This document shows, piece by piece, positions 1 to 25,598 of a DNA stretch of 25,598 nucleotides. Below the pieces are notes generated by a model. The model did not search any database, was not told where the DNA came from, and was given only the letters and a program-made list of their open reading frames with translations. Both the position numbers and the translations under genes were made by a program. Source of the stretch: a virus (lineage: Duplodnaviria > Heunggongvirae > Uroviricota > Caudoviricetes); the IMG/VR virus record IMGVR_UViG_2778261153_000008, one strand, 5' to 3'. How positions within the stretch are numbered: position 1 is the stretch's first letter; every line of letters begins with the position of its first letter.

Positions 1-1053
1 TTACGGGGTAATGCCAACCGCTGCCGCCACTTTGTCGCCACTTGGCAGCGTTGCCAGAGGATTGAAACGGAGCGCCGTTTCCAGATGATCCGGTGCCAGA
101 TGTGCGTAACGCATAGTCATTTTTATATCGTGGTGTCCGAGAATTTTTTGTAAGGCCAGAATGTTTCCACCCGACATCATGAAGTGCGCCGCAAACGTAT
201 GGCGCAGAACGTGTGTGAGTTGACCGCGAGGGAGCACGATAGACGTTTTTTCCATCACGGATAAAAATTGAAAATAGCAGTCTGTGAAGAAATTGAACCC
301 ATCAAGCGCCATGATCTCTTCGTAAAGCTCTTTACTGATAGGGATGCTTCTGTTTTTCTTCCCCTTCGTTCTGACAAAGGTAATTCGGTATTTGGTCACC
401 TGTGAGCGAGTAAGATTTACGGCTTCACGCCAGCGTGCGCCTGTGCTTAAGCATATCTTAACTACCAGTGCCAGAATTGGGTCCTGACGTTTGCAATCAG
501 CCAGCAATTCAACAATCTGCTCATGGGTAAGCCATGCCATCTCTTTTTCTGCGATGGTGAATTTTCGCATGTTCTCCAGTGGGTTCGGATACGACCATTC
601 GCCCAGACGGGATAGTTCGCTAAAAACACTACTTAGATAGCTTTGCTCCAGGTTAATGGTGACCGGGCTTGCTCCTTTCTTCCATTTCTCGCTGAAGTAG
701 ATCTCGCCTGTCAGGCGTTTATCTCGATAGTGGGCAAACATTTTAGAGGTGAGATCGGTTGCAAGAGGATTGCCCAGAGCGTCAACCATCAACAGCAATT
801 TGTCATAGACATGCTGCCCAGCTGTCAGAGATTTACCATGTAGTTTGAACCATAGTTCAACCACGTCTTTCAGTGTTCGACGATCCACTGATTCACCCAG
901 CCAGGGCTTTGCTTCGGTTTCTTCCATCGTGTGACGCTCAAAAGCCAGAGCTTCGCCTTTGGTGGCGAATTGTTTACGCACACGACGTCCACTACGTCCG
1001 GCGGGGTAACATTCGCAAAGCCATTTTCCTGTGGTGAGTTTTCGTACTGCCAT
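1..1053 (-). CDS. int: Phage integrase, tyrosine recombinase (P2/186 family)
   Basis: 350-aa ORF; C-terminal tyrosine-recombinase signature (LRHTFAAHF ... GHHDIKMTMRYAHL); sits at prophage end beside the immunity region; stop codon at window positions 1-3 so the gene appears complete. Confidence 0.9.
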   Translation of the reverse strand: MAVRKLTTGKWLCECYPAGRSGRRVRKQFATKGEALAFERHTMEETEAKPWLGESVDRRTLKDVVELWFKLHGKSLTAGQHVYDKLLLMVDALGNPLATDLTSKMFAHYRDKRLTGEIYFSEKWKKGASPVTINLEQSYLSSVFSELSRLGEWSYPNPLENMRKFTIAEKEMAWLTHEQIVELLADCKRQDPILALVVKICLSTGARWREAVNLTRSQVTKYRITFVRTKGKKNRSIPISKELYEEIMALDGFNFFTDCYFQFLSVMEKTSIVLPRGQLTHVLRHTFAAHFMMSGGNILALQKILGHHDIKMTMRYAHLAPDHLETALRFNPLATLPSGDKVAAAVGITP

Positions 1054-1078
1054 AAAAAAGCCCTCATATCAGAGGGCT
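1054..1078 (-). terminator. Rho-independent terminator-like hairpin directly abutting the int start codon
   Basis: On the minus strand: A-GCCCTC-TGATAT-GAGGGC-TTTTTT followed immediately by the int ATG; GC-rich 6-7 bp stem, 6-nt loop, T6 tract. The 3' arm GAGGG doubles as the only plausible Shine-Dalgarno for int. Confidence 0.6.
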
Positions 1079-1136
1079 AAATTTAACTGTATATACAACC
1101 AGTAATCAATGTGTGATTACTATGAAACATACATTG

Positions 1137-2813
1137 CTAAGCAACATGCAGTTCATCGTTGGCGGAAGTTGCTGCTTTGCGCTCTTGCTCAATCGCCAGT
1201 GACTCTCTATATTCTTTCGCTTCCGCAAACATTGTCCATTGTGCGTTGATGTTCATATCTTCAATAACAGACTTAATTTCTTTAATATTTACGTTGAAAA
1301 ACTCTTTTCGTGAGTTAATTTTATTGACCTGTTTTTCGTTGAAGACTTTATGCAGATGATTTTCTAATGATGGTGCATCATCACTATAAATCATCGCATG
1401 AACATCGAACGAAAAAGGAACACTAGCATCACCGAGTTCACGAACACGATCAAGTGGTTCAAGGCGGCGTGTCATTCCAATTTTATATACATCTTCGCCA
1501 AATGAGCCAATATTACTAATTATATAAACGTGGCCTGATCTAGTTTGTTGAGCCATAGAAATAGCTCGTTGGTTTTTAGCTTCAGCTTCTTCATATTTTA
1601 ACTGTAGTTCAGCTATTTTTTGCTCTAAAGCTAAGCGTTGTTCTTCATTTGCAAGCATAAGCTCTTTTGTTGCTTTATTTATAGCTTGCTGAATAGCTTT
1701 CTCTTCTTTTTCAGCTTCTTTTATCGCTTTTTCATACTCCCTACGAGCTCTTTCCTCTTCACGAAGTTGTTCTTTAATCCTTCTTTGCTCTTCTTTTTCT
1801 TCGAGCATAATTTCATTAACTGCAACTCCCCATTTTAGCTCGTTGAGTCGAGCTTGAAGATAGATGTCACTTATTTTTGCGGACCTAAAGGCAGAACCAT
1901 TGTAATTTACAAGTTGAAACGCATCTTTTATCTCTTGGGAAAGTTTTCCAAAATTGTTGTGTTTGACTTTTGATAAAATACTGTCAACTCTTCCATTGAA
2001 GGCATCTAAAACAAAGTTGATAGCAGTATTACGCCTGTTTTGTTCGACATAATCACACGAAGCAGCTTTATTAGTTTTTATTAATGATTTTGTTAACTCC
2101 CTGGCTTTTTGTAATTCCTTACCTGCATCTGTAAACTCATAATTTTCTGCCAATTCATCGAGAACGCTACGGTTAGGGATGATCCATTCATCACCATAAC
2201 CTTCAATTTTATTTTTCATTGATTTGGCAACTGCTTCATATTTTTCTGCAAACTCTTTAGCTTCATATGCTGAACCAGCAATCTCTTTTGCTCTTTCTTC
2301 TGCATCGGAAATAATTTTCACTGCATTGTCATTAGCATTTGAGATCAGCTCATTTGCTTTACTATTGGCATTATCAAGACGTTCTTTAGCTTTCAGGCGT
2401 GCATCGCGAGCGTCTTTAGTAATTGCTATAGCTTCGCTATTAGCGTTGCTTATTTTTATCTGAGCTTGATAATTTGCTTCGTTTACTGTCTTAGCAGCCT
2501 TTATTTGGGCTTCTTCTATTTTTTGCCTGGCTATTGAGTCTGCATTTTTTATCTTATTCTCTGCTTCCATCACTGCGCTGTGCAATTCTACGTATTGCCA
2601 TAATGGCGCAGCTCGTCCTTCAAGCTCTGATAGATCTCGTACAGTCTGTGCTAATTCTTCTTGATTTTCTTTCAGTTGGTTGGAAAGGGCTATGTTGTTA
2701 GCTGTCAAGGTATTTATAGCCGCTTTATGTTTTTTGCTTTGCTTAAATAATATTACAGCTAGAATGGGGGCGAGAAATGCTAATAAGAATATAACGATGG
2801 AAAATGAATTCAT
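1137..2813 (-). CDS. Membrane-anchored coiled-coil protein with C-terminal T5orf172/MUG113 (GIY-YIG-like) nuclease domain; DUF4041-like architecture; cargo gene
   Basis: 558 aa. N-terminal hydrophobic helix (FSIVIFLLAFLAPILAVILF), long K/E/A-rich low-complexity middle region predicted coiled coil, C-terminal block GHVYIISNIGSFGEDVYKIGMTRRLEPLDRVRELGDASVPFSF...EFF matching the recalled T5orf172 consensus. Strongly AT-rich versus phage backbone. Start 20 nt downstream of cI stop, SD AAGGA; co-oriented with cI and int. Confidence 0.75.
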   Translation of the reverse strand: MNSFSIVIFLLAFLAPILAVILFKQSKKHKAAINTLTANNIALSNQLKENQEELAQTVRDLSELEGRAAPLWQYVELHSAVMEAENKIKNADSIARQKIEEAQIKAAKTVNEANYQAQIKISNANSEAIAITKDARDARLKAKERLDNANSKANELISNANDNAVKIISDAEERAKEIAGSAYEAKEFAEKYEAVAKSMKNKIEGYGDEWIIPNRSVLDELAENYEFTDAGKELQKARELTKSLIKTNKAASCDYVEQNRRNTAINFVLDAFNGRVDSILSKVKHNNFGKLSQEIKDAFQLVNYNGSAFRSAKISDIYLQARLNELKWGVAVNEIMLEEKEEQRRIKEQLREEERARREYEKAIKEAEKEEKAIQQAINKATKELMLANEEQRLALEQKIAELQLKYEEAEAKNQRAISMAQQTRSGHVYIISNIGSFGEDVYKIGMTRRLEPLDRVRELGDASVPFSFDVHAMIYSDDAPSLENHLHKVFNEKQVNKINSRKEFFNVNIKEIKSVIEDMNINAQWTMFAEAKEYRESLAIEQERKAATSANDELHVA

Positions 2814-2833
2814 TTTTAAATCCTTTTACTATA

Positions 2834-3430
2834 TTAATTTGAAACTATTGTACTTCTTATACAAGCAACTACTTCAATATCAGAAAATGCACATTCAAAG
2901 CTATTCTCTGTACTTGTAATTTTAATCATACCTTTTGGAAGCTTTGTGATTTTTCGAATGGAATAGGTTCCGTCGATGTTGATTAACCAGTGCCCATCAA
3001 GTACTTCAGAAAATTTTTGATCACAAATGTATGTGACGAGCCCATCCTGAATAACAATTGGTGATGAAAGATTTGCAGGAAGAAATGATGAATCGAAGAC
3101 ATATGAACCATCTTCAATCATTTTGCCTGCGGTAAGGCGAAACTTGGCAAGCTCTTCTGTAGCTGCTGTCAGCGAGCTTTGCTTAAGGCCTTGCCCGGTG
3201 GTTAACCATTTCAGTGAGGTTCCTGTTTCAAGAGCACATTGGATTATCCAGTCTGCAGGAAACGTATCCCGCAAATACCTGTTCGCCAGAGTGCTTTTTG
3301 ATACTTCCAAGTGATCAGCTAAAGCCTGTCGTGTCGTAAAGCCATAAGCTTCGACTAATCGCTCAATCGCAGCCTTACCACCTTTATTGGGATTTATTTT
3401 GATCTCATTTGGGTACTTTGATGTTGACAT
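2834..3430 (-). CDS. cI: Immunity repressor, phage 186 CI-like
   Basis: 198-aa ORF divergent from apl/cII; N-terminal HTH-like region (AYGFTTRQALADHLEVSKSTLANRYLR); size and position match 186 CI (about 190 aa). Start codon overlaps the -35 of the rightward promoter. Confidence 0.8.
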   Translation of the reverse strand: MSTSKYPNEIKINPNKGGKAAIERLVEAYGFTTRQALADHLEVSKSTLANRYLRDTFPADWIIQCALETGTSLKWLTTGQGLKQSSLTAATEELAKFRLTAGKMIEDGSYVFDSSFLPANLSSPIVIQDGLVTYICDQKFSEVLDGHWLINIDGTYSIRKITKLPKGMIKITSTENSFECAFSDIEVVACIRSTIVSN

Positions 3431-3477
3431 ATCTCTTTTGCGATCCTAGTATCAATTTTGTCCCCATTTGGGTACTT
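3406..3477. repeat. Two perfect 13-bp direct repeats CATTTGGGTACTT flanking the early promoter; candidate CI or Apl operator sites
   Basis: Copies at 3406-3418 and 3465-3477, 59 bp apart, bracketing the TTGACA/TAGTAT promoter; a degenerate third copy (TATTGGGAT) lies near 3385-3393. Confidence 0.45.
3424..3452 (+). promoter_or_regulatory. Putative early lytic promoter (pR-like) for apl/cII operon
   Basis: TTGACA (3424-3429), 17-bp spacer, TAGTAT (3447-3452); correctly placed about 70 bp upstream of the apl start codon in the cI-apl divergent region. Confidence 0.55.
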
Positions 3478-3525
3478 GTCACGATTACTACAGGCTCACC
3501 ACAAGCCAATAGGAGATGTTGCATC

Positions 3526-3747
3526 ATGACCCCTAACATTTCAATAACTCTGAATACGCCACATGTCACAATTGAGCGTTATAGCGAACTTACTGGTCTT
3601 TCTATCGACACCATCAACGATATGCTGGCTGATGGTCGCATCCCTCGCCATCGCCTTCGGAAAGACAAGAAAAGAGAAAAGGTAATGATCAACCTTGCTG
3701 CTCTTACCGTTGATGCACTTACTGATTGCAATGTTGTATTCAACTAG
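3526..3747 (+). CDS. apl: Excisionase/transcriptional regulator, Apl/Cox-like
   Basis: 73-aa product from ATG 3526 preceded by SD AGGAG (3511-3515); first rightward gene opposite cI; HTH-like segment [21 protein letters not shown]. The ORF-track start at 3409 is an upstream extension with no SD and overlaps cI. Confidence 0.7.
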
Positions 3748-3779
3748 TTCCATTTTGGGATACATCAGGGGTGTCGACT

Positions 3780-4289
3780 ATGTTTGATTACCAAGTTTCC
3801 AAACATCCACATTTTGACGAAGCCTGTCGTGCATTCGCACTGCGCCACAACCTGGTGCAACTGGCAGAACGTGCAGGCATGAATGTACAGATTCTGCGGA
3901 ACAAGCTGAACCCAGCTCAACCTCATTTATTAACCGCACCAGAAATCTGGTTGCTTACCGATCTGACTGAAGATTCAACGCTGGTAGATGGCTTTCTGGC
4001 ACAGATTCACTGCCTGCCATGTGTACCGATTAATGAGGTGGCAAAAGAGAAACTGCCGCATTATGTCATGAGTGCAACTGCAGAGATCGGGCGTGTTGCT
4101 GCAGGTGCGGTATCCGGCGATGTAAAAACCAGTGCAGGTCGTCGTGATGCTATCAGCAGCATTAACTCTGTAACACGGCTGATGGCGCTGGCCGCTGTTT
4201 CATTGCAGGCCCGTTTACAGGCTAATCCTGCGATGGCGAGTGCAGTTGATACCGTTACTGGCCTCGGTGCTTCATTCGGTTTGCTGTGA
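3780..4289 (+). CDS. cII: CII-like transcriptional activator (phage 186 CII family)
   Basis: 169-aa product from ATG 3780 ([19 protein letters not shown]...); size and position after apl match 186 CII; recalled sequence similarity. Confidence 0.7.
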
Positions 4290-4296
4290 GGTGCTT

Positions 4297-4497
4297 ATGC
4301 TTACGAAAGAACCATCATTTGCATCGCTGCTGGTTAAACAAAGCCCGGCAATGCACTACGGTCACGGCTGGATCATGGGTGAGGATGGTAAACGCTGGCA
4401 TCCGTGCCGTTCACAAGATGAATTGCTGGCAGAACTATCTACGAAAAAACGGGGGAACAAATGGCTATTGAAGGCGCTGCGGCGACTGTTCCATTAA
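4297..4497 (+). CDS. Small early protein, hypothetical (possibly Fil-like)
   Basis: 66-aa product from ATG 4297 with SD GAGGTG (4288-4293); in 186 the gene after cII is fil, but I cannot verify similarity. Confidence 0.45.
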   Translation: MLTKEPSFASLLVKQSPAMHYGHGWIMGEDGKRWHPCRSQDELLAELSTKKRGNKWLLKALRRLFH

Positions 4498-4802
4498 GCC
4501 CCGGTGAACGCCTGAATGGACTTAATCATATTGCGGAGTTAAGGGCGAAAGTTTTTGGTCTTAATATTGAGTCAGAGCTTGAGCGGTTTATTAAAGATAT
4601 GCGTGATCCACGGGATATTAATAGCGAACAAAATAAACGGGCACTGGCTGCCATATTCTTTATGGCAAAAATTCCAGCTGAACGTCATAGCATCAGCATT
4701 AATGAGCTGACCACTGACGAAAAGCGGGAGTTGATTAAAGCAATGAATCATTTTCGTGCAGTGGTGAGCTTATTTCCCAGACGGTTAACCATGCCGAATT
4801 AA
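4461..4802 (+). CDS. Hypothetical early protein
   Basis: 113-aa ORF, SD GGGGGA 5 nt upstream of ATG 4461; overlaps the preceding ORF by 37 nt; embedded in the early operon. Confidence 0.5.
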   Translation: MAIEGAAATVPLSPGERLNGLNHIAELRAKVFGLNIESELERFIKDMRDPRDINSEQNKRALAAIFFMAKIPAERHSISINELTTDEKRELIKAMNHFRAVVSLFPRRLTMPN

Positions 4803-4869
4803 CCAACTAATGAAATTAATGGCGTAAACCCGCCGGGCATCCCTTTATCTAAATTCAGGAGAATTGATT

Positions 4870-5103
4870 ATGCGTAATATTGAAACCCTCACGACTAAAA
4901 CCGGACCGGATGACGCAGGGCTTAATATTTTACTGACAGAGGCTCGTCTGGAAGAACGCCGGGCAAGGGCTGAAGCAATGGCAGCTCGCCTTGATAGTCT
5001 GGCGTGTCATATTACATCCCGCCAGCTAAACCACGTCGAAGCGGCAGAACTGCTGCGTGTGACTGCTGAAGCAATCCAGAACGAAGCGCAGGAGATCCAC
5101 TAA
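4870..5103 (+). CDS. Hypothetical early protein
   Basis: ATG 4870 with SD AGGAG (4857-4861); 77 aa, charged/helical; stop overlaps the next gene start (TAATG). Confidence 0.5.
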   Translation: MRNIETLTTKTGPDDAGLNILLTEARLEERRARAEAMAARLDSLACHITSRQLNHVEAAELLRVTAEAIQNEAQEIH

Positions 5104-5330
5104 TGGCTGATGCAATGGATCTCGTACAGCAGCGCGTTGAAGAAGAACGCCAGCGCCATATCCGTGCTGCCCGTGCCAAAACACCGGGCGTGTCACGCGT
5201 ACTTTGCATTGAATGTGAAGCGCCAATTCCGCCAGCACGACGCCGCGCCATTCCGGGAGTGCAGCTTTGCATTACCTGTCAGGAAATCGCAGAACTGAAA
5301 GGCAAACATTACAACGGAGGTGCTGTATGA
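5103..5330 (+). CDS. TraR/DksA-family C4 zinc-finger protein
   Basis: 75 aa with CxxC-(17)-CxxC pattern (CIECEAP...CITCQE), typical of small phage TraR/DksA-like zinc fingers; translationally coupled to flanking genes. Confidence 0.7.
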   Translation: MADAMDLVQQRVEEERQRHIRAARAKTPGVSRVLCIECEAPIPPARRRAIPGVQLCITCQEIAELKGKHYNGGAV

Positions 5331-6175
5331 GCACCATCTTGAAATGGGCGGGAAATAAAACGGCCATTATGGCAGAACTGAAAAAATACCTTCCTGCTGG
5401 CCCGCGACTGGTTGAACCTTTCGCGGGTTCCTGTGCAGTGATGATGGAGACGGATTACCCCAGCTATCTTGTTGCGGATATTAATCCTGATTTAATCAAC
5501 CTCTATAAAAAGGTTGCCGCTGATTGTGAATCGTTTATATCTCGCGCCAGAGTTTTATTTGAGAACGCAAACAGGGAGATGGCTTATTACAACATAAGGC
5601 AGGAGTTTAATTACTCAACTGAAATTACTGATTTCATGAAAGCAGTATATTTCCTGTATCTCAATCGTCACGGTTACCGTGGTTTATGTCGCTATAACAA
5701 GAGCGGGCATTTCAACATTCCCTACGGTAATTATAAAAATCCGTATTTCCCTGAAAAAGAAATTCGTGCATTTGCAGAAAAAGCCCAGCGGGCAACATTT
5801 ATCTGCGCCAGCTTCGATGAAACGCTGGCAATGTTGCACGCGGGGGATGTTGTGTATTGCGATCCGCCTTATGACGGTACGTTTTCCGGTTATCACACTG
5901 ACGGCTTCACTGAAGATGACCAGTATCACCTGGCATCCGTTCTTGAACATCGGTCATCAGAAGGACATCCGGTCATTGTTTCTAACAGTGACACATCCCT
6001 GATCCGCTCGCTGTATCGCAATTTCACTCACCACTACATCAAGGCAAAACGCAGCATTGGCGTGTCAGCTGGCGAGAGTAAATCTGCAACAGAAATCATT
6101 GCCACCAAATCAGCTGGGTGGTTTGGTGTCGATTTTGCCAGCGGCTCTGACCGTACCGTTGAGGTACGCGCATGA
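5327..6175 (+). CDS. dam: DNA adenine methyltransferase (Dam-like, N6-adenine MTase)
   Basis: ATG 5327 (overlaps preceding stop as ATGA); N-terminal AdoMet motif (KWAGNK ... EPFAGSCAV) and catalytic DPPY motif ([11 protein letters not shown]). Confidence 0.85.
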
Positions 6176-7182
6176 ATGCTATCGATCCGCGTTGCTTTGC
6201 CTCAGGCACCATTAACGTCATCACTACTTCTGGTGGCAAAGATAGTCTCGCTCAATGGCTAAGAGCCATTGAAAACGATGTTCCGCATATTTCTGTATTT
6301 GCCGATACGGGTCATGAACATCCACAGACAATAGAATATCTGGATTATCTGGAATCAAAGCTGGGCAAGATTATTCGCGTCAAAGCGGATTTCACACGCC
6401 AGATAGAAGGGAAACGTAAATTCATTGCGGAAAAGTGGACCATTTCTCTCGTTGAGGAATGTGGTATGTCGACAGATGAGGCTGAGGAACGTATTTACCG
6501 GGCACTGGAAATCCTTAAACCAACCGGCGTTCCGTTTCTTGATTTGTGCATGTGGAAAGGTCGCTTCCCTTCAACAAAAGCTCGTTTCTGCACTTTTGAA
6601 CTGAAACATGAACCAATACGTACACAGGTAATCGATCCAGCTCTGGATGAATACGATGAGGTAATCAGTTGGCAAGGAGTCCGGGGGCAGGAATCACCGG
6701 AACGTGCATTGTTGCCTGAGTGGGAGGACGATGCAGACAATACTCTGGGGCTGCATGTTTATCGTCCGATCCTTAATTGGCTGCATGAGGATGTGTTTGC
6801 TATTGCCAAACGTCATGGCATTAAGCCTAACCCCCTTTATATGCAGGGATGCAGTCGTGTCGGTTGTATGCCATGCATTCATGCTCGCAAGTCAGAACTT
6901 GGAGAGATTTTCCAACGCTGGCCAGAAGAAATCCGCCGAGTGGCTGAGTGGGAAAGACTGGTTGCGGAATGTTCAAGACGTGGCAATTCAACGTTCTTTC
7001 CATCCACGCATGATCCGCGCCGTGCTGAAAAACGGATCGAAGTCATAACTGTTGATGCTTATGGCATTGAAACTTATCGGGACTGGGCCTTAACGACTCG
7101 GGGCGGTATGCAGTTTGACCTGCTGGCAGGCATGAATGATAAAGCGGTGTGCAGCAGTGTATATGCAGGAGTCTGTGAGTGA
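6172..7182 (+). CDS. PP-loop ATP pyrophosphatase, phosphoadenosine-phosphosulfate (PAPS) reductase-like family protein
   Basis: 336 aa; PP-loop motif SGGKDS near N-terminus; C-terminal cysteine cluster (CSRVGCMPC); start overlaps dam stop (ATGA), stop overlaps gene A start. Confidence 0.65.
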
Positions 7183-9620
7183 CAGAGATCAGCACAGGCC
7201 GTCTTGCCGATCCATTTGTCAGTGTAACTTCCGGTAGCATTGAGAATTCTGCCGGGGGTTATTCGTGGAATTTACCTAAGAAAGCCATTAACCCTTATCT
7301 GGACCCGGCGGAAGTTGCGCCGGTTTCTGCGCTTTCAAACCTGATCACTCTGTACGCTACCGATAACGAGCAGGAACAACTGCGCCGCGAGGCACTGAGT
7401 GATCAGGTCTGGGAGCGTTATTTCTTTAATGAATCCCGTGATCCTGTCCAGCGCGAAATGGAGCAGGATAAGCTCATTAGCCGGGCAAAGTTGGCGCATG
7501 AGCAGCAGCGTTTTAACCCGGACATGGTCATTCTGGCAGACGTCAGCGCCCAGCCCTCCCATATCAGCAAGCCGCTGATGCAACGTATTGAATACTTCAG
7601 CAGCCTGGGCAGGCCAAAGGCTTATTCCCGCTATTTACGTGAGACGATTAAGCCATGTCTGGAACGACTGGAGCATGTACGCGACAGCCAGCTATCTGCA
7701 TCTTTTCGTTTTATGGCAAGCCATGTAGGGCTGGACGACCTGCTGATTCTGCCTGAAATGAGTCAGGATCAGGTGAAACGCCTGTCTACCCTTGTCGCTG
7801 CGCATATGAGCATGTGCCTTGATGCAGCTTGTGGTGATTTGTATGCCACCGATGACGTTAAGCCAGAAGAAATCCGCAAGACATGGGAAAAGGTGGCAGC
7901 GGAAACCCTGCGTCTGGATGTCATCCCGCCTGCGTTTGAGCAACTCCGCCGGAAAAGAAACCGCCGTAAACCCGTGCCCTATGAACTCATTCCGGGTTCG
8001 CTGGCGCGTATGTTGTGCGCCGACTGGTGGTACCGGAAATTATGGAAGATGCGTTGCGAATGGCGGGAAGAGCAGTTGCGTGCTGTCTGCCTGGTCAGCA
8101 AAAAAGCATCTCCCTATGTCAGCTATGAAGCCGTGATGCATAAACGTGAGCAGCGCCGTAAGTCGCTGGAGTTTTTTCGTTCTCATGAACTGGTGAACGA
8201 AGACGGCGACACGCTGGACATGGAGGATGTGGTAAACGCCAGCAGCAGCAACCCTGCGCATCGCCGCAATGAGATGATGGCCTGTGTTAAAGGCCTGGAG
8301 CTTATCGCGGAAATGCGTGGTGACTGCGCCGTTTTCTACACCATTACCTGTCCGTCACGTTTCCATTCCACGCTCAATAACGGCAGACCAAACCCAACCT
8401 GGACAAATGCGACGGTAAGACAAAGCAGCGATTATCTGGTCGGCATGTTTGCTGCATTTCGTAAGGCGATGCACAAAGCCGGGTTGCGCTGGTATGGCGT
8501 GCGGGTGGCTGAGCCGCATCATGACGGTACGGTTCACTGGCACCTGTTGTGTTTCATGCGCAAAAAAGACCGCCGTGCCATTACTGCATTGTTGCGTAAG
8601 TTTGCCATCCGTGAAGACCGCGAGGAACTGGGTAATAACACTGGTCCACGCTTTAAATCTGAGCTGATAAACCCGCGCAAAGGAACACCGACAAGCTACA
8701 TCGCGAAATACATTAGTAAGAACATTGACGGGCGTGGTCTGGCTGGCGAGATCAGCAAGGAAACGGGTAAATCCCTGCGTGATAACGCTGAATACGTTAA
8801 TGCCTGGGCGTCTCTGCATCGTGTTCAGCAATTCCGCTTCTTTGGTATTCCGGGGCGTCAGGCTTACCGTGAACTGCGATTGCTGGCTGGTCAGGCGGCA
8901 AGGCAACAGGGCGACAAAAAAGCAGGTGCGCCGGTACTGGATAACCCGCGCCTTGATGCCATCCTGGCTGCTGCTGATGCTGGTTGTTTTGCCACTTACA
9001 TCATGAAGCAGGGTGGTGTACTGGTTCCCCGCAAATATCACCTCATCAGAACTGCTTATGAAATTAACGAAGAGCCGACCGCCTATGGCGATCACGGCAT
9101 TCGTATTTATGGCATCTGGTCACCCATTGCAGAGGGCAAGATCTGCACTCATGCAGTGAAGTGGAAAATGGTTCGTAAAGCCGTTGACGTTCAGGAGGCG
9201 GTAGCCGACCAGGGCGCTTGCGCCCCTTGGACTCGTGGCAATAACTGTCCCCTTGCTGAAAATTTGAACCAACAGGAGAAAGATAAATCAGCTGATGGGG
9301 ACCCCAGAACGGACATTACCCGCATGGATGACAAGGTGTTGCACGATTACCTGCACAGTATGAACAAAAAGGAGCGCCGGGAACTGGCTGCAAGGTTACG
9401 TCTGGTGAAACCGAAACGGCGTAGAGACTACAAACAGCGAATTACAGACCATCAACGACAGCATCTCGTCTATGAACTGAAATCCAGAGGATTTGATGGC
9501 AGCGAGAAAGAGGTCGATTTACTCCTTCGCGGCGGCAGTATTCCGTCAGGAGCAGGCCTGCGTATCTTCTATCGGAACCAGCGTTTGCAGGAAGATGATA
9601 AGTGGCGGAACCTGTATTAA
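7179..9620 (+). CDS. A: Replication initiation protein (P2 gpA-like rolling-circle endonuclease)
   Basis: 813 aa, GTG start with SD AGGAG (7167-7171); HUH-type motif ([12 protein letters not shown]) and downstream tyrosine motif ([10 protein letters not shown]); large early gene in the position of P2 gene A. Confidence 0.85.
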
Positions 9621-9713
9621 TTACGCTGGTTAACAATTCGTGCTCTTAATAATACCAGGTATATCAGGCTGATAAGCGTAAAAAAAACGTTTTACATCAG
9701 TAAGATTATTATA

Positions 9714-9733
9714 TACTGTAAATATAAACAGTG
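9714..9733. promoter_or_regulatory. LexA operator (SOS box) at promoter of downstream operon
   Basis: TACTGTAAATATAAACAGTG matches the CTGT-N8-ACAG LexA consensus (TACTGTATATATATACAGTA) at 17 of 20 positions; lies 40 bp upstream of ATG 9774 in an AT-rich intergenic region; a weaker half-site (ACAG at 9743-9746) follows. Confidence 0.75.
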
Positions 9734-9773
9734 GTTATGTATACAGTATTGCTTTGGTGTCATAGGAGGAAAG

Positions 9774-9962
9774 ATGCAGGACTATTTTTTGGAGTCTTTG
9801 AAGCTCCAGCGCATTGATTTTTTTCTTAAGCTTGTAGCGGCTAGTGAGTGTAGTGATGAAGAGAAGGGGCTGGCTTTGCAGTGGGTTTCTGAACTGACTG
9901 ATGAACTCATGGCAAAAATCAGAAGCCACGAATACAACCGCTCAATGGATGTCATCAGCTGA
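9774..9962 (+). CDS. Small SOS-operon protein, hypothetical (possibly N-terminal part of a Tum-like antirepressor)
   Basis: 62-aa ORF with strong SD (AGGAGG) 5 nt upstream; first gene after the LexA box; overlaps the upstream open frame of the DinI-like gene. Confidence 0.5.
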   Translation: MQDYFLESLKLQRIDFFLKLVAASECSDEEKGLALQWVSELTDELMAKIRSHEYNRSMDVIS

Positions 9963-9972
9963 GGTGACTTTT

Positions 9973-10206
9973 ATGCGCATTGAAATAATGATCGATAAAG
10001 AGCAGAAGATTAGCCAGTCTACCCTGGACGCCCTTGAATCCGAGCTTTACCGCAATCTGCGCCCCCTGTATCCCAAAACGGTAATCCGTATCCGTAAAGG
10101 TAGCTCTAACGGTGTGGAACTGACCGGACTGCAACTGGACGAAGAAAGAAAACAAGTGATGAAAATTATGCAGAAGGTGTGGGAAGACGACAGCTGGCTG
10201 CATTGA
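9973..10206 (+). CDS. DinI-like protein (Tum C-terminal-like, SOS-inducible)
   Basis: 77-aa product MRIEIMIDKEQ...KVWEDDSWLH resembles E. coli DinI in length and in N-terminal MRIE and C-terminal W-x-DD-W motifs; SD GAGGTG 6 nt upstream; downstream of LexA box. Confidence 0.7.
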   Translation: MRIEIMIDKEQKISQSTLDALESELYRNLRPLYPKTVIRIRKGSSNGVELTGLQLDEERKQVMKIMQKVWEDDSWLH

Positions 10207-10260
10207 TTTTGTCAATAGACGCTTGTTTTTACTAATCAAAAAGGGTTACATATGAGTGAG

Positions 10261-10293
10261 AGGCGATGTCAATCAGATATCGCCTTGTTTTTT
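10261..10293 (+). terminator. Intrinsic terminator/attenuator-like hairpin
   Basis: A-GGCGAT (10261-10267) pairs with ATCGCC-T (10279-10285), 11-nt loop, followed by TTGTTTTTTG; lies after the DinI-like gene and 27 nt before the lipoprotein start. Confidence 0.45.
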
Positions 10294-10319
10294 GTCAAGA
10301 AAAGAATAATAGGCTAAAA

Positions 10320-10997
10320 ATGAAAATTAATAATGTAGCGTTACCAATATCTCTTGCTGTAATCCTAACTGGTTGCGTGCCACATGCTTCTAACCGAAAT
10401 ATCACTGCTATTGAAGTGGTGAAGCCTGCTATTGGGCAAAGTGCTACCGCCTACATGGGCGATCCCATTATCACATCTGCTACTGGATTTAAAACGGACG
10501 TACTAGAACTTGGTGCGGCTAATGGTGCATTGTCTTCTATCGCTGCTGGTACATATTGCAGTGAGGGGAATGGAATTTACCGCAATTATCATAACCCTCA
10601 AGCTGTTGCGTTAAAAAATCTCTATGGGCAAATCGGTAACTATGTTGATTATGTTAGTTACGATGCTGCAAAAAATGAGATATCACCGCCAAATGGTACT
10701 TCTTATACTGCATCAGAAATTTCTATCAAACGTGTTCCTGATGGGCTGTGTCGAGTTAGTAACTCATTGGTTAAGACTATCGAATACAATGGAAATGCAG
10801 GCGGTGTAATGAAGTTCACCTATCGTGAATTTGCAAACGATATGGCTCGTGCAGCATTTACAACAGATTTTTCTGTAGATTCTAAGGGAAGTGACGTTAT
10901 CGCTTACAAAGGTGCCAAGTTCAAAGTGAACAAGGCTGATAACTCGTCTATTTCTTATACAATTATTTCTGGCTTTGACAAGGCTGTCACGTTCTAG
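10320..10997 (+). CDS. Lipoprotein, function unknown (cargo/moron)
   Basis: Product begins MKINNVALPISLAVILTGC: basic N-terminus, hydrophobic core, lipobox LTGC. Remainder Gly/Ser/Asn/Tyr-rich beta-type sequence. AT-rich relative to backbone. The ORF-track start at 10266 would add 18 non-signal residues and overlaps the hairpin. Confidence 0.7.
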   Translation: MKINNVALPISLAVILTGCVPHASNRNITAIEVVKPAIGQSATAYMGDPIITSATGFKTDVLELGAANGALSSIAAGTYCSEGNGIYRNYHNPQAVALKNLYGQIGNYVDYVSYDAAKNEISPPNGTSYTASEISIKRVPDGLCRVSNSLVKTIEYNGNAGGVMKFTYREFANDMARAAFTTDFSVDSKGSDVIAYKGAKFKVNKADNSSISYTIISGFDKAVTF

Positions 10998-11100
10998 GTT
11001 TCACGCTTACTTAGTATGTTACGATTTTGCACATTCTGCATAAACGCGCATGTCTATGCTGCATGAGATCGCATGATCGTTTGAGGATCTTTTGTGTTAA

Positions 11101-11126
11101 GGCCCGCCAGTTCTGGCGGGCTTTTG
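11101..11126 (+). terminator. Rho-independent terminator
   Basis: GCCCGCCA-gttc-TGGCGGGC stem-loop followed by TTTT; 104 bp downstream of lipoprotein stop, immediately left of putative cos. Confidence 0.7.
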
Positions 11127-11170
11127 CGTAGATCATGCAGGTGCATGAAAACCACTACATAAAGCGGGCA

Positions 11171-11189
11171 GGCGTGGCGGGGATACGAG
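11171..11189. other. Putative cohesive end site (cos) of the P2/186-like genome
   Basis: GGCGTGGCGGGGATACGAG; the first 13 nt match my recollection of the 19-nt cohesive ends of 186 (GGCGTGGCGGGGAAAGCAT) and P2 (GGCGAGGCGGGGAAAGCAC). Lies between the genome-right-end genes and the portal/terminase genes as expected. Confidence 0.5.
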
Positions 11190-11483
11190 CGCGCATTTAT
11201 ATAGAGTTAGAGAAATTTCTCTATGCTGCATGTCATAGTCATATTTGCTGATGCAAATGAAGGTTACAACTAAGGAGAACAACATAATTACCGTAAATAT
11301 AATTTACAATCGTTATTGTTTTGTAGGGTTATGAGATTGACGCATTATATTGAGATCAAGTTCAAAATTATATGTCAATTCATCAATTTTGACGTTTCTT
11401 TCGTTAAATAAATCGCATATCCTATCGTTATGATAAATCGGTCATGATATTTTTTAATTTAACGGAAGTAATCGGAGATTCTA

Positions 11484-13202
11484 ATGCATCCTGTTTTAAA
11501 CAGATATATTCAAGATTTAGCGAGTACACTTGATATAGCAGAAGAGCAAGATAAGTTATTTGAATATTTTTGCAATTTTGTTGTTACATCCAAAAATTAT
11601 CTTGGCCGATTTAATCCTGTCGACATTACGACTCAAGAAGATGATGCATCAATTGATGGCTTGGCGGTTCTAATAGATAGTGAGATCATACTTACCCAAG
11701 AGGACGCTATTGCTGCTTTCGAAAGTCACAAATCGTCATTGCCTGTAGAACTTTTGGTTATTCAAGCTAAATCAGGAGAAACCTTCCGGAAAGATAAAAT
11801 AGCTAATTTTAATTTGGGGTTGCAGGATTTATTCAGTTTGGACCCGAAACTACCTAATGGAAAGTACAATAAAGAAATTATAAAAATATTAAGTGTTATC
11901 ATCGATAATTTGAGAAAAGTCAAGAATAAACTTCCTGATATAAAGGTTTATTTTTGCACAAGCGGTGTCTATTCAAAAGAAAGAGAAATAGAAGCTTCTT
12001 TTAAGATTATTGAAGAAACTTGTAAAGGGGCAGATCTGTTTGGTGAAGTTGAGGTTAGCCCATTAGGTCGTAGCGAACTAATGAAATTGTGGCGCTCAAT
12101 AACCGAAAAAAATGAGGCTACTTTAGAGTTCATAAATTTCATGGGCATCAATGAAATGCCTGGAATTCCTCAAGCATATATTACAACAATAAAAGCTAAG
12201 GAGTTTATTGAAAAAGTTGCGATGGATGAAGATCGCAAAATTCGAGAGGAGGTATTTGATGAAAATGTACGAGCATTTTTAGGTGAAGACAATCCTGTTA
12301 ATAAGGATATTACTAAAACCTTGCAATCTGAAAAATCGAATCAATTCGCTGTGCTAAACAATGGCGTGACCATCATTGCTCCTGAGGTAACCCTCACCCC
12401 AAGTAAAAAAACTATACACATAGCTAATTATCAGATCATTAACGGTTGCCAAACTACCAATACACTATTCAATAACTTTGGAATATTAACGGATGCGACT
12501 GAACTCGTTGTTAAGTTTATACAATCTAGCGAGGTTGATGTCGCAATTGACATTGTAACTGCTACCAATAATCAATCCAAAGTGGAGAGTTCTAGCTTTT
12601 ATGCGTTGAGAGAAAAGTCTAGGATGATACATAAATTTTTTGAAATACAACGGGATGTTGAAGGCAGGGAACACCTTTATTTTGAAAGAAGAGAAGGTGA
12701 GTATCGTGGTAAATCTATCAAAACTACAAAAATATATGACATTGTTGAATTGGCAAGGTGTTTCTTATCTGTATTCAAACAGAGGCCACACAATGCCGCT
12801 ATGTATGTGAAAAAAGTATTAAATGAAAGTAAGGATATATGTTATTTAGATACTGATAACGAATATGCATATTACACAGCAGCTTATATTTGTTATAAAT
12901 ACAGCACGTTGATTAATGGTCGTAAAGCTAATGCTAAGAAATATAATAAGCTACGTTGGCATATTGCTATGCTTTATCCTTGGGTTGTGAGCAAAAGTAT
13001 GGATGTTCCTGCGCCCAATTCAGGAAAGATAACTCCTTTTTGTAATAATATCATGAAAACATTGACAACTGATGAATACGTGGAGAATTTCAAAGAATGT
13101 CAAAAAATAATTGATAAACTTCCATTCCCTACAGATGACCAGATCAAACGAGGAAAATACACCAGCGATCTGAGAACGATGGCAGCAGAACATTTTAAAT
13201 AA
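11484..13202 (+). CDS. Hypothetical 572-aa protein; candidate single-gene anti-phage defence/abortive-infection protein (family unverified, possibly AIPR-like)
   Basis: Long uninterrupted ORF with SD GGAG 6 nt before ATG; very AT-rich compared with flanking packaging genes; own AT-rich upstream region; followed by strong hairpin terminator. No Walker A motif; conserved-looking block ANYQIINGCQTTNT; located between cos and portal gene. Confidence 0.6.
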   Translation: MHPVLNRYIQDLASTLDIAEEQDKLFEYFCNFVVTSKNYLGRFNPVDITTQEDDASIDGLAVLIDSEIILTQEDAIAAFESHKSSLPVELLVIQAKSGETFRKDKIANFNLGLQDLFSLDPKLPNGKYNKEIIKILSVIIDNLRKVKNKLPDIKVYFCTSGVYSKEREIEASFKIIEETCKGADLFGEVEVSPLGRSELMKLWRSITEKNEATLEFINFMGINEMPGIPQAYITTIKAKEFIEKVAMDEDRKIREEVFDENVRAFLGEDNPVNKDITKTLQSEKSNQFAVLNNGVTIIAPEVTLTPSKKTIHIANYQIINGCQTTNTLFNNFGILTDATELVVKFIQSSEVDVAIDIVTATNNQSKVESSSFYALREKSRMIHKFFEIQRDVEGREHLYFERREGEYRGKSIKTTKIYDIVELARCFLSVFKQRPHNAAMYVKKVLNESKDICYLDTDNEYAYYTAAYICYKYSTLINGRKANAKKYNKLRWHIAMLYPWVVSKSMDVPAPNSGKITPFCNNIMKTLTTDEYVENFKECQKIIDKLPFPTDDQIKRGKYTSDLRTMAAEHFK

Positions 13203-13210
13203 TATATACA

Positions 13211-13231
13211 GCCTCTCAAGGTTTGAGAGGC
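13211..13231. terminator. Bidirectional rho-independent terminator between convergent genes
   Basis: GCCTCTCAA-ggt-TTGAGAGGC perfect 9-bp stem, T/A-rich flanks on both sides (ATTGTTATTT on plus; TGTATATATT on minus); lies between the 572-aa gene stop and the Q stop. Confidence 0.8.
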
Positions 13232-13239
13232 ATTGTTAT

Positions 13240-14271
13240 TTAATCTAATATGTACTCGCTAAATTTTATTACTGATTCTCCTACAAATTCATTTAATCCT
13301 TTCACTCTTTCTTTAAGTGGGATGAGTTCGTTACGTACAAATACTTTACTGGCCTTCTCAATATCACCAAAACCGCCAACATTTTGCGGGATGATACCCA
13401 TGAGTTGTGGCGGCACGCGGTGCGCAGCCATCATGTCGTCACGGCTCACGTTTTTGATATTCAGAAACTCATCCTTCGCTGCGACTTCTGACAACGGGAT
13501 AATCTGAAGCCCGTCCTTTTTGCCGTTCGGCGAGTACATAAACAGGTTACGGAAGTTGCCTGGTCCTTTGGCGCTTTTCATTGCGTTGCGGAGGTTGTTT
13601 ACATCCTCCTGGTTCTGTGCGGCATCGGTCATGTACATGATGAAGCCTGCATGACTACCGTTAATGTAATACTTGCGGCGGAACAGCGTGGCGGATTCGT
13701 TGAGCAGGGCTGACGGAATGGCAGAAAGATAACCGGGCAGGCCGTAGATCTCCTGGTTGATGTCCGGTTCCATCAGATGAAAGATGCTGCCTTTCGTGAA
13801 CTGATACGGCTGGGTTGTCATACCGTATTGCACAAACCAGTAGGTATCTAGGTCTAACCCGCGTCGGGTGTATTTTGCCAGCGCAGGCTCAAGGGCGATA
13901 ACTTCACCGAATCGGTTCGTGCGTTTCTCCAGGTAGGCGTTACCAAATACCAGATAGTCCTGCACAAAACGCGAAAAAGCCTGCTGGCTGAGCAGCGGGT
14001 GAGGGATGTAGGTACTGGTCAGAATATTGCATTTCACCGCAATCGGTGAGCTGTGATGCACGGCGGCGCGAAAGGTGCGCGCCAGCCCGTCAAAACTCAC
14101 TGGCGGCTCATACCATCGATCTGTCTGTACGCATTCCACATAGTCCAGCAGTTCACGGCGGTCCAGAACAGGAACGGGATCGCCGAAGCTGAATGCTTCG
14201 GCTGAAGTCTGGCTTTTATGCTGGATCTGATTCATCGCAGCTACGCGGTTTTTTTTACTCTTTCCCATCAA
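13240..14271 (-). CDS. Q: Portal protein (P2 gpQ-like)
   Basis: 343 aa (P2 Q is about 344 aa); leftward gene immediately preceding the large terminase subunit, as in P2; 4-nt overlap with P. Confidence 0.85.
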   Translation of the reverse strand: MMGKSKKNRVAAMNQIQHKSQTSAEAFSFGDPVPVLDRRELLDYVECVQTDRWYEPPVSFDGLARTFRAAVHHSSPIAVKCNILTSTYIPHPLLSQQAFSRFVQDYLVFGNAYLEKRTNRFGEVIALEPALAKYTRRGLDLDTYWFVQYGMTTQPYQFTKGSIFHLMEPDINQEIYGLPGYLSAIPSALLNESATLFRRKYYINGSHAGFIMYMTDAAQNQEDVNNLRNAMKSAKGPGNFRNLFMYSPNGKKDGLQIIPLSEVAAKDEFLNIKNVSRDDMMAAHRVPPQLMGIIPQNVGGFGDIEKASKVFVRNELIPLKERVKGLNEFVGESVIKFSEYILD

Positions 14272-16034
14272 AAAATCTCCACAATATTGCTGGTATTGGC
14301 AGACTCGCCCTGCAGCGGTTCGTTAAACAGTGCGTGCATTGTTGCCCATGCCAGATCCGCATGGCTGGCTTCTTCGCTGCGGCTGGCTTCATAGGTCGGA
14401 CGGTTGCCGCTGGCGGTGGTAGCGCGACGGATTGCCATAAATGACTGCGCTATGTCGGTGTGTCCGGCGTCAAACTCCAGACGACGGTGACTGATAATGT
14501 CGTAAGCCTTGAGTACCAGGGCGTTTTTAACGTTGGGGTTGTAGACAAACTCCCGGACGGCAGGAAAGAACGCTTTCACGTTCTCGTAAACCCCGTGACC
14601 AACGCCGGTTGAGTCGATACCGATATAAGTCACGTTGTACTGTTCGGTAAGTTTTTTGATGGCGTCAGCCTGGGCGCAGAAATCCATCCCGCGCCACTGG
14701 TGACGCTCAAGAATGCGGAACTTACCGCCCGGCACGGCTGGCGGCGCCACCACCACGCATCCGGCGCTGTCGCCGTTCTGCGTACCTTTCGCCGGGTCAT
14801 ATCCGATCCACACTTCGCGCCAGCCAAACGGGCGCAGGGCCAGTGCATGAAAGTCGGTCCAGACTTCCCAACTGTCCACCATGCACGCCTGCAGCTCGCT
14901 GAGCGGGAACACGGACGCGAGATCGTCCACGAACTCACACATCAGCAGGTTCTGGTATTCGTCCGGGCTGTACTCCATGCGCAACTGGTCGAGGTCGAAC
15001 AGGTTACAGCCGCCGCGCACCGCATCTTCCACAGTGACTATCTGGCGGTACTGCCCGTCTGCGCACAGCAGGCCGGGGGCCAGATTGCTGTGGGACAGGT
15101 CGATGTCCACCTTATCGGCTTTGTTGCGCCCTCGGTTGAACAGCGCACCGGACCAGAACGGATAAGCACTGTGTGTCAGGCTGGATGGCGTGGAAAAATA
15201 GGTTTGTCGCCATTTCTTGTGAATAGCCATACCGGAAGCCACTTTGCGCAGCTCCTGGAATTTCGGTATCCAGAAATATTCATCCAGATACAGGTTGCCG
15301 TGGTAACTCTGGGCCGTGCGGGCATTGGTGCCGAGGAAGTACAGCGTGGCCCCGTTAGGAAGCACCATCGGATCGCCTTTCAGCTCCACCTCCACTTCTT
15401 TGGCGAAGTCGATGATGTACTGCTTAAAGACGTGGGCCTGAGCCTTGCTGGCGGAAAGGAAAATCTGGTTACGCCCGGTTAGCAGGGCGTCAATCAGGGC
15501 TTCACGGGCAAAATAGAAGGTCGCGCCGATCTGGCGTGACTTCAGCAGGTTGCGGATGCGGTTGGTTTTTCCGGCTTCCCACCAGTGGCGCTGGTAGTTG
15601 AACATGGAGGAATGGAAGATTTCTTCCAGCTTCTCAATCTGTTCATCGGTGAAAACGTTCTTTTCCGGCTGACGGCGCGGGCCTTTGTTGCGGTTGGCGA
15701 CGTTAGGGTTTAAGTCGGCTTCGTTGCCGCCATTGTTAAACTTGCCGATCCGCGCATGGCGCTCCGACTGGCGCGCCAGCAGGTCAATCTCTTTGAAATC
15801 TTTCCCTTCTTTGTGCTCCTTCATAATGAGCTGGCAGTAGCGTGCGGCGGTGGTGAGCTGCATCTGATCCAGCGGCCCATAGTCACCCCACTTGTCGCGT
15901 TTTTTCCAGCTGTGAACGGTTGCAACTTTCTCGCCCAGCATTTCAGCAATGCGGGCTACGCGGTATCCCTGAAAGTACAGCAGCATGGCCTGCCGACGGG
16001 GATCGAGATCTGCGGGTGTCAGTGTGGTGTTCAT
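14268..16034 (-). CDS. P: Terminase large (ATPase) subunit (P2 gpP-like)
   Basis: 588 aa (P2 P about 590 aa); divergent from the O-N-M-L capsid operon exactly as in P2; recalled similarity. Confidence 0.85.
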   Translation of the reverse strand: MNTTLTPADLDPRRQAMLLYFQGYRVARIAEMLGEKVATVHSWKKRDKWGDYGPLDQMQLTTAARYCQLIMKEHKEGKDFKEIDLLARQSERHARIGKFNNGGNEADLNPNVANRNKGPRRQPEKNVFTDEQIEKLEEIFHSSMFNYQRHWWEAGKTNRIRNLLKSRQIGATFYFAREALIDALLTGRNQIFLSASKAQAHVFKQYIIDFAKEVEVELKGDPMVLPNGATLYFLGTNARTAQSYHGNLYLDEYFWIPKFQELRKVASGMAIHKKWRQTYFSTPSSLTHSAYPFWSGALFNRGRNKADKVDIDLSHSNLAPGLLCADGQYRQIVTVEDAVRGGCNLFDLDQLRMEYSPDEYQNLLMCEFVDDLASVFPLSELQACMVDSWEVWTDFHALALRPFGWREVWIGYDPAKGTQNGDSAGCVVVAPPAVPGGKFRILERHQWRGMDFCAQADAIKKLTEQYNVTYIGIDSTGVGHGVYENVKAFFPAVREFVYNPNVKNALVLKAYDIISHRRLEFDAGHTDIAQSFMAIRRATTASGNRPTYEASRSEEASHADLAWATMHALFNEPLQGESANTSNIVEIF

Positions 16035-16080
16035 GGCACAAACCTACAGCCTTGAATGAAGGCTTTCCCCGCCTGCGGTT

Positions 16081-16098
16081 TGTGTGGTTGTCGGTACA
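16081..16098. promoter_or_regulatory. Candidate late-promoter activator site (Ogr/B-type TGT-N12-ACA dyad) in the P/O divergent region
   Basis: TGTgtggttgtcggtACA between P start (16034) and O start (16177); centre about 55 nt upstream of a TSS that would leave a roughly 30-nt leader for O. Confidence 0.4.
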
Positions 16099-16176
16099 AA
16101 TACCGCGCATTGTTTCACTGCCCCCATCACCGCAACCATAAGGCTCCAGTAAGTTTTTTCTAACGGAGCACGGCTC

Positions 16177-17010
16177 ATGACAGTGAAAGCAAAGCGTTTT
16201 CGCATCGGGGTGGAAGGTGCCACCACCGACGGACGCGAAATCCAGCGTGAATGGCTGGAACAGATGGCAGCCAGCTACAACCCGGCGGTGTATACCGCGC
16301 TGATTAACCTTGAGCACATCAAGTCTTATCTGCCGGACAGCACCTTTAACCGCTACGGCAAGGTGACGGCGCTGTTTGCTGAAGAAATCACGGAAGGTCC
16401 GCTGGCAGGCAAGATGGCGCTGTATGCCGACGTTGAGCCAACGGAGTCCCTGGTGGAACTGGTGAAAAAAGGCCAGAAATTATTCACCTCTATGGAAGTC
16501 AGCCCGAAGTTCGCTGATACGGGCAAAGCCTACCTGGTCGGCCTGGCTGCCACTGATGACCCTGCCAGTCTGGGTACGGAAATGCTGACATTCAGCGCCA
16601 GTGCAGCCCATAACCCGCTGGCAAACCGCAAGCAGAATCCTGCCAATCTCTTTACCGCTGCAGAGGAAACGGTGATCGAACTGGAAGAAATCCAGGACGA
16701 CAAACCGTCCCTGTTTGCCCGCGTCACGGCGCTGTTTACCAAAAAAGAGCAGTCCGATGACGCCCGGTTCTCTGATGTGCATAAGGCCGTGGAGCTGGTC
16801 GCCACTGAGCAGCAGAACCTGAGCGCACACACCGAAAAATCCCTGTCTGAGCAGGAAGAACGTCTGTCTGAGCTGGAGACTGCCCTGCAGGCACAGCAGA
16901 CCGCCTTTAACGAACTGGTGGACAAGCTGAGTCATGAAGACAGCCGCCAGGACTACCGCCAGCGTGCAACAGGCGGTAACGCCCCCGCTGACACTCTGAC
17001 CAATTGCTGA
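16177..17010 (+). CDS. O: Capsid scaffolding protein (P2 gpO-like)
   Basis: 277 aa; strong recalled similarity to P2 gpO (FRIGVEG...DGR..., LVGLA.TDDPASLGTE, SDDAR..DVH); SD GGAG 8 nt upstream. Confidence 0.9.
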   Translation: MTVKAKRFRIGVEGATTDGREIQREWLEQMAASYNPAVYTALINLEHIKSYLPDSTFNRYGKVTALFAEEITEGPLAGKMALYADVEPTESLVELVKKGQKLFTSMEVSPKFADTGKAYLVGLAATDDPASLGTEMLTFSASAAHNPLANRKQNPANLFTAAEETVIELEEIQDDKPSLFARVTALFTKKEQSDDARFSDVHKAVELVATEQQNLSAHTEKSLSEQEERLSELETALQAQQTAFNELVDKLSHEDSRQDYRQRATGGNAPADTLTNC

Positions 17011-17026
17011 TGGAGCACAAAACCCG

Positions 17027-18085
17027 ATGAAGAAGAATACCCGCTTTGCTTTTAACGCTTACCTGCAGCAGCTGGCGCGTCTGAATGGTGTGGCAGTTGA
17101 AGAACTGTCCAGCAAATTCACTGTGGAGCCGTCTGTGCAGCAGACGCTGGAAGACCAGATCCAGCAGTCCGCCGCTTTCCTGACGCTGATTAACGTCACG
17201 CCAGTGACTGAGCAGTCCGGTCAGCTGCTGGGGCTGGGTGTTGGCAGCACCATTGCCGGAACCACTGACACCACTGCGAAAGAGCGTGAACCTGTCGATC
17301 CGACGCTGATGGTCGATGTGGAATATAAATGCGAGCAGACCAACTTTGACACGGTGCTGACCTACGCGAAGCTGGACCTGTGGGCGAAGTTTCAGGATTT
17401 CCAGGTGCGTATCCGTGACGCCATCGTGAAACGTCAGGCACTGGACCGCATCATGATCGGCTTTAACGGCGTGAAGCGTGCGAAAACCTCCAACCGTAGT
17501 GAAAACCCGCTGCTGCAGGATGTGAACAAAGGCTGGCTGCAGAAAATCCGTGAGGATGCACCGGATCACGTCATGGGCAGCACCACCACGGGCGGCGAAA
17601 CCACACCGGGTGCGGTGAAAGTCGGGAAAGGTGGCGAATATGCCAACCTGGACGCTGTGGTGATGGATGCGGTCAATGAGCTTATCGACGTGGTCTACCA
17701 GGACGACGACGATCTGGTGGTGATTTGCGGTCGTGAACTGCTGTCTGACAAGTATTTCCCGCTGGTCAACAAAGAGCAGGAAAACAGTGAAAAACTGGCA
17801 GCCGATATGATTATCAGTCAGAAACGCATGGGCGGTCTGCAGGCCGTGCGTGCGCCGTTCTTCCCGCCGAATGCGCTGCTGATCACCCGTCTGGATAACT
17901 TGTCCATCTACTGGCAGGAAGACACCCGCCGCCGTTCAGTTATCGACAACCCGAAACGTGACCGGATTGAAAACTTTGAATCTGTTAACGAAGCCTATGT
18001 GGTTGAGGACTACCGCTGCGCTGCACTGGTGGAAAACATCCAGATTGGCGATTTCAGCGCCGCCGCAGCAGAAGCCGGAGCGTAA
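17027..18085 (+). CDS. N: Major capsid protein (P2 gpN-like)
   Basis: 352 aa; strong recalled similarity to P2 gpN (TRF.FNAYL, KFTVEPSV.QTL, GFNGVKRA.TS.RS.NP.LQDV, LSIY). Confidence 0.9.
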   Translation: MKKNTRFAFNAYLQQLARLNGVAVEELSSKFTVEPSVQQTLEDQIQQSAAFLTLINVTPVTEQSGQLLGLGVGSTIAGTTDTTAKEREPVDPTLMVDVEYKCEQTNFDTVLTYAKLDLWAKFQDFQVRIRDAIVKRQALDRIMIGFNGVKRAKTSNRSENPLLQDVNKGWLQKIREDAPDHVMGSTTTGGETTPGAVKVGKGGEYANLDAVVMDAVNELIDVVYQDDDDLVVICGRELLSDKYFPLVNKEQENSEKLAADMIISQKRMGGLQAVRAPFFPPNALLITRLDNLSIYWQEDTRRRSVIDNPKRDRIENFESVNEAYVVEDYRCAALVENIQIGDFSAAAAEAGA

Positions 18086-18088
18086 CCC

Positions 18089-18739
18089 ATGAGCCTGAGT
18101 CCCGCACGGCAGCATCGCCTGCGCGTTCAGGCTGAACAGGCCGCCCGTGAGGGCGGCAGCGTTCGCCACGCGTCGGGCTATGACCTGATGCTGCTGCAAC
18201 TGGCGGAAGACCGCCGCCGTCTCAAGGGCGTTCAGTCCACGGTCAAAAAAGCGGAAATCAAGGTGGAACTGCTGCCGAAATACGCCGCCTGGGCAGAGGG
18301 GGTCCTGGCTGGCGGAGGCGCGCAACAGGATGACGTGCTGATGTACGTGATGCTGTGGCGCATTGATGCCGGAGATTATGCCGGGGCGCTGGAGATCGGG
18401 CGTCACGCCCTGCGTCATGGCTGGGTGATGCCGTTGGGTAACCGCAACGTGCAGACCGTGCTGGCAGAGGAAATGGCAGACGCGGCGCAGAGCGCAATGC
18501 TTGCCGCCACCGGCTTTGATGCTGATCTGTTGCTGCAGACGCTGGAGCTGACAGACGGTCTGGATATGCCGGACCAGTCACGGGCACGTCTGCATAAAGC
18601 GATTGGCGCTGTCCTGAGTGAAAGCAATCCGGCTTCCGCCCTTAATCATCTCAACCATGCGTTACAGCTCGATCCCCGCTGTGGCGTGAAAAAAGACAAA
18701 CAGCAGCTGGAGCGCAGACTGCGCAATGACAGCCGCTGA
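18089..18739 (+). CDS. M: Terminase small (endonuclease) subunit (P2 gpM-like)
   Basis: 216 aa immediately after N; position and size consistent with P2 gpM. Confidence 0.8.
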   Translation: MSLSPARQHRLRVQAEQAAREGGSVRHASGYDLMLLQLAEDRRRLKGVQSTVKKAEIKVELLPKYAAWAEGVLAGGGAQQDDVLMYVMLWRIDAGDYAGALEIGRHALRHGWVMPLGNRNVQTVLAEEMADAAQSAMLAATGFDADLLLQTLELTDGLDMPDQSRARLHKAIGAVLSESNPASALNHLNHALQLDPRCGVKKDKQQLERRLRNDSR

Positions 18740-18834
18740 CAGAACGTGCCCCCGCGCACGGGCGGCACGGGGTGGCGAAAGGCACTGCCACATCAAAACC
18801 CCGTCCACCGCCCTTTATTTCAGGAGAAAGCAGC

Positions 18835-19299
18835 ATGAAGTTTGTTGCGCCAGAACAGGCACCGGAACAGGCGGAAATCATCAGAAATACGCCGTTCTGG
18901 CCTGATGTGGACCTGTCGGAGTTTCGCAGCGTGATGCGCACTGACGGCACGGTGACGCAGCCGCGTTTAAAGCAGGTTGCGCTGTCGGCAATTTCGGAGG
19001 TCAACGCAGAGCTGTATGAGTTTCGCAGACGCCAGCAGATGCTGGGGTATGCCTCGCTGGCAGAGGTTCCGGCGGAACAGCTGGACGGCAAAAGTGAGCG
19101 CATTCAGCACTATTTCAACGCGGTTTACTGCTGGGCACGCGCCATGCTCAACGAACGTTACCAGGACTATGACGCCACGGCGTCCGGTGTGAAGCGGGGC
19201 GAGGAACTGGCGGAAGCAAGCGGTGATTTGTGGCGTGACGCCCGCTGGGCCATCAGCCGGGTGCAGGATGCGCCGCACTGCACAGTGGAGCTTATCTGA
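18835..19299 (+). CDS. L: Head completion/stabilisation protein (P2 gpL-like)
   Basis: Similarity to P2 gpL (NT.F.PD.D, NAELYE, LWRD.RWA..R.Q). ATG 18835 has a strong SD (AGGAG, 8 nt); the alternative GTG start at 18772 gives 175 aa, closer to P2 L length, and cannot be excluded. Confidence 0.8.
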   Translation: MKFVAPEQAPEQAEIIRNTPFWPDVDLSEFRSVMRTDGTVTQPRLKQVALSAISEVNAELYEFRRRQQMLGYASLAEVPAEQLDGKSERIQHYFNAVYCWARAMLNERYQDYDATASGVKRGEELAEASGDLWRDARWAISRVQDAPHCTVELI

Positions 19300-19502
19300 T
19301 GAAAGTGCGTGCGCATCAGTATGACACGGTGGACGCGCTTTGCTGGCGTCATTACGGGCGCACGCAGGGTGTCACGGAGCAGGTACTGAAGGCAAATCCG
19401 GGGCTTGCCGAATACGGCCCCTTTTTACCTCACGGGCTGCAGGTGGAGTTGCCGGACATTCCGACCACCACCACCGTGCAGACCGTCCAGCTATGGGACT
19501 GA
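19299..19502 (+). CDS. X: Tail protein X (P2 gpX-like)
   Basis: 67 aa; recalled similarity to P2 gpX (D..DA.C.RYYGRT.GV.E.VL.ANPGLAE.G..LPHG..VELPD). Confidence 0.85.
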   Translation: MKVRAHQYDTVDALCWRHYGRTQGVTEQVLKANPGLAEYGPFLPHGLQVELPDIPTTTTVQTVQLWD

Positions 19503-19505
19503 ATT

Positions 19506-19721
19506 ATGACGCTTGAGCGAATCAGCGCCTTTATCACGTATTGCATCGCCGTCGTGCTGGCCTGGCTGGGCGATTTGTCCATCAAGGATGCCTCAACGCT
19601 GGGCGGCCTGATGATTGGTGTGCTGATGCTGGCTATCAACTGGTACTACAAACACAAAGCCTACCAGCTTCTGCGCGACGGGCAGATCTCGCGGGAGGAC
19701 TATGAATCCATCAATCGTTAA
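19506..19721 (+). CDS. Y: Holin (or pinholin)
   Basis: 71 aa with two hydrophobic segments and charged C-terminus; first gene of lysis cassette, before the endolysin. Confidence 0.65.
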   Translation: MTLERISAFITYCIAVVLAWLGDLSIKDASTLGGLMIGVLMLAINWYYKHKAYQLLRDGQISREDYESINR

Positions 19722-20214
19722 ACGCTGCCTTGTCGGGGCCGTGCTGGCTATTGCTGCCACGCTGCCGGGTTTTCAGCAGCTTCACACCTCCGTGGAAGGG
19801 CTGAAACTGATTGCTGATTACGAAGGTTGTCGTCTGCAGCCGTATCAGTGCAGCGCGGGTGTCTGGACCGACGGCATTGGTAATACGTCGGGCGTCATTC
19901 CCGGCAAAACCATTACGGAGCGACAGGCAGCAGAAGGGCTGATCTCCAACGTGCTGCGTGTGGAGCGGGCGCTGGAAAGGTGTGTGAAGCAACAGCCGCC
20001 GCAGAAGGTGTATGACGCTGCGGTGTCGTTTGCCTTCAACGTGGGTACGGGCAATGCCTGCAGTTCCACGCTGGTGAAATTGCTCAATCAGCGGCGCTGG
20101 GCGGATGCGTGCCGACAGTTGCCGCGCTGGGTTTATGTAAAAGGTGTGTTTAATCAGGGGCTGGATAACCGCCGTGCGCGGGAGATGGCCTGGTGTTTAC
20201 AGGGAGCAAACTGA
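19702..20214 (+). CDS. K: Endolysin, lysozyme with N-terminal signal-anchor-release (SAR) domain
   Basis: 170 aa; N-terminal weakly hydrophobic Gly/Ala-rich segment (CLVGAVLAIAATLPGF), then E-x8-C-x5-T catalytic pattern (EGCRLQPYQCSAGVWT) typical of SAR endolysins. Confidence 0.75.
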   Translation: MNPSIVKRCLVGAVLAIAATLPGFQQLHTSVEGLKLIADYEGCRLQPYQCSAGVWTDGIGNTSGVIPGKTITERQAAEGLISNVLRVERALERCVKQQPPQKVYDAAVSFAFNVGTGNACSSTLVKLLNQRRWADACRQLPRWVYVKGVFNQGLDNRRAREMAWCLQGAN

Positions 20215-20215
20215 A

Positions 20216-20593
20216 ATGAAAAAGAAATTAATCAGCGGACTGTTTCTGATGTTATGGATGGCGCTGTTAATCGCAGCAATGGTGTATCCGCAGGGGATTT
20301 TTCCGGTACTGGCAGCGTCCGGCGTTTGGGTAGCCTGTTTGCTGACATGGGCGGTAATTCCGGTAGCACTGGCTGCGTTAATTAAGAATGGCCCGCTCTG
20401 GCAGGAGTTAAGGGCATCTTTGCTGAAGACAATTACCCGAAAAGAAAACGTATTTATCAGTTGGGTGATGCGATTGCTGATTATCGTAAGTCTCGCCTGG
20501 ACGGGGTGGGCCATTACCCTGGTCTTTTATCTGCTGACCGTTATTGCCTTCTGGATCACCCGTAATCAGATGGCGCAACAGGTAGCAGCATGA
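20216..20593 (+). CDS. lysA: Lysis-regulatory membrane protein (LysA-like)
   Basis: 125 aa from ATG 20216, multiple TM segments; P2 lysA position after endolysin. Confidence 0.6.
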   Translation: MKKKLISGLFLMLWMALLIAAMVYPQGIFPVLAASGVWVACLLTWAVIPVALAALIKNGPLWQELRASLLKTITRKENVFISWVMRLLIIVSLAWTGWAITLVFYLLTVIAFWITRNQMAQQVAA

Positions 20594-21018
20594 ACCGGTT
20601 GCTGCTGGTTGTGCTGGCGTTATTACTGGCGTCGCTGGGCTGGCAGACGTGGCGGCTGGCTGATGCCAGCCAGACCATCAGCACGCAGGCAGACGAGCTG
20701 CGGAGCAAAAGTCAGGCACTGGCAAAGAGCAACAGCCAGCTTATCAGCCTGTCCATTCTGACTGAAACCAATAACCGGGAGCAGGCGCGGCTCTATGCCG
20801 AAGCAGAACAGACCAGCGCGCTGCTGAGACAACGACAACATCGGATTGAGGAACTGAAACGTGAGAACGAGGATTTACGCCGCTGGGCTAATACTCCTTT
20901 GCCTGCTGACATTATCCGGCTGCGGGAACGTCCGGCACTCACCGGAGGTGCAGCTTACCGTCAGTGGTTGTCCGCGAGTGACGCCGTGTCAGCTGGATCA
21001 GGCAGCGCCACACAATAA
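20590..21018 (+). CDS. lysB: Inner-membrane spanin (LysB/Rz-like)
   Basis: 142 aa; N-terminal TM (LLLVVLALLLASLGW), coiled-coil middle; start overlaps lysA stop. Confidence 0.7.
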   Translation: MNRLLLVVLALLLASLGWQTWRLADASQTISTQADELRSKSQALAKSNSQLISLSILTETNNREQARLYAEAEQTSALLRQRQHRIEELKRENEDLRRWANTPLPADIIRLRERPALTGGAAYRQWLSASDAVSAGSGSATQ

Positions 21019-21151
21019 CGGTGATCTGAACGCATTGCTGGATGAAACGGAGGCCGCCTGGGCGGTCTGTGCAGACAAAGTGGACATGATTATTGCGTGT
21101 CAGGAGCGAAACAGTGAACAAACCACAATCCCTGCGCCACGCCCTCAATAA
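20861..21151 (+). CDS. lysC: Outer-membrane lipoprotein spanin (LysC/Rz1-like), overlapping lysB in another frame
   Basis: GTG start with SD GAGGA; lipoprotein signal with lipobox LTLSGC; embedded/overlapping arrangement typical of Rz/Rz1 pairs. Confidence 0.65.
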   Translation: MRTRIYAAGLILLCLLTLSGCGNVRHSPEVQLTVSGCPRVTPCQLDQAAPHNNGDLNALLDETEAAWAVCADKVDMIIACQERNSEQTTIPAPRPQ

Positions 21152-21545
21152 AGCAGTGCCTTATGTCCGCAATAACCCGGACAAACTGCATCTGTTTGTG
21201 GATAACGGTTCGCTGGTTGCCACGGGGGCCAGCTCCATGTCATGGGAGTACCGCTACACCCTGAACGTGGTGATAGAGGATTTCAGCGGCGACCAGAATC
21301 TGCTGATGGCCCCGGTTTTGCTGTGGCTGCGTGATAACCAGCCCGATGCCATCAATAACCCGGCGTTACGGGAAAAACTATTCACCTTTGAGGTGGATAT
21401 TTTGCGCAACGATGTCTGTGATATCAGCCTTAACCTGCAACTGACGGAGCGTGTGCTGGTCAGTACTGACGGCAGTGTGTCGAGTGTTGAAGCTGTAGCG
21501 GAACCCGATGAACCTGAAGAAATGTGGACGGTGAAACGTGGCTGA
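21114..21545 (+). CDS. R: Tail completion protein R (P2 gpR-like)
   Basis: GTG 21114 with SD AGGAG (21102-21106); product VNKPQSLRHAL... aligns with recalled P2 gpR N-terminus (LHLFVDNGS, RYTLNV, LLMAPVL.WLRDNQPD). The ORF-track TTG start at 21093 is a likely over-extension. Confidence 0.8.
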   Translation: MNKPQSLRHALNKAVPYVRNNPDKLHLFVDNGSLVATGASSMSWEYRYTLNVVIEDFSGDQNLLMAPVLLWLRDNQPDAINNPALREKLFTFEVDILRNDVCDISLNLQLTERVLVSTDGSVSSVEAVAEPDEPEEMWTVKRG

Positions 21546-21984
21546 ACTGCAGAAGGTGGACGACTGGCTGAGTGCTTTGCTGGCGAATCTGGAACCAGCC
21601 GCAAGAAGCCGCATGATGCGGCAGCTGGCGCAGGAACTGCGCCGGACACAGCAGCAGAATATCAGAATGCAGCGCAATCCAGATGGCAGCAGTTATGAAC
21701 CGCGCAGGGTAACAGCACGCAGCAAAAAGGGGCGCATCAAACGTCAGATGTTTACAAAGCTGCGCACCACAAAATACCTGAAAACTGCCGCCAGCGCCGA
21801 CTCTGCCAGCGTGCAGTTTGAAGGCAAGGTACAGCGCATTGCCCGTGTTCATCACTACGGCTTACGTGATCGCGTCAGCCGCAAAGGACCGGAGGTCCGT
21901 TACGCAGAGCGTCGTCTTCTGGGTGTAAATGATGATGTTGAGGCAATGACCCGCGACATGATTCTGCAATGGCTGGCGGGGTGA
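21538..21984 (+). CDS. S: Tail completion protein S (P2 gpS-like)
   Basis: 148 aa, GTG start overlapping R stop; position and size match P2 gpS. Confidence 0.75.
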   Translation: MAELQKVDDWLSALLANLEPAARSRMMRQLAQELRRTQQQNIRMQRNPDGSSYEPRRVTARSKKGRIKRQMFTKLRTTKYLKTAASADSASVQFEGKVQRIARVHHYGLRDRVSRKGPEVRYAERRLLGVNDDVEAMTRDMILQWLAG

Positions 21985-21988
21985 TCTT

Positions 21989-22006
21989 TGTATCAGCACT
22001 GATACA
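21989..22006. promoter_or_regulatory. Candidate late-promoter activator site (TGT-N12-ACA dyad) upstream of gene V
   Basis: TGTATCAGCACTGATACA: perfect 8-bp inverted arms with the TGT-N12-ACA spacing of P2-type late promoters, in the S-V intergenic region where P2 has its V promoter. Confidence 0.45.
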
Positions 22007-22052
22007 AGTTGCAGCACTGCCGCCTTTCTTCCCCTGATGGCAACCTTTCCCT

Positions 22053-22631
22053 ATGAACGCACAATTAACCGAAATCATGCGCCTTATCACCAACCTGATC
22101 CGCACAGGGGTAGTCACCGAAGTGGACCGGGAAAACTGGCTTTGCCGGGTGAAAACGGGCGAGCTTGAAACCAACTGGATCAGCTGGCTGACGCTGCGTG
22201 CCGGGAATGCCCGCACATGGTGGCGACCATCGGAAGGTGAGCAGGTGGTGCTGCTGAGTCTGGGCGGCAATCTGGAAACCGCCTTTGCGTTACCCGCCAT
22301 CTATTCGAATCAGTTCGCGCCACCATCGACGTCGGCGGAAGCCTGCGTGACAGAACATCCTGACGGTGGCTGGTTTGAATACGAACCAGCCACCGGGCGC
22401 TGGTATGTCAGGGGCATCAAATCAATGGTCATTGAGGCCGCTGACAACATCACCATGAAAACCAGTGAGTTTGTACTGGAGGCTGACCGCACGCGCATTA
22501 ACAGCGAAGTGGTGATCAATGGTGGCGTTACCCAGGGCGGCGGAGCGATGAGTTCTAACGGGATCGTGGTTGATGCGCATCAGCATACTGGCGTCCTGAA
22601 AGGCGGCGACACAACCGGAGGCCCGGTATGA
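22053..22631 (+). CDS. V: Baseplate spike/assembly protein V (P2 gpV-like)
   Basis: 192 aa; recalled similarity to P2 gpV (IRTG, RTWW.PS.GEQV, YEPETS..., SNG...H.H). Confidence 0.85.
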   Translation: MNAQLTEIMRLITNLIRTGVVTEVDRENWLCRVKTGELETNWISWLTLRAGNARTWWRPSEGEQVVLLSLGGNLETAFALPAIYSNQFAPPSTSAEACVTEHPDGGWFEYEPATGRWYVRGIKSMVIEAADNITMKTSEFVLEADRTRINSEVVINGGVTQGGGAMSSNGIVVDAHQHTGVLKGGDTTGGPV

Positions 22632-22987
22632 CGCTTTATAGCGGGATGAACAATACCAGCGGCAAAGTCATTACTGATATTGACCATCTGCGCCAGTCGG
22701 TGCGGGACATTCTGCTGACGCCACAGGGTAGCCGCATTGCCCGTCGGGAATATGGTTCCCTGCTGTCGGCACTGATAGATCAGCCACAAAATCCGGCGTT
22801 ACGCCTGCAGGTTATGTCGGCTGTGTATGTGGCACTGAGTCGCTGGGAGCCACGGCTGACGCTGGATACCATCACTATTAACAGCAATTTTGACGGTTCA
22901 ATGGTGGTGGAGCTGACCGGGCAGCGGAATAACGGTGTGCCTGTGTCCCTTTCAGTATCAACAGGAGCAGAGAATGGCAGTGATTGA
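22628..22987 (+). CDS. W: Baseplate wedge protein W (P2 gpW-like)
   Basis: 119 aa; SD GGAGG; P2 order V-W-J. Confidence 0.8.
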   Translation: MTLYSGMNNTSGKVITDIDHLRQSVRDILLTPQGSRIARREYGSLLSALIDQPQNPALRLQVMSAVYVALSRWEPRLTLDTITINSNFDGSMVVELTGQRNNGVPVSLSVSTGAENGSD

Positions 22988-23882
22988 CCTTTCGCAGTTG
23001 CCTGCACCGCAGATTATGGATGTGCCGGACTTTGAGATGCTGCTTGCCGAACGCAAGGCAGAATTTGTGGCGCTTCATCCGAAAGATGAGCAGGAAGCAG
23101 TGATCCGCACGCTGGAACTGGAATCTGAACCCGTCACCAAATTGTTGCAGGAGAACGCTTACCGTGAGTTGCTTCTGCGTCAGCGCATTAACGAAGCCGC
23201 GCAGGCGGTAATGGTGGCTTACGCGATGGGCGGCGATCTTGACCAGATCGCTGCCAACTACAACGTGAAACGCCTGACGGTGACGCCTGCTGATAATGAC
23301 GCTGTGCCGCCCGTTGCAGCAGTGATGGAAAGCGATGAAGCGTTACGCCTGCGTGTGCCTGCAGCCTTTGAGGGGCTTTCAGTTGCGGGACCAACTGCCG
23401 CTTATGAATTTCATGCCCGAAGCGCCGACGGTCGGGTGGCGGATGCCAGTGCAACCAGTCCGGCACCTGCAGAGGTGGTGCTGACAGTCCTTAGCCGCGA
23501 AGGCGACGGAACAGCAGAAAAAGACCTGCTGGATGTGGTGGAGAAAGCACTGAACAGTGAGAATGTCCGCCCGGTGGCTGACCGTCTGACGGTTCGCAGC
23601 GCGGAAATCATCCCGTACCGCGTGGAAGCCACCATTTTTCTCTATCCGGGACCGGAAGCAGAGCCGGTAATGGCAGCGGCAAAAGCCAGCCTGCAGAGGT
23701 ACATTGCCAGTCAGACGCGGCTTGGTCGGGATATTCGCCGTAGCGCCATTTTTGCCGCGCTGCATGTTGAGGGTGTTCAGCGTGTGGAACTGGCTTCCCC
23801 GCAGGCGGACGTGGTCCTGAACAAAACGCAGGCGGCATCATGTACGCAGTGGAGCGTGACCAACGGGGGAACGGATGAATAG
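22974..23882 (+). CDS. J: Baseplate protein J (P2 gpJ-like)
   Basis: 302 aa from ATG 22974 (SD AGGAG 22963-22967), equal to P2 gpJ length; overlaps W end by 14 nt. Confidence 0.85.
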   Translation: MAVIDLSQLPAPQIMDVPDFEMLLAERKAEFVALHPKDEQEAVIRTLELESEPVTKLLQENAYRELLLRQRINEAAQAVMVAYAMGGDLDQIAANYNVKRLTVTPADNDAVPPVAAVMESDEALRLRVPAAFEGLSVAGPTAAYEFHARSADGRVADASATSPAPAEVVLTVLSREGDGTAEKDLLDVVEKALNSENVRPVADRLTVRSAEIIPYRVEATIFLYPGPEAEPVMAAAKASLQRYIASQTRLGRDIRRSAIFAALHVEGVQRVELASPQADVVLNKTQAASCTQWSVTNGGTDE

Positions 23883-24480
23883 TCTGCTGCCACCGGGTTC
23901 AACGCCACTGGAGCGCCGACTGGCGCAAACCTGCAGCGGGATTTCTGATCTGCAGGTGTCACTGCGTGACTTGTGGAATCCGGCAACCTGTCCGGTCAGT
24001 TTCCTGCCTTATCTCGCCTGGGCGTTCTCTGTGGATCGCTGGGACGAGGGCTGGACAGAAAGCGTCAAACGCCAGGTAGTGAAGGATGCTTTTTATATTC
24101 ATCAGCACAAAGGAACCACCAGTGCTGTACGGCGGGTGGTGGAGCCGTTCGGCTTCCTGATCCGCATTATTGAGTGGTGGCAGACCGGAGAAACACCGGG
24201 CACGTTTCGCCTGGACATTGGTGTGCAGGACCAGGGCATCACTGAAGATACCTATCTGGAACTTGAGCGACTGATAAGCGATGCCAAACCATGTAGCCGT
24301 CACATGATCGGCATGTCCATCAATCTGCAGACCAGCGGCCCGCATTGGGTGGGAGCCGCCAGTTATCTTGGCGAAGAAATCACGATCTATCCGTATATCA
24401 ACGAAACAATTATTTCCGGCGGCACCGCGCATGAAGGCGGGGCGGTCCATGTTATTGACACAATGAGAGTGAATCCATGA
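23875..24480 (+). CDS. I: Baseplate/tail protein I (P2 gpI-like)
   Basis: 201 aa; between J and tail fibre H as in P2; stop overlaps H start (ATGA). Confidence 0.8.
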   Translation: MNSLLPPGSTPLERRLAQTCSGISDLQVSLRDLWNPATCPVSFLPYLAWAFSVDRWDEGWTESVKRQVVKDAFYIHQHKGTTSAVRRVVEPFGFLIRIIEWWQTGETPGTFRLDIGVQDQGITEDTYLELERLISDAKPCSRHMIGMSINLQTSGPHWVGAASYLGEEITIYPYINETIISGGTAHEGGAVHVIDTMRVNP

Positions 24481-25598
24481 GCACAAAATTTTATACCCTG
24501 CTGACGGATATTGGCGCGGCGAAACTTGCCAGCGCCGCCGCGCTCGGTGTGCCTTTAAAAATTACCCATATGGCGGTCGGCGATGGCGGCGGAACATTGC
24601 CAACGCCGGACGCAAAGCAGACAGCATTAGTAAATGAGAAACGCCGGGCTGCGCTGAATATGCTCTATATCGACCCGCAGAACAGCAGCCAGATTATTGC
24701 TGAACAGGTGATCCCTGAAAATGAGGGTGGTTGGTGGATACGTGAAGTGGGTCTGTTTGATGAGTCCGGGGCATTGATTGCCGTAGGCAACTGCCCGGAA
24801 AGCTATAAGCCGCAACTGGCTGAAGGCAGCGGGCGCACCCAGACCGTGCGCATGGTGCTGATTACCAGCAGCACGGACAATATCACCCTGAAAATCGACC
24901 CTGCCGTCGTGCTGGCAACCCGCAAGTATGTGGATGACAAGGTACTGGAGCTGAAGGTGTTCGTGGATGATAAGATGGCAAAACATCTTGCCGCACCGGA
25001 CCCGCATTCACAGTATGCACCCAAAGAAAGCCCGACATTGACCGGAACACCCAAAGCGCCAACGCCAGCGGAGGGGAATAACACCACGCAGATTGCGACC
25101 ACCGCGTTTGTTCAGGCGGCACTGATGGCCCTTATTAATGGTGCGCCAGCCACACTGGATACGCTGAAAGAAATTGCCGCTGCCATTAATAATGACCCGA
25201 AATTCAGTACCACCATTAACAATGCGCTGGCACTGAAAGCGCCGCTGTTAAGTCCGGCACTCACCGGAACGCCAACAGCCCCCACTGCCGCACAGTCAGT
25301 TAACAATACACAGATTGCCACCACGGCTTTTGTGAAATCGGCAATTGCGGCAATGGTGGGGTCTGCACCTGCTGCACTGGATACACTGAACGAACTGGCT
25401 GCGGCGCTGGGGAATGACCCGAACTTTGCCACGACAATGCTTAATGCGCTGGCAGGTAAACAACCGCTGGACAATACGCTGACTAATTTGAGTGGAAAGG
25501 ATGTAGCTGGTCTTCTCGCATACCTTGGTTTGGGAGAAGCGGCAAAACGGGATGTGGGGACAGGGGAAAATCAGATACCGGACATGGCCTCTTTTGCC
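24477..25598 (+). CDS. H: Tail fibre protein H (P2 gpH-like), 3'-truncated by window end
   Basis: Open frame from ATG 24477 to window end with no stop; N-terminus MSTKFYTLLTDIGAAKLASAAALGVPLKITHMAVGDGGG closely resembles recalled P2 gpH N-terminus; contains the characteristic NNTQIATTAFV...NDPNFATT repeat modules. Confidence 0.85.
   Translation, partial: MSTKFYTLLTDIGAAKLASAAALGVPLKITHMAVGDGGGTLPTPDAKQTALVNEKRRAALNMLYIDPQNSSQIIAEQVIPENEGGWWIREVGLFDESGALIAVGNCPESYKPQLAEGSGRTQTVRMVLITSSTDNITLKIDPAVVLATRKYVDDKVLELKVFVDDKMAKHLAAPDPHSQYAPKESPTLTGTPKAPTPAEGNNTTQIATTAFVQAALMALINGAPATLDTLKEIAAAINNDPKFSTTINNALALKAPLLSPALTGTPTAPTAAQSVNNTQIATTAFVKSAIAAMVGSAPAALDTLNELAAALGNDPNFATTMLNALAGKQPLDNTLTNLSGKDVAGLLAYLGLGEAAKRDVGTGENQIPDMASFA
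25032..25480 (+). repeat. Tandem duplicated module (period about 222 bp, 74 aa) inside tail-fibre gene H
   Basis: Two consecutive copies of LTGTP.AP....NNTQIATTAFV....A...GAPA.LDTL.E.AAA..NDP.F.TT..NALA.K.PL; explains the spurious repeat-containing minus-strand ORFs at 24803-25474. Confidence 0.8.

What the first reader, a model, noticed from the sequence alone, without database searches (positions are those of the whole stretch)
1051..1080. Integrase ribosome-binding site buried in a terminator hairpin
On the minus strand the sequence reads A-GCCCTC-TGATAT-GAGGGC-TTTTTT-ATG(int). This is a canonical intrinsic terminator ending the cI-cargo transcript, with the T-tract directly abutting the int start codon, so the only SD-like element (GAGGG) is the 3' arm of the stem. 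Transcription from the cI promoter should mostly terminate before int, and any read-through mRNA would have its RBS sequestered. This implies tight transcriptional and translational restriction of integrase, possibly a side effect of the cargo insertion between cI and int.
Basis: seen in the sequence. Interest (0 to 1): 0.4.

Follow-up and report, generated by a model that had tools for sequence, protein, structure and literature searches.

The report
Terminator hairpin nested in integrase promoter
The hairpin in front of this prophage's integrase gene is real and conserved, but it sits just after a previously unnoticed integrase promoter that carries a DNA-damage (LexA) operator, so it probably blocks only transcripts arriving from upstream genes.

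Summary
On the minus strand, AGCCCTC-TGATAT-GAGGGCT (1078..1059) is followed by a run of T and then the int ATG (1053). The only Shine-Dalgarno-like element lies in the 3' arm.

The hairpin does look like the terminator of the cI-defence-gene operon, and it would hide the int ribosome-binding site in read-through RNA. It is not a by-product of the cargo insertion. Relatives with other cargo keep a hairpin at this position, with at least 16 different arm sequences. So do relatives in which int follows the late gene ogr.

- a sigma-70-like promoter, TTGATT (-35) and TTAAAT/TAAATT (-10);
- a spacer that holds the best LexA box in the window;
- an inverted repeat of the type bound by the phage 186 activator CII.

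The -10 ends 1-2 nt before the 5' arm. Transcripts from this promoter should therefore start inside the arm and lack the hairpin.

Most likely reading: integrase is silent in the lysogen. It is switched on from its own promoter by the SOS response, and probably by CII after infection. The start site, LexA binding and CII activation are inferred, not shown.

The parts
1..1053 (-). int, a P2/186-family tyrosine integrase of 350 aa; the ATG is at 1053..1051
   Evidence: ORF list. Pfam Int_N and Phage_integrase. The same MAVRKL... start is conserved in relatives.
1054..1059 (-). Run of six T between the stem and the int ATG: the terminator U-tract and the SD-AUG spacer
   Evidence: A T-run of 4 or more occurs only in the cI-cargo-int clade.
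1059..1065 (-). 3' arm GAGGGCT, which holds the only SD-like element (GAGG, 8 nt before the ATG)
   Evidence: The SD is mostly paired in 59 of 81 distinct related leaders.
1066..1071 (-). Loop TGATAT
1072..1078 (-). 5' arm AGCCCTC. The predicted int transcription start (about 1073-1075) falls inside it.
   Evidence: The start site is inferred from the -10 position and from phage 186 pE geometry.
1080..1086 (-). -10 element: TTAAAT (1086..1081, 17-nt spacer) or TAAATT (1085..1080, 18-nt spacer)
   Evidence: By homology with the promoter that the scan tool calls in relatives: TTGACC-18-TAAATT in L010 and TTTACA-16-TAAAAT in L029. The T-A-n-n-n-T pattern is conserved in 114 loci.
1085..1104 (.). 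LexA (SOS) box AACTGTATATACAACCAGTA, with core CTG-N10-CAG at 1087..1102, filling the promoter spacer
   Evidence: Best hit in the window with a position weight matrix (PWM) of E. coli LexA sites: 25.1 bits against a median of 20.0 for known E. coli sites. In 653 kb of relatives' loci, 37 of the 54 sites scoring at least 12 bits lie at this position.
1104..1109 (-). -35 element TTGATT (TTGACC, TTGACA or TTTACA in relatives)
1109..1134 (.). Inverted repeat ATGTATG(1134..1128)-N12-CACACAT(1115..1109), of the type bound by phage 186 CII. It begins 2 nt after the cargo stop codon.
   Evidence: The annotated 186 CII site at pE is ATGTTTG-N13-CAAACAT. Relatives carry ATGT(A/T)T(G/A)-N12/13-CA(A/T)ACAT here. 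In 653 kb the pattern occurs almost only at the cII start and before int. The window copy has 2 mismatches and a spacing one base shorter.
1137..2813 (-). Cargo: a PD-Lambda-1/SNIPE-type defence protein (DUF4041 + T5orf172), 558 aa, co-directional with cI and int
   Evidence: Pfam. PADLOC PD-Lambda-1, 4.7e-120. RefSeq names it 'SNIPE associated domain-containing protein'.
2834..3430 (-). cI, a 186-type immunity repressor and first gene of the leftward operon
   Evidence: Pfam Phage_CI_repr and Phage_CI_C.
3780..3806 (.). Canonical CII site of the pE-equivalent promoter, ATGTTTG-N13-CAAACAT, inside codons 1-9 of cII
   Evidence: Same sequence type as the annotated 186 site.
3780..4289 (+). cII, the 186-type activator, 69% identical to 186 CII
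   Evidence: Pfam Phage_CP76; tblastn.
9714..9748 (+). Tandem LexA boxes of the tum-like SOS operon; a DinI-domain ORF lies at 9901..10206
   Evidence: PWM scores of 23.9 and 17.4 bits. Sequence. Pfam DinI. Equivalent to 186 p95-tum.

Best explanation
The hairpin is the last element of a compact, conserved control module that travels with this lineage of P2/186-like integrase genes. From 5' to 3' on the int strand the module reads:
- a 186-CII-type inverted repeat;
- a -35 element;
- a LexA box that fills the promoter spacer;
- a -10 element;
- a hairpin whose 3' arm carries the int SD;
- the ATG.

In this clade int lies directly after cI and a defence-gene cargo that has no terminator of its own. 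Here the hairpin has also acquired a U-tract.

Proposed mechanism:
1. Transcripts of the cI-cargo operon contain both arms. They mostly terminate at the hairpin and U-tract. Any that read through have the int SD locked in the stem.
2. Transcripts from the int promoter start about 7 nt after the -10, which is inside the 5' arm. They cannot form the hairpin, so they are not terminated at it.
3. The int promoter is held off in the lysogen by LexA. It is released by the SOS response at the same time as the LexA-controlled tum antirepressor. It is probably boosted by CII, both after infection and after derepression.

Int would therefore be off in the stable lysogen and made when integration or excision is needed.

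Shown: the hairpin, its conservation and covariation, the SD in the arm, the LexA-box quality and conservation, the repeat's likeness to the 186 CII site, and the fixed -10-to-arm geometry.

Inferred: termination efficiency, the transcription start site, LexA binding, CII activation, and the effect on Int levels.
For: Hairpin and U-tract anatomy.

The hairpin goes with int, not with the cargo:
- BL21(DE3), AR_452 and Klebsiella phage 4LV2017 have different cargo but keep hairpin + T6 + ATG. Two of them use a different 5' arm, ATGCTCTC(C)/(G)GAGGGCAT.
- 114 related loci have the module.

Structure is under selection:
- At least 16 unrelated arm sequences occur. Median z is -3.9 over 81 distinct leaders.
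- All 7 pairs show double-sided changes; the covariation score is 0.43 against 0.17 in shuffles and 0.11 or less in slid controls.

Promoter:
- The scan tool calls TTGACC-18-TAAATT in L010, ending 1 nt before the stem, and TTTACA-16-TAAAAT in L029, ending at the stem.
- Where int follows ogr, a canonical terminator sits immediately upstream of the module. The roughly 95-nt module must then contain the int promoter.

LexA box:
- It is the best hit in the window, at 25.1 bits, above the tum promoter boxes.
- 37 of 54 strong sites in 653 kb lie at this exact position.

CII site:
- The annotated 186 site is ATGTTTG-N13-CAAACAT, ending 35 nt before the pE start.
- The same motif type and spacing occur before int. 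The pattern is almost exclusive to the cII start and to int upstream regions.
- The isolated Yersinia phage vB_YenM_31.17 has TTGTTTG-N13-CAAACAT before int and ATGTTTG-N13-CAAACAT at its own pE.
- If the window's proximal half-site is placed as at pE, the predicted start is about 1074. The -10 rule gives the same position.

Geometry and accessibility:
- The 5' arm starts 0-5 nt after the -10 in the folded leaders.
- Predicted accessibility of the SD-to-AUG region is higher in promoter-proximal transcripts than in read-through RNA in 73 of 81 leaders (Wilcoxon p = 8e-12).

U-tract: present in 20 of 26 cI-cargo-int contexts, none of which has an upstream terminator. Present in 0 of 73 ogr-int contexts, of which 49 have an upstream terminator.

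SOS context: the tum-like operon has tandem LexA boxes.
Against: - No transcript mapping or binding data exist for any member. I found none in the searchable literature.
- The window's own promoter is mediocre, matching 8 of 12 consensus positions, and the scan tool did not list it.
- The window's CII-like repeat is imperfect: ATGTATG-N12-CACACAT.
- In the window itself, removing the 5' arm raises predicted SD accessibility only from 0.00 to about 0.22. The SD and U-tract re-pair with GGAAAAUGGCUU in codons 9-12. The translational half of the model is therefore weak for this particular sequence.
- 19 of 81 leaders have no significant hairpin, so the hairpin is not indispensable to the module.
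- The U-tract clade is probably monophyletic. Its association with gene order counts as roughly one evolutionary event.
- A high-affinity LexA box in the spacer might block CII activation in undamaged cells. That would leave open how Int is made for lysogenisation.
- The LexA matrix was built from sites recalled from memory.
Confidence: 0.6

Rival explanations
1. The hairpin is simply the terminator of the cI-cargo transcript, possibly brought in or created by the cargo insertion. Int is made only from rare read-through RNA in which the SD is masked. There is no dedicated int promoter.
For: The terminator anatomy is canonical. No other terminator lies between the cargo and int. The window's own -35/-10 match is only 8 of 12.
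Against: The hairpin is kept next to many unrelated cargos, and in ogr-int phages that already have a terminator upstream. A LexA box and promoter-like hexamers are conserved at a fixed position from 100% down to about 55% Int identity. In ogr-int phages the module is the only sequence between a terminator and int, so it must hold the promoter. Int would have no plausible route to expression at excision.
Confidence: 0.12
2. The int promoter is real, but its transcripts include the whole hairpin because the start lies at or before 1078. The hairpin then acts in cis on int's own mRNA, as a 5' stem-loop that stabilises the message or as a constitutive brake on translation. It would not discriminate transcripts by origin.
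For: Hairpins without a U-tract that end at or near the ATG (Rahnella type CACATTCTC..GAGAATGTG-ATG) look like translational operators. In several leaders the 5' arm starts 3-5 nt after the -10, so a short residual stem could survive. In the window, SD accessibility stays low even without the arm.
Against: The -10 ends 0-3 nt before most 5' arms, whereas sigma-70 starts normally lie 6-9 nt after the -10. In the window clade, a full hairpin plus U6 on int's own mRNA would terminate the transcript that int needs.
Confidence: 0.15
3. The palindrome works at the DNA level, as a binding site for a phage or host protein (Int, Apl, IHF or CI), rather than as an RNA structure.
For: It overlaps the initially transcribed region of a regulated promoter, where operators are common.
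Against: The arms change completely between lineages while staying complementary, including through G-U pairs, which exist only in RNA. The window's CI-operator-like repeat, TTTGGGTACTT, is absent here. The constant feature is the SD in the 3' arm, not a shared DNA motif.
Confidence: 0.03
4. The CTG-N10-CAG element and the ATGTNT..ANACAT repeat are not LexA and CII sites. They are conserved for another reason, such as a recombination boundary of the cargo slot or a site for another regulator. Int would then be constitutively but weakly transcribed.
For: No binding data exist. The window's repeat deviates from the 186 consensus. Vibrio relatives have a CTG-N7-CAG palindrome instead.
Against: The box matches the E. 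coli LexA consensus better than most chromosomal SOS boxes do, including the AT-rich centre. The repeat matches the annotated 186 CII site in half-site sequence, spacing and distance to the start. Both elements are also kept in ogr-int phages, where there is no cargo boundary.
Confidence: 0.1

Closest known systems
Intrinsic (Rho-independent) terminators of Enterobacteria
   Same: G+C-rich 7-bp stem, 6-nt loop and a U6 tract, placed after the last gene of an operon. Rfam sRNA models that end in terminators give sub-threshold hits here.
   Different: It lies downstream of, and 1-2 nt from, the -10 of the next gene's promoter, so it would be bypassed by transcripts that start there. Its 3' arm is the next gene's SD, and its U-tract is the SD-AUG spacer.
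IS10/Tn10 (and IS50, IS3) protection from outside transcription: fold-back inhibition of the transposase ribosome-binding site. Davis, Simons & Kleckner 1985, cited in PMC13181058. The detail that the 5' arm lies upstream of the IS10 pIN start is from my own knowledge.
   Same: A recombinase gene of a mobile element. A stem-loop sequesters its translation signals only in RNA that starts upstream, because one arm lies before the element's own transcription start.
   Different: This is a phage integrase, not a transposase. In this clade a U-tract adds termination. The start site here is inferred, not mapped. The promoter is additionally under repressor and activator control.
Phage lambda pI, the CII-activated int promoter, together with the transcript-origin-dependent fate of int mRNA (sib retroregulation)
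   Same: A dedicated int promoter that appears to be activated by the lysogeny activator CII (lambda CII activates int expression: PMC7708051). The expression of int depends on where the transcript started.
   Different: 186-type CII is unrelated to lambda CII. Discrimination is at the 5' end of the message (hairpin arm excluded) rather than the 3' end. LexA control is added.
Phage 186 and P2 lysogenic operons (pL/pE-cI-int; Pc-C-int)
   Same: Same gene family and order, cI then int leftward, with a 186-type CI, Apl, CII and a LexA-controlled tum.
   Different: In 186 the cI stop overlaps the int ATG. [quoted passage not shown] In P2, Int comes from the Pc operon (PMC3936717). Here int is uncoupled from cI and has its own regulated promoter.
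LexA-repressed integron integrase promoters (intI) (PMC3108266)
   Same: A tyrosine recombinase whose promoter is overlapped by a LexA box, which links recombination to the SOS response.
   Different: The recombinase family branch and the type of element differ. Integrons have no CII site and no origin-discriminating hairpin or terminator.

Membership tests
Intrinsic terminator | Stable G+C-rich stem-loop with a short loop | tested here: met
   7 bp (5 G-C), 6-nt loop, -13.3 kcal/mol, z = -3.84.
Intrinsic terminator | U-rich tract immediately 3' of the stem | tested here: met
   Six T at 1059..1054. Conserved in 20 of 26 distinct cI-cargo-int contexts but absent from all 73 ogr-int contexts.
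Intrinsic terminator | Transcript 3' ends at the U-tract in vivo or in vitro | not testable with these tools
   Needs Term-seq, Northern blots or in vitro transcription.
LexA (SOS) operator of Gammaproteobacteria | Palindrome CTGT-N8-ACAG (CTG-N10-CAG) with an AT-rich centre | tested here: met
   AACTGTATATACAACCAGTA, with one core deviation (CCAG) that is common in E. coli boxes. It scores 25.1 bits against a training median of 20.0 and is the best hit in the window. The matrix was built from sites recalled from memory.
LexA (SOS) operator of Gammaproteobacteria | Overlaps a promoter so that binding would block RNA polymerase | tested here: met
   It fills the 16-18-nt spacer between the -35 and -10 hexamers.
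LexA (SOS) operator of Gammaproteobacteria | Conserved at orthologous positions across taxa | tested here: met
   114 loci from Escherichia to Rahnella, Pantoea and Pectobacterium. 37 of 54 strong sites in 653 kb lie here.
LexA (SOS) operator of Gammaproteobacteria | LexA binding and SOS-dependent derepression | not testable with these tools
   Needs EMSA or ChIP and expression assays in lexA(Ind-) or recA backgrounds.
186-CII-activated promoter (pE type) | 7-bp inverted half-sites ATGTTTG / CAAACAT separated by 13 bp | tested here: inconclusive
   The window has ATGTATG-N12-CACACAT, with 2 mismatches and a spacing one base shorter. Relatives fit well, for example L033 ATGTTTG-N12-CAAACAT and L082 TTGTTTG-N13-CAAACAT. 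Reference site.
186-CII-activated promoter (pE type) | Proximal half-site ends about 35 nt before the transcription start | tested here: inconclusive
   This holds if the start is about 1074 as predicted from the -10. The start is not mapped.
186-CII-activated promoter (pE type) | A cognate CII protein is encoded by the same phage | tested here: met
   cII at 3780..4289, Pfam Phage_CP76, 69% identical to 186 CII. The phage's own pE site is canonical. One ogr-int-type contig also carries cI and cII (L126/L121).
186-CII-activated promoter (pE type) | CII-dependent transcription | not testable with these tools
   Needs a reporter assay with and without CII.
IS10-type protection against read-through (origin-dependent RBS sequestration) | The SD or start codon is paired in a stem-loop | tested here: met
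   GAGG lies in the 3' arm. P(unpaired) is 0.00 in read-through RNA. The SD is mostly paired in 59 of 81 leaders.
IS10-type protection against read-through (origin-dependent RBS sequestration) | The 5' arm lies upstream of the gene's own transcription start | tested here: inconclusive
   The -10 ends 0-3 nt before most 5' arms, so a normal start falls inside the arm. No start site has been mapped.
IS10-type protection against read-through (origin-dependent RBS sequestration) | Own transcripts are translated better than read-through transcripts | tested here: inconclusive
   Predicted accessibility is higher in 73 of 81 leaders. In the window it rises only from 0.00 to 0.22 for the SD and is unchanged over -15..+3.
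Rfam RNA families | Score at or above the family gathering threshold | tested here: not met
   The best hit is RyhB at 30 bits against a threshold of 55. All hits are terminator-driven.

The most novel reading that the evidence does not exclude
A lineage of P2/186-like prophages, whose int 5' region is matched in about one in five complete E. coli genomes, controls integrase through a roughly 85-nt composite switch. The switch is a promoter that is both LexA-repressed and CII-activated. It is nested so tightly against a terminator or SD-sequestering hairpin that only transcripts born at that promoter escape the hairpin. This would give 186-like phages a lambda-pI-like second CII promoter, put integrase under direct SOS control, and act as the fixed 3' boundary that lets defence genes be swapped in behind cI without deregulating int.
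Probability: 0.4. Interest if true: 0.7.

Novelty: new variant of a known kind. Interest (0 to 1): 0.55.

Why it matters
If the model is right, four things follow.

1. It changes how int regulation is described for a very common group of enterobacterial prophages. Int would not be a passive passenger of the repressor operon, as in P2 and 186. It would be an SOS- and CII-gated gene insulated from that operon.

2. It explains how the cI-int slot can host many different, constitutively expressed anti-phage genes without causing integrase expression in lysogens.

3. It offers a compact natural part (promoter, operator and an origin-selective terminator in about 85 nt) that may interest synthetic biologists.

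4. It makes a simple prediction that can be tested in a standard laboratory strain. BL21(DE3) carries the module in a prophage remnant whose cII is truncated, so LexA control can be tested there alone.

Tried and rejected
- **Cross-clade MAFFT alignment of leaders (A1).** The arms are not in register across lineages, so no single structure line could be scored. I replaced it with per-sequence folding against shuffles and a covariance-model alignment.
- **Alignment A2.** It contained four sequences that I had edited to force register. I discarded it and did not use it for any result.
- **First version of the U-tract and upstream-terminator count.** It used a regex that stopped at the ATG inside the hairpin loop, so the result is invalid. 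I redid it with known ATG positions.
- **Promoter scan on the window.** It does not list the int promoter, which matches 8 of 12 positions, below the tool's threshold of 9. The tool does call the homologous promoter in L010 and L029.
- **Rfam.** Nothing reached the gathering score.
- **CI-operator-like repeat TTTGGGTACTT near int.** Absent.
- **PSP3.** cI, then a DUF2511 gene, then int with a 22-nt gap and no module.
- **Phage 186.** cI overlaps int.
- **Vibrio phages kappa and yong1.** No LexA box. The module was seen only in Enterobacterales in this sample.
- **Whole phage of the ogr-int type in the phage collection, to check for cII.** No close relative is present. One IMG/VR contig (L121/L126) shows cI and cII on the same contig, but its own cII start site is ATGTTTG-N13-CAACAAT.
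- **Literature.** Murchland et al. 2014 on 186 CII (PMC4231686) is not held, so the CII site rests on the GenBank annotation of NC_001317.
- **A rightward, antisense promoter using the same LexA box.** No conserved hexamers were seen by eye. Not pursued.
Full report
**1. The observation**

On the minus strand the window reads ...ACAG-TTAAAT-TT-AGCCCTC-TGATAT-GAGGGCT-TTTTT-ATG-GCA....
- The stem pairs 1078..1072 with 1065..1059. It has 7 bp, 5 of them G-C, and a 6-nt loop.
- Six T follow GAGGGC and touch the int ATG at 1053.
- That ATG is the first start after an in-frame stop and opens a 350-aa P2/186-type integrase.
- GAGG, 8 nt before the ATG, is the only SD-like element, and it lies in the 3' arm.

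The hairpin alone folds at -13.3 kcal/mol (z = -3.84), and it forms in a 121-nt context. The consensus scan ranks it first among terminator-like sites. That pattern class is only about twice as frequent as in shuffles, so the scan by itself proves little.

**2. What the window is**

The window is the left end of a 186-like (Peduoviridae) prophage:
- int at 1..1053 (-);
- a 558-aa PD-Lambda-1/SNIPE-type defence gene at 1137..2813 (-);
- a 186-type cI at 2834..3430 (-);
- rightward apl-like and cII genes;
- a LexA-controlled tum-like operon at about 9714-10206.

Near-identical phages have been isolated: Klebsiella phage KP12 and Escherichia phage vB_EcoM-813R9. The int 5' region is matched in 1113 of 5426 complete E. 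coli genomes. Only 175 of these share the same cargo.

**3. The hairpin belongs to int, not to the cargo**

BL21(DE3), strain AR_452 and Klebsiella phage 4LV2017 carry different genes between cI and int. All of them keep hairpin + T6 + ATG. BL21 and 4LV2017 use another 5' arm, ATGCTCTC(C) paired with (G)GAGGGCAT.

I collected 77 loci from one genome per species and 80 IMG/VR loci. Together with the window and three prophages fetched from annotated genomes and phage records, 114 loci carry the same upstream module, giving 81 distinct leaders between the -10 and the ATG.
- 62 leaders fold with z < -2 and 52 with z < -3. The median is -3.9.
- The SD is mostly paired in 59 leaders.
- At least 16 unrelated arm sequences occur. 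Examples are CCCCCTT/AAGGGGG in Yersinia, CTCTCCTAA/TTAGGAGAG in Kluyvera, CACATTCTC/GAGAATGTG in Rahnella and CACCTG/CAGGTG.

A covariance model built from seven real window-type sequences aligned 47 matches. All 7 pairs change on both sides. 97% of cells pair against 78.5% in shuffles. The covariation score is 0.43, against 0.17 in shuffles (0 of 500 reach it) and 0.11 or less for slid partners. That alignment is fitted to the structure, so these counts lean towards it. The per-sequence shuffle test is independent of that bias.

Nineteen leaders have no significant hairpin, so the hairpin is frequent but not obligatory.

**4.

Directly upstream lies ACAT-TGATT-A-CTGGTTGTATATACAG-TTAAAT.
- The 20-mer AACTGTATATACAACCAGTA (1085-1104) is the best match in the whole 25.6-kb window to a matrix of E. 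coli LexA sites. It scores 25.1 bits, against a median of 20.0 for known sites. The next best hits are the tandem boxes of the tum promoter, at 23.9 and 17.4 bits.
- In 653 kb of related loci, 54 sites score at least 12 bits, and 37 of them sit at this exact position.
- The box fills the spacer between a -35 (TTGATT here; TTGACC, TTGACA or TTTACA in relatives) and a -10 that keeps T-A-n-n-n-T.
- The scan tool independently calls this promoter in relatives. In L010 it is TTGACC-18-TAAATT, ending one base before the stem. In L029 it is TTTACA-16-TAAAAT, ending at the stem.
- The window's own copy matches only 8 of 12 positions and was not called.

**5. A second arrangement shows that the module holds the int promoter**

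In Rahnella, Pantoea, Pectobacterium and related genera, int follows the late genes gpD and ogr on the same strand and is followed by host genes. In 49 of 73 distinct contexts a canonical terminator (for example AGCCCGC-tca-GCGGGC-TTTTT) abuts the module. Between that terminator and the ATG there is nothing but the module.

**6. A CII-type site**

The GenBank record of phage 186 annotates the CII site of pE as G-ATGTTTG-N13-CAAACAT. The site ends 35 nt before the promoter's first base. The window has the same site at its own cII start, 3780-3806.

Upstream of int, relatives carry ATGT(A/T)T(G/A)-N12/13-CA(A/T)ACAT, with the proximal half-site overlapping the -35 by one base. A relaxed pattern for this repeat hits, in 653 kb on both strands, almost only the cII start and the int upstream region. 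The isolated Yersinia phage vB_YenM_31.17 has TTGTTTG-N13-CAAACAT before int and ATGTTTG-N13-CAAACAT at its pE.

The window's copy, ATGTATG-N12-CACACAT at 1134..1109, is imperfect. It starts two bases after the cargo stop codon.

If the proximal half-site is placed as at pE, the transcription start falls at about 1074. The -10 rule gives the same position. Phage 186 itself is described as having a single CII-activated promoter (PMC7708051), and its cI stop overlaps int with no such module.

**7. Geometry and consequences**

In the folded leaders the 5' arm begins 0-5 nt after the -10. A normal sigma-70 start, 6-9 nt after the -10, therefore lies inside the arm. Transcripts from this promoter should lack the hairpin, while transcripts from upstream contain it.

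Predicted accessibility of the region from the SD to the AUG is higher in the short transcript in 73 of 81 leaders (p = 8e-12). In the window itself the gain is small. SD P(unpaired) rises from 0.00 to about 0.22, because the SD and U-tract re-pair with GGAAAAUGGCUU in codons 9-12. For this sequence the transcriptional half of the model, escape from termination, is the better supported.

**8. The U-tract**

A T-run of at least 4 before the ATG occurs in 20 of 26 distinct cI-cargo-int contexts. None of these has a separate upstream terminator. It occurs in 0 of 73 ogr-int contexts.

However, the U-tract clade is probably a single lineage, so the association counts as about one event. Six cI-cargo-int contexts (Kluyvera, Yersinia, Serratia and Brenneria) have the hairpin without a U-tract. 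In those, only SD masking would apply.

**9. Proposed logic (inferred)**

- In the lysogen, CI keeps pR off, so there is no CII. LexA sits on the int promoter. The constitutive cI-defence transcript ends at the hairpin. Int is off.
- On DNA damage, LexA cleavage frees both tum and the int promoter. Tum inactivates CI, and pR then supplies Apl and CII. Int and its directionality factor appear together.
- After infection, CII could drive int for integration, as lambda pI does.
- Whether CII can overcome LexA in undamaged cells is unknown. This is the weakest point of the model.

**10. Comparison with known systems**

- The element meets the sequence definition of an intrinsic terminator.
- It works most like the IS10/IS50 protection against outside transcription. 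There, a stem sequesters the transposase start signals only in RNA begun upstream of the element's promoter (Davis et al. 1985, cited in PMC13181058; the mechanistic detail is from my own knowledge).
- The dedicated CII-type promoter parallels lambda pI.
- The LexA box parallels integron intI promoters (PMC3108266).
- It differs from P2 and 186, where int is expressed with the repressor (PMC3936717).

Six of the eight literature searches looked for LexA or CII control of a P2/186-like int and found no description of either. [quoted passage not shown]

**11. Verdict**

The terminator and SD-masking reading is right. The cargo side-effect idea is wrong. The central piece, int's own SOS- and CII-type promoter nested against the hairpin, was missed.
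- Novelty: a new variant of known kinds, combining a terminator, origin-dependent RBS masking, a LexA-regulated recombinase and a CII-type promoter in one compact module.
- Nothing here is experimentally shown. The start site is the decisive unknown.

Noticed in passing
window 1137-2813 (-); L008, L009, L013, L015, L019, L022, L024, L025, L076, L082 between cI and int: The slot between cI and int is a swap site for anti-phage genes. The window carries PD-Lambda-1/SNIPE. Relatives carry PDC-S20/KAP NTPase, AbiU/AIPR, HEC-01, PDC-M18A, an AriA/AriB-like pair, a HEPN protein, unknown genes, or only a 63-aa ORF in BL21(DE3). The int control module forms its fixed boundary, starting 2 nt after the cargo stop codon.
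   Followed up: partly
window 11484-13202 (+): A second defence-like gene lies in the classical P2 hotspot region: a 572-aa AbiU/AIPR protein (PADLOC 9e-107, Pfam AIPR).
   Followed up: partly
window 9714-10206 (+): This is the equivalent of the 186 p95-tum SOS operon. Two overlapping LexA boxes (9714-9733 and 9729-9748) are followed by a 62-aa ORF and a 101-aa DinI-domain ORF.
   Followed up: partly
L029 ~2707, L031 ~3125, L032/L034/L039 ~3601 (minus strand): A third class of CII-type inverted repeat, TTGTATG-N13-CATACAT, lies 400-1300 nt upstream of int on the opposite strand in Rahnella-type prophages. It may mark another CII-controlled promoter.
   Followed up: no
window 1101-1121 (-): An AT-rich hairpin, AGTAATCA-CACAT-TGATTACT, overlaps the -35 and the proximal CII-like half-site. 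It is predicted to form in read-through RNA. It is found only in the window type and not in relatives, so it is probably incidental.
   Followed up: partly
window 3780-3806: The pE-type CII site is encoded by codons 1-9 of cII itself (M-F-D-Y-Q-V-S-K-H). The activator's binding site is therefore constrained by its own N-terminal coding sequence.
   Followed up: no
L033, L029 and most of L084-L163: In many Rahnella, Pantoea and Pectobacterium prophages, int follows gpD-ogr on the same strand and reads out toward host genes (yebY/copD/copC side). In 186, int and the gpD-B (ogr homologue) late genes lie at opposite ends of the prophage. Here they are adjacent, so attP must lie on the other side of int than in 186.
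   Followed up: partly
L165 (E. coli Ecol_517) int leader: The hairpin is a hybrid, with a window-type 5' arm (AGCCCTC) and a BL21-type 3' flank (GAGGGCAT). The base pair at the foot of the stem is lost. This suggests recombination within the loop or arm region.
   Followed up: no
L168 2760-2790 (Vibrio phage vB_ValM-yong1): The Vibrio relative has a different palindrome, ATACTG-CTTATAA-CAGTAT (CTG-N7-CAG), upstream of int instead of a LexA box.
   Followed up: no
window 5267-6175 (+): A Dam-type N6-adenine methyltransferase (Pfam MethyltransfD12, 6e-76) lies in the early region.
   Followed up: no

Follow-up and report, generated by a model that had tools for sequence, protein, structure and literature searches.

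A SNIPE (PD-lambda-1) family nuclease gene between cI and int of a 186-like Escherichia coli prophage

Gene order at the cI-int interval

The window, i.e. the whole stretch of viral DNA analysed here (25,598 nucleotides), carries on its minus strand an open reading frame of 558 codons (1137..2813, stop codon included), which starts with ATG and encodes a protein of 558 aa. When the same bases were shuffled in 500 rounds, the longest open frame reached only 196 codons, with a mean of 93. Upstream lies its presumed operon partner, the gene of a 186-type CI repressor of 198 aa (2834..3430, minus strand; Pfam Phage_CI_repr and Phage_CI_C). The downstream neighbour, 83 nt beyond the end of the gene, is a P2/186-type tyrosine integrase of 350 aa (int, 1..1053, minus strand; Pfam Int_N and Phage_integrase). 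An earlier sequence-only reading of this DNA had described a 558-aa gene between cI and int, and its coordinates and sequence features were all recovered as described. This includes the strong AT-richness relative to the backbone (GC 0.37 versus about 0.50). GC is 0.369 in the gene, with a GC3 of 0.27, compared with 0.399 in cI, 0.486 in int and 0.498 in the whole window.

The stop codon of cI (TAA, 2836..2834) and the ATG of the gene (2813..2811) are separated by exactly 20 nt, and both genes lie on the minus strand, where a 186-like prophage has its lysogenic operon, in line with the spacing and orientation claimed before. The spacer holds a ribosome-binding site, AAGGA (2821..2825, minus strand), 7 nt before the ATG, and neither a promoter, in a crude consensus scan, nor a terminator was detected in it. 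The same scan placed a pL-like candidate promoter of the leftward cI operon at 3455..3482 (minus strand), faced by a pR-like site on the plus strand (3424-3452), and this face-to-face arrangement resembles the annotated pR and pL of phage 186, in which a single lysogenic operon, transcribed from pL, comprises cI, int and cp69. Since the gene is on the same strand as cI, follows it after 20 nt and has its own ribosome-binding site with no intervening promoter or terminator detected, lysogens most likely express it constitutively, on the repressor transcript, as far as co-transcription can be read from the anatomy of the locus.

The leader of int

A terminator-like hairpin with a U-run (1059..1078, minus strand), found by sequence scan and folding, abuts the ATG of int at 1053. 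The 3' arm of this hairpin, GAGGG, is likely the ribosome-binding site of int. The hairpin occurs in two alleles and is conserved in relatives whatever their cargo, and also where there is almost no cargo, which marks it as an element of the backbone. It had been proposed that the gene ends in its own terminator just before int; the hairpin and T-run are indeed present at 1078..1059, but they are common to all variants, and because the same hairpin occurs in relatives lacking the gene, the terminator is not the gene's own.

A second, nested hairpin (1083..1140, minus strand) begins where the last gene of the lysogenic operon has its stop codon (1137..1139). It is conserved across relatives, in which its outer repeat reads ATGTATG...CATACAT. 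The region 1040-1140 folds at -29.5 kcal/mol (z = -3.87), with leaders folded as single sequences and covariation judged by eye only. A promoter-like TTGATT-N17-TAAATT overlaps this hairpin, and the version in relatives, TTGACA-17-AAAAAT, scores 10/12.

Domains, fold and membrane anchor of the protein

The protein is a membrane-anchored, helix-rich DUF4041 and T5orf172/GIY-YIG nuclease. Residues 4-23 (SIVIFLLAFLAPILAVILF; 2745..2804, minus strand) form an N-terminal transmembrane anchor with a maximum of 2.99 on the Kyte-Doolittle scale (19-residue window, residues 4-5), which is helical in the AlphaFold2 model and is followed by the basic stretch KQSKKHK. As judged by hydropathy and the positive-inside rule only, the basic residues after the helix would fit an N-out, C-in topology. 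An N-terminal hydrophobic segment was also found in 106/124 full-length representatives.

The anchor leads into a long helical stalk or 'adapter' (residues 24-264; 2022..2744, minus strand). Searches of the first 264 residues against Pfam and NCBIfam gave no identifiable adapter domain; the coiled-coil matches to DivIVA (among them NCBIfam DivIVA_Wag31, a weak match in the stalk), V-ATPase G and DUF6377 were all sub-threshold. The DUF4041 domain (PF13250, now labelled 'SNIPE' in Pfam) follows at residues 267-322 (1848..2015, minus strand) with a score of 46.6 bits (gathering cut-off 27 bits), and the region of residues 261-330 has a net charge of +4. Linker helices (residues 323-425; 1539..1847, minus strand) connect it to the T5orf172/GIY-YIG nuclease domain (residues 427-520; 1254..1535, minus strand), which was matched above the gathering cut-offs by Pfam T5orf172 (427-520) and MUG113 (443-520). 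In the full-length AlphaFold2 model (pLDDT 84.3), helices span residues 2-68, 72-179, 181-204 and 316-425, the latter consisting of 316-387 and 390-425, and the elongated order of TM segment, helix, DUF4041, helix and alpha/beta domain is the same as in SNIPE. The N-terminal TM helix, the extended coiled-coil-like region and the combination of DUF4041 with a C-terminal T5orf172/MUG113 GIY-YIG-like domain, all anticipated from the letters of the sequence, thus hold up by hydropathy, by the modelled long helices, and by profile matches together with the fold, respectively.

Comparisons with solved structures were less informative. The best match of the full-length fold search was Slx1 with E=0.25, and when PDB sequences were searched by profile, the matches were confined to helices of ATP synthase b and BRIL fusions, none of them an informative homologue. 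Structurally solved GIY-YIG nucleases (Slx1, I-TevI, the UvrC N-terminal domain, Eco29kI and PD-T4-3) show only 12-28% identity; unlike these, the nuclease domain in the window falls into the T5orf172/MUG113 branch and shares its polypeptide with a membrane anchor and DUF4041.

Membership in the SNIPE (PD-lambda-1) family

The gene clearly belongs to the SNIPE (PD-lambda-1) family and is thus a recognised prophage defence gene, not a new system. The PADLOC model PD-Lambda-1 (PDLC03976) matched residues 114-550 over model positions 35-481 of 491 with E=4.7e-120. A BLASTP comparison was made with a 500-aa E. coli protein (L003). This protein served as a stand-in for the published PD-lambda-1 protein RCP76574.1, encoded by a gene of 1,503 nt (PMC9519451), since it is equally long and has all nine of the marker residues that the SNIPE paper names. 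Identity was 49% over 293 aa (residues 265-555, E=3e-76), the linker helices included. Nothing was aligned before residue 265, and the first 195 residues of the reference remained unmatched. This mismatch is not disqualifying, because the N-terminal adapter was reported to be of very low conservation and variable length across 474 SNIPE homologues (Saxton et al., Nature 2026, PMC13190303). For the same 264 residues without a BLASTP match to the tested protein, however, its partner proteins and phage range are not transferable to the protein in the window.

Both proteins are encoded in E. coli prophages and share the order of N-terminal TM segment, helical stalk, DUF4041, helical linker and GIY-YIG/T5orf172 nuclease. 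By pairwise alignment, the catalytic glutamate is kept (E414 of SNIPE corresponds to E484, codon 1362..1364, minus strand); E484 is invariant across 59 diverse homologues, and all invariant catalytic positions are retained. They differ in length (500 versus 558 aa) and at several DUF4041 or linker positions that tune specificity (SNIPE E223, N250, W257 and K305 correspond to S292, Q320, K327 and Q375). The genomic setting is different as well: the reference-type gene is a nin-region gene of a lambdoid prophage, encoded on the strand opposite to its neighbours, whereas the gene in the window directly follows cI in a 186-like myovirus prophage.

Identical database proteins carry names referring to DUF4041 or SNIPE, and "SNIPE associated domain-containing protein" is already used in newer RefSeq records. 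The gene should be labelled as a SNIPE/PD-lambda-1 defence nuclease rather than as a "chromosome segregation ATPase" or hypothetical protein.

Variable cargo behind cI

A survey covered 80 IMG/VR prophage loci whose integrase shows at least 99% identity; it identified the gene in 11/80 loci, and in 46/80 only a minimal cI-int interval was present. At the same place, other prophages carry Old, KAP NTPase/PDC-S20, PDC-M18 or PDC-M11, so that related prophages do hold different cargo at the cI-int junction, a possibility raised by the sequence-only reading. The idea of a conserved core gene was dropped, as most prophages with the same integrase are without it. Variable presence at a fixed backbone position together with the deviant GC (0.37 versus 0.50) identifies the gene as accessory cargo. 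A Klebsiella prophage whose integrase is different has the order cI, SNIPE, int as well.

Among 5,426 complete E. coli genomes, the cI allele and the SNIPE-family gene were each found in 165 at a coverage of at least 80%, and in 48 at an identity of at least 99% in both searches. This cI was present at 95-100% identity in all 11 SNIPE-bearing loci of the IMG/VR survey. The matching counts suggest that the gene travels with one cI allele.

Accessory defence hotspots are known from P2-like phages; the published E. coli work centred on the gpA-portal and Z/fun hotspots, and a cI-int slot was noted in Vibrio K139-like phages (Rousset et al. 2022, PMC9122126; bioRxiv 10.64898/2026.02.27.708500). 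The present locus is similar in that a repressor-integrase slot holds differing defence genes in otherwise near-identical prophages. It differs in that the slot is part of the lysogenic operon, and in that the counts suggest a swap of cargo together with the cI allele.

Proposed function and alternative explanations

The sequence-only reading had regarded the architecture as not experimentally characterised. This was not correct: the DUF4041-T5orf172 defence architecture is already known, having been validated as PD-lambda-1 (Vassallo et al. 2022, PMC9519451) and renamed SNIPE when the mechanism was resolved (Saxton et al., Nature 2026, PMC13190303; bioRxiv 10.1101/2025.11.03.685801). SNIPE is a membrane-localised nuclease with an experimentally demonstrated N-out, C-in topology, which cuts incoming phage DNA during injection (PMC13190303). 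Its DUF4041 domain binds both DNA and the tape measure protein, the protein associates with ManYZ and the tape measure protein, and the exchange E414A abolished defence (PMC13190303). Only siphoviruses were affected, and myoviruses were no target in the published screen (PMC13190303). Homologues of PD-Lambda-1 in S. thermophilus likewise protect against siphoviruses (bioRxiv 10.1101/2024.10.22.618286). The model places them in the same defence family; they differ in their distant host, chromosomal location, own promoter and an activity that is very sensitive to small sequence changes.

With high probability, the gene encodes a SNIPE-family defence nuclease that is accessory cargo of a 186-like (Peduoviridae) E. 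coli prophage. By analogy to SNIPE, the long helical stalk would hold DUF4041, the domain through which SNIPE binds DNA as well as the infecting phage's tape measure protein, and the second helical linker would carry the GIY-YIG nuclease, so that incoming phage DNA would be cut while crossing the membrane. Tethering to the membrane would keep the nuclease off the host chromosome. The lysogen, and with it the prophage, would be protected mainly against siphoviruses, the carrier phage itself being a myovirus. The analysis itself demonstrates that the protein belongs to the family, together with its domain order, its fold and catalytic residues, the accessory nature of the gene and the numerical match with one cI allele; how the protein sits in the membrane, that it cuts DNA during injection and which phages it targets are inferred from the characterised homologue.

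Two functions had been guessed at, superinfection exclusion and abortive infection, and the exclusion of incoming phage matches what is known of the family. In an abortive-infection toxin, infection would free or activate the nuclease, host and phage DNA would be degraded and the infected cell would die. That such a nuclease can attack the chromosome is indicated by SNIPE without its TM helix, which is highly toxic and cuts host DNA (PMC13190303), and the same prophage bears an Abi-type gene, AbiU. However, SNIPE acts as a direct defence at the stage of DNA injection with survival of infected cells, and the membrane-bound form left host DNA uncut even when this was artificially membrane-tethered (PMC13190303). 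Together with a protein sequence that gives no hint of a release or activation switch, this makes the toxin quite improbable. It is also improbable that the protein is an inactive or very narrow-range family member, hitch-hiking with the cI immunity allele and giving no measurable protection against common phages. From two S. thermophilus homologues with 98.5% mutual identity, one was completely inactive and the other strongly protective (bioRxiv 10.1101/2024.10.22.618286), and because this pair differed in protection, activity of the protein in the window is not assumable from homology. Further, by the matching genome counts the gene seems tied to a single cI allele, and its spread could reflect immunity type. 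On the other side, the frame is intact at 558 codons, the invariant catalytic positions are all retained, and orthologues of 82-85% identity are kept at full length in Klebsiella, Citrobacter, Salmonella and Enterobacter, which points to purifying selection acting on the protein as such.

A role in the phage life cycle, for example as an endonuclease for homing or for the degradation of host DNA, or as an SMC-like 'chromosome segregation ATPase', is the least probable of these explanations and very doubtful. T5orf172/GIY-YIG domains are known from homing endonucleases, and the ATPase label is given to the gene in the GenBank records of the phages KP12 and vB_EcoM-813R9. This label was rejected, as a Walker A motif was looked for in the protein and none was found, and the SMC match TIGR02169 reached 15.5 bits against a cut-off of 729.4 and reflects coiled coil only. 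The TM anchor is at odds with a homing enzyme, the gene has the lysogenic and not the lytic orientation, and its absence from most prophages with the same integrase speaks against a core function.

Modest extensions of the family picture

For the defence nuclease, only three features modestly extend what has been published: an apparent one-to-one link between this SNIPE subfamily and one immunity allele, the placement of a SNIPE-family gene inside a lysogenic operon, and a conserved int leader after whatever cargo is present. None of them alters the picture of how the SNIPE family works.

A tentative reading, regarded as possible at best, has two parts: the adapter and DUF4041 of this subfamily might recognise another injection route or another type of tape measure protein, and the interval between cI and int might be a plug-in expression slot. 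The 264-residue TM-plus-stalk adapter and the altered DUF4041 surface might direct the protein to a route other than ManYZ/lambda. K327 occupies the position of W257 in SNIPE, at which the change W257R retargeted the protein to Bas14-type phages (PMC13190303). In the slot, cargo might ride on the repressor transcript, and the int leader, with its hairpin hiding the int ribosome-binding site and its promoter-like site, might shield int from read-through. If the slot works in this way, immunity allele and defence cargo might be exchanged as one module.

AbiU lies in the classical gpA-portal hotspot of the same prophage. With SNIPE behind cI and AbiU, the prophage has at least two defence genes and is one more temperate phage arming its lysogen.

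Identity and architecture of the gene

A 558-aa reading frame with an ATG start (1137..2813, minus strand) lies between the genes for a 186-type CI repressor upstream (2834..3430, minus; Pfam Phage_CI_repr and Phage_CI_C) and a P2/186-type integrase downstream (1..1053, minus; Pfam). Since shuffling these bases 500 times never gave a longest frame above 196 codons (mean 93), this is not a chance ORF. The placement and the short same-strand distance to cI, both proposed in a sequence-only reading, were borne out by the ORF call, the Pfam neighbours and the coordinates: exactly 20 nt separate the cI stop (2836..2834) from the start codon (2813..2811), and this spacer contains an AAGGA ribosome-binding site. 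The gene is also AT-rich relative to the backbone, as had been stated: its GC content is 0.369 (GC3 0.27), while int has 0.486 and the window as a whole 0.498. The low-GC island also takes in cI, which is AT-rich too (GC 0.399).

The proposed domain architecture was confirmed by Pfam matches to DUF4041 (residues 267-322, 46.6 bits, cut-off 27), T5orf172 (427-520, E=9.4e-17) and MUG113 (443-520, E=1.6e-19), all three above their curated cut-offs. The PD-Lambda-1 model of a defence-system library matched near full-length (E=4.7e-120, residues 114-550 on model positions 35-481 of 491), and in PHROGs the protein belongs to phrog_1847, a group of unknown function. Its sole strongly hydrophobic segment, residues 4-23 (Kyte-Doolittle 2.99), is followed by KQSKKHK and agrees with the suggested N-terminal transmembrane helix. 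An AlphaFold2 model based on an alignment of 59 diverse homologues (mean pLDDT 84.3) predicted N-terminal helices 2-68, 72-179 and 181-204, a small, mainly helical domain at about 214-306, two long linker helices (316-387 and 390-425) and a C-terminal alpha/beta domain. Y430, G436, G439, G446, T448, E459, F469, E484, N497 and F506 are invariant in this alignment, and R449 and R450 are nearly so. We take these residues to represent the GIY / YIG / Arg / Glu / Asn pattern of GIY-YIG enzymes, which speaks against the absence of a GIY-YIG fold, the case that would have refuted the sequence-only reading.

Relation to characterised SNIPE

The architecture had been described as not experimentally characterised, which is out of date: the family is PD-lambda-1/SNIPE, and its mechanism has been published. 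PD-lambda-1 was discovered by functional selection in E. coli, with RCP76574.1 of ECOR26 (1,503 nt) as the source gene (PMC9519451), and later work examined it closely under its new name, SNIPE (bioRxiv 10.1101/2025.11.03.685801; Nature 2026;653:861, PMC13190303). SNIPE cuts lambda DNA during injection and has ManYZ and the lambda tape measure protein as partners; DUF4041 promotes DNA binding, the E414A exchange in the GIY-YIG domain abolishes defence, and removal of the transmembrane helix yields a toxic protein that relocates to the nucleoid (PMC13190303; bioRxiv 10.1101/2025.11.03.685801). In the BASEL collection it was active against siphoviruses only, independently of ManYZ, and specificity mutations in DUF4041 had their counterparts in escape mutations affecting the tape measure protein (PMC13190303; bioRxiv 10.1101/2025.11.03.685801). 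Homologues from S. thermophilus also protect against phages (bioRxiv 10.1101/2024.10.22.618286).

As reference for alignment, a 500-aa "DUF4041 domain-containing protein" of E. coli 730V1 (locus L003:4984-6486) was used, which equals the published gene in length and has all nine residues named for SNIPE (E223, N250, L253, W257, E264, K305, I308, T319 and E414). Its residues 196-487 align with window residues 265-555 (49% identity, E=3e-76), E414 corresponding to E484. Window residues before 265 gave no alignment with this reference, and the N-terminal region is 264 aa long compared with 195 aa. Across 474 homologues this region is little conserved and varies in length, and it was proposed to be a specificity "adapter" (PMC13190303; bioRxiv 10.1101/2025.11.03.685801). 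At the specificity positions, the window protein has S292 (E223), Q320 (N250), L323 (L253), K327 (W257), E334 (E264), Q375 (K305) and I378 (I308). W257R is a gain-of-function change in SNIPE and common among homologues (PMC13190303; bioRxiv 10.1101/2025.11.03.685801); the basic K327 at this position is reminiscent of it. The reference gene itself lies in the nin region of a lambdoid prophage and adjoins a same-strand gene for a 515-aa HD-domain protein (L003:6846-8393).

Expression and the int leader

In phage 186, the lysogenic operon comprises cI, int and cp69, is transcribed from pL and pE, and has overlapping cI and int genes. A consensus scan of the window found a face-to-face promoter pair upstream of cI (3424-3452, plus; 3482-3455, minus) and, from there to the SNIPE start, nothing on the minus strand that resembles a promoter or a terminator. 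Since cargo moreover starts 12-43 nt past cI on the same strand in all variants of the cI-int slot, co-transcription with cI is the simplest reading.

The SNIPE gene had also been credited with its own terminator. A terminator-like hairpin followed by T6 does run into the int ATG (1078..1059, minus), but it is part of an 83-nt int leader (window 1054-1140, minus; also L009:6900-7003, a locus with minimal cargo, and other compared loci) that is kept in every slot variant, even with almost no cargo, and is thus a backbone element. In this leader, an inverted repeat opens a few nucleotides past the last upstream stop; the stem predicted for the window begins directly with the stop codon (1137..1139). 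Two hairpin alleles occur, both stable folds (-14.8 to -17.5 kcal/mol, z -3.2 to -5.9), and their differences preserve pairing (A-U to U-A, C-G to U-G). GAGGG in the 3' arm is likely the sole plausible int ribosome-binding site. Transcription of cI and cargo may terminate at the hairpin, which may also keep int from being translated. The leader might insulate int from the cI-cargo transcript. A promoter-like site in the leader (TTGACA-17-AAAAAT in most relatives, 10/12) is weaker in the window (TTGATT-N17-TAAATT).

The cargo slot and distribution

The prophage adjoins rcdA/ybjJ in E. coli. The int-to-cII interval was measured in 80 IMG/VR loci with an integrase at least 99% identical. It was minimal (about 1,332-1,376 bp, cI included) in 46 of them, and the SNIPE gene was found in 11 (97-100% identity). 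The remaining measurable loci hold other cargo at the same place: P2 Old (PADLOC E=1.4e-234), KAP-family NTPases (PDC-S20), a PDC-M18A/B pair, PDC-M11A and several unknown genes. The gene is thus accessory and not core, and related prophages do differ in cargo at this junction, as the sequence-only reading had considered. Even the minimal and commonest variant is not empty, as L009 has a 63-aa ORF there (6621-6812, plus) with a signal-peptide-like N-terminus and several cysteines. The cI-int hotspot was previously noted in Vibrio K139-like P2 relatives (PMC9122126), and the integrase-to-primase interval is a minor P2 hotspot with 8% of P2 systems (bioRxiv 10.64898/2026.02.27.708500).

One 198-aa cI is shared by all 11 SNIPE-bearing loci (95-100% identity). 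In complete E. coli genomes, this cI allele and the SNIPE gene, each counted by itself, gave equal totals, 165 at ≥80% coverage and 48 at ≥99% identity. A Klebsiella orthologue (84% identity) keeps the order cI (198 aa), SNIPE, int with a different integrase, so repressor and cargo seem to travel as a single module. In many relatives that carry other cargo, the 190-200-aa CI is replaced by a longer one of about 300 aa, which combines two Phage_CI_repr HTH domains with a single CI_C domain (L005:6087-7025, L006:6047-6925, L007:6627-7550 and L002:2903-3844, all minus; domain matches). This long form could either act as the immunity repressor or belong to the cargo. In L007 a KAP NTPase is preceded by two CI proteins, one of 189 aa and a double-HTH one of 307 aa.

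The window's SNIPE gene occurs in 165 of 5,426 complete E. coli genomes (≥80% coverage), and full-length orthologues with 82-85% identity are found in Citrobacter, Salmonella, Klebsiella, Enterobacter and other genera. Of 1.84 billion cluster representatives, 3,384 were related at E<=0.001, and 1,413 still at E<=1e-30; an N-terminal hydrophobic segment was present in 106 of 124 full-length representatives. The RefSeq name has changed from "DUF4041 domain-containing protein" to "SNIPE associated domain-containing protein", and PF13250 is now labelled SNIPE in Pfam. Klebsiella phage KP12 and Escherichia phage vB_EcoM-813R9, both Peduoviridae, share the int, SNIPE gene and cI block at 96% identity. 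Their records (ON470620.1, locus L001:4136-5812; OM835953.1) call the gene a "chromosome segregation ATPase". This is a misannotation arising from the coiled coil, to which the resemblance is limited: a Walker A motif was sought in the window protein and is absent, and the SMC model scored 15.5 bits against a cut-off of 729.

Proposed function

The gene is thus already known: it is catalogued within a family that has been characterised by experiment, and the prophage hotspot it occupies is of a known kind. Very probably it encodes a membrane-tethered GIY-YIG nuclease of the SNIPE family that would be produced in lysogens and would cleave incoming phage DNA at the membrane. Myoviruses were unaffected by SNIPE in the published screen (PMC13190303; bioRxiv 10.1101/2025.11.03.685801), and as the carrier is itself a myovirus, this would suit a gene that keeps out competing phages but spares its own phage type.

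The earlier functional guess, superinfection exclusion or abortive infection, was essentially right, although its second half conflicts with the direct-defence phenotype published for SNIPE, which makes an abortive-infection toxin quite improbable. An inactive or very narrow-range family member hitch-hiking with cI has a precedent in an inactive S. thermophilus homologue (bioRxiv 10.1101/2024.10.22.618286), but the reading frame and the catalytic residues are conserved across genera, and this explanation is unlikely as well. Least probable is a function in the phage life cycle or as an SMC-like ATPase, against which stand the accessory status of the gene and the missing P-loop.

Other islands and genes of the prophage

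The classical P2 tin/old hotspot, which separates the gpA replication gene (7179-9620) from the portal gene (13240-14271, minus), is occupied by a second low-GC island (9621-13239, GC 0.374). This island contains a 243-aa protein (10266-10997, plus) for which no family match was found and a 572-aa AbiU/AIPR protein (11484-13202, plus; PADLOC AbiU E=9.3e-107), so that with SNIPE the prophage has at least two defence genes. Between the Dam methylase gene and gpA sits a gene for a 336-aa PAPS-reductase-domain protein (6172-7182, plus; Pfam PAPS_reduct E=2.4e-33), which shows weaker PADLOC matches to SspD, BrxP and DndC. E. coli L73 and AR_452 lack it in regions that match in other respects.

Follow-up and report, generated by a model that had tools for sequence, protein, structure and literature searches.

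The stretch of DNA analysed here, referred to as the window (25,598 nucleotides; IMG/VR record IMGVR_UViG_2778261153_000008), is an E. coli prophage of the P2/186 family, nearest to Fels-2-like and Klebsiella 4LV2017-like phages. Three AT-rich segments had been predicted on its P2/186 backbone from the letters alone, and sliding-window GC, per-gene GC3 and codon usage all bear this out: GC falls to 0.35–0.39 at 1001–3250 and to 0.32–0.37 at 11001–13250, a shallower dip (0.40–0.45) covers 9251–11000, and the late genes have a GC of 0.52–0.64. The open reading frame coordinates of the original prediction were right, and four genes stand out, namely a SNIPE-like gene (1137–2813; GC 0.369, GC3 0.272), cI (2834–3430; GC 0.399, GC3 0.327), a lipoprotein gene (10320–10997; GC 0.407, GC3 0.314) and an AbiU gene (11484–13202; GC 0.346, GC3 0.290). 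Their GC3 lies below that of all 26 remaining genes (mean 0.581, sd 0.102, range 0.39–0.75 with a minimum of 0.386; Mann–Whitney U = 0, p = 3.6e-5), and their synonymous codon usage is among the most deviant in the window. The loci are accessory, as each is missing or replaced, with sharp recurrent junctions, in prophages that are otherwise ~96–99% identical; none is a syntenic core gene, and invariance of the slots across P2/186-like prophages is contradicted by the sample of relatives compared here. The three AT-rich patches are true swappable cargo slots, two with known anti-phage gene families and one with an uncharacterised lipoprotein. The features at the first slot are:

1–1053, minus strand: integrase, a P2/186-type tyrosine recombinase (Pfam Int_N and Phage_integrase); conserved left anchor of slot 1
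1059–1078, minus strand: predicted terminator-like hairpin with T-run in the conserved spacer next to int, directly ahead of the int ATG
1137–3422, minus strand: swappable AT-rich module of cI and the SNIPE gene (GC 0.374), delimited by junction mapping in relatives
1137–2813, minus strand: SNIPE/PD-lambda-1 homologue, 558 aa (PADLOC PD-Lambda-1, E = 4.7e-120; Pfam DUF4041, T5orf172 and MUG113)
2834–3430, minus strand: 186-type CI repressor, 198 aa, GC3 0.33 (Pfam Phage_CI_repr and Phage_CI_C)

This segment had been regarded as an insert of 1137–2813 between cI and int. It is indeed AT-rich and accessory, but the AT-rich tract takes in cI and the unit that differs from relatives is 1137–3422, so that we are dealing not with a simple insertion but with part of a larger module that is exchanged along with cI. 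Positions 1–1136 share 95–98% identity with relatives that diverge right afterwards, the hairpin-bearing segment is common to 4LV2017 and the E. coli relatives, and the junctions map to 1116–1136 and 3417–3478 in five relatives with other cargo and other CI alleles. In relatives whose int is 96–98% identical, this position is taken by Old (PADLOC, 1e-233), an AriA/OLD-like ATPase, PDC-M11A/B, or ORFs that are small or unknown, all on the cI/int strand, all in AT-rich modules (GC 0.34–0.39) and each with a different CI; the CI of the window is 45–54% identical to the CI of relatives with other cargo and 33% identical to 186 CI. In 186 and Fels-2, int abuts cI. At a coverage threshold of at least 80%, the cI allele, SNIPE and the combined segment were found in 165, 165 and 165 complete E. 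coli genomes, respectively, and thus co-occur completely; the module is present in 165 of the ~1,135 E. coli genomes that have this integrase. Because the cargo co-varies with the CI allele, the exchanged unit is one of "immunity + defence", and the available text of the hotspot literature holds no statement of this SNIPE–cI allele linkage. The SNIPE gene follows cI after 20 bp on the strand shared with cI and int, and from this arrangement we infer that it is most likely transcribed together with the repressor in lysogens.

The SNIPE homologue, whose identical genes are named "SNIPE associated domain-containing protein" in RefSeq, consists of an N-terminal transmembrane helix (residues 4–23, hydropathy 2.99), a coiled coil, DUF4041 (267–322) and a GIY-YIG/T5orf172 nuclease domain (427–520) with the motifs VYI(429)/YKIG(443)/R/E. 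It strongly matches the PADLOC PD-Lambda-1 models and shares with SNIPE/PD-lambda-1 the single N-terminal transmembrane helix, the central DUF4041 and the C-terminal GIY-YIG/T5orf172 nuclease (Vassallo 2022; 10.1101/2025.11.03.685801). By homology, it would be a GIY-YIG nuclease anchored in the inner membrane that cleaves siphovirus DNA as it is injected, and the resident myovirus would therefore be spared, as myoviruses are not targeted according to the described SNIPE mechanism (10.1101/2025.11.03.685801). Compared by profile, the PADLOC PD-Lambda-1 family has ~490 residues and the protein of the window 558, with a coiled-coil region at the N-terminus that is ~70–80 aa longer, and the specificity—dependence on ManYZ or on the tape measure—may therefore differ.

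The second slot is located between tum and cos and comprises the following features:

9716–9731, plus strand: candidate LexA-box-like site, CTGTAAATATAAACAG, which precedes orf9774 and tum and corresponds to p95 of 186
9973–10206, plus strand: Tum/DinI-like gene, 77 aa (Pfam DinI); conserved left anchor of slot 2
10205–11047, plus strand: slot 2, occupied by the lipoprotein cassette (GC 0.395); corresponds in position to 186 orf97 and P2 orf91-tin-old
10260–10286, plus strand: intrinsic-terminator-like hairpin that separates tum from the lipoprotein gene; corresponds to t95a in the 186 annotation
10320–10997, plus strand: lipoprotein, 225 aa, phrog_1353, with lipobox LTG|C19, invariant C80/C144 and an all-beta fold

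Slot 2 exists in three states with identical junctions (10204/5 and 11047/8), namely the lipoprotein cassette, a replacement of 84 bp in L008 and 786 bp of unrelated sequence in BL21(DE3); the lipoprotein cassette occurs in 50 of ~1,281 genomes with the A–tum–cos backbone. As had been proposed, only this A-to-cos locus corresponds to the classical P2 tin/old position, since P2 tin and old sit between A and cos. The Tum/DinI-like protein is 41% identical to the C-terminus of 186 Tum (E = 8e-24), the LexA-box-like site is the only CTGT-N8-ACAG in the window, and its assignment as p95 counterpart is based on the 186 annotation, which covers p95, LexA and tum. The slot would thus lie downstream of a LexA-controlled tum operon, and it carries a protein with a predicted outer-membrane lipoprotein signal; SOS co-transcription is uncertain because of the terminator-like hairpin ahead of the gene.

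Our best guess is that the lipoprotein acts at the surface as an exclusion or receptor-masking factor that may be expressed in lysogens and/or on SOS induction, a guess because informative matches by sequence or fold are lacking. The slot houses exclusion genes in P2 (tin, old) and 186 (orf97, annotated "blocks 186 infection"), and homologues occur at phage moron positions beside TA or Abi-like genes, including distant ones that lie in tail modules of phages from Acinetobacter and Moraxella, as well as one that adjoins a putAbiC/resolvase island, but neither point is decisive. The lipoprotein shares with 186 orf97 and P2 tin/old the position downstream of tum or A and upstream of cos, and with 186 Orf97 the ORF length, noted as the same (243 aa); however, it is homologous to neither (BLASTP against Orf97, E = 4.5), and their products are cytoplasmic, whereas this one is predicted to be secreted. 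That it is instead a host-fitness or virulence moron of the envelope or serum-resistance type is a reading we consider somewhat doubtful but well worth keeping: no PADLOC defence model matches the protein, Old included, the outer-membrane signal would suit such a role, and the family is large and not confined to phages. The gene is, moreover, 99–100% identical in many Klebsiella and Salmonella P2-like phages, Fels-2 among them, and in view of this near-invariance across Klebsiella, Salmonella and E. coli phages it behaves more as a lineage-conserved accessory gene than as a rapidly swapped cassette.

Between slot 2 and the portal gene Q lie the cos block and the third slot:

11048–11194, plus strand: conserved cos block, 147 bp, GC 0.54, with TGCAT(G/T) motifs, a t95b-like terminator hairpin (11099–11124) and the cos cohesive-end sequence
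11053–11065, plus strand: first copy of a 13-bp direct repeat, TCTATGCTGCATG, within the cos block; kept in KP12 and 4LV2017
11171–11189, plus strand: 19-nt cos sequence, GGCGTGGCGGGGATACGAG (annotated cos of 186: GGCGTGGCGGGGAAAGCAT; of P2: GGCGAGGCGGGGAAAGCAC)
11195–13324 (right end approximate), plus strand: slot 3, occupied by the AbiU cassette (GC 0.336): AbiU with the AT-rich region 5' of it, then a bidirectional terminator and the final ~28 codons of Q
11220–11232, plus strand: second copy of the 13-bp repeat, 26 bp into the AbiU cassette and found with this allele of it only
11484–13202, plus strand: AbiU/AIPR-family single-gene defence protein, 572 aa (PADLOC AbiU, E = 9.3e-107, full length; Pfam AIPR, 4.6e-40; phrog_1841)
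13211–13231, no strand assigned: bidirectional terminator-like hairpin in the gap that separates AbiU from Q, two convergent genes
13240–14271, minus strand: portal protein Q, identified by aligning it with P2 Q and 186 W; forms the right anchor of slot 3

A cos site had been suspected between the lipoprotein gene and the 572-aa gene, and it is found at 11171–11189, where, by analogy, the cleavage positions would probably lie. The block around it is kept in all relatives (82–99%), with motifs common to P2 and 186. The intergenic region 10998–11483, originally assigned as a whole to the lipoprotein locus as its AT-rich part, is composite: 11195–11483 (GC 0.30) is AT-rich but belongs to the AbiU cassette, and 11048–11194 is the cos block. 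Slot 3 starts 5 bp past the 19-nt cos and extends into the 3' end of Q, whose C-terminus diverges along with the cassette; the left junction lies at 11194 in 8/8 relatives with other cargo and the right one at 13287–13337. In P2 and 186, the distance from cos to the portal gene is only ~190 bp.

The 572-aa protein had been called an orphan but is a full-length AbiU/AIPR protein, as judged from PADLOC and Pfam. The slot holds AbiU/AIPR as a single gene, together with an AT-rich upstream region and a terminator of its own, and by homology the product would be a predicted nuclease that mediates abortive-infection-type defence. In the literature, AbiU is a predicted nuclease that delays the transcription of phages (PMC13064643; PMC3632139). 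The full-length match and the single-gene arrangement are shared with Lactococcus AbiU (AbiUi)/AIPR, as far as described in the available text of these sources (Dai et al., 2001, via PMC13064643; PMC3632139), but the prophage version is gamma-proteobacterial and lacks an AbiUii-like partner gene, and it is related to the lactococcal prototype at the family (HMM) level only. The exact protein is located in slot 3 at every place among the matches listed; the cassette was found in 0/5,426 complete E. coli genomes, yet in many draft assemblies. Relatives carry retron St85, bSEFIR (2e-104), other AbiU/AIPR genes, a PDC-M68A-like HNH cassette or unknowns in this slot. Homologues of AbiU were also found in chromosomes and, in P4-like satellites, in the hotspot beside cos, and they are AT-rich everywhere.

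It could be argued that decay or a change of role has deprived the SNIPE-like and AbiU-like genes of their defence function, and the N-terminal region of the SNIPE homologue that exceeds the profile length would fit this. We regard it as improbable, as both reading frames are intact and align with their family models from end to end, the transmembrane helix and the GIY-YIG motifs are present, and, according to the available text of PMC13586616, P2 hotspots rarely contain pseudogenes. Furthermore, an identical AbiU protein in 295 index blocks and SNIPE at 94–100% identity in 165 complete E. coli genomes imply purifying selection. Still harder to uphold is the idea that the segments are ancestral backbone genes whose low GC results from functional or regulatory constraint, such as silencing by H-NS of genes expressed in lysogeny: cI, which is a genuine phage gene, does equal the cargo in AT-richness, and the conservation of the lipoprotein gene described above would agree with it, but the idea is largely refuted by the presence/absence polymorphism, in which each segment is missing or swapped for unrelated genes with sharp junctions. 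Moreover, 186, P2 and Fels-2 each lack one or more of the segments, and AbiU and lipoprotein homologues in unrelated elements are AT-rich even in a 63% GC chromosome. We can hardly credit the proposal that the 13-bp repeats are att-like or integron-like cassette boundaries at which cargo moves by site-specific recombination, for although the match is exact, flanks cos 167 bp apart, has a counterpart in only ~0.5% of random 486-bp regions (the length of the spacer) and places copy 1 only 5 bp from the right junction of slot 2, the pair brackets the conserved cos block and no cassette, copy 2 is missing from every other cos–Q cassette, a 72%-identical AbiU one at the same position included, the 13-mer was not seen at the edges of many slot 2/3 cassettes in 10 relatives, about a dozen further 13-mer pairs occur in the window by chance, and the diffuse right junction of slot 3 fits homologous recombination. 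Copy 1 overlaps the TGCAT(G/T) motifs conserved in the P2 and 186 cos regions and is therefore more likely part of terminase recognition.

Odegrip and colleagues reportedly described a cos-proximal "highly variable locus" in P2-like phages in 2006. Such P2-like hotspots are already known from published work (Rousset 2022; Vassallo 2022; Moura de Sousa 2026), including a survey across the E. coli pangenome that is described in the available text of 10.1101/2022.05.12.491691. According to the accessible part of PMC9122126 (Rousset et al., 2022), there is a gpA–gpQ hotspot as well as an int–cI hotspot in K139-like phages; the published gpA–gpQ definition takes in both sides of cos, and the cos–Q locus is therefore no new kind of position. 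Slots 2 and 3 likewise adjoin cos between the replication gene A and the portal gene Q, and their cargo, which varies among near-identical prophages, comprises established defence systems (AbiU, retron, bSEFIR) among others. However, this lineage has two separate slots parted by the conserved 147-bp cos block, and whereas P2 has tin and old on the A side of cos, the hypervariable slot lies here on the Q side, from cos + 5 bp. Slot 1 resembles the int–repressor hotspot of K139-like Vibrio P2-related phages (PMC9122126) and the "integrase-primase" class, which makes up 8% of P2 defence systems in the hotspot list of PMC13586616 (a list that, in its available text, also places AbiU in P2 and P4), with int–cI cargo on the strand of the lysogenic operon and defence genes as alternatives (Old, AriA-like, PDC-M11, SNIPE); the difference is that the cargo of this lineage co-varies with the CI allele. 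The Salmonella prophage Fels-2 (NC_010463) shares the arrangement of the window from A to Q, between which a small orf, DinI/TumB, the lipoprotein gene (STM2726, 99% identical), cos and an AbiU-type AIPR gene follow in this order, but its AbiU is only ~30% identical, and its CI abuts int without SNIPE.

In conclusion, we are confident that this prophage represents a conserved backbone with three exchangeable slots, each filled by horizontally acquired AT-rich DNA. The cargo would be exchanged by recombination between conserved flanks, that is, int and apl/cII for slot 1, tum and the cos block for slot 2, and the cos block and Q for slot 3.

The backbone of this prophage is 186-like in its gene order (int, 186-type CI, cII, Dam methylase, a PAPS-reductase-like homologue of orf84, A, the LexA-boxed tum/DinI operon, Q, P, O, N, M, L and so on), and the original prediction had seen by eye three markedly AT-rich cargo loci on it. 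The sliding-window profile and the per-gene composition agree with this: GC3 is 0.27-0.33 in four genes (the 558-aa ORF, cI at 2834-3430, the lipoprotein gene and the 572-aa ORF) and 0.39-0.75, with a mean of 0.58, in the other 26, all four lying below every backbone gene (Mann-Whitney U=0, p=3.6e-5). Segment GC is 0.374 at 1137-3422, 0.395 at 10205-11047 and 0.336 at 11195-13324, with 0.533 in the remainder of the window. The interpretation of the three loci as accessory was also sound, as all of them are replaced or absent in near-identical relatives. The observation is thus confirmed, and its interpretation is partly supported, with three corrections that concern a supposed insert, a supposed orphan gene and a pair of direct repeats. 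The features are as follows.

1137-3422: slot 1, comprising cI and, on the same strand, the SNIPE gene (1137-2813, 558 aa)
10205-11047: slot 2, the lipoprotein cassette between tum and cos (gene at 10320-10997)
11048-11194: conserved cos block of 147 bp between slots 2 and 3
11195 to about 13324: slot 3, the AbiU cassette between cos and Q (gene at 11484-13202, 572 aa)

In slot 1, the 558-aa protein matches the PADLOC model PDLC03976 (PD-Lambda-1) with E=4.7e-120 over profile positions 35-481 of 491, and PDLC03977 with E=2.1e-116. It has a single N-terminal transmembrane helix (residues 4-23, SIVIFLLAFLAPILAVILF, mean Kyte-Doolittle 2.99) that is followed by KQSKKHK, and no other hydrophobic segment; DUF4041 (Pfam PF13250) is central (residues 267-322, E=3.1e-12), and a predicted GIY-YIG-type nuclease domain is C-terminal (residues 427-520; T5orf172 9.4e-17, MUG113 1.6e-19), with the motifs VYI(429), YKIG(443), RR(449) and LE(484). 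The Glu of the last motif is a putative equivalent of SNIPE E414. Judged from these sequence features, the protein is of predicted SNIPE architecture, with a transmembrane helix, DUF4041 and a T5orf172/GIY-YIG C-terminal domain, and identical genes are labeled 'SNIPE associated domain-containing protein' in RefSeq. A sequence search of solved structures with this protein returned no relatives. Experiments have shown that SNIPE is a nuclease bound to the membrane, which cleaves phage DNA while it is being injected, and that its targets are siphoviruses, not myoviruses (10.1101/2025.11.03.685801). The gene begins 20 bp past cI on the same strand, and this spacing makes it a natural assumption that SNIPE would be co-transcribed with the CI repressor in lysogens.

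The SNIPE gene had been regarded as an insert between cI and int, which adjoin each other in 186 and Fels-2. Phage 4LV2017 is about 96% identical elsewhere and differs over the whole of 1137-3422, its ORF and its CI there being different ones, and E. coli prophages with 96-98% identical integrases occupy the same chromosomal site but carry other slot 1 cargo. The int-cI slot holds variable defence cargo, which in E. coli relatives is Old (PADLOC 1e-233), an AriA/OLD-like ATPase, PDC-M11A/B with a DUF3644 protein or a 63-aa ORF, unknowns also being found in relatives; all of these alternatives lie on the cI/int strand and are AT-rich (0.34-0.39), and the CI that accompanies each of them is only 45-54% identical to the CI of the window. 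As the junctions lie at 1116-1136 and 3417-3478 and the CI differs, the exchanged unit is the cargo plus cI, which rules out a simple insertion between cI and int and replaces it by a module swap that takes in the repressor gene. Among roughly 1,135 complete E. coli genomes with this integrase type, the cI allele, SNIPE and the combined segment (at least 80% coverage) are each found in 165 genomes, and SNIPE and this cI allele are therefore completely linked. In 186-like prophages, the int-cI defence cargo and the immunity specificity determined by the CI allele may be passed on together as a single unit; the linkage of SNIPE and cI puts superinfection immunity and defence against heterotypic phages into the same exchangeable module.

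Two further observations concern this region. The CI repressors beside other int-cI cargos are about 300-313 aa long (L002:2903-3844, L013:7439-8377, L014:7634-8569 and L016:7837-8736, all of them loci of relatives), and the 198-aa CI of the window can be aligned to each of them in two places, with its N-terminal HTH region at about residues 20-100 and over its full length at about 110-310; these longer repressors apparently contain a duplicated N-terminal DNA-binding domain. In addition, a GC-rich hairpin followed by a T-run (1059-1078, minus strand) reaches precisely to the start codon of int (…TTTTTATGGC); it sits in a conserved spacer common to all relatives, where it may serve to attenuate or control the expression of int from the transcript of cI.

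The other two slots are separated by the cos block, which is kept in every relative and contains TGCAT(G/T) motifs common to P2 and 186, a terminator hairpin and cos. A search for the exact P2 cos with up to three mismatches found nothing in the window, and a 186-like variant, GGCGTGGCGGGGATACGAG at 11171-11189, was found by reading and by regular expression. It matches the annotated cohesive ends of 186 and P2 at 14-15 of 19 positions and lies in a stretch alignable with both phages, so that the putative cos of the original prediction is real and the lipoprotein gene and the 572-aa gene do flank it as described. An exact 13-bp direct repeat (11053-11065 and 11220-11232), improbable in such a short spacer (about 0.5%), had been proposed as a possible mark of cassette boundaries. 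Copy 1 is located within the conserved block, overlapping a TGCATG motif, and copy 2 sits 26 bp into the AbiU cassette and is present only with this allele, being absent from all other cassettes that were searched, including an AbiU cassette with 72% identity. The repeats were rejected as boundary marks because the copies bracket cos, not a cassette; they may go back to microhomology used in acquisition, be a vestige or have arisen by chance.

The 572-aa protein of slot 3 had been called an orphan, and is instead a full-length AbiU/AIPR protein: PADLOC AbiU matches with E=9.3e-107 (residues 3-565 against profile positions 4-532 of 537), Pfam AIPR with E=4.6e-40 and phrog_1841 with E=5.5e-103, and there are hundreds of homologues. 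No relatives were returned when solved structures were searched by sequence. AbiU is described as a predicted nuclease and as a single-gene system reported to delay phage transcription (PMC3632139, PMC13064643), and its phenotype, abortive infection or delayed phage transcription, is known from the lactococcal prototype only (PMC13064643). No other ORF of substantial size lies between cos and Q in the window, and the same single-gene cassette is found in other assemblies; a 76% homologue has a 232-aa neighbour. The distance from cos to the portal stop codon is about 190 bp in P2 and 186 versus 2,050 bp in the window. Homology to relatives with other cargo ends at 11194 in 8/8 examined cases, 5 bp past the 19-nt cos, and this sharp junction implies that all terminase requirements lie within and left of cos; a nucleotide-sharp edge of a hypervariable slot so close to the cohesive end is a modest point of specialist interest. 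On the right side, homology returns at 13287-13337, within the last 16-33 codons of Q. These codons (13240-13337) are inside the exchanged cassette, and the portal C-terminus consequently differs between portals that are otherwise 92% identical. The C-terminus of Q thereby co-varies with the defence cargo of the slot. The AT-rich stretch up to 11483 had been assigned to the lipoprotein locus, and is better assigned to slot 3, as 11195-11483 travels with AbiU, for example in L008, a prophage that has no lipoprotein cassette.

Other fillings of slot 3 (filling: phages or strains)
Retron St85: 4LV2017, BL21(DE3)
AbiU-type AIPR genes of other lineages: Fels-2, Ecol_316
bSEFIR: strain H7
PDC-M68A-like HNH cassette: ATCC 8739
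Unknowns: HS, KP12

The DNA of this AbiU cassette has no match in 5,426 complete E. coli genomes or in sequenced phages, even in distant mode, and an exact 56-mer scan of species-representative genomes also gave none. The exact allele is present in 295 index blocks of assemblies, always in slot 3 among the matches listed, and one prophage that carries it has a 100% E. coli flank, from which E. coli is the probable host. More distant homologues occupy another P2-like cos-Q slot, the psu/delta-int hotspot of P4-like satellites and a chromosome of 63% GC, and are AT-rich in every location, including that chromosome. Two prophage remnants have kept the cassette: in L007 (GCA_946061555.1), a truncated Q abuts ogr and the ybjL-rimK region of the chromosome, and in L012 (GCA_053703535.1) a deletion reaches from Q/P as far as the tail genes U and D.

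Slot 2 encodes a lipoprotein of 225 aa with the lipobox LTG|C and two further invariant cysteines. Its signal peptide is MKINNVALPISLAVILTG|C, G18 and C19 are invariant across 22 homologues, and residue +2 is V; among remote homologues, the lipobox is present in 110/141 and Asp at +2 in none. These signals are those of Lol sorting to the outer membrane, which is the predicted location. The gene belongs to phrog_1353, a PHROGs family of unknown function, and the protein has no match in Pfam or NCBIfam and none among PADLOC models at E<=0.01. Its AlphaFold2 model is all-beta and reasonably confident (pLDDT 80), and Foldseek against BFVD gave no informative structural neighbour (nothing at E<=0.001). 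A profile search assembled 2,434 cluster representatives at E<=0.001, mostly lipoproteins of about 225 aa (median 227 aa), and 10 sampled remote members contain no curated domain of Pfam or NCBIfam. The family is a candidate for a new curated family.

In place of the lipoprotein cassette, L008 has 84 bp and BL21(DE3) an unrelated stretch of 786 bp, with identical junctions in both, and the cassette is found in only 50 complete E. coli genomes versus about 1,281 with the flanking backbone. Lipoproteins of 99-100% identity are encoded by P2-like phages of Klebsiella and Salmonella, including Fels-2 (STM2726). In siphophages of Acinetobacter and Moraxella, distant homologues occur as morons within the tail modules, and another is located at the edge of a Klebsiella island, beside putAbiC and a resolvase. 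The slot is in the position of 186 orf97 ('blocks 186 infection') and of P2 orf91-tin-old. Equal ORF length and position had suggested homology to 186 Orf97, but the lipoprotein is unrelated to it in sequence (BLASTP E=4.5, phrog 1353 versus 3403). For the lipoprotein we lean, with low confidence, towards a surface-acting exclusion role over a host-fitness role, which is about equally probable. The phrog_1353 lipoprotein, whose slot is downstream of an SOS-controlled operon, may be a new surface-acting phage-exclusion factor, a reading of low probability; such a factor might act from the outer membrane by masking a receptor or by blocking injection, much like T5 Llp or Cor, and be expressed in lysogens and/or on induction. 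This uncurated family, carried by many phages, is the only part of our analysis with some potential.

A fourth variable slot is located at 6103-7274 between Dam methylase and A, and was missed by the composition criterion because it is not AT-rich (GC 0.48). Its PAPS-reductase-like gene has 72% nucleotide identity to 186 orf84 and weak SspD/BrxP/DndC-like matches; it is missing from KP12, 4LV2017 and Fels-2, and ATCC 8739 and L008 have in its place an unrelated 273-aa protein with no PADLOC match. At the window end, the adjacent stretches 25029-25231 and 25251-25466 match one and the same segment of the P2 tail-fibre gene H (P2 13499-13714), which suggests that the tail-fibre region has a tandem repeat within it. 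The closest phage record, L001 (OM835953.1, 'Klebsiella phage KP12 clone KP12_3'; 96.5% identity, 87% coverage), has a P2/186-like sequence although it is classified in Vequintavirinae, as a 'partial sequence'; it probably stems from a prophage that was co-assembled, and not from that lytic phage itself.

With A at 7179-9620, cos at 11171-11189 and Q at 13240-14271, slots 2 and 3 lie in the cos-proximal gpA-gpQ hotspot, for which Rousset et al. 2022 report 1,650 gene arrangements in E. coli (PMC9122126), and which was also described by Vassallo et al. 2022 (10.1101/2022.05.12.491691). Rousset et al. further noted an int-cI hotspot in K139-like phages (PMC9122126), and the P2 hotspots listed by Moura de Sousa et al. 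2026 include integrase-primase with 8% of systems, AbiU being named there among the systems found in both P2 and P4 (PMC13586616). In our comparison, otherwise near-identical prophages differ in gene content, the cos-Q slot having at least 8 fillings and the tum-cos slot 3 states, and in this small, non-random sample the content near cos is enriched in defence systems, with AbiU, AbiU-like genes, bSEFIR, a PDC-M68A-like cassette and retron St85. Fels-2 has the same lipoprotein-cos-AbiU layout as the window. The phenomenon is real but already known, as the hotspots, both defence families and this layout are on record. The refinements made here are small: the hotspot consists of two slots on either side of a conserved cos block, one junction lies at cos+5 bp, the C-terminus of Q hitch-hikes with the cassette, and cI is linked to the cargo. 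The prophage adds little that is new, and illustrates cleanly the part of P2/186-like prophages as carriers of anti-phage genes that can be exchanged.

Follow-up and report, generated by a model that had tools for sequence, protein, structure and literature searches.

The immunity region of this prophage raises the question of what reads two identical 13-bp sequences that lie, in the same orientation, on either side of a strong promoter at the start of the repressor gene. The 25,598 nucleotides of viral DNA that were analysed (hereafter the window) represent a P2-like prophage, whose immunity region, of the 186 type, comprises int, a defence gene (PD-Lambda-1), cI, a Cox/Apl-like gene and cII. 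The order int, leftward cI, rightward apl/cox-like gene, cII and fil is that of 186-type phages, as judged from open reading frames, Pfam and PHROG matches, annotated relatives and the annotation of 186 itself. The repressor shows an N-terminal helix-turn-helix domain (Pfam Phage_CI_repr, E=8e-32) and an oligomerisation domain (Phage_CI_C, E=4e-27), and matches 186 CI in the PDB (2fjr, E=1.6e-27; 2fkd, E=5e-9). CII is 69% identical to 186 CII and matches Phage_CP76. The CI domains, the 2fjr match, the Cox/Apl-like gene, CII and the gene order all agree with the 186-type immunity switch that an earlier note on this DNA had proposed. The switch itself is well known, and its immunity type is an ordinary, uncharacterised one. 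The two divergent genes are:

2834-3430, minus strand: cI, 186-type immunity repressor of 198 amino acids (open reading frame, Pfam, PDB)
3526-3747, plus strand: Cox/Apl-like excisionase/repressor of 73 amino acids, first gene of the lytic operon (phrog_575, E=9.6e-32)

Direct reading of the sequence placed a rightward promoter, pR, and both repeats exactly where the earlier note had them:

3424-3429, plus strand: pR -35 hexamer TTGACA (sequence reading and promoter scan)
3447-3452, plus strand: pR -10 hexamer TAGTAT (sequence reading and promoter scan)
3406-3418, plus strand: first copy of the 13-mer, CATTTGGGTACTT, inside cI
3465-3477, plus strand: second copy of the 13-mer, CATTTGGGTACTT

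The pR hexamers are separated by a 17-bp spacer (3430-3446), and the cI start codon (3430-3428 on the minus strand) shares the last two bases of the -35. A promoter scan of positions 2700-4400 returned two matches only, TTGACA-17-TAGTAT rightward (10/12) and GTGACA-16-CAAAAT leftward (9/12). The copies of CATTTGGGTACTT are exact, lie 59 bp apart from start to start and are the sole exact repeat of at least 13 bp within 100 bp in the whole 25.6-kb window. A search of the window for extra copies of the 13-mer found nothing above chance, and the 10-bp core with up to two mismatches gave 14 matches versus 17.8 expected, of which none stands out. In 78 relatives, defined as loci with the same CI DNA-binding domain (46 unique sequences, used for the variability profiles), the -35 was found in 70 and the -10 in 64, and pR is also retained in heteroimmune groups. 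Among the same loci, the 13-mers are identical to each other in 9 and the 10-mers in 39, but 77 have the TTGGG core in each copy; the perfect identity of the 13-mers is an allelic accident of this window. A longer repeat of 23 nt was dropped because the relatives do not conserve its left part, ATTTTG, in their second copy.

The reading that we consider probable is that the prophage's own 186-type CI has three operators here and that the 13-mers belong to the first and third of them:

3401-3416, unstranded: O1, proposed CI operator, GATCTCAT followed by TTGGGTAC, directly left of the -35 and overlapping cI codons 5-10
3430-3445, unstranded: O2, proposed weaker CI operator, TATCTCTT followed by TTGCGATC, in the pR spacer
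3460-3475, unstranded: O3, proposed CI operator, GTCCCCAT followed by TTGGGTAC, over the pR start site

The centres of O1 and O2 are 29 bp apart and those of O2 and O3 30 bp. Each operator is, in all probability short of certainty, an imperfect 16-bp inverted repeat with the consensus GWWCNCAW/WTGNGWWC (the slash marks the dyad centre). The 13-mer would thus consist of the common right half-site TTGGGTAC together with the dyad centre, so that each copy covers the centre and right half of its operator (O1 or O3) plus 2 bp, and it is only the difference between the left half-sites of O1 and O3 that would give the repeat its direct appearance.

Dyad symmetry is seen at O3, whose score of 6/8 has a background frequency of 0.4%. 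In 9 relatives the same site is a perfect palindrome, GTACCCAATTGGGTAC, with a score of 8/8; natural forms of the site include GTCCCCATTTGGGTAC, GTTCCCATTTGGGGAC and GTACCCAATTGGGTAC. Its variability in the 46 unique sequences is mirror-symmetric, with 2, 1, 11, 0, 0, 0, 3 and 5 at positions 1 to 8, and 3, 3, 19, 0, 0, 0, 0 and 0 at positions 16 to 9. Conservation begins at 3460, five bases to the left of the 13-mer and right after a hypervariable linker (3453-3459). The earlier note had taken the repeats as direct, not inverted, and had argued from this against a simple dimeric operator; since the copies sit in 16-bp dyads that are perfect in some relatives and conserved in a mirror-symmetric manner, a dimeric operator is the better reading.

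O1 and O2 reach a dyad score of only 4/8 each, as do about 12% of random 16-mers, and for this reason their assignment as dyads leans on O3 and on two other loci. In the heteroimmune locus L115, the sequences GTACCCATCTGTGAAC, CTTCCCATATGTGGAC and GTACCCAGATGTGAAC occur at the same spacing of 29 and 30 bp, with a clear middle copy. The second is Haemophilus phage HP1, compared by its sequence and GenBank annotation (U24159), whose CI belongs to the same two-domain family (33% identical over the full length). In HP1, three dyads 31 and 28 bp apart extend across the annotated PR promoters, and the outer two are separated by 59 bp in total, as are O1 and O3; the cI start codon is directly adjacent to the first -35, and the PL hexamers are located at and inside the start of cox. 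The half-site sequence is different (GGGTCAA/TTGACCC), and HP1 has, unlike the present prophage, two tandem rightward promoters, PR1 and PR2, and no cII annotated in the stretch examined. With regard to 186, whose sites were taken from the annotation of GenBank U32222, the inner 12 bp of O1 (TCTCAT/TTGGGT) match the dyad between the pR hexamers (TCTCAA/TTGGGA) at 10 of 12 positions. This dyad falls within the annotated three-site CI region, and the operator core proposed here, C.CAWWTG.G, agrees with it as the central pR dyad.

A scan of the window with the consensus ranked O1, O3 and O2 first to third, a circular result because the consensus was derived from those same three sites. The core CNCAWWTGNG has 4 matches in the window versus 2.8 expected; three of them fall within 3404-3576, the third being at 3567-3576 inside apl, and this clustering near the operators is suggestive only. 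A 17-bp dyad with a score of 6/8 is also present at 3472-3488, where about one such match is expected in the region at background rates.

A different proposal would be that CI reads true head-to-tail repeats, recognising the TTGGGTAC side only and leaving the left halves irrelevant, for instance with one DNA-binding domain per dimer or through a non-symmetric oligomer. The identical right halves and differing left halves of O1 and O3 (GATCTCAT versus GTCCCCAT), the weak scores of O1 and O2 (4/8), the same left/right asymmetry at all three sites of L115 and the same-orientation TGTGA motifs of heteroimmune relatives whose CI has a tandem HTH would all fit such a mode of binding. However, positions 1, 2 and 4-7 on the left side of O3 are as conserved as its right half, and their conservation starts exactly at 3460, which together with the mirror-symmetric variability of the site and its perfect 16-bp palindrome in 9 loci points to recognition of both halves. 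The left halves of O1 and O2, with C at positions 4 and 6, also agree with the consensus of a half-site, and the sites of HP1 and the central site of 186 are clear dyads. Head-to-tail recognition is therefore regarded as unlikely, and dimeric operators as the preferred interpretation.

The conservation of these operators extends to O1 and O2. O1 is near-invariant in the 78 relatives, where its central position 3408 alone varies, and the O2 spacer is almost invariant, with variation at its central position 9 alone. As O1 lies in coding sequence, part of its invariance could be due to protein constraint; its variable position, however, alters an amino acid, whereas its synonymous positions are fixed. 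In cI codons 16-30, synonymous sites show variation in as many as 30 of the 46 sequences, and, unlike these, codons 1-15, O1 and the promoter spacer with O2 are nearly invariant, a pattern which suggests that selection acts on the operator DNA itself and not just on the CI protein. Moreover, all three operators are retained in every IMG/VR locus with the same helix-turn-helix region, even at 52-65% overall CI identity. It is hard to regard the repeat as a chance or historical duplication without a function of its own, or as an element with an RNA-level role in the leader of cI or the early transcript. Some close 13-mer repeat is indeed held by 3% of shuffled windows (15 of 500 dinucleotide-preserving shuffles), and exact identity occurs in just 9 of the 78 relatives, but the core is kept in both copies in nearly every locus, beside hypervariable linkers, and the copies bracket a conserved promoter. 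As for RNA, the predicted leaders fold no better than shuffled sequences (pL leader, z=+0.71; pR leader, z=-0.05), and a pair of repeats in direct orientation has no means of base-pairing with one another. Both versions of this explanation are very improbable.

Comparison with heteroimmune prophages indicates which gene the repeats accompany. Klebsiella phages 4LV2017 and ST11-OXA245phi3.1 and a prophage of E. coli TW11681 share Apl (100% identical) and CII (99-100%) with the present prophage, but carry a different CI (44-50% identity), and show TGTGA(A/T) motifs in place of the 13-mers. The alignment to these prophages breaks at about 3478, just right of the second copy. Likewise, the apl side of the locus was found in 397 of 5426 complete E. 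coli genomes and the cI side in only 173 (the immunity type also occurs in Klebsiella, Citrobacter, Raoultella and related prophages), and in those genomes with the apl side only, the matches begin at 3478-3480 (query positions 179-181). These data place a putative module border at:

3478-3480, unstranded: right boundary of the immunity module, recombination junction with heteroimmune prophages (alignment break, starts of partial matches)

On this distribution, and on that of the IMG/VR loci, the repeats are linked to CI, through its N-terminal DNA-binding domain, and not to Apl. Although Apl and other recombination directionality factors (RDFs) bind direct repeats, in 186 between pR and pL (PMC7498355; 186 annotation), it is very improbable that the 13-mers are sites for the Cox/Apl-like protein. 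Sites of an RDF should accompany its gene, as short direct repeats one helical turn apart, but the three prophages whose Apl is 100% identical lack the 13-mers. These number two copies at a 59-bp spacing, one of them inside cI to the left of the -35, instead of the arrays of 5-7 repeats of 6 bp with 10-11 bp spacing reported for such factors (PMC7498355). A better candidate array is found at 3478-3503, within the part of the locus that accompanies apl. The earlier suggestion that the repeats are bound by Apl-like or higher-order CI complexes would hence hold in its second part: the repeats appear functional, and a multi-site CI complex is their likely binder. A strong pR by the cI start, covered by three CI operators, is a character of 186-type switches that the present locus shows by sequence and comparison: pR is conserved, and the three proposed operators are conserved, dyad-like and tied to the CI N-terminal domain.

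The most plausible way of working for this switch would start with the occupation of O1, upstream of the -35, O2, in the -35/-10 spacer, and O3, over the inferred transcription start near 3459, by CI dimers joined via their C-terminal oligomerisation domains. Cooperative binding to the three sites would turn the rightward lytic pR off, and the CI oligomer would be, by homology with 186, a wheel of dimers. The shut-off of pR would in turn relieve its interference on a weak leftward promoter, pL, placed at the start of apl and facing pR at a distance of about 50 bp, which would transcribe cI from a predicted start near 3509. A leftward promoter at GTGACA (3477-3482) had been suggested for this role. 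The hexamer is present on the minus strand (3482-3477), but its -10, CAAAAT, was found in only 15 of the 78 relatives, and the sixth base is not T in 43 of them, so that GTGACA-16-CAAAAT was rejected as pL. A better candidate is TTGAAA-17-CAACAT:

3516-3521, minus strand: proposed pL -10 hexamer CAACAT, which precedes the apl ATG by 5-10 nt
3539-3544, minus strand: proposed pL -35 hexamer TTGAAA, inside apl (ATG+14 to +19)

CAACAT is kept in 76 of the 78 relatives (the Xenorhabdus group shows CAATAT at this position) and TTGAAA in 77, although the conservation of the latter is confounded by coding constraint on apl. The proposed pL matches 8 of 12 consensus positions and overlaps the ribosome-binding site and coding sequence, and the offsets of its hexamers from the apl ATG are those of the annotated pL hexamers of 186 (-35 TTGCGA, -10 CATGAT).

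The layout of pR and pL, which the earlier note had expected to be 186-like, can be compared on this basis. The protein families and the gene order are the same, with a two-domain CI that is 33% identical to 186 CI, and in both phages three CI sites (here predicted) cover pR, the array beginning at the 5′ end of cI or inside it. The proposed pL hexamers, the predicted CII site and the FR-like element described below are also placed as in 186. On the other hand, the pR -35 overlaps the cI start codon here and is 15 bp away from it in 186, the spacer between cI and apl has 95 bp versus 129 bp, the predicted separation of the pR and pL starts is about 50 bp versus 62 bp, and the Apl-like protein belongs to the Cox-like type phrog_575 and gave no tblastn match on 186 apl at E<=1e-3. 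In 186, CI forms a wheel of dimers that binds cooperatively to three operators at pR, and these operators are two helical turns (about 21 bp) apart (PMC3675496). Since the spacing here is of 29 and 30 bp instead of two turns, the array is longer, about 75 bp versus 56 bp in 186. This difference in spacing is an observation that counts against the CI-operator model. A 32-bp operator spacing at 186 pB was reported to distort DNA (PMC3675496).

The same comparison opens a tentative possibility, to which we would give somewhat less than an even chance: a spacing of about three turns (28-31 bp, with 59 bp between the outer sites) could be the usual CI layout at pR in several heteroimmune lineages of the 186/HP1 family, 186 being the exception. 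The 186 CI is a 14-mer wheel that wraps operator DNA. If the three-turn layout holds and these repressors form wheels, adjacent dimers would lie about 30 bp apart along the DNA. A geometry of about 30 bp per dimer was raised by Wang et al. to explain why 186 wheels cover about 180 bp versus the predicted 147 bp (PMC3675496), and the present prophage would then offer a natural means of testing the geometry of wrapping. In any case, the natural operator variants, including the perfect palindrome, and the conserved 29/30-bp geometry offer tests of how 186-family oligomers engage DNA, and putative operators, promoters and a module boundary can now be assigned to an uncharacterised immunity type. 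For genome annotation, this is otherwise an ordinary prophage switch, but one which indicates that direct-looking repeats in such switches can represent whichever half of an asymmetric dyad is better conserved.

This last point also concerns the P2-type switches (P2, P2 Hy dis and WPhi), where a C repressor acts on the directly repeated half-sites O1 and O2 (PMC1904268, PMC1904263). The prophage would share with them face-to-face early and lysogenic promoters, and it has, as they do, direct-looking repeats near the early promoter. However, the P2 operators are true direct repeats, whereas those described here would resolve into dyads, and the P2-type C repressors are unrelated to CI, about half its size and not alignable to it (PMC3448106). 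A P2-type C-repressor switch was discarded, as the present prophage has a 186-family CI of 198 aa with two domains.

Further candidate elements of a 186-type region lie to the right of the module boundary:

3478-3503, minus strand: candidate Cox/Apl boxes CGTGAC, TGTAGT and TGTGGT, about 9-11 bp apart
3748-3764, unstranded: FR-like element GTTCCATTTTGGGATAC, located between the stop codon of apl and the start of cII, a candidate for a distal CI site, for part of pE or for both
3780-3807, unstranded: predicted CII binding site ATGTTTG...CAAACAT, for pE, at the start of cII

In phage 186, CI also has distal sites, FL and FR, some 300 bp to each side of pR. The FR-like element lies 16-32 bp upstream of the cII ATG, where the annotated FR of 186 lies 15-31 bp upstream, and its TTCCATTTTG(G/A)GA sequence is kept while the adjoining intergenic bases vary. 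Its consensus score of 11/14 is equal to that of 16 sites in the window, that is, at background level, and hence no distal CI site can be claimed; a consensus scan of the window for a site of the FL type found no candidate. The inverted heptamers of the predicted CII site occupy the place of the annotated CII site of 186 (23435-23462), and a CII activator with such an inverted-repeat site at pE is a further character of 186-type switches.

A 186-type region also has an array of Apl direct repeats, 10-11 bp apart, both between pR and pL and at att. The candidate Cox/Apl boxes, which are weak ones, belong to a segment common to phages with an identical Apl. The att site of the prophage falls outside the window, and attL was examined in a relative, phage 813R9, where GTGGT repeats 10 bp apart adjoin int, a weak lead. 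Finally, in a Yersinia phage, a Cox-like protein with 42% identity is encoded beside T(A/G)GTGA repeats with a spacing of 10 bp.

The domains of the CI encoded here, the PHROG 575 assignment of the Cox/Apl-like protein, the identity of CII and the occurrence of near-identical phage regions place the region in a P2-like (Peduoviridae) prophage, as its immunity region, with a switch of the 186 type. Its genes are:

1-1053, minus strand: tyrosine integrase (int), at whose stop codon the window begins
1137-2813, minus strand: cargo gene of 558 aa, between int and cI
2834-3430, minus strand: cI repressor gene, 198 aa, with Pfam and PDB matches
3526-3747, plus strand: Cox/Apl-like gene (apl), 73 aa, PHROG 575
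3780-4289, plus strand: cII, 169 aa, Phage_CP76

The repressor contains Phage_CI_repr and Phage_CI_C, the two Pfam domains found in the 186 CI family, and its structural matches in the PDB (2fjr and 2fkd) are crystal structures of 186 CI. PHROG 575 is the family 'Cox-like excisionase and repressor', the Phage_CP76 CII is 69% identical to 186 CII, and near-identical regions are found in Escherichia phage vB_EcoM-813R9, Klebsiella phage KP12 and E. coli chromosomes. The 558-aa cargo protein, with DUF4041 and T5orf172/MUG113 domains, is matched by the PADLOC anti-phage defence model PD-Lambda-1 (E=4.7e-120), and in related phage records its gene is labelled 'chromosome segregation ATPase'.

Around the rightward early lytic promoter (pR), every element listed in the earlier note was re-read in its place, and three 16-bp elements (O1, O2 and O3) are proposed as CI operators:

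3401-3416: O1, halves GATCTCAT and TTGGGTAC, containing copy 1 and with the same right half as O3
3406-3418 and 3465-3477, plus strand: exact copies 1 and 2 of the 13-mer CATTTGGGTACTT
3424-3429, plus strand: TTGACA, -35 of pR
3430-3428, minus strand: ATG of the cI ORF
3430-3445: O2, halves TATCTCTT and TTGCGATC, a third, weaker element filling the promoter spacer
3447-3452, plus strand: TAGTAT, -10 of pR, 17 bp after TTGACA
3460-3475: O3, halves GTCCCCAT and TTGGGTAC, reaching five bases further left than copy 2
3482-3477, minus strand: GTGACA, candidate -35 of the leftward cI promoter (pL) in the earlier note

Besides the 13-mer pair, the window holds no other exact repeat of at least 13 bp within 100 bp, and only 15 of 500 dinucleotide-preserving shuffles gave any such close pair. 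Perfect 13-mer identity is specific to the window allele: among 78 loci sharing the CI DNA-binding domain, the two 13-mers are identical in 9 and the 10-mers in 39, and 77 loci carry TTGGG in each copy.

The repeats had been described as direct, not inverted, a view that is not supported, since both copies lie in 16-bp dyads and O3 is palindromic in some relatives, with mirror-symmetric variability. O3 pairs at 6 of 8 positions, a score attained by only 0.4% of the 16-mers in the window, and phage 813R9 and eight IMG/VR loci carry at its place the perfect palindrome GTACCCAATTGGGTAC. Among 46 unique sequences, the numbers differing from the majority base mirror each other (2, 1, 11, 0, 0, 0, 3 and 5 at positions 1-8; 3, 3, 19, 0, 0, 0, 0 and 0 at positions 16-9), and the conserved stretch starts at 3460, outside the 13-mer and right after a hypervariable linker (3453-3459) where up to 24 of the 46 differ. 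Such a pattern is the one expected where a symmetric dimer recognises the DNA.

O1 and O2, whose centres follow one another and that of O3 at 29 and 30 bp, form only 4 of 8 dyad pairs each and are thus unconvincing by themselves. In the left half of O1, positions 4 and 6 are still C and position 7 is still A. Support for O1 and O2 comes from conservation, from the geometry of a related locus (L115) and from the dyads of HP1. In cI codons 16-30 a synonymous site can differ in as many as 30 of the 46 sequences, whereas codons 1-15, O1, the -35 and the whole promoter spacer are almost invariant, with free variation only at the dyad centres (O1 position 8 in 20/46, O2 position 9 in 11/46). L115, with a CI of 49-51% identity and a different recognition helix, carries three clear copies (GTACCCATCTGTGAAC, CTTCCCATATGTGGAC and GTACCCAGATGTGAAC) spaced 29 and 30 bp and placed with respect to TTGACA and TAGTAT as the window operators are. 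In the case of HP1, with a CI 33% identical to that of the window, three dyads (GAGTAAATTGACCT, GGGTCAAACGACCC and GGGTCAATTGACCC) lie 31 and 28 bp apart across the annotated PR1/PR2.

The best reading makes the repeats the half-site common to two of three proposed CI operators, which would bracket and fill pR; the repeat finding is real and appears functional. Mainly because O1 and O2 have poor left halves, recognition by CI in a purely direct-repeat mode is worth considering, but we regard it as improbable. Given the conservation pattern, neither chance nor a historical duplication is a likely origin, and an explanation by RNA structure is not supported by the predicted leaders (z=+0.71 for pL and z=-0.05 for pR).

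Next to O1, cI codons 11-15 (ATTGGGATTTATTTT, 3386-3400) show almost no synonymous variation among the 46 unique relatives. Within them TTGGGAT resembles a half-site and lies 22 bp to the left of TTGGGTAC in O1, and L115 has TTTGGATC in the corresponding place; these codons may be a fourth CI contact, through a half-site only.

With regard to the protein involved, Klebsiella phages 4LV2017 and ST11-OXA245phi3.1 and an E. coli TW11681 prophage show, relative to the window, 100% identity in Apl and 99-100% in CII, but only 44-50% in CI. Coming from the right, their alignment with the window is almost perfect and ends at ~3478, directly after copy 2; further left they diverge, promoter hexamers excepted, and TGTGA(A/T) motifs replace the 13-mers. 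Among 5426 complete E. coli genomes, the apl side is matched in 397 and the cI side in 173, with partial matches starting at the same breakpoint (query 179-181, window 3478-3480). Conversely, IMG/VR and GTDB loci with the same helix-turn-helix (HTH) region retain the sites even when CI is 52-65% identical elsewhere. Taken together, the repeats are linked to the N-terminal domain of CI rather than to Apl, which removes the Apl-like binding suggested in the earlier note. Three GTDB loci (L040, L042 and L043) retain the operator region with stop codons in the C-terminal half of the cI frame, and L040 also has degraded pR hexamers (GGTGTC, AGGTAT); they look like decaying prophages.

The sole leftward match of a promoter consensus scan of 2700-4400 is GTGACA-16-CAAAAT (3482-3455, minus strand), the pL candidate of the earlier note. 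We rejected it, since its CAAAAT, within the hypervariable linker, is present in only 15 of the 78 loci (the sixth base is not T in 43), and the -10 hexamers of pR and pL would be just 2 bp apart. Positional homology offers a better candidate, as 186 pL has its -10 at apl ATG-10..-5 and its -35 at ATG+14..+19, the same offsets as:

3521-3516, minus strand: CAACAT, proposed pL -10
3544-3539, minus strand: TTGAAA, proposed pL -35, 17-bp spacer

CAACAT is kept in 76/78 loci and TTGAAA in 77/78, a conservation confounded by the RBS and the coding sequence, so that TTGAAA-17-CAACAT at the apl start is put forward only as a putative pL. A Xenorhabdus group has TTGAAA-17-CAATAT at the equivalent place. 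The proposed promoter matches the consensus at 8/12 positions, equal to the real 186 pL, which explains why the scan missed it. The predicted pR and pL start sites would be ~50 bp apart, a distance in the range of 40-60 bp that is usual among P2-like phages (PMC7498355). Past the proposed pL, 104 bp to the right of the centre of O3, CACAATTGAG (3567-3576, inside apl) fits the operator core CNCAWWTGNG, which has 4 matches in the 25.6-kb window, 3 of them within 3404-3576; this site may offer CI a weak contact of the kind reported for pL of 186.

The GenBank record of phage 186 annotates:

23011-23067 (186): three CI sites, beginning at the cI start codon
pR: TTTACT-17-TATATT
Between pR and pL: seven Apl sites
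pL: TTGCGA-17-CATGAT, -35 inside apl
Directly after the apl stop codon: FR, a distal CI site
Start of cII: CII site

The dyad between the 186 pR hexamers has the halves ATCTCTCAA and TTGGGAGAT, and its inner 12 bp (TCTCAA/TTGGGA) match those of O1 (TCTCAT/TTGGGT) at 10 of 12 positions, in keeping with the resemblance between the recognition helices (SLSNRYTRG for 186, TLANRYLRD for the window). However, 186 has its three pR operators two turns apart, spanning 56 bp and occupied by CI as part of a seven-dimer wheel (PMC3675496), whereas the window operators are 29-30 bp apart; in 186, pB has a 32-bp spacing and 30.5 bp is proposed for FL-FL' (PMC3675496). The window is also more compact, with a -35 overlapping the cI ATG and a cI-apl spacer of 95 bp, as compared to 129 bp in 186; the 95 bp are inside the range of 88-125 nt reported for the family (PMC3448106). 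The window would therefore work like 186, judging from these sequence features, but with other phasing and compactness. The Apl suggestion, the 'not inverted' inference and the pL placement of the earlier note should be replaced. The repeat-bracketed pR is an ordinary example of a switch already known, with one mildly interesting point, the ~30 bp spacing conserved in several lineages of this repressor family versus two turns in 186. In 186 itself, the annotated pR CI region contains TTTGGCTAA in its right-hand part, and the sequence recurs 62 bp rightward, just upstream of the apl start and pL -10 (positions 99-113 and 161-175 of the compared stretch, L002), a distance equal to the 186 pR-pL start-site separation.

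As leads to the true Apl array, we note three candidate pointers. The segment 3478-3525, which travels with apl and is almost invariant save 3489-3493, carries CGTGAC, TGTAGT and TGTGGT on the minus strand, ~9-11 bp apart; the attL of phage 813R9 has two GTGGT, 10 bp apart, adjoining int; and a Yersinia phage Cox-like protein (42% identical) is encoded beside three T(A/G)GTGA repeats of 10-bp spacing. That attL side (L001 113-165, just beyond the left end of the window) shows two tandem AACAATAAGTTAGGTT followed by GGTGGTCAGTGGTGGT, directly adjoining the int stop codon; Int or the Cox/Apl-like protein probably uses them as att arm sites. Further elements are placed as in 186:

3748-3764: FR-like element GTTCCATTTTGGGATAC, at the 186 FR position
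3780-3806: predicted CII half-sites ATGTTTG and CAAACAT

The TTCCATTTTG(G/A)GA part of the FR-like element is conserved amid variable neighbours, and the operator consensus score of the element is no higher than background.

In 26 Xenorhabdus prophages (L014-L039), a palindrome with 8-bp arms (e.g., CTCATCAA ... TTGATGAG), ~30-70 nt downstream of the pR -10 (positions 88-121 of the compared stretch in L014) and without counterpart in the window, surrounds an O3-like dyad (GTTCTCGATATGAGATC); by eye, the arms vary by species and keep their complementarity. Finally, in heteroimmune relatives, among them phage PSP3, which has long been known, the CI is a 186-family protein of 286-316 aa in which a tandem pair of Phage_CI_repr HTH domains precedes a single Phage_CI_C domain:

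L003 1132-2073: Klebsiella phage 4LV2017
L004 ~7-915: related locus
L046 1-913: related locus
L128 216-1076: phage PSP3

An earlier survey attributed a 'longer C-terminal domain' to the protein of PSP3 (PMC3448106). The switches of these relatives show three TGTGA(A/T) motifs in the same orientation, spaced 29 and 20 bp in 4LV2017.

Follow-up and report, generated by a model that had tools for sequence, protein, structure and literature searches.

The gene studied here belongs to a long-known family, typified by orf84 of coliphage 186, to which it adds another member. The phage 186 record describes Orf84 as non-essential and of no established function, in agreement with the initial annotation of our sequence, which had considered the role of such PAPS-reductase-like proteins in P2/186 phages not established; our search of the phage 186 literature found no functional study of orf84. 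According to the same record, the replication gene A appears to be translated only if orf84 is translated in full, and a terminator is situated immediately within A. Mobile elements commonly carry solitary PAPS-reductase-like genes, and a routine annotation error assigns these to sulfate assimilation, as "cysH" auxiliary metabolic genes.

PAPS-reductase-domain proteins are also components of DNA phosphorothioation systems, which in all known cases need a P-loop ATPase (DndD, SspC, or BrxC) and a DNA-recognition partner beside the PAPS-domain protein. Phage PAPS reductases in Aca operons have been named among anti-defence candidates. A published precedent for anti-Dnd activity linked to a PAPS domain and a Dam methylase exists in phages of Vibrio crassostreae, where p0018 is a PAPS-domain-Dam fusion; transfer of a two-gene segment including p0018 made the recipient phage able to plate on a host with Dnd (Piel et al. 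2022; bioRxiv 10.1101/2021.05.05.442762). The p0018 protein has 479 aa, with a short PAPS domain at aa 4-175 and a 178-aa Dam-type domain (bioRxiv 10.1101/2021.05.05.442762).

Organization of the early operon

We analysed a 25,598-nucleotide stretch of viral DNA (the window), which we read as coming from a P2-family E. coli prophage of the 186/Fels-2 type; the locus of interest is its early lytic operon. The genes, junctions, and Shine-Dalgarno-like motifs of the operon are as follows.

4864-5103, + strand: DUF2732 gene (PF10809, 3.2e-29), first of the chained early genes
5101-5105, + strand: TAATG, stop/start overlap of DUF2732 and TraR genes
5103-5330, + strand: TraR/DksA-type C4 zinc-finger gene (PF01258, 3.1e-11; phrog_54)
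5316-5320, + strand: GGAGG, Shine-Dalgarno-like motif of the Dam start
5327-5330, + strand: ATGA, stop/start overlap of TraR and Dam genes
5327-6175, + strand: Dam gene, ATG start, 282 aa (PF02086, 5.1e-76; TIGR00571)
6161-6164, + strand: GAGG, Shine-Dalgarno-like motif of the PAPS-like gene start
6172-6175, + strand: ATGA, overlap of Dam and PAPS-like genes
6172-7182, + strand: PAPS_reduct-superfamily gene, 336 aa (PF01507, 2.4e-33)
7167-7171, + strand: AGGAG, Shine-Dalgarno-like motif of the gpA start
7179-7182, + strand: GTGA, overlap of PAPS-like gene and gpA gene
7179-9620, + strand: gpA gene, GTG start, rolling-circle replication nickase (PF05840, 1.5e-127; phrog_91)

All gene calls and junctions of the overlapping chain proposed in the initial annotation were found in the sequence, but the chain had been counted as four genes; since the TAATG at 5101-5105 is the DUF2732-TraR junction, five genes are chained. 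The TraR product scored above TIGR02419 (65.8 bits; cut-off, 59.7) and is homologous to the DksA-like zinc-finger protein of phage 186. The Phage_GPA domain (PF05840) occupies residues 197-519 of gpA. In RefSeq, a 99.7% identical E. coli prophage has gpA starting at an ATT 60 nt downstream of GTG 7179; GTG 7179 is the sole canonical in-frame start and has a Shine-Dalgarno-like motif.

The stop/start overlaps of the PAPS-like gene are conserved rather than unusual. With ORFs called from the first in-frame start, the PAPS-like ORF overlapped A in 55 of 57 P2-like viral loci, by exactly 4 nt in 35, and an ATGA also joins Dam to A in phages without a PAPS-like gene. The overlaps are kept in all gene arrangements that we saw and would couple translation of the accessory genes and of A into a single unit, in which the occupant of the position before A, whichever gene it is, would deliver ribosomes to the A start. 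Coupling into A had already been recorded for phage 186. Our scan of positions 4300-7700 for promoters and terminators gave only chance-level results, and counts of GATC and GAAC/GTTC across the window were unremarkable.

The 336-aa protein is a PP-loop homologue of phage 186 Orf84

Judged by alignment, the 336-aa protein is a homologue of 186 Orf84 (CP84, NP_052288), with 80.5% identity over 333 residues (residues 4-336), and it matched phrog_15238 (6e-85) and phrog_424 (6.8e-82). The two proteins share their length, a position directly upstream of A with a 4-nt overlap, and the type of operon. Unlike the gene here, 186 orf84 follows an exonuclease-subunit-like gene and DUF5405 (Orf83) rather than Dam. 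P2-type E. coli prophages likewise carry the PAPS-like gene upstream of A, and A directly followed it in 57 of the 80 closest viral loci. Three sequence features of the protein are relevant to its predicted activity.

6229-6246, + strand: SGGKDS, PP-loop and ATP pyrophosphatase signature, residues 20-25
6865-6876, + strand: C232-x-x-C235 (GCMPC), putative [4Fe-4S] ligand pair, invariant, from profile alignment
7150-7176, + strand: CSSVYAGVC, C-terminal tail with invariant C327 and C335, low-confidence and probably flexible

The PP-loop is predicted to sit at the first strand-helix turn, as in PP-loop ATP pyrophosphatases. All six of its residues were invariant across 36 enterobacterial homologues, and S20, G22, K23, D24, and S25 were invariant across eight diverse phage homologues, as were C126, C140, C232, C235, C327, and C335 (44-80% identity). 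In the family profile, GCMPC aligns with GCEPC of the Pseudomonas aeruginosa APS reductase 2goy and GCAPC of its Mycobacterium tuberculosis counterpart 7lhr. These motifs uphold the initial description of an SGGKDS PP-loop protein with a PAPS-reductase-like, cysteine-rich character, and by sequence the protein classifies as an adenine-nucleotide alpha-hydrolase with predicted ATP use that probably binds a [4Fe-4S] cluster. The AlphaFold2 alignment comprised 36 sequences, mostly of 73-89% identity, and was shallow because a second, profile-based search returned nearly the same enterobacterial proteins as the first; that search revealed no diversity of domain architecture among the homologues. 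Residues 311-330, which include part of the cysteine tail, had pLDDT values of <50.

The same conservation bears on the idea that the ORF is kept for reasons other than DNA chemistry, either as a translational leader for A or as an IbrA-like co-activator. The co-activator version has an analogue in the pair IbrA (PAPS-reductase-like) and IbrB (ParB-like), which activate prophage eib genes, and the 186 record on orf84 translation and the terminator just inside A fits a leader. Against this, Dam alone does the leader's job in most relatives, the catalytic motifs stay invariant down to 44% identity and in phages without gpA, and the gene is under strong purifying selection (pN of 0.125 relative to 186 orf84, with synonymous sites saturated). 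We consider a mainly regulatory or structural role improbable.

Relationship to sulfate reductases, phosphorothioation proteins, and tRNA thiolases

The HMM classification suggested in the initial annotation placed the protein under every curated CysH, APS reductase, and DndC cut-off. For CysH, it scored 63.9 bits with NF002537 (cut-off, 154), 37.2 with TIGR00434 (cut-off, 165.1), and 36.5 with TIGR02057 (cut-off, 254.2), and for APS reductase, 48 bits with TIGR02055 (cut-off, 235.3). The likeness to DndC drawn initially holds at the level of the superfamily; a DndC-type assignment does not, with 17.2 bits against the 290.4-bit cut-off of the TIGR03183 equivalog and 3e-6 at best with PADLOC DndC models. 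Among defence HMMs, SspD matched best (4.5e-23), followed by BrxP (5.6e-12) and DndC (3e-6); the SspD profile PDLC02782, from a library without curated cut-offs, gave 80.4 bits, its best stretch covering only residues 126-264. By HMM, SspD is nearer than DndC, and by fold, APS reductase is nearer.

The neighbours returned by structural searches of PDB and BFVD were all generic (PAPS reductase, TtuA, and QueC), with CysH and APS reductases as the top solved structures and no solved DndC or SspD among the matches. One weak PDB match, PptA, yielded nothing in a literature follow-up. The aligned reductases (2goy, 7lhr, and CysH) share 17-21% identity with the 336-aa protein and carry an SSSFG or SFSGAED loop in place of its canonical SGGKDS. 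Relative to them, the protein has an additional helical insert (~65 residues, approximately residues 75-130) and a 100-residue C-terminal extension that contains two more invariant cysteines. An ECGLH-type C-terminal tail with its catalytic cysteine is a hallmark of CysH. The C terminus of the 336-aa protein has no such tail, and the ECGM at residues 96-99 lies inside the non-conserved insert.

These comparisons bear on the reading of the gene as an auxiliary metabolic gene, a true assimilatory PAPS/APS reductase that boosts host sulfate assimilation, which is how several database records and virome papers label it. The PF01507 match, the CysH and APS reductase structures heading the fold search, the "cysH" annotation in record OU784746, and the sulfate-assimilation role proposed for Burkholderia prophage copies all speak for it. 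Yet the scores fall far under the reductase cut-offs, the loop is canonical, the ECGLH tail is missing while an insert and extension are present, and the gene sits in a replication/early module with methyltransferases enriched alongside. The initial annotation had named clear homology to a sulfate-assimilation enzyme without DNA-related context as evidence against its proposal; what we found was missed reductase cut-offs and adjoining methyltransferases, and we regard the metabolic reading as highly improbable.

With SspD, DndC, and BrxP, the 336-aa protein has in common the PAPS_reduct fold, a canonical PP-loop, cysteines suggestive of an Fe-S cluster, and a DNA-related context; unlike them, it is solitary and phage-borne rather than located in a defence island. 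Within the operon (DUF2732, TraR, Dam, PAPS-like, and gpA genes), we found neither a DndD/SspC/BrxC ATPase nor a DndE/SspB/DUF4007 partner. A PP-loop combined with Fe-S cysteines is also the architecture of tRNA thiolases, so a TtcA/TtuA/NcsA-like enzyme that thiolates host or phage tRNA and tunes lytic translation has to be weighed. However, the protein resembles SspD and APS reductase more closely than it does tRNA thiolases, it showed no RNA-binding domain, and the recurrent neighbours of the family are DNA methyltransferases, ParB, DnaB, and replication initiators, leaving tRNA thiolation an improbable account.

In P2-like phages, Dam and the PAPS-like gene each occur without the other

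The Dam protein is, on sequence grounds, an orphan Dam-family N6-adenine DNA methyltransferase. It scored 321.8 bits with TIGR00571, above the cut-off of 114.85, carries the DPPY motif (as CDPPYDG) in a D12-class domain, and matched the PADLOC orphan methyltransferase model (2.3e-110). Its score with the E. coli Dam equivalog model was under the cut-off (287.9 versus 441); its specificity would presumably be for GATC.

As in p0018, which we compared by its published description, the locus combines a phage PAPS-reductase domain with an adenine methylase. Unlike in p0018, these are two separate genes, the Dam is D12-class, and the two ORFs lie in different frames joined by the ATGA overlap, so that no single polypeptide is encoded. 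Using a short Vibrio-phage PAPS protein as a tblastn query, we recovered only unfused relatives (14E30.2) and, in Methanoculleus virus Blf4, a weak ParB_N and PAPS fusion. We also looked for fused methyltransferase domains in long viral homologues (396-537 aa) and found none; the extensions of these proteins may be artefacts of the start-codon rule.

Comparison with Fels-2/RE2010/Cartapus-type P2-like phages located the PAPS-like gene on a discrete segment.

6103-7261, + strand: mosaic segment of 1.16 kb, absent from relatives in which Dam leads directly to A

Nucleotide identity to these phages is ~96% across DUF2732, TraR, A, and the greater part of dam, and, as here, an ATGA links their Dam to the following gene; they lack the 1.16-kb segment, and Dam is followed directly by A. 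Homology to phage Cartapus ends near 6102 and restarts near 7262, so the segment spans the end of dam (~24 codons), the complete PAPS-like gene, and ~27 codons at the start of A. Conversely, no methyltransferase was present in the early operon of the 186 record or of three sampled P2-type E. coli prophages; in the latter, the slot preceding A contains a divergent allele of the PAPS-like gene that follows DUF5405, and a phage Dam is missing. Among 68 E. coli genomes with a PAPS-like gene, 24 carry the window's allele and 44 the divergent one (72-74%), and the full Dam-PAPS-A stretch occurs in 24 E. coli genomes. Pseudogenes accounted for two of the four divergent-allele copies sampled, indicating that the PAPS-like gene is dispensable. 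These observations show that the presence of Dam and that of the PAPS-like gene are independent in P2-like phages, that the slot between the TraR-like gene and A is variable, and that the pair is an ordinary mosaic cassette rather than a fixed module, contrary to the pairing proposed in the initial annotation.

Methyltransferases are enriched beside the PAPS-like gene

To describe the wider context, we surveyed the neighbours of the gene in 196 viral loci, which reduced to 81 clusters at 80% identity. A D12, C5, or N6_N4 methyltransferase occupied an immediately adjacent position in 19 of the 81 clusters and lay within two genes in 28 and within three in 32. Relative to positions at least five genes away, the enrichment had an odds ratio of 10.9 (p = 1e-9). 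This roughly 10-fold enrichment of three methyltransferase classes across 81 non-redundant viral loci substantiates the DNA-related context that had been proposed, and ~60% of these loci have no recognised methyltransferase within three genes. In a separate Pfam count, 14 of 150 immediate neighbours were methyltransferases, and at distances of 5-8 genes (135 ORFs) none appeared among the 25 families listed of 37. Named phages with a methyltransferase near the PAPS-like gene are phiE125, Rivra (two methyltransferases), S1, Parlo, and Alfacinha1. The family also has Mom, ParB, DnaB, and replication initiators or other replication genes as neighbours.

An obligate module, in essence the initial reading, would have the adjacent methyltransferase supply sequence recognition and the PAPS-like enzyme mark the DNA a second time, at the methylated position or close to it, the two acting as one anti-restriction enzyme. 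In its favour, 34 of the 80 closest viral loci have Dam as the gene immediately before the PAPS-like one, and where a methyltransferase precedes the PAPS-like gene, the 4-nt overlap type seen here recurred in 12 of 15 clusters, spanning three methyltransferase classes; the Vibrio-phage fusion points the same way. Opposing it are the independent assortment documented by the 186 record and the three methyltransferase-free prophages, the prevalence of the divergent allele in E. coli, the direct succession of Dam and A in close relatives, and the majority of loci without a nearby methyltransferase. Considering that host Dam could substitute in E. coli, these points only weaken the obligate module, which we judge unlikely; an obligate partnership with Dam is not supported.

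Candidate function in counter-defence

We favour a model in which the slot is occupied by an orphan Dam and an Orf84 family member, accessory genes independent of each other, and in which the Orf84-type protein is a DNA-directed counter-defence enzyme that acts either by DNA modification or by interfering with phosphorothioate-based restriction; we put the probability of this reading at roughly 0.5. Most likely, the protein would modify replicating phage DNA, with ATP activating a substrate for sulfur transfer to the DNA or for another modification. Alternatively, it may interfere with phosphorothioate-based restriction by the host. Either way, the gene would serve counter-defence, like the methyltransferases that often adjoin it. 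Weighing against this reading are the phosphorothioation partners that the operon lacks, the shorter PAPS domain of the Vibrio fusion and the second gene on its transferred segment, and the dispensability indicated by the E. coli pseudogenes; the proximity of methyltransferases could also stem from a common location in early or anti-restriction islands, with no chemistry in common.

A more specific version holds that the Orf84 family is a self-sufficient, single-protein DNA sulfur modifier, producing a phosphorothioate or a thio-base via host IscS with no DndD/SspC-type ATPase and taking its site specificity from a co-encoded or host methyltransferase (here Dam and GATC). We view this version as quite unlikely; if true, temperate phages would have in it a portable second layer of epigenetic marking capable of defeating PT-sensing or methylation-sensing restriction. 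More generally, once shown, the function of the 186 Orf84 family would correct the "cysH" annotation, would probably add a new enzymatic means of countering phosphorothioate-based or other restriction, and would account for the repeated co-occurrence of these genes with DNA methyltransferases. Because phage 186 is genetically tractable and orf84 is non-essential, the question is directly testable.

Orf84-type proteins formed 339 clusters (50% identity, E<=1e-30). On an IncC plasmid, a distant relative adjoins the gene for the replication initiator, and about 1,500 plasmid records gave weak matches.

Layout of the prophage

The window represents a 186/Fels-2-type prophage of the P2 family, in which the gene for a 336-aa PAPS-reductase-like protein (PAPS-like gene; 6172-7182, plus strand) lies between Dam and the rolling-circle replication nickase gpA (A).

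Features of the prophage
1-1053, minus strand: integrase
1137-2813, minus strand: PD-Lambda-1-like gene (558 aa), between the integrase and the CI repressor
2834-3430, minus strand: CI repressor
Rightward early operon, in gene order: CII/CP76, DUF5347, DUF2732, TraR/DksA zinc finger, Dam, PAPS_reduct protein, gpA
Beyond the early operon: DinI/Tum-like gene, AbiU-like gene, portal gene
11484-13202, plus strand: the AbiU-like gene, encoding an AIPR protein (PF10592; 572 aa); PADLOC AbiU match 9.3e-107

A prophage of E. coli OkiPb01677 matches the stretch that includes Dam and the PAPS-like gene (5000-7400) at 99.7% identity. Because the product of the 558-aa gene contains DUF4041 and T5orf172/MUG113 domains and matches PADLOC PD-Lambda-1 (4.7e-120), we assign this gene to prophage-borne anti-phage defence. 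The AbiU-like gene is within the variable region from gpA/DinI to the portal gene and adjoins a 243-aa ORF (10266-10997, plus strand) with a lipoprotein-like N terminus, for which we looked for Pfam and PADLOC matches and found none.

Coupling of the PAPS-like gene to A

The coordinates and stop/start junctions of the initial annotation proved exact. DUF2732 is joined to TraR by TAATG (5101-5105), TraR to Dam by ATGA (5327-5330), Dam to the PAPS-like gene by ATGA (6172-6175), and the PAPS-like gene to A by GTGA (7179-7182), with a Shine-Dalgarno-like motif 6-7 nt 5' of every start in these chained genes. For the OkiPb01677 prophage (L256), RefSeq places the gpA start 60 nt further downstream than the GTG, at an ATT (7239 versus 7179 in the window; 7440 versus 7380 in L256). 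We take GTG 7179 to be the true start of A because it is the sole canonical in-frame start, is preceded by AGGAG, and creates an overlap matching 4-nt overlaps elsewhere; the RefSeq ATT is probably a start-site mis-call. An annotated 4-nt overlap into A was also observed in phage 186 and P2-type prophages, and the PAPS-like ORF overlapped A in 55 of 57 P2-like viral loci with ORFs called from the first in-frame start. In relatives without the PAPS-like gene, Dam and A likewise meet at an ATGA. The overlaps, though real and conserved, are nothing unusual for such an operon.

Phage 186 Orf84 occupies the same genomic position and is 80.5% identical to the 336-aa protein (tblastn). The 186 record lists orf84 as non-essential and without known function, in agreement with the initial view that no role had been established for such proteins; the family has been known yet uncharacterised since 186 was sequenced. 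The same record notes that translation through the end of orf84 is apparently required for translation of A, and that a terminator just inside A is expected to be active when A is untranslated. Thus, the tight coupling proposed from the overlaps was already on record for this family. A purely regulatory or leader role for the PAPS-like gene would fit this dependence of A, but we consider it improbable and less likely than a counter-defence function, and the gene is under purifying selection since its non-synonymous divergence from orf84 is 0.125 against saturated synonymous sites.

Enzyme class of the 336-aa protein

The 336-aa protein matched Pfam PAPS_reduct (2.4e-33) but missed all curated NCBIfam models by a wide margin, including CysH (63.9 versus a cut-off of 154), APS reductase (48 versus 235), and DndC (17 versus 290). 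Placement in the PAPS-reductase superfamily therefore stood, whereas the suggested DndC-type character did not. With all three scores below curated cut-offs, CysH, APS reductase, and DndC identities were ruled out. Among defence-system models, SspD ranked first (4.5e-23), followed by BrxP and DndC.

The PP-loop and C-terminal cysteines noted initially are conserved: SGGKDS is invariant across 36 enterobacterial homologues, and PP-loop residues S20, G22, K23, D24, and S25, a DTG motif, and C126, C140, C232, C235, C327, and C335 are common to eight phage homologues (44-80% identity). In the family profile, GCMPC aligns with the [4Fe-4S]-ligating CxxC of APS reductases 2goy and 7lhr. An AF2 model (mean pLDDT, 78.8) has a confident core, with residues 270-298 and 311-330 poorly predicted. 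These features suggest an ATP-pyrophosphatase-type, sulfur-handling, probably Fe-S enzyme of its own family, which comprises 339 clusters at 50% identity (E<=1e-30). In older prophage papers, the gene was taken for a sulfate-assimilation moron or an auxiliary metabolic gene. On the model scores we reject a sulfate-assimilation reductase, and genuine PAPS reduction seems very improbable beside a counter-defence role.

Independent assortment of Dam and the PAPS-like gene

Part of a 2.4-kb query was present in 1,257 of 5,426 complete E. coli genomes, but just 24 had the Dam-PAPS-A stretch in full. The PAPS-like gene occurred in 68 genomes, as the window allele in 24 and as a 72-74% allele in 44. 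We sampled four copies of the divergent allele for context. Three lie between DUF5405 and A in true P2-type prophages lacking a phage Dam, and one of these is frameshifted; the fourth is a pseudogene adjoining ParM, between A and the portal gene. Two of the four copies (L002 2998-3954 and L003 2948-3956) are therefore pseudogenes, one through an internal stop and the other through a frameshift.

In the closest Dam-carrying phages (Cartapus, RE2010, and many Klebsiella prophages), A follows Dam directly. Because Cartapus homology ends within the 3' end of dam (~6102) and restarts within A (~7262), we conclude that the PAPS-like gene came in as a 1.16-kb mosaic segment with both couplings kept. 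Dam was directly upstream in 34 of the 80 closest viral loci. Within P2-like phages, the gene is thus not obligatorily paired with Dam, and the module proposed initially is not a fixed one. An obligate two-enzyme module guided by Dam would suit the arrangement in the window but is weakened by this independent assortment, and we view it as unlikely.

A hairpin (10-bp stem) followed by a T-rich run at 6103-6128 (plus strand), within the 3' end of dam, coincides exactly with the homology break relative to Dam-to-A phages; the overall terminator scan was at chance level. In 186 and P2-type prophages (L001 3726-4001; L003-L005), the PAPS-like gene follows DUF5405 (186 CP83). Vibrio phage 1.047.O also has a CP83-annotated gene (L252 344-637), located three genes 5' of a short gene of the PAPS-reductase family. 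DUF5405/CP83 could be a second recurrent companion.

DNA methyltransferases are enriched beside the family in viruses

We fetched 240 viral loci using three query alignments in different order; 196 had a PAPS-like ORF after ORF calling, forming 81 clusters at 80% identity. With gpA set aside, DNA methyltransferases (MTases) made up 7 of the 10 most widespread neighbour families and came from three unrelated classes (D12 N6-adenine, C5-cytosine, and N6_N4). Of the 81 clusters, 19 had an MTase at ±1, 28 had one within ±2, and 32 had one within ±3. Per-position frequency was 13-16% at -2, -1, and +1 versus ~1.5% at five or more genes away (odds ratio, 10.9; p = 1e-9). Because MTase seeds were taken from near neighbours, we recounted by Pfam alone and found 14 MTases in 150 immediate neighbours and none among 135 control ORFs at distance 5-8 in the families listed (25 of 37). 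The gene is therefore linked statistically to DNA methylation more broadly, which bears out the DNA-related context proposed for it. Thiolation of tRNA would suit a sulfur-handling enzyme, but set against this context it has a slim chance, below that of counter-defence.

In phiE125, a Cfr9I-like methylase overlaps the PAPS-like gene and a ParB-like gene follows; MTases flank the gene on both sides in Rivra, and one lies near it in S1, Parlo, and Alfacinha1. Further neighbours were ParB-HTH, DnaB, and an SNF2-type helicase. ASCH/PUA-like genes are nearby in three places: DUF3850 flanks the gene in one viral locus and belongs to the matched Dam/PAPS stretch of E. coli 2012C-4502 (H110), and Parlo has an ASCH gene close by (L007 5155-5583). 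Mom adjoins the gene in one other viral locus. A 414-aa protein of Methanoculleus virus Blf4 (L255 1242-2486), annotated as a DNA modification methylase, fuses a weak ParB_N match (19.5 bits, below cut-off) to PAPS_reduct, which echoes the ParB-like genes adjoining the family in phiE125 and nearby in Riah.

A candidate counter-defence enzyme

The PAPS-like gene occupies a common mosaic slot and is a new member of a phage gene family that is known but uncharacterised. We consider its most likely role, at a probability of about 0.5, to be counter-defence. The 336-aa protein would bind a [4Fe-4S] cluster, activate a substrate by hydrolysing ATP to AMP and PPi, and act on replicating phage DNA or host phosphorothioate (PT)-based immunity, with early expression alongside Dam and the nickase.

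Anti-restriction already has a published precedent. Piel et al. described Vibrio crassostreae phages, able to infect a Dnd-carrying host, that encode a 479-aa fusion of an N-terminal PAPS-reductase domain to Dam; a sensitive phage given the two-gene segment with this fusion plated fully on the Dnd+ host. Phage PAPS reductases of Aca-controlled operons are named as candidates for anti-defence in a 2026 NAR paper, which cites Piel. In work on PT systems, a PAPS-domain protein plus a P-loop ATPase is taken as the minimal set for PT synthesis; the window's operon has no such ATPase. Our analysis adds the case against CysH or DndC identity, the alignment of the CxxC pair to the Fe-S site of APS reductases, a quantified association with MTases of several classes, and independent assortment from Dam in E. 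coli prophages. The role of solitary PAPS-reductase-like enzymes of mobile elements is directly testable in phage 186.

IncC plasmid pRM049_1 carries a solitary 371-aa PAPS-reductase-family gene (L257 4494-5609) two genes from its replication initiator gene; in this one plasmid example, no annotated MTase adjoins it. The protein is distant (28.7% identity over ~130 residues). At E<=0.1, 1,549 plasmid records matched, 1,141 of them conjugative.

What the first reader, a model, noticed from the sequence alone, without database searches (positions are those of the whole stretch)
9714..10206. LexA-controlled operon encoding a small protein plus DinI-like protein: a possibly split Tum-type antirepressor
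A near-consensus LexA box (TACTGTAAATATAAACAGTG) lies 40 bp upstream of a two-gene unit: a 62-aa ORF (9774-9962) and a 77-aa DinI-like ORF (9973-10206). The 186-type CI lacks a LexA-like autocleavage domain, and in 186 prophage induction works through the SOS-induced antirepressor Tum, whose C-terminal part I recall as DinI-like. Here the two ORFs are in different frames and overlap by about 60 nt in their open frames (the DinI frame is open from 9901), so a single +1/-1 frame change in 9901-9962 would yield one protein of about 145 aa, near the size of Tum. Either this phage has a naturally two-part antirepressor, a frameshifted tum (induction-defective prophage), or programmed frameshifting.
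Basis: partly seen in the sequence, partly recalled or inferred. Interest (0 to 1): 0.55.

Follow-up and report, generated by a model that had tools for sequence, protein, structure and literature searches.

The report
Split tumA–tumB SOS induction operon
This is the DNA-damage switch of a Fels-2/186-type prophage: a LexA-repressed pair of genes, a small antirepressor (TumA) and a DinI-like protein (TumB). The split arrangement is already described, it is very common, and it was tested genetically in E. coli HS on a protein identical to this one.

Summary
A LexA box (9714-9733) lies 40 nt upstream of a 62-aa ORF (9774-9962) and a 77-aa DinI-family ORF (9973-10206). They sit just after replication gene A in a Fels-2-like P2/186-type prophage, whose CI is 186-type with no S24 autocleavage domain.

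- ORF2 is 41% identical to 186 Tum residues 71-145. It starts exactly where 186 has an internal start for a truncated Tum.
- The ORF1 family matches the Tum N-terminus by profile comparison (96.5%, E 8.5e-10, same register).

A frameshifted gene or programmed frameshifting is rejected.
- The spacer between the two genes is 10, 11 or 12 nt in relatives, so all three relative frames occur.
- Both ORFs keep their lengths and their own ribosome-binding sites.
- dN/dS is 0.07-0.11 for both.

None of this is new. PSP3's GenBank record names the pair tumA/tumB, and Lemire 2011 (citing Bunny 2002) describes the split in Fels-2 and PSP3. A 2025 paper deleted exactly this ORF in E. coli HS, where the protein is 100% identical, and lost mitomycin C induction. 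The segment occurs in 1125 of 5426 complete E. coli genomes.

Interest is low.

The parts
9691..9696 (+). Putative -35 hexamer TTTACA of the tum promoter, the equivalent of 186 p95
   Evidence: Read from the sequence. Conserved in all Fels-2-like relatives. It lies 17 nt upstream of TACTGT, the same layout as the annotated p95 of 186. Inferred only: the consensus scan did not call it.
9714..9733 (+). LexA (SOS) box TACTGTAAATATAAACAGTG; its first six bases, TACTGT, are the putative -10
   Evidence: Unique in the window and conserved in relatives. In 186 the annotated LexA site likewise begins at the -10 TACTGT.
9729..9748 (+). Second, degenerate LexA-like box CAGTGGTTATGTATACAGTA (GTG-N10-CAG), overlapping box 1 by 5 nt
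   Evidence: Conserved in all seven Fels-2-like relatives. MAFFT aligns this box, not box 1, with the single box of 186 and PSP3. Function not tested.
9774..9962 (+). tumA: 62-aa antirepressor, homologous to the N-terminal module of 186 Tum
   Evidence: GGAGG ribosome-binding site at 9765-9769. hhalign to the Tum N-terminal family 96.5%, E 8.5e-10. dN/dS 0.07-0.11. 100% identical to the E. coli HS protein whose deletion abolished mitomycin C induction. AF2 predicts a two-helix hairpin, pLDDT 91.5.
9973..10206 (+). tumB: 77-aa DinI-family protein, equivalent to the C-terminal module (truncated product) of 186 Tum
   Evidence: Pfam DinI 6.6e-23. 41% identity to Tum 71-145. Matches PDB 1GHH, E. 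coli DinI, at E 2.7e-6. Own ribosome-binding site GAGGTGA. dN/dS 0.00-0.09.
10260..10296 (+). Intrinsic terminator closing the two-gene operon, the analogue of 186 t95a
   Evidence: 11-bp stem with 5 G-C pairs followed by a T-run. The hairpin appears in the minimum-free-energy fold, z = -3.3. 186 has t95a at the same position.
2834..3430 (-). 186-type CI immunity repressor, the presumed target of TumA
   Evidence: Pfam Phage_CI_repr and Phage_CI_C, no S24 peptidase domain. 33% identity to 186 CI, E 4e-35.

Best explanation
This is the SOS induction module of a Fels-2-like (Peduoviridae, 186-type) prophage, in its naturally split tumA-tumB form.

Proposed sequence of events:
1. In a lysogen, host LexA binds the box that overlaps the -10 of the tum promoter and keeps the operon off.
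2. DNA damage activates RecA and LexA cleaves itself, so the promoter fires.
3. The bicistronic mRNA yields TumA (62 aa, a helical hairpin) and TumB (77 aa, DinI-like), each from its own ribosome-binding site.
4. TumA binds the non-cleavable 186-type CI repressor and stops it binding its operators. This derepresses the early lytic promoter and induces the prophage.
5. TumB probably acts on RecA filaments, like DinI, and like the truncated Tum of 186 tunes the SOS/induction response. It is not the antirepressor.

Shown here: the sequence features, the homology of both modules, the conserved two-cistron organisation, and purifying selection on both ORFs.

Shown elsewhere on an identical protein: tumA and cleavable LexA are each required for mitomycin C induction.

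Inferred from 186: a direct TumA-CI interaction, LexA occupancy of this box, and the role of TumB.
For: Context: the module lies directly after the gpA replication gene (Pfam Phage_GPA 1.5e-127) in a prophage with integrase, 186-type CI and CII. This is the same place as p95-tum in 186.

LexA box: unique in the window and conserved in relatives.

Homology:
- TumB matches Tum residues 71-145. It starts at the position of the annotated internal GTG start of 186's 'truncated Tum - modulates SOS induction'.
- The TumA family matches the Tum N-terminal family by hhalign at 96.5%, E 8.5e-10.
- Yersinia phages bridge the two: the same spot is hit by both TumA and the Tum N-terminus.

Prior annotation and literature:
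- The PSP3 GenBank record annotates tumA as 'similar to 5' end 186 tum; UV induction of prophage' and tumB as 'similar to dinI and 3' end of 186 tum'.
- Lemire et al. 2011 (PMC3121763) state that Fels-2 and PSP3 have tum split in two. [quoted passage not shown]

Genetics: the Phollow paper (PMC12055606; preprint PMC11195241) deleted tum in the E. coli HS prophage.
- Its primers fuse ATG to TGA immediately before GGTGACTTTTATGCGCATTG, so only the 62-aa ORF was removed.
- Mitomycin C-induced lysis and viral foci were lost, as they were in lexA(Ind-).
- Those primer sequences match the window exactly.
- HS TumA is 100% identical to the window's, and the tumB DNA is identical.

Selection and prevalence: dN/dS is 0.07-0.11 at dS about 0.9-1.4 for both ORFs. 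The segment is present in 1125 of 5426 complete E. coli genomes.
Against: - Nothing was measured on this particular prophage. LexA binding, TumA-CI binding and inducibility are all inferred.
- The window's CI is only 55% identical to the HS CI and 42% to the Fels-2 CI. That the same TumA inactivates this CI is therefore an extrapolation.
- ORF1 shows no pairwise BLASTP similarity to 186 Tum; the homology rests on profiles and intermediates.
- The generic promoter scan did not call the promoter.
- The role of TumB has not been tested in any split system I could find.
Confidence: 0.93

Rival explanations
1. A frameshifted, inactivated tum gene. On this reading an ancestral single 146-aa tum was broken by an indel, leaving an induction-defective prophage.
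For: The two ORFs are in different frames, and the DinI frame is open 25 codons upstream of its ATG. 186 has a single fused gene.
Against: - The same 62-aa plus 77-aa pair is intact in Fels-2, DuoHS, SopEPhi, SEN8, and Klebsiella and Yersinia phages, with 10-, 11- or 12-nt spacers.
- Each ORF has its own ribosome-binding site.
- dN/dS is 0.07-0.11 for both.
- DuoHS, with an identical TumA, is mitomycin C-inducible in a tumA-dependent way.
- The segment is in about 21% of complete E. coli genomes.
Confidence: 0.02
2. Programmed ribosomal frameshifting in 9901-9962 produces a fused TumA-TumB protein of about 145 aa alongside the separate products.
For: The open frames overlap by 62 nt, and there is an A5 run at 9914-9918.
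Against: - The shift needed is +1 (9774 is 0 mod 3 and 9973 is 1 mod 3), which is rare in bacteria.
- GCA-AAA-ATC is not an X-XXY-YYZ slippery site.
- In relatives the tumB frame relative to tumA is +1, +2 or 0. The upstream open stretch shrinks to 14 or 4 codons, so no fused product is conserved.
- PSP3 has an in-frame stop instead.
Confidence: 0.01
3. The antirepressor is a two-subunit complex: TumA and TumB must act together, reconstituting 186 Tum non-covalently.
For: In 186 the active antirepressor is the full-length fusion (annotation). The two genes are always adjacent and co-transcribed in the Fels-2-like group.
Against: - Several relatives have a LexA-boxed TumA-like gene and no DinI gene at all: ENT90, ESSI-2, YenM_324 and YenM_06.16-2.
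- Lemire 2011 relays that in PSP3 the upstream gene alone encodes the antirepressor activity.
- The HS deletion shows TumA is necessary, but it did not test whether TumB is also needed.
Confidence: 0.04

Closest known systems
tumA/tumB of Salmonella phage PSP3 and STM2728/STM2726.1 of Fels-2 (split tum; Bunny et al. 2002 as cited by Lemire et al. 2011; GenBank NC_005340, NC_010463)
   Same: - Same position after gene A, with a LexA box.
- A small upstream antirepressor ORF followed by a 77-aa DinI-like ORF.
- The window is 96.9% identical in DNA to Fels-2 over 9600-10300. TumA is 60/62 identical and TumB 77/77.
   Different: Essentially nothing relative to Fels-2. Relative to PSP3, TumA is highly diverged (the PSP3 protein sits in the 186-type group of alignment A2). 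The PSP3 genes are in one frame separated by a stop, whereas here there is a 10-nt spacer and a +1 frame offset.
tum of the E. coli HS prophage DuoHS (Phollow, Nat Microbiol 2025, PMC12055606)
   Same: TumA is 100% identical in protein and tumB 100% identical in DNA, with the same promoter and LexA box. Experimentally, tumA and cleavable LexA are required for mitomycin C induction.
   Different: The CI repressor of DuoHS is only 55% identical to the window's CI. The cargo genes flanking the module also differ.
Tum of coliphage 186 (p95 SOS operon; Lamont 1989, Brumby 1996 and Shearwin 1998 recalled from my own knowledge; annotation in NC_001317)
   Same: - A LexA-repressed promoter with the box over the -10.
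- An N-terminal antirepressor module plus a C-terminal DinI-like module.
- A separately translated DinI-like product; in 186 this comes from an internal GTG.
- A partial terminator after the gene, and a 186-type CI as target.
   Different: - In 186 the two modules are one 146-aa polypeptide; here they are two cistrons.
- The N-modules share only about 20% identity.
- The downstream gene is unrelated to orf97.
- The window family has an extra degenerate LexA-like box.
E. coli DinI (PF06183; PDB 1GHH, 7YWA)
   Same: TumB matches the full DinI domain and the DinI chain (E 2.7e-6). Like dinI, it is LexA-controlled.
   Different: It scores below the NCBIfam equivalog cut-off for chromosomal DinI (42.7 against 111 bits), so it is a phage paralogue. 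RecA binding has not been tested.
Gifsy/Fels-1 LexA-controlled antirepressors GfoA/GftA/FsoA (Lemire 2011)
   Same: Same logic: a LexA-repressed operon encoding a small antirepressor and a DinI homologue, acting on a non-cleavable repressor.
   Different: The gene order is reversed (dinI first), and the antirepressor and repressor families are different, from lambdoid phages. No homology to them was tested here.

Membership tests
186-type Tum SOS induction module (split tumA-tumB form) | LexA operator overlapping the promoter immediately upstream | tested here: met
   TACTGTAAATATAAACAGTG at 9714-9733, unique in the window. It is conserved at this position in all relatives and has the same layout as the annotated p95/LexA site of 186. 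This is sequence evidence only.
186-type Tum SOS induction module (split tumA-tumB form) | Located downstream of replication gene A in a P2/186-like prophage whose CI lacks an autocleavage domain | tested here: met
   gpA at 7179-9620 (Pfam Phage_GPA). CI at 2834-3430 carries Phage_CI_repr and Phage_CI_C with no S24 domain, and is 33% identical to 186 CI.
186-type Tum SOS induction module (split tumA-tumB form) | Upstream product homologous to the N-terminal (antirepressor) part of Tum | tested here: met
   hhalign of A1 against A2: probability 96.5%, E 8.5e-10, residues 2-42 to 2-42. Bridging hits occur in Yersinia phages. Pairwise BLASTP is negative.
186-type Tum SOS induction module (split tumA-tumB form) | Downstream product homologous to the DinI-like C-terminal part of Tum | tested here: met
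   41% identity to Tum 71-145, E 3e-24. Pfam DinI 6.6e-23.
186-type Tum SOS induction module (split tumA-tumB form) | Two independent cistrons, not a broken gene: both maintained under selection, each with its own translation signals | tested here: met
   ORF lengths are constant at 62 and 77 aa. The spacer is 10, 11 or 12 nt with Shine-Dalgarno-like sequences. dN/dS is 0.07-0.11.
186-type Tum SOS induction module (split tumA-tumB form) | Required for SOS (UV/mitomycin C) induction of the prophage | not testable with these tools
   Not tested on this prophage. It was shown for the identical TumA of E. coli HS DuoHS (PMC12055606 and PMC11195241; identity).
186-type Tum SOS induction module (split tumA-tumB form) | Binds CI and blocks its DNA binding | not testable with these tools
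   Known for 186 Tum: Shearwin 1998 as cited, and the 186 annotation 'inhibits CI DNA binding'. No data exist for TumA with this CI.
DinI family (PF06183) | Full-length match above the Pfam gathering threshold | tested here: met
   81.3 bits against a cut-off of 24.2, covering profile positions 1-63 of 63. Matches PDB 1GHH at E 2.7e-6.
DinI family (PF06183) | Equivalog of chromosomal E. coli DinI (NCBIfam NF007893) | tested here: not met
   42.7 bits against a cut-off of 111. It is a phage DinI-like paralogue, not dinI itself.
Programmed-frameshift or frameshift-pseudogene tum | Conserved slippery site and a conserved frame relationship giving a fused product | tested here: not met
   The relative frame is +1, +2 or 0 in close relatives. 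The open overlap shrinks from 25 to 14 to 4 codons. There is no X-XXY-YYZ motif in 9901-9962.

The most novel reading that the evidence does not exclude
TumA may be a broad-specificity antirepressor. Proteins 97-100% identical to this one are paired with at least six CI immunity types that are only 36-59% identical to one another. Two of those backgrounds (DuoHS, and Fels-2 by inference) are SOS-inducible. The CI N-terminal DNA-binding domains stay 65-77% identical to the window's, with an invariant RD.FPA[DE]W[IV]IQC.LETG.SL.WL..G.G stretch, while the C-terminal domains drop to 25-42%. If TumA docks on that conserved N-domain surface, one TumA could induce heteroimmune co-resident Fels-2-like prophages in trans, as shown for the Gifsy phages. 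The conserved tandem arrangement of one perfect and one degenerate LexA box could then set a shared induction threshold.
Probability: 0.35. Interest if true: 0.4.

Novelty: already known. Interest (0 to 1): 0.12.

Why it matters
As a discovery it matters little. The split tum operon is described for PSP3 and Fels-2 and was validated genetically in E. coli HS, and this copy is essentially the same sequence.

There is a practical annotation gap. The antirepressor gene that decides whether these very common prophages are SOS-inducible has no Pfam or NCBIfam model. PHROGs lists it as 'unknown function', and RefSeq calls it 'hypothetical protein' in more than a thousand E. coli genomes. Naming it TumA would let prophage-inducibility predictions recognise it.

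The apparent independence of TumA from CI immunity type is a modest, testable lead on cross-induction among P2-like prophages.

Tried and rejected
- Pairwise BLASTP of ORF1 against 186 Tum found nothing. The homology appeared only with family profiles and intermediate sequences.
- Pfam, NCBIfam and PHROGs give ORF1 no function.
- The 243-aa ORF at 10266-10997 has the same length as 186 orf97, so I tested for homology. There is none (E 4.5). Its real start is probably 10320 (225 aa), as annotated in E. coli HS.
- The generic promoter scan did not detect the tum promoter, so the promoter assignment rests on analogy with 186 p95.
- Bunny et al. 2002 (PMC151935) is not in the held library. I cite it only through Lemire 2011.
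- A whole-word literature search for 'TumA/TumB' returned only unrelated papers. A search for where Tum binds on CI found nothing useful.
- I did not run the large protein-database searches, a metagenome scan or a fold search. The verdict did not depend on them, and a two-helix hairpin gives uninformative fold matches.
- The Escherichia phage 500465-1 record shows indels in both genes. I treated these as probable sequencing errors and excluded the record.

Full report
**1. What is in the sequence**

The window is a P2/186-like prophage, with these genes:
- integrase (1-1053, minus strand);
- a PD-Lambda-1-type defence gene (1137-2813, minus strand);
- a 186-type CI (2834-3430, minus strand; Pfam Phage_CI_repr and Phage_CI_C, no S24 peptidase domain);
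- CII (3726-4289);
- a Dam methylase;
- a PAPS-reductase-like protein;
- replication protein gpA (7179-9620);
- the portal and terminase genes, from 13240.

The finding lies in the gap after gpA.
- ORF1 (9774-9962, 62 aa) follows a GGAGG site.
- ORF2 (9973-10206, 77 aa) follows GAGGTGA and is a full-length DinI-family protein (Pfam 6.6e-23; PDB 1GHH E 2.7e-6).
- A strong hairpin with a T-run at 10260-10296 closes the unit.

The statistics on the box are mixed.
- The CTGT-N8-ACAG core occurs once in the window. That alone is not significant, with 0.35 expected.
- A match within 3 mismatches of the 20-mer consensus never occurred in 100 shuffles.
- A perfect core is found at the same place in every relative examined.

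The one caveat concerns the promoter (TTTACA at 9691-9696, 17 nt, TACTGT at 9714-9719). It is inferred by analogy with the annotated p95 of 186, because the generic scan did not call it.

**2. Relation to 186 Tum**

Phage 186 has, after gene A, the following in order:
- promoter p95, with a LexA site starting at the -10 TACTGT;
- tum (146 aa), with annotated internal starts, including a GTG that yields a 'truncated Tum - modulates SOS induction';
- terminator t95a;
- orf97.

ORF2 aligns to Tum residues 71-145 (41% identity, E 3e-24). It begins exactly at that internal start.

ORF1 gives no BLASTP alignment to Tum, but the two are linked in three ways.
- tblastn with ORF1 and with the Tum N-terminus hits the same spot in Yersinia enterocolitica phages.
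- An alignment of eight ORF1-like proteins (A1) matches an alignment of five 186-type N-terminal sequences (A2). The probability is 96.5%, E 8.5e-10, residues 2-42 to 2-42, in the same register.
- The shared pattern is ER[IV].L[IF]..[LM]......C...[DE][KR].[IL]AL.[WL][IV].E[LI].

AlphaFold2 on the single sequence predicts a two-helix hairpin (helices 2-23 and 28-61, pLDDT 91.5). The conserved Cys26 sits in the turn.

ORF1 is thus the N-module of Tum and ORF2 the C-module.

**3. Split gene, broken gene or frameshift?**

The same pair occurs across the Fels-2-like group, and in these relatives the lengths are 62 and 77 aa. It was found in:
- Fels-2;
- the E. coli HS prophage DuoHS;
- SopEPhi and SEN8;
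- many Klebsiella phages;
- a Yersinia pestis phage.

PSP3 carries the same arrangement with a 60-aa TumA and a 77-aa TumB.

The spacer between the tumA stop and the tumB start varies, so the relative frame takes all three values:

| Phage | Spacer | tumB frame relative to tumA |
|---|---|---|
| window, Fels-2, DuoHS | 10 nt | +1 |
| SopEPhi, SEN8, Klebsiella ST437phi4.1 | 11 nt | +2 |
| Yersinia MLG42 | 12 nt | 0 |
| PSP3 | 3 nt (one codon after the tumA stop) | 0 |

The upstream open stretch of the tumB frame shrinks from 25 to 14 to 4 codons, so no fused product is conserved.

Both ORFs are under strong purifying selection in their own frames. dN/dS is 0.07-0.11 at dS of about 0.9-1.4.

The shift needed for a fusion would be +1, and there is no canonical slippery site in 9901-9962.

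The frameshifted-pseudogene and programmed-frameshift readings are therefore rejected. The genes are two independent cistrons.

Several relatives carry a LexA-boxed TumA-like gene with no DinI gene at all: ENT90, ESSI-2, YenM_324 and YenM_06.16-2. This argues that the antirepressor function lies in the TumA module and that DinI is an optional add-on.

**4. What is already known**

- The PSP3 GenBank record names the genes. tumA is annotated 'similar to 5' end 186 tum; UV induction of prophage'. tumB is annotated 'similar to dinI and 3' end of 186 tum'.
- The Fels-2 record points to PSP3 TumB.
- Lemire et al. [quoted passage not shown] They cite Bunny et al. 2002. [quoted passage not shown]
- The Phollow study (PMC12055606; preprint PMC11195241) deleted 'tum' in the E. 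coli HS prophage DuoHS. Neither the deletion strain nor a lexA(Ind-) strain lysed or formed viral foci after mitomycin C.

The Phollow primers show what was deleted. NHR24 and NHR28 join ...ATAGGAGGAAAGATG directly to TGAGGTGACTTTTATGCGCATTG. Only the 62-aa ORF was removed, and the DinI gene was kept.

These primer sequences and both confirmation primers match the window exactly. I located DuoHS in NC_009800. Its TumA is 100% identical to ORF1, with two synonymous differences, and its tumB DNA is identical.

The 700-bp segment is present in 1125 of 5426 complete E. coli genomes, where PGAP annotates it as 'hypothetical protein' plus 'DinI-like family protein'.

**5. Mechanism**

Shown here or in the cited work:
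- LexA-box control;
- two translated products;
- the requirement for tumA and for cleavable LexA in induction.

Inferred from 186 (Shearwin 1998, as cited, and the 186 annotation):
- TumA binds CI reversibly and prevents operator binding, which derepresses the lytic promoter;
- TumB acts like DinI, or like the truncated Tum of 186, to modulate RecA and the SOS response.

A two-subunit TumA-TumB antirepressor is not excluded, but the TumA-only phages and the PSP3 information make it unlikely.

**6. Side observations**

(a) TumA and CI type are decoupled.
- Near-identical TumA proteins are paired with at least six CI types that are only 36-59% identical to one another.
- The CI N-domain stays 65-77% identical to the window's, with an invariant motif. 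The C-domain falls to 25-42%.
- This suggests that TumA recognises the conserved N-domain and could work across immunity types. That is untested.

(b) A second, degenerate LexA-like box (9729-9748, GTG-N10-CAG) overlaps the first. It is conserved in the Fels-2-like group, and it is the one MAFFT aligns with the single box of 186 and PSP3.

(c) The cargo after the operon comprises a lipoprotein-like ORF, unrelated to 186 orf97, and an AbiU/AIPR gene.

**7. Verdict**

The 'naturally split Tum' interpretation is supported and the frameshift alternatives are rejected. The feature is already known and very common, so interest is low. The useful residue is an annotation gap for TumA and a modest lead on cross-immunity antirepression.

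Noticed in passing
window 9774-9962 versus CI at 2834-3430 (-); L014:18701-19270; L015-L019: TumA proteins 97-100% identical to this one are paired with at least six CI types only 36-59% identical to one another. The CI N-terminal domains stay 65-77% identical to the window's, with an invariant RD.FPA[DE]W[IV]IQC.LETG.SL.WL..G.G motif, while the C-domains are 25-42% identical. This suggests TumA targets the conserved N-domain and may act across immunity types.
   Followed up: partly
window 9729-9748: A second, degenerate LexA-like box, CAGTGGTTATGTATACAGTA (GTG-N10-CAG), overlaps the perfect box by 5 nt. It is conserved in all seven Fels-2-like relatives and aligns with the single LexA box of 186 and PSP3. 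It could be part of a tandem operator.
   Followed up: partly
L004:1174-1359, L005:1168-1401, L006:1159-1398, L007:1171-1425: Four P2-like phages (Yersinia YenM_06.16-2 and YenM_324, Erwinia ENT90, Cronobacter ESSI-2) have a LexA-boxed TumA-like gene after gene A but no DinI-like gene. In two of them the TumA ORF is not annotated at all.
   Followed up: partly
window 9774-9962: Annotation gap: TumA has no Pfam or NCBIfam model, is PHROG 698 'unknown function', and is called 'hypothetical protein' by PGAP in 1125 complete E. coli genomes, despite genetic evidence of its function.
   Followed up: yes
window 10266-10997 (likely start 10320): A lipoprotein-like ORF (MKINNVALPISLAVILTGC lipobox; PHROG 1353, unknown function; no Pfam hit) follows the tum terminator. 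The mechanical ORF is 243 aa, the same length as 186 orf97, but it is unrelated (E 4.5). The listed start lies inside the terminator hairpin, and E. coli HS annotates the 225-aa form.
   Followed up: partly
window 11484-13202: A 572-aa AIPR / AbiU-type abortive-infection protein (Pfam AIPR 4.6e-40; PADLOC AbiU 9.3e-107) sits in the variable slot between the tum operon and the portal gene. E. coli HS and Fels-2 carry different cargo there.
   Followed up: no
window 1137-2813 (-): A 558-aa DUF4041 plus T5orf172/MUG113 protein matching PADLOC PD-Lambda-1 (4.7e-120) is inserted between the integrase and cI. It is a second defence-gene slot of this prophage.
   Followed up: no
L011:1201-1414 (Escherichia phage 500465-1, CP025900): This record has indels that scramble TumA residues 31-38 and truncate TumB after 4 codons (gaataa versus gaaataa). 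These are probably homopolymer sequencing errors rather than real pseudogenes.
   Followed up: no
window 5267-7182: A Dam-type N6-adenine methylase (5267-6175) and a PAPS-reductase/SspD/DndC-like protein (6172-7182) overlap by 4 nt. The latter's stop in turn overlaps the start of gpA by 4 nt, like 186 orf84, whose translation is noted as needed for A translation.
   Followed up: no

Follow-up and report, generated by a model that had tools for sequence, protein, structure and literature searches.

A 186/Fels-2-type prophage with an SOS operon beside cos

The window, by which we mean the whole 25,598-nt stretch of viral DNA that was analysed, is a prophage of the 186/Fels-2 type in the family Peduoviridae, not of the P2 type. 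Pfam searches identified an integrase (1-1053, minus strand), a 186-type CI repressor (2834-3430, minus strand), a CII/CP76 protein, a Dam-like methylase and gpA (7179-9620); the genes for portal Q (13240-14271) and terminase P are also present, both on the minus strand. Between 9600 and 11194 the window has 98% DNA identity to Klebsiella phage 4LV2017, to many further Klebsiella prophages and to Salmonella Fels-2. Positions 9691-11126, within this segment, form an SOS operon made up of a p95-like promoter, a split tum, an intrinsic terminator, a distal gene for a predicted lipoprotein and a second hairpin, after which comes cos.

The promoter (9691-9733, plus strand) has a -35 element TTTACA (9691-9696), a 17-nt spacer and a -10 element TACTGT (9714-9719), the last of which is overlapped by a LexA box, TACTGTAAATATAAACAGTG, whose core at 9716-9731 is a perfect match to CTGT-N8-ACAG. 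The two halves of tum follow on the same strand. The upstream half is a 62-aa open reading frame (9774-9962) that corresponds to Fels-2 STM2728 and encodes a TumA-like putative antirepressor (phrog_698, 5.9e-38), and the downstream half is a 77-aa DinI-like (TumB-like) gene (9973-10206; Pfam DinI, 6.6e-23) whose product aligns with the C-terminal half (positions 71-148) of phrog_189, a profile of Tum length. The same split, with the antirepressor half upstream, occurs in Fels-2 and PSP3 (PMC3121763). The DinI-like gene is the last gene common to all relatives before a variable slot, which in the window is occupied by the lipoprotein gene.

The distal gene and its product

The lipoprotein gene (10320-10997, plus strand) encodes 225 amino acids, with a signal peptide predicted at residues 1-18; it was assigned from its phrog_1353 match, its identity to Fels-2 STM2726 and an alignment of homologs (A1). 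The list of open reading frames gives it as a longer entry (10266-10997, plus strand, 243 aa). That longer version, which is also the one in the Fels-2 STM2726 record, begins within the leader hairpin, and its 18-residue extension is not conserved. The ATG at 10320 is the conserved start, and PGAP picks the same one (WP_000700647), so that the length of 226 residues given in the original prediction should read 225. A Shine-Dalgarno AGG (10311-10313, plus strand) lies 6 nt before this ATG, and every homolog leader that was examined keeps AGG or GGG 6-9 nt 5' of the start. GC content is 0.41 in the gene and 0.33 in its leader, against 0.53 in gpA.

The product is 99% identical to Fels-2 STM2726 (99-100% when WP_000700647 is included), the neighbouring genes and the leader match as well, and the exact gene sequence is found on at least 1000 contigs. 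The gene is among the commonest occupants of its slot in Klebsiella and Salmonella prophages, and it is already catalogued as STM2726, PHROG 1353 and WP_000700647. Table S5A of Rousset et al. (2022) contains WP_000700647 in an entry described as "hypothetical + hypothetical + AIPR + DinI", for which no function is given, and the sequence is absent from the portion of Table S5B of that study that was covered. A literature search found no paper assigning a function to STM2726 or WP_000700647; all sources call the protein hypothetical.

The N-terminus, MKINNVALPISLAVILTGC, is exactly as originally described. It has the layout M-K-INNVALPISLAVI-L-T-G-C19, with a positive n-region (K2), a hydrophobic h-region and a lipobox (L16-T17-G18-C19) that fits the pattern [LVI][ASTVI][GAS]C. 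None of 22 homologs, with identities down to 36%, departs from G18 or C19, and of 157 full-length family members 131 carry a lipobox. Processing and localisation were assessed by rule-based criteria, under which the lipobox, conserved as it is in the family, supports the lipoprotein signal that had been proposed. Residue +2 is Val here, and Asp occupies this position in 0 of the 131 lipobox-bearing relatives; Val at +2 predicts Lol transfer to the outer membrane. The mature part is rich in Gly, Ser, Asn and Tyr (together 32%), again as had been noted. Exactly two mature cysteines occur in 83 of the 131 lipobox-bearing members. In the window these are Cys80 and Cys144, both invariant in alignment A1 and probably joined in one disulfide. 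An AF2 model (pLDDT 80) has 17 strands and predicts an all-beta mature domain.

Homology searches with profiles and structures placed the protein in PHROG 1353 only, to which it is matched over its full length (E = 3.1e-105; residues 1-223 against profile positions 1-230 of 230) and which is annotated as of unknown function. The family is large: of the representatives of clusters at 50% identity, 2434 match at E <= 1e-3 and 1256 still do so at E <= 1e-10. It includes proteins from Pseudoalteromonas, Shewanella, Methylotuvimicrobium and many Enterobacterales, all of them named hypothetical or "lipoprotein". No Pfam family matched the window protein at E <= 0.1, no NCBIfam model matched it and no family of PADLOC-DB 2.0 matched it at E <= 1, so that by these three collections it resembles no known exclusion or defence protein. 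When 69 diverse family members were compared with Pfam, only stray matches appeared, and the TraT or Bor families were found in none. A profile built from the same 69 members had no significant match among PDB sequences (TrwH, at E = 0.31, and Acb4, at 0.37, came closest), and Foldseek returned no match to PDB or BFVD at E <= 0.001.

A terminator in the leader

The leader of the lipoprotein cassette (10207-10319, plus strand) is homologous to that of other lipoprotein-bearing phages from about position 10221 (GCTTGTTTT), with three different contexts lying upstream of this point. It contains an intrinsic terminator (10260-10296, plus strand) in which a hairpin at 10260-10286, with an 11-bp stem (10260-10270 paired with 10276-10286), a 5-nt loop (AATCA) and a dG of -16.1 kcal/mol, is followed by GTTTTTTGT, including the T-tract GTTTTTTGTC. 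The original prediction had placed these elements at 10261-10293, 27 nt before the start codon; the hairpin and U-tract are real, and what changes is the extent of the hairpin and the distance from the T-tract to the ATG, which is 26 nt. Terminator-like sites are more numerous in the region than expected (6 observed vs 2.6 +/- 1.4).

The hairpin is retained in four leader lineages. Across 7 leader variants, 98.7% of cells in the comparison are paired and the T-tract is kept. Compensatory double changes occur at two pairs (C-G to U-A and G-C to U-A), and several further changes produce G-U pairs; the observed score was reached by 13 of 500 shuffles, a figure to be read in light of the small sample of 7 variants. 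We conclude that the hairpin and T-tract are an intrinsic terminator.

The leader also contains a small upstream reading frame of 21 codons (10252-10317) that has an AAGGG Shine-Dalgarno sequence and spans the hairpin in the window. This frame is not conserved, as a near-identical leader (L058) has an early TGA and two others (L018 and L060) have no ATG, and for this reason we reject attenuation by a leader peptide. Rfam gave no match to the leader at E <= 1, on which basis a riboswitch or other known RNA was likewise rejected, and both the MFE and the centroid folds keep the terminator and show no competing helix. Given the lack of a conserved upstream frame and of an Rfam match, the hairpin is read as a plain, leaky terminator, and not as the attenuator that it had been suggested to be.

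A second, GC-rich hairpin, GCCCGCCA-GTTC-TGGCGGGC followed by TTTT (11103-11126, plus strand; dG -16.1 kcal/mol), is located downstream of the gene. A scan for consensus terminators did not list it, but it probably ends the tum/lipoprotein transcript before cos, in a role like that of t95b in phage 186.

Variable slots on both sides of cos

Among E. coli relatives, conservation extends as far as the DinI-like gene's stop codon (10206) and resumes at about 11048 (the megablast pieces resume at about query position 1455). Between these points the relatives carry nothing, an HNH endonuclease or a minus-strand open reading frame, and the lipoprotein gene is present in 50 of the 1281 E. coli genomes that have the flanks. 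The untranslated 3' end of the cassette (10998-11047, plus strand) is missing in relatives without the gene (alignment A4). What follows is an invariant block of 147 bp (11048-11194) that is identical in the window, in Fels-2 and in three E. coli prophages of differing cargo, and that has variable cargo slots on both sides.

Within this block, the 19-mer GGCGTGGCGGGGATACGAG (11171-11189) was identified as the cos cohesive-end sequence by comparison with the annotated cosL/cosR of P2, which it matches at 15 of 19 positions, with similar flanks. With cos here, the lipoprotein gene falls at the right-hand terminus of the chromosome as packaged in the virion, the location of tin and old in P2. The gene is thus situated, as had been predicted, between the replication/SOS genes and cos, with A and tum on one side and cos on the other. 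The place on the phage map beside cos is the same as that of the P2 tin/old locus, and like that locus its content is highly variable between similar phages. The genes themselves differ: tin and old act in the cytoplasm, have their own promoter near cos, are transcribed towards A and are unrelated in sequence to the lipoprotein.

The corresponding region of P2-like phages, between gpA and gpQ on the P2 map, is a hotspot rich in anti-phage genes (Rousset 2022, PMC9122126; Vassallo 2022, PMC9519451). Compared with the P2 hotspot, that of the window is split by cos into two slots, with the lipoprotein gene, in the same orientation as the SOS operon, on the A side and an AIPR protein that matches AbiU in PADLOC (9.3e-107) on the Q side. 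In other relatives the second slot holds a retron-type reverse transcriptase or other genes.

Homologs of the lipoprotein have a wide range of carriers. They are found at the same slot in other P2-like phages (79-88% identity), in SSU5-like phage-plasmids (IncFIB, about 95-108 kb) between genes for a DnaB-like helicase and a ParA-like AAA ATPase, in the tail-gene region of Acinetobacter and Moraxella prophages, on plasmids carrying MobA or RepL, and on islands with recombinases and OLD or AbiC-like genes. On plasmids, phage-plasmids and islands the gene stands alone, often antisense to its neighbours. A search for a recurring neighbour across 16 loci found none, there were no tandem paralogs among them, and a profile search of the genome contigs returned one locus only.

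The gene had been called a moron. Its AT-rich composition (GC 0.41 vs 0.53 in gpA) and its presence in 50 of 1281 genomes fit that term, and a hairpin (11103-11126) lies downstream. In the strict sense of an independent transcription unit the term does not seem to suit this lineage, where no usable sigma-70 promoter was found, although sister lineages have one.

Probable expression from the SOS promoter

A sigma-70 scan of the leader found no usable promoter, the sole match being one that overlaps the ATG, and a sigma-E-type promoter sought by eye in the leader was not found either. Given where that sigma-70 match lies and that the Shine-Dalgarno sequence is conserved, we reject a promoter 3' of the hairpin and a leaderless mRNA. 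Sister lineages are arranged differently. One, whose protein is 79% identical, is without the terminator, and some 45 nt ahead of its ATG stands TTGATG-17-TATGAT; at the homologous place the window reads TTTACT-17-TATGAG, in which the -7 T is lost and the -35 is poor. Another, at 57%, has its own promoter with an extended -10, TGGTATGAT.

Published microarray data come from S. Typhimurium TA100, which carries Fels-2: after 30 min of exposure to the mutagen MX, STM2726, STM2727 and STM2728 were all up at p <= 0.01 (PMC2225428). STM2727 rose 14.8-fold and the least significant of the three 2.6-fold, and of the 54 multi-gene operons that responded in Table 3, STM2726-2728 alone is a Fels-2 unit (PMC2225428). 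The paper leaves unsaid whether the 2.6-fold value belongs to STM2726 or to STM2728; if it is that of STM2726, the drop would, in our reading, fit a leaky terminator. Gene dosage from prophage replication could also have contributed to the induction by MX. The co-induction of STM2726 with STM2727 and STM2728 argues, if only indirectly, that the terminator is leaky. Together with the sigma-70 scan and the annotation of phage 186, it bears out the reasoning of the original prediction that there is no room for a promoter past the hairpin and that the gene must be reached by read-through or from an upstream promoter.

Phage 186 and other envelope proteins of mobile elements

The architecture is already known from coliphage 186, whose record (NC_001317, with Brumby et al. 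1996 as annotated) gives the order p95 - tum - t95a - orf97 - t95b, followed by the right end of the genome and cos. There p95 is annotated with "SOS-dependent transcription of SOS operon", and its LexA site contains the -10 TACTGT (NC_001317). The element t95a is annotated with "partial termination of p95 transcript", and orf97, which starts 27 nt later, with "expression from plasmid blocks 186 infection" (NC_001317). In both the window and 186, the -10 TACTGT is overlapped by a LexA box, tum/DinI coding sequence follows, and a hairpin with a U-tract stands 26-27 nt ahead of a distal gene of about 230 aa whose product is predicted to be envelope-targeted; a second terminator, a probable one in the window, and then cos come next. 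The leader hairpin of the window, the positional counterpart of t95a, has a calculated dG of -16.1 kcal/mol, against -18.5 for t95a; the terminator sequences are not homologous. Other differences are that tum is unsplit in 186 and forms two genes in the window, Fels-2 and PSP3, and that Orf97 has N-terminal hydrophobic/transmembrane segments whereas the window protein is a predicted lipoprotein with a cleavable signal. BLASTP of Orf97 against the lipoprotein gave E = 3.8, and homology between them was rejected on that basis. The same operon layout with an unrelated product indicates non-orthologous replacement of the distal gene.

Llp of T5, Cor of phi80 and N15, Ltp of S. thermophilus TP-J34 and the plasmid protein TraT are likewise lipid-anchored envelope proteins encoded by mobile elements, and Llp, too, is made as the lytic programme starts. 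The window lipoprotein, with 207 mature residues, is far larger than Llp or Cor, and no similarity of sequence or fold to Llp, Cor, Ltp or TraT was detected by Pfam and structure searches. The lipoprotein defence system of Vassallo et al. 2022 was not linked to the window protein because no PADLOC model matches the latter.

Proposed role and alternatives

A reading that brings these observations together, and to which we assign a probability of roughly 0.6, is that the gene encodes an SOS-induced envelope lipoprotein, expressed by read-through, that may act to block the entry of other phages or mobile elements. RNA polymerase would start at the SOS promoter and pass the leaky terminator into the lipoprotein gene. 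The product would then be processed by Sec, Lgt and LspA and lipid-anchored, and Lol, with Val at +2, would carry it to the outer membrane with its all-beta domain facing the periplasm. We infer both this localisation and the read-through mechanism for the present phage. With no promoter of its own and transcription arriving by read-through from the SOS promoter, the protein should be scarce in a quiet lysogen and rise once LexA is cleaved at induction. It would act at the envelope during prophage induction, where it may keep out other phages or mobile elements.

This functional step is the weakest of the explanation. The predicted envelope location, the many elements that carry the gene, the anti-phage hotspot, the SOS timing and the infection-blocking gene of 186 together favour a block to incoming phages or mobile DNA at the envelope, deployed at induction, which we regard as possible rather than probable; the exclusion component as such is suggested by the position of the gene and by phage 186. 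The chief alternative is a function that benefits the host, for example resistance to serum or to stress. Promoters of their own in the sister lineages and in homologs on other elements suggest that the protein also has a role outside the SOS response.

In a different account of the locus, a weak or non-canonical promoter in the leader drives constitutive expression of the gene in the lysogen, the hairpin insulates the gene from the SOS operon, and the product is a host conversion factor that confers serum resistance or envelope robustness in the manner of Bor or TraT. The AT-rich composition and the present/absent pattern of the gene agree with this, as do the good promoters of the 79% and 57% sister lineages (TTGATG-17-TATGAT and the extended -10), the solitary homologs on plasmids, phage-plasmids and islands that are often antisense to their neighbours, and the fact that the terminator travels with the 5' end of the gene, which would suit an insulator. 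We nevertheless consider it unlikely, as the leader lacks a usable sigma-70 match (TATGAG has lost the -7 T and the -35 is poor), STM2726 responds to the mutagen alongside the tum genes, and neither Bor, TraT nor any Pfam family resembles the protein. It is far less plausible that a leader peptide, an antiterminator fold or a ligand sets termination in response to a signal other than SOS: although the upstream frame with its Shine-Dalgarno sequence spans the hairpin and the hairpin is conserved along with the gene, the frame itself is not conserved, the Rfam search and the folds offered neither a known RNA nor a competing helix, and the 186 counterpart is annotated merely as a partial terminator.

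The resemblance to Llp in predicted induction timing and outer-membrane lipoprotein nature, and the ability of the 186 gene in the same position to block 186 infection, raise the idea that the protein masks the phage's own receptor, as T5 Llp does with FhuA and as Cor does, so that progeny are spared capture by debris and siblings are excluded. P2-like phages generally use LPS and not a protein receptor, which counts against it. The lipoproteins of Fels-2 and Klebsiella phage 4LV2017 are 99% identical, yet their tail fibres (gpH) share only the N-terminal part and have unrelated C-terminal, receptor-binding ends; a lipoprotein that is 99-100% identical in phages with unrelated tail fibres is not tuned to the receptor of its own phage as T5 Llp is, and receptor masking was rejected on this ground. 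Homologs are also carried by plasmids and islands, which lack tail fibres, and the 207 mature residues, much more than in Llp or Cor, show no sequence similarity to either. All told, masking of the phage's own receptor seems to us quite improbable, and SOS-timed exclusion of other elements by a read-through-expressed lipoprotein remains the reading that we prefer.

Implications for P2-like phages and their relatives

The observation and reasoning of the original prediction are sound, small corrections aside. The architecture of the operon is ordinary; its distal product belongs to a large lipoprotein family that no known structure places. The parallel with 186 yields a cheap and concrete hypothesis, SOS-timed exclusion at the envelope. 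If true, it would mean that a hotspot associated mainly with abortive-infection systems of the cytoplasm also has a layer that acts outside the cytoplasm and is timed to induction. Even without a phenotype, the locus is a clean natural case of expression set by terminator read-through, and it also illustrates the non-orthologous replacement of a distal gene in a conserved phage operon.

A broader proposal is that PHROG 1353 and its approximately 2,400 relatives constitute a new and widespread class of envelope-acting exclusion proteins, with a fold that has no solved counterpart. We hold this extension to be doubtful, but if it were true, P2-like phages, phage-plasmids, Acinetobacter and Moraxella phages, plasmids and islands would all carry a new class of exclusion protein, and in 186/Fels-2-type prophages the leaky-terminator wiring would limit its deployment to SOS induction, shutting out competitors during the vulnerable lytic window.

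Start and homologs of the lipoprotein gene

In Fels-2 (STM2726) and many GenBank records the lipoprotein is annotated as a 243-aa product, the ATG of which (in window 10266-10319) falls within the terminator hairpin of the leader. PGAP and the alignment of homologs support the start of the 225-aa form over that of the 243-aa form. The annotated length of orf97, the distal gene of the phage 186 SOS operon, is likewise 732 nt; the two genes are unrelated and the match is a coincidence. When the protein database was clustered at 90% identity, the exact lipoprotein sequence was grouped under a representative annotated as IlvE (branched-chain amino acid transaminase), evidently a clustering artefact, and it was absent from the first homolog search because it was filed in that cluster.

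A family member 28% identical to the lipoprotein was found on the Vibrio parahaemolyticus plasmid NZ_CP010886 (locus L085, 4447-5678), where the last base of a small gene, labelled "porin family protein", is also the first base of the family member. This overlap of stop and start, seen in a single occurrence, suggests that the family member is translationally coupled with an outer-membrane beta-barrel.

Cargo slots and other features of the window

Cos lies in a 147-bp block (window 11048-11194) that is essentially invariant among phages with differing cargo on either side of it. Within this block, at 11103-11126, a T-run accompanies a strong GC hairpin that was not among the sites returned by the consensus terminator scan. 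Cos and the portal gene Q flank a second cargo slot, which is filled in the window by a gene for a 572-aa AIPR-domain protein (11484-13202, plus strand; GC 0.35; Pfam AIPR, 4.6e-40; PADLOC AbiU, 9.3e-107; phrog_1841). In P2 the same position is empty, and in other relatives it is occupied by different genes, among them a retron-type reverse transcriptase and TIR/SEFIR. The convergent stop codons of the AIPR gene and Q are separated by a terminator-like hairpin at 13211-13231, a perfect 9-bp palindrome (GCCTCTCAA-GGT-TTGAGAGGC) that was flagged on both strands.

The interval between the integrase and CI repressor genes, which is likely a third cargo slot, carries a gene for a 558-aa protein with DUF4041 and a C-terminal T5orf172/MUG113 (GIY-YIG-like) domain (1137-2813, minus strand). 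Window 5267-7182 (plus strand) encodes a Dam-like D12 methyltransferase and then, immediately 5' of gpA, a 336-aa PAPS-reductase-domain protein, whereas only the methylase is annotated at the equivalent position in Fels-2 and in the Klebsiella phage 4LV2017.

Two E. coli prophage loci (L015, 2108-2200, and L095, 3340-3420) have an empty slot after the DinI-like gene. In both, about 65 nt 3' of the DinI stop (…GGTTGAACAACGAG…GCGAGGCGTTAGC…) are homologous to the phage 186 sequence directly after orf97, and by this homology the empty form resembles a 186-type operon from which the distal gene has been lost.

Follow-up and report, generated by a model that had tools for sequence, protein, structure and literature searches.

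A probable Felsduovirus-type cos region beside an AbiU cargo cassette in a P2-like prophage

Phage P2 packages its DNA from monomeric circles. The cos site of phage lambda consists of the nicking site cosN and of cosB, which contains repeated R sites bound by the small terminase gpNu1. Binding of gpNu1 to lambda cos is described in PMC9611059. For the P2 family a cos core of 55 bp is attributed to Ziermann and Calendar (1990) by later papers (PMC5694545, PMC3931495); this core is the only cos signal mentioned in the P2 papers and reviews that were searched. P4 has only cos in common with P2 and depends on the P2 terminase (PMC9122126), and the lack of any other homology between the two is likewise reported in PMC9594776. 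According to the latter source, cosmid transduction is 10^3-10^4-fold better with longer flanks around the 55-bp core. The variable slot adjoining cos between gpA and gpQ is the P2 defence hotspot (Rousset et al. 2022, PMC9122126), and retrons were located between cos and the tW terminator by Dodd and Egan (1996), as cited in a later paper. The genome announcement of Salmonella phage SEN8 gives the 19-mer discussed below as the cos of that phage (PMC5427200). Near-identical overhangs are reported for Smp131 (GGCGTGGCGGGGAGACGAG) and for SEN4 and SEN5 (ggcgaggcgggggaacgag).

The DNA analysed here, called the window, is a stretch of 25,598 nucleotides from the IMG/VR virus record IMGVR_UViG_2778261153_000008. 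Judged by its sequence, the prophage in the window is a P2-family member of the Fels-2 (Felsduovirus) type. The genes on its left side are arranged in the order integrase, PD-Lambda-1 defence gene, CI repressor, Dam-type methylase, PAPS-reductase-like gene, gpA, DinI and an orf97-like gene. The cos region, an AbiU/AIPR gene, Q and P (both on the minus strand) and, further to the right, the capsid genes and M follow. Over the structural half, identity to Fels-2-like phages of Klebsiella and E. coli is about 96%, and the gpM homologue shares 99.5% identity with that of the same phages and about 49% with P2 gpM. A Pfam search with the orf97-like gene gave no match; STM2726 of Fels-2 is found at the homologous position and Orf97 of 186 at the equivalent one. 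The placement of cos between the gpA region and Q, together with the presence of the cognate P and M, is the layout of the P2 family. A reading of the locus as a defective relic was set aside, as Q, P, the gpO-like gene, the major capsid-like gene and M are all full-length open reading frames; the joint occurrence of cos and the AbiU cassette in many assemblies (295 index blocks) also counts against a relic. The positions of the features are listed in Table 1.

Table 1. Features of the cos locus and its surroundings in the window (offsets in brackets count from the presumed top-strand nick)
Feature	Position	Strand	Basis or remark
gpA	7179-9620		Matching Pfam family
orf97-like gene, 243 aa, last gene before cos on the gpA side	10266-10997	+	ORF list
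Distal YGCAT array: CGCAT 11047 (-124), TGCAT 11060 (-111), CGCAT 11070 (-101)	11047-11074	+	Candidate gpM boxes
Left 13-mer TCTATGCTGCATG	11053-11065	+	Overlaps the -111 box; within the conserved cos block
G+C-rich palindrome/hairpin AAGGCCCGCCA-GTTC-TGGCGGGCTTT, followed by a T-run	11099-11124	+	RNA fold; likely terminator of the orf97-like gene
Proximal inverted pair CATGCA-GG-TGCATG (ATGCA -36, TGCAT -29)	11134-11147		
55-bp cos core (-29 to +26)	11142-11196	+	Alignment; equivalent to the P2/P4 core
Left nick-site heptamer GCGGGCA (consensus GCGSGCR)	11164-11170	+	Directly 5' of the presumed top-strand nick
Putative 19-nt 5' cohesive end GGCGTGGCGGGGATACGAG	11171-11189	+	Identity to SEN8 cos; positional homology to P2/186 cos
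Right nick-site heptamer, bottom strand ATGCGCG	11190-11196	-	5/7 of consensus GCGCGCR
Cargo cassette in the cos-Q hotspot: 289-bp leader and AbiU/AIPR gene (11484-13202)	11195-13239	+	Start approximate (~11195)
Right 13-mer TCTATGCTGCATG	11220-11232	+	Cassette-borne; outside the conserved cos
Portal gene, gpQ homologue	13240-14271	-	Pfam Phage_portal
Large terminase, gpP homologue; presumed cos nuclease/ATPase	14268-16034	-	Pfam Terminase_5, Terminase_6N, Terminase_6C
Small terminase, gpM homologue; presumed reader of the YGCAT boxes	18089-18739	+	Pfam Phage_term_smal (3.2e-40)

The putative cohesive end and the cos core

The 19-mer, in which a first-pass annotation had recognised a putative cos site, was rightly called. 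It occupies the place in which P2, 186 and P4 carry their cohesive ends (between the gpA, DinI and orf97 genes and Q), lies in the same core architecture, and has exactly the sequence of the feature 'putative cos site' in SEN8 (NC_047753, bases 1-19), a cos that was assigned by annotation. The right end of the SEN8 genome aligns to positions 11048-11170 of the window and stops exactly at the presumed nick. As is characteristic of the P2 family, the 19-nt end is G+C-rich and begins with GGCG(A/T)GGCGGGG. The exact 19-mer is present in at least 120 IMG/VR contigs. The site is an ordinary, already published cos of Fels-2/SEN8-type phages, and its 19-mer is a common variant and not a new one.

The P2 and 186 ends on which the first-pass annotation relied agree with the GenBank records, in which P2 cosL is GGCGAGGCGGGGAAAGCAC and 186 cos is GGCGTGGCGGGGAAAGCAT. 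The reported match over the first 13 nt is complete for 186 (13/13) and lacks one position for P2 (12/13); over all 19 nt the agreement is 15/19 with 186 and 14/19 with P2. The 3' half differs from both phages, as had been noticed: overhang positions 14-19 read TACGAG in the window versus AAGCAC in P2 and AAGCAT in 186. The altered 3' half of the overhang certainly changes which ends anneal; it might also go with a distinct packaging specificity, as the first-pass annotation proposed, but the comparison speaks neither for nor against this.

The arrangement TGCAT..AAAACC..AAGCGGGCR, 19-mer, YGCGCGC, extending from -29 to +26, is found in the window, where the core is identical to that of P2 at 40/55 positions, to that of 186 at 42/55 and to that of P4 at 41/55; the last two positions deviate, with AT in place of GC. 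The left heptamer is kept in 10/10 phages compared and has a bottom-strand mirror at +26 to +20, and in all ten the symmetric heptamers are 19 nt apart. This spacing supports, without proving, an overhang of 19 nt in the window. From the comparison, the top strand is presumed to be nicked at 11170/11171 and the bottom strand at 11189/11190. The binding of gpM, the exact nicks and the overhang length of 19 nt are what we infer from the observed sequence identity, positional homology and conservation patterns.

The comparison of flanks is based on 125 occurrences of the 19-mer. Conservation sets in at about -125, continues across the overhang and ends at +24/+26, and its left edge coincides with the distal YGCAT array. 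To the right of the 19-mer the constraint ends after 5-7 bp, and the flanks then split into 103 unrelated classes (104 right-flank classes in the word-sharing test described below). Nearly all of these begin with CGCGCG(C) and diverge completely afterwards. The Q side is hypervariable in the cos type of the window, whereas the Q-side flank is conserved in P2-type phages. SEN8, Fels-2, RE-2010 and Felsduovirus-like prophages of Klebsiella and E. coli share with the window the identical 19-mer, the same gene neighbourhood and a cargo slot of variable content between cos and Q. Between the window and this group the block from 11000 to about 11194 (approximately -171 to +24) is 97-99% identical, and the only differences lie in the cargo and in the last two nucleotides of the core (CGCGCAT in the window versus CGCGCGC).

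YGCAT boxes on the gpA side

The first-pass annotation had reported at least five GCATG pentamers near cos. The clustering itself is borne out, with six sites in 185 bp, five on the plus strand (11048, 11061, 11071, 11143 and 11228) and one on the minus strand (11134); two of the coordinates given, 11126 and 11133, were wrong, and the site at 11048 had been missed. Overall, the window has fewer GCATG sites than shuffled sequences would predict (49 versus about 101 expected), and 0.31 sites are expected in 185 bp (Poisson P ~1e-6).

When the cos regions were compared, the pentamers resolved into a set of YGCAT boxes which, together with the nick-site heptamers, was derived from this comparison and not from the literature. 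In the window, CGCAT, TGCAT, CGCAT and TGCAT stand precisely at -124, -111, -101 and -29. YGCAT occurs at exactly these four offsets in 186, P4, SEN8 and a Yersinia phage, and in P2 with -123 in place of -124; in Erwinia phage ENT90 the boxes are displaced by 1 nt, and two out of three distal boxes are found in pro483 and in a Ralstonia phage. The TGCAT at -29, which opens the 55-bp core, occurs in all ten of the diverse P2-family cos regions compared and in 99% of the flanks, and the ATGCA at -36 in 6/10 of the cos regions compared. The sequence between the boxes diverges among the compared phages. In Aeromonas phage LPM4 the -29 box is kept and the distal boxes are replaced by three copies of AGGATC, an exchange that would fit a specificity module.

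Among 84 distinct Fels-2-type flanks the boxes are present in 90-99% (distal boxes 90-94%). Conservation is high throughout the cos block in this set, and for this reason Fels-2-type sequences alone single out no boxes. In 99 distinct P2-type flanks, P4-like ones included, the frequencies at the four ungapped offsets are 42%, 62%, 71% and 99%. No offset to the right of the 19-mer showed enrichment of YGCAT in the 84 Fels-2-type and 99 P2-type distinct flanks. Since P4 shares only cos with P2, phased motifs which are common to both and lie outside the 55-bp core point to a packaging signal, and the effect of flank length on cosmid transduction fits a packaging role of the boxes. By their sequence pattern, the YGCAT boxes appear to be the best candidates for recognition by the small terminase, on the gpA side only. 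The earlier suggestion that repeated motifs around cos serve as small-terminase sites thus stands as an inference, given the offsets conserved across genera and in P4, for one side of cos and not for both.

It is very unlikely that the boxes instead serve the transcription or regulation of the genes on either side, for instance as a terminator or promoter of orf97 or as operators of phage regulators. The block does contain a strong hairpin with a T-run, the probable terminator of the orf97-like gene, and weak promoter-like matches on the minus strand. However, the distance of the boxes from the nick is fixed while the flanking genes differ entirely (old/tin in P2, psu in P4, orf97 in 186 and Fels-2, and others), P4 has no other homology with P2, and the promoter scan remained within the expectation from shuffled sequences.

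The hairpin, located between the distal and the proximal boxes, is very stable (RNA folding, -23.6 kcal/mol, z = -5.0) and probably terminates the orf97-like transcript; a simple terminator scan did not call it. A CCAG..CTGG palindrome is found at the equivalent place in 186, SEN8, ENT90 and LPM4, a CCAG..CCGG variant in pro483 and the Yersinia phage, and a G+C-rich stem-loop at this position in P4. Of these phages and P2, P2 alone is without such a structure.

The stretch 11047-11196 is most probably a P2-family cos of Felsduovirus type, on which gpM and gpP act by way of a one-sided YGCAT array and of nicks flanked by heptamers. The heptamers and YGCAT boxes that flank the 19-mer are shared with P2, 186 and P4. 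By analogy with P2 and P4, gpM would recognise the phased boxes on the gpA side, namely the distal ones at -124, -111 and -101 and the inverted pair at -36 and -29. Its binding would position gpP to nick the two strands at a distance of 19 nt, in both cases directly 3' of a symmetric GCGSGCR heptamer, and these nicks would produce the 5' overhang GGCGTGGCGGGGATACGAG. The mature left end would start with the 19-mer and run directly into the AbiU cargo; the YGCAT array is located on the mature right end. The Q side, with its 5-7 constrained base pairs, would provide a freely exchangeable cargo slot that corresponds to the P2 defence hotspot.

In outline this organisation resembles lambda cos, with a staggered nick site, partial two-fold symmetry and a one-sided array of repeats for presumed small-terminase binding. 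There is, however, no sequence relationship, and the overhang has 19 nt here versus 12 nt in lambda. The analogy with cosB would be a functional and incomplete one.

The cargo cassette and the 13-bp repeat

The AbiU/AIPR gene of the cassette encodes a product of 572 aa (PADLOC AbiU, 9.3e-107; Pfam AIPR, 4.6e-40) and is thus a variable gene of a known defence family between cos and Q, a junction at which 103 other right flanks occur. To the right, sequence homologous to the structural module does not reappear before about 13325, within the 3' end of Q, and the right end of the cassette at 13239 is approximate. Fels-2 carries an AIPR homologue with 30% identity in the same slot. The hypervariable gpA-gpQ slot adjoining cos, here with an abortive-infection gene, shows no essential difference from the P2 defence hotspot; what is added is the sharp left boundary of the slot, at +24 to +26, for this cos type. 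In P2 the cargo genes old and tin are on the gpA side, unlike the cargo in the window, which is on the Q side. Since the constraint on the Q side is limited to 5-7 bp, cargo would be exchangeable right up to the nick site.

A search of 50,697 phage records with the DNA of the AbiU cassette found no match. The matches among 5,426 complete E. coli genomes covered the cos block, with none continuing into the cassette, and an exact 31-mer from the cassette leader gave no match in the GTDB representative genomes. Relatives of the AbiU protein (at most 65% identity; Serratia, Flavobacteria and others) are encoded in contexts unrelated to P2, with no 13-mer upstream and no cos nearby; one of these loci (L272) shows a single isolated weak match to a degenerate 12-nt cos pattern. 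The loci that encode the identical AbiU protein are all P2-like prophages.

Two perfect copies of TCTATGCTGCATG are present at the positions that had been noted, and the window contains no further match, even with two mismatches allowed. Chance would produce an exact direct repeat of 13 nt within 200 bp 0.076 times per window, and 2.6e-4 times in the particular 200 bp concerned. The left copy contains the consensus form of the -111 box and is exact in only 17/98 distinct left flanks; it is no more than that stretch of the cos block in which this box lies. The right copy starts 31 bp beyond the overhang and 25 bp inside the cassette. It is found in one of the 104 right-flank classes (1/107 distinct right flanks), and together with the same leader it is invariant in 8/8 loci encoding the identical AbiU protein. 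In two loci with a variant cos block (L131 and L136) the left element is TCTATGCCGCATG or CCTATACTGCATG and the right 13-mer is unchanged. These patterns indicate that the right copy is leader sequence of the AbiU cassette and not a cos element: it travels with the cassette and persists where the left copy differs, and the flanking repeat is therefore no element of cos.

One reading, after the first-pass annotation, takes both copies for small-terminase sites that bracket cos, so that both would aid packaging. The exact 13/13 repeat is indeed locally unlikely and an outlier among the 104 right flanks, and it includes the consensus -111 box. The other 103/104 classes, however, have the same 19-mer and terminase type and lack the right copy, which moreover stays constant while the left one varies; P2, 186 and P4 have no such box on the Q side, and the right side is not enriched in YGCAT or GCATG. 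As a general feature of cos the bracketing arrangement is largely refuted, and for this locus it is most improbable. Terminase-box-like motifs in right flanks generally were also considered and rejected, with GCATG in 28/107, TGCAT in 30/107 and CTGCATG in 3/107 of the flanks (300 bp), the chance level for GCATG being estimated at roughly 27/107.

The match of the right 13-mer to the box is either a coincidence or a footprint of microhomology. In the word-sharing test the longest word that a right flank shares with its own cos block is 6-10 nt in the other flanks and 13 nt in the AbiU cassette. For a coincidence, a probability of roughly 1e-3 per cassette was estimated, or about 0.1 over the 104 classes. 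The exact 13-nt repeat is an outlier which the best explanation treats as incidental, and this counts against that explanation.

If the pair were a footprint of recombination, the AbiU cassette or the cos block would have been captured or exchanged by microhomology at the 13-mer. The length of 13 nt is an outlier in keeping with this, the left copy (-118 to -106) lies near the start of conservation at about -125, and the hotspot is thought to swap cargo by recombination near cos (PMC9122126). The right copy, however, lies 25 bp inside the cassette, away from the junction at about +25, the same cassette is paired with different left copies, and no donor context was found among the GTDB representatives or the AbiU relatives, which are without cos or 13-mer. 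The similarity also stops at the 13-mer, and a remnant of a degenerate second cos block was rejected as the origin of the right copy because the local alignment ends at 13 bp. A recombination footprint is on balance unlikely. A promoter role could not be assigned to the 13-mer either, as the promoter scan found no sigma-70-like site on the plus strand of the cassette leader.

With a published Fels-2/SEN8-type cos in the well-described P2 defence hotspot, the locus carries little weight as a discovery. Its by-product is a precise anatomy of the P2-family packaging signal, with one-sided YGCAT offsets, two heptamers and 5-7 constrained base pairs on the cargo side. This anatomy helps to account for the swapping of defence cargo directly beside cos, and it may aid the design of P2/P4 cosmids and transducing particles, in which flank length shifts efficiency 10^3-10^4-fold (PMC9594776).

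GATC sites and Dam-type methylase genes

The pac site of phage P1 is under methylation control. By analogy, recognition or cleavage of Felsduovirus-type cos might be tuned by adenine methylation, a proposal that is regarded as decidedly unlikely. A Dam-type methylase is encoded in 32/35 loci with this cos type versus 0/43 P2-type loci, a contrast between what are effectively two lineages, which phylogenetic inertia alone could explain. In the window the methylase gene occupies 5267-6175. GATC sites are frequent in the block type of the window, whereas P2-type cos blocks are mostly without them. In the window four GATC sites are interleaved with the YGCAT boxes (P ~1e-3), and those at -96 and -85, positions 11075 and 11086, are conserved in 89% of flanks.

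Cargo placement and slot boundaries

Comparison of P2-type loci (L144-L223) with Fels-2-type loci (L009-L088) indicates that the side of cos holding cargo depends on the cos type. Offsets are counted from the inferred top-strand nick at 11170/11171. P2-type loci have a conserved Q-side flank and a gpA-side flank that is variable beyond about -125, and P2 itself carries the cargo genes old and tin on the gpA side. Fels-2-type loci show hypervariability on the Q side, starting at +26. The right boundary of this cos-Q slot seems to reach into the C-terminal codons of the portal gene Q, because nucleotide homology with the structural module of related phages restarts only at ~13325, about 85 nt within the 3' end of that gene (window ~13240-13325). 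Coordinates of features in the window and in two comparison loci are given in the table.

Features of the window and of two comparison loci
Feature	Location	Strand	Remarks
AIPR/AbiU-type gene	window 11484-13202		cos-Q slot
AIPR/AbiU-type gene	L001 3366-5063		cos-Q slot
AIPR/AbiU-type gene	L002 3412-5076		cos-Q slot
PD-Lambda-1 match	window 1137-2813	-	558 aa; PADLOC 4.7e-120
Dam-type methylase gene	window 5267-6175
GATC sites	window 11067, 11075, 11086, 11131		cos block
G+C-rich palindrome	window 11099-11124		centre near -58, between distal and proximal boxes
Nick heptamer, left	window 11164-11170
Nick heptamer, right	window 11190-11196

The cos-Q slots of the window prophage, Fels-2 (L001) and RE-2010 (L002) are all occupied by AIPR/AbiU-type genes, but these genes differ and have diverged deeply: the protein of the window shares 30% identity with that of Fels-2 and, in the core only, 28% with that of RE-2010. 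The same defence family has thus been placed in the slot repeatedly. A second defence cargo of the window prophage, a PD-Lambda-1 gene, is flanked by the integrase and CI repressor genes; its product contains T5orf172/MUG113 and DUF4041 domains.

GATC sites and the Dam-type methylase

The cos block of the window contains four GATC sites in 131 bp, with 0.46 expected. Those at -96 and -85 are kept in 89% of Fels-2-type flanks, whereas 80 of 99 P2-type flanks are without any GATC. Of 35 Fels-2-type loci, 32 have a Dam homologue within 7 kb of cos, as against none of 43 P2-type loci. The GATC cluster and the Dam homologue could be a sign of methylation-sensitive packaging, or the contrast between the cos types could be lineage inertia.

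Palindrome, distal boxes and nick heptamers

The palindrome has the form CCAG-NN-CTGG in the window, 186, SEN8, ENT90 and LPM4; pro483 and the Yersinia phage show the variant CCAG-NN-CCGG. At this position P4 carries a G+C-rich stem-loop instead, and P2 lacks the palindrome. A T-run follows the palindrome in only some of the phages compared, so its function at cos may go beyond ending transcription.

In the P2-like Aeromonas phage vB_AsaM_LPM4 (L140) the TGCAT box at -29 and the nick heptamers are retained, while three AGGATC repeats (-128 to -85 relative to its own cos) replace the distal YGCAT boxes, which are candidate small-terminase (gpM) motifs. LPM4 may be a naturally occurring case in which the recognition specificity of terminase was swapped.

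The cos regions of the window, P2, 186, P4, SEN8, ENT90, LPM4, Ralstonia YO139_2, YenM_201.16 and pro483 were compared around the nicks. In all of them each inferred nick is directly preceded by a symmetric heptamer, GCGSGCR, with a spacing of 19 nt. The Yersinia phage has GCGCGCA at both nicks. Owing to the cassette junction, the right heptamer of the window has the weaker form ATGCGCG.
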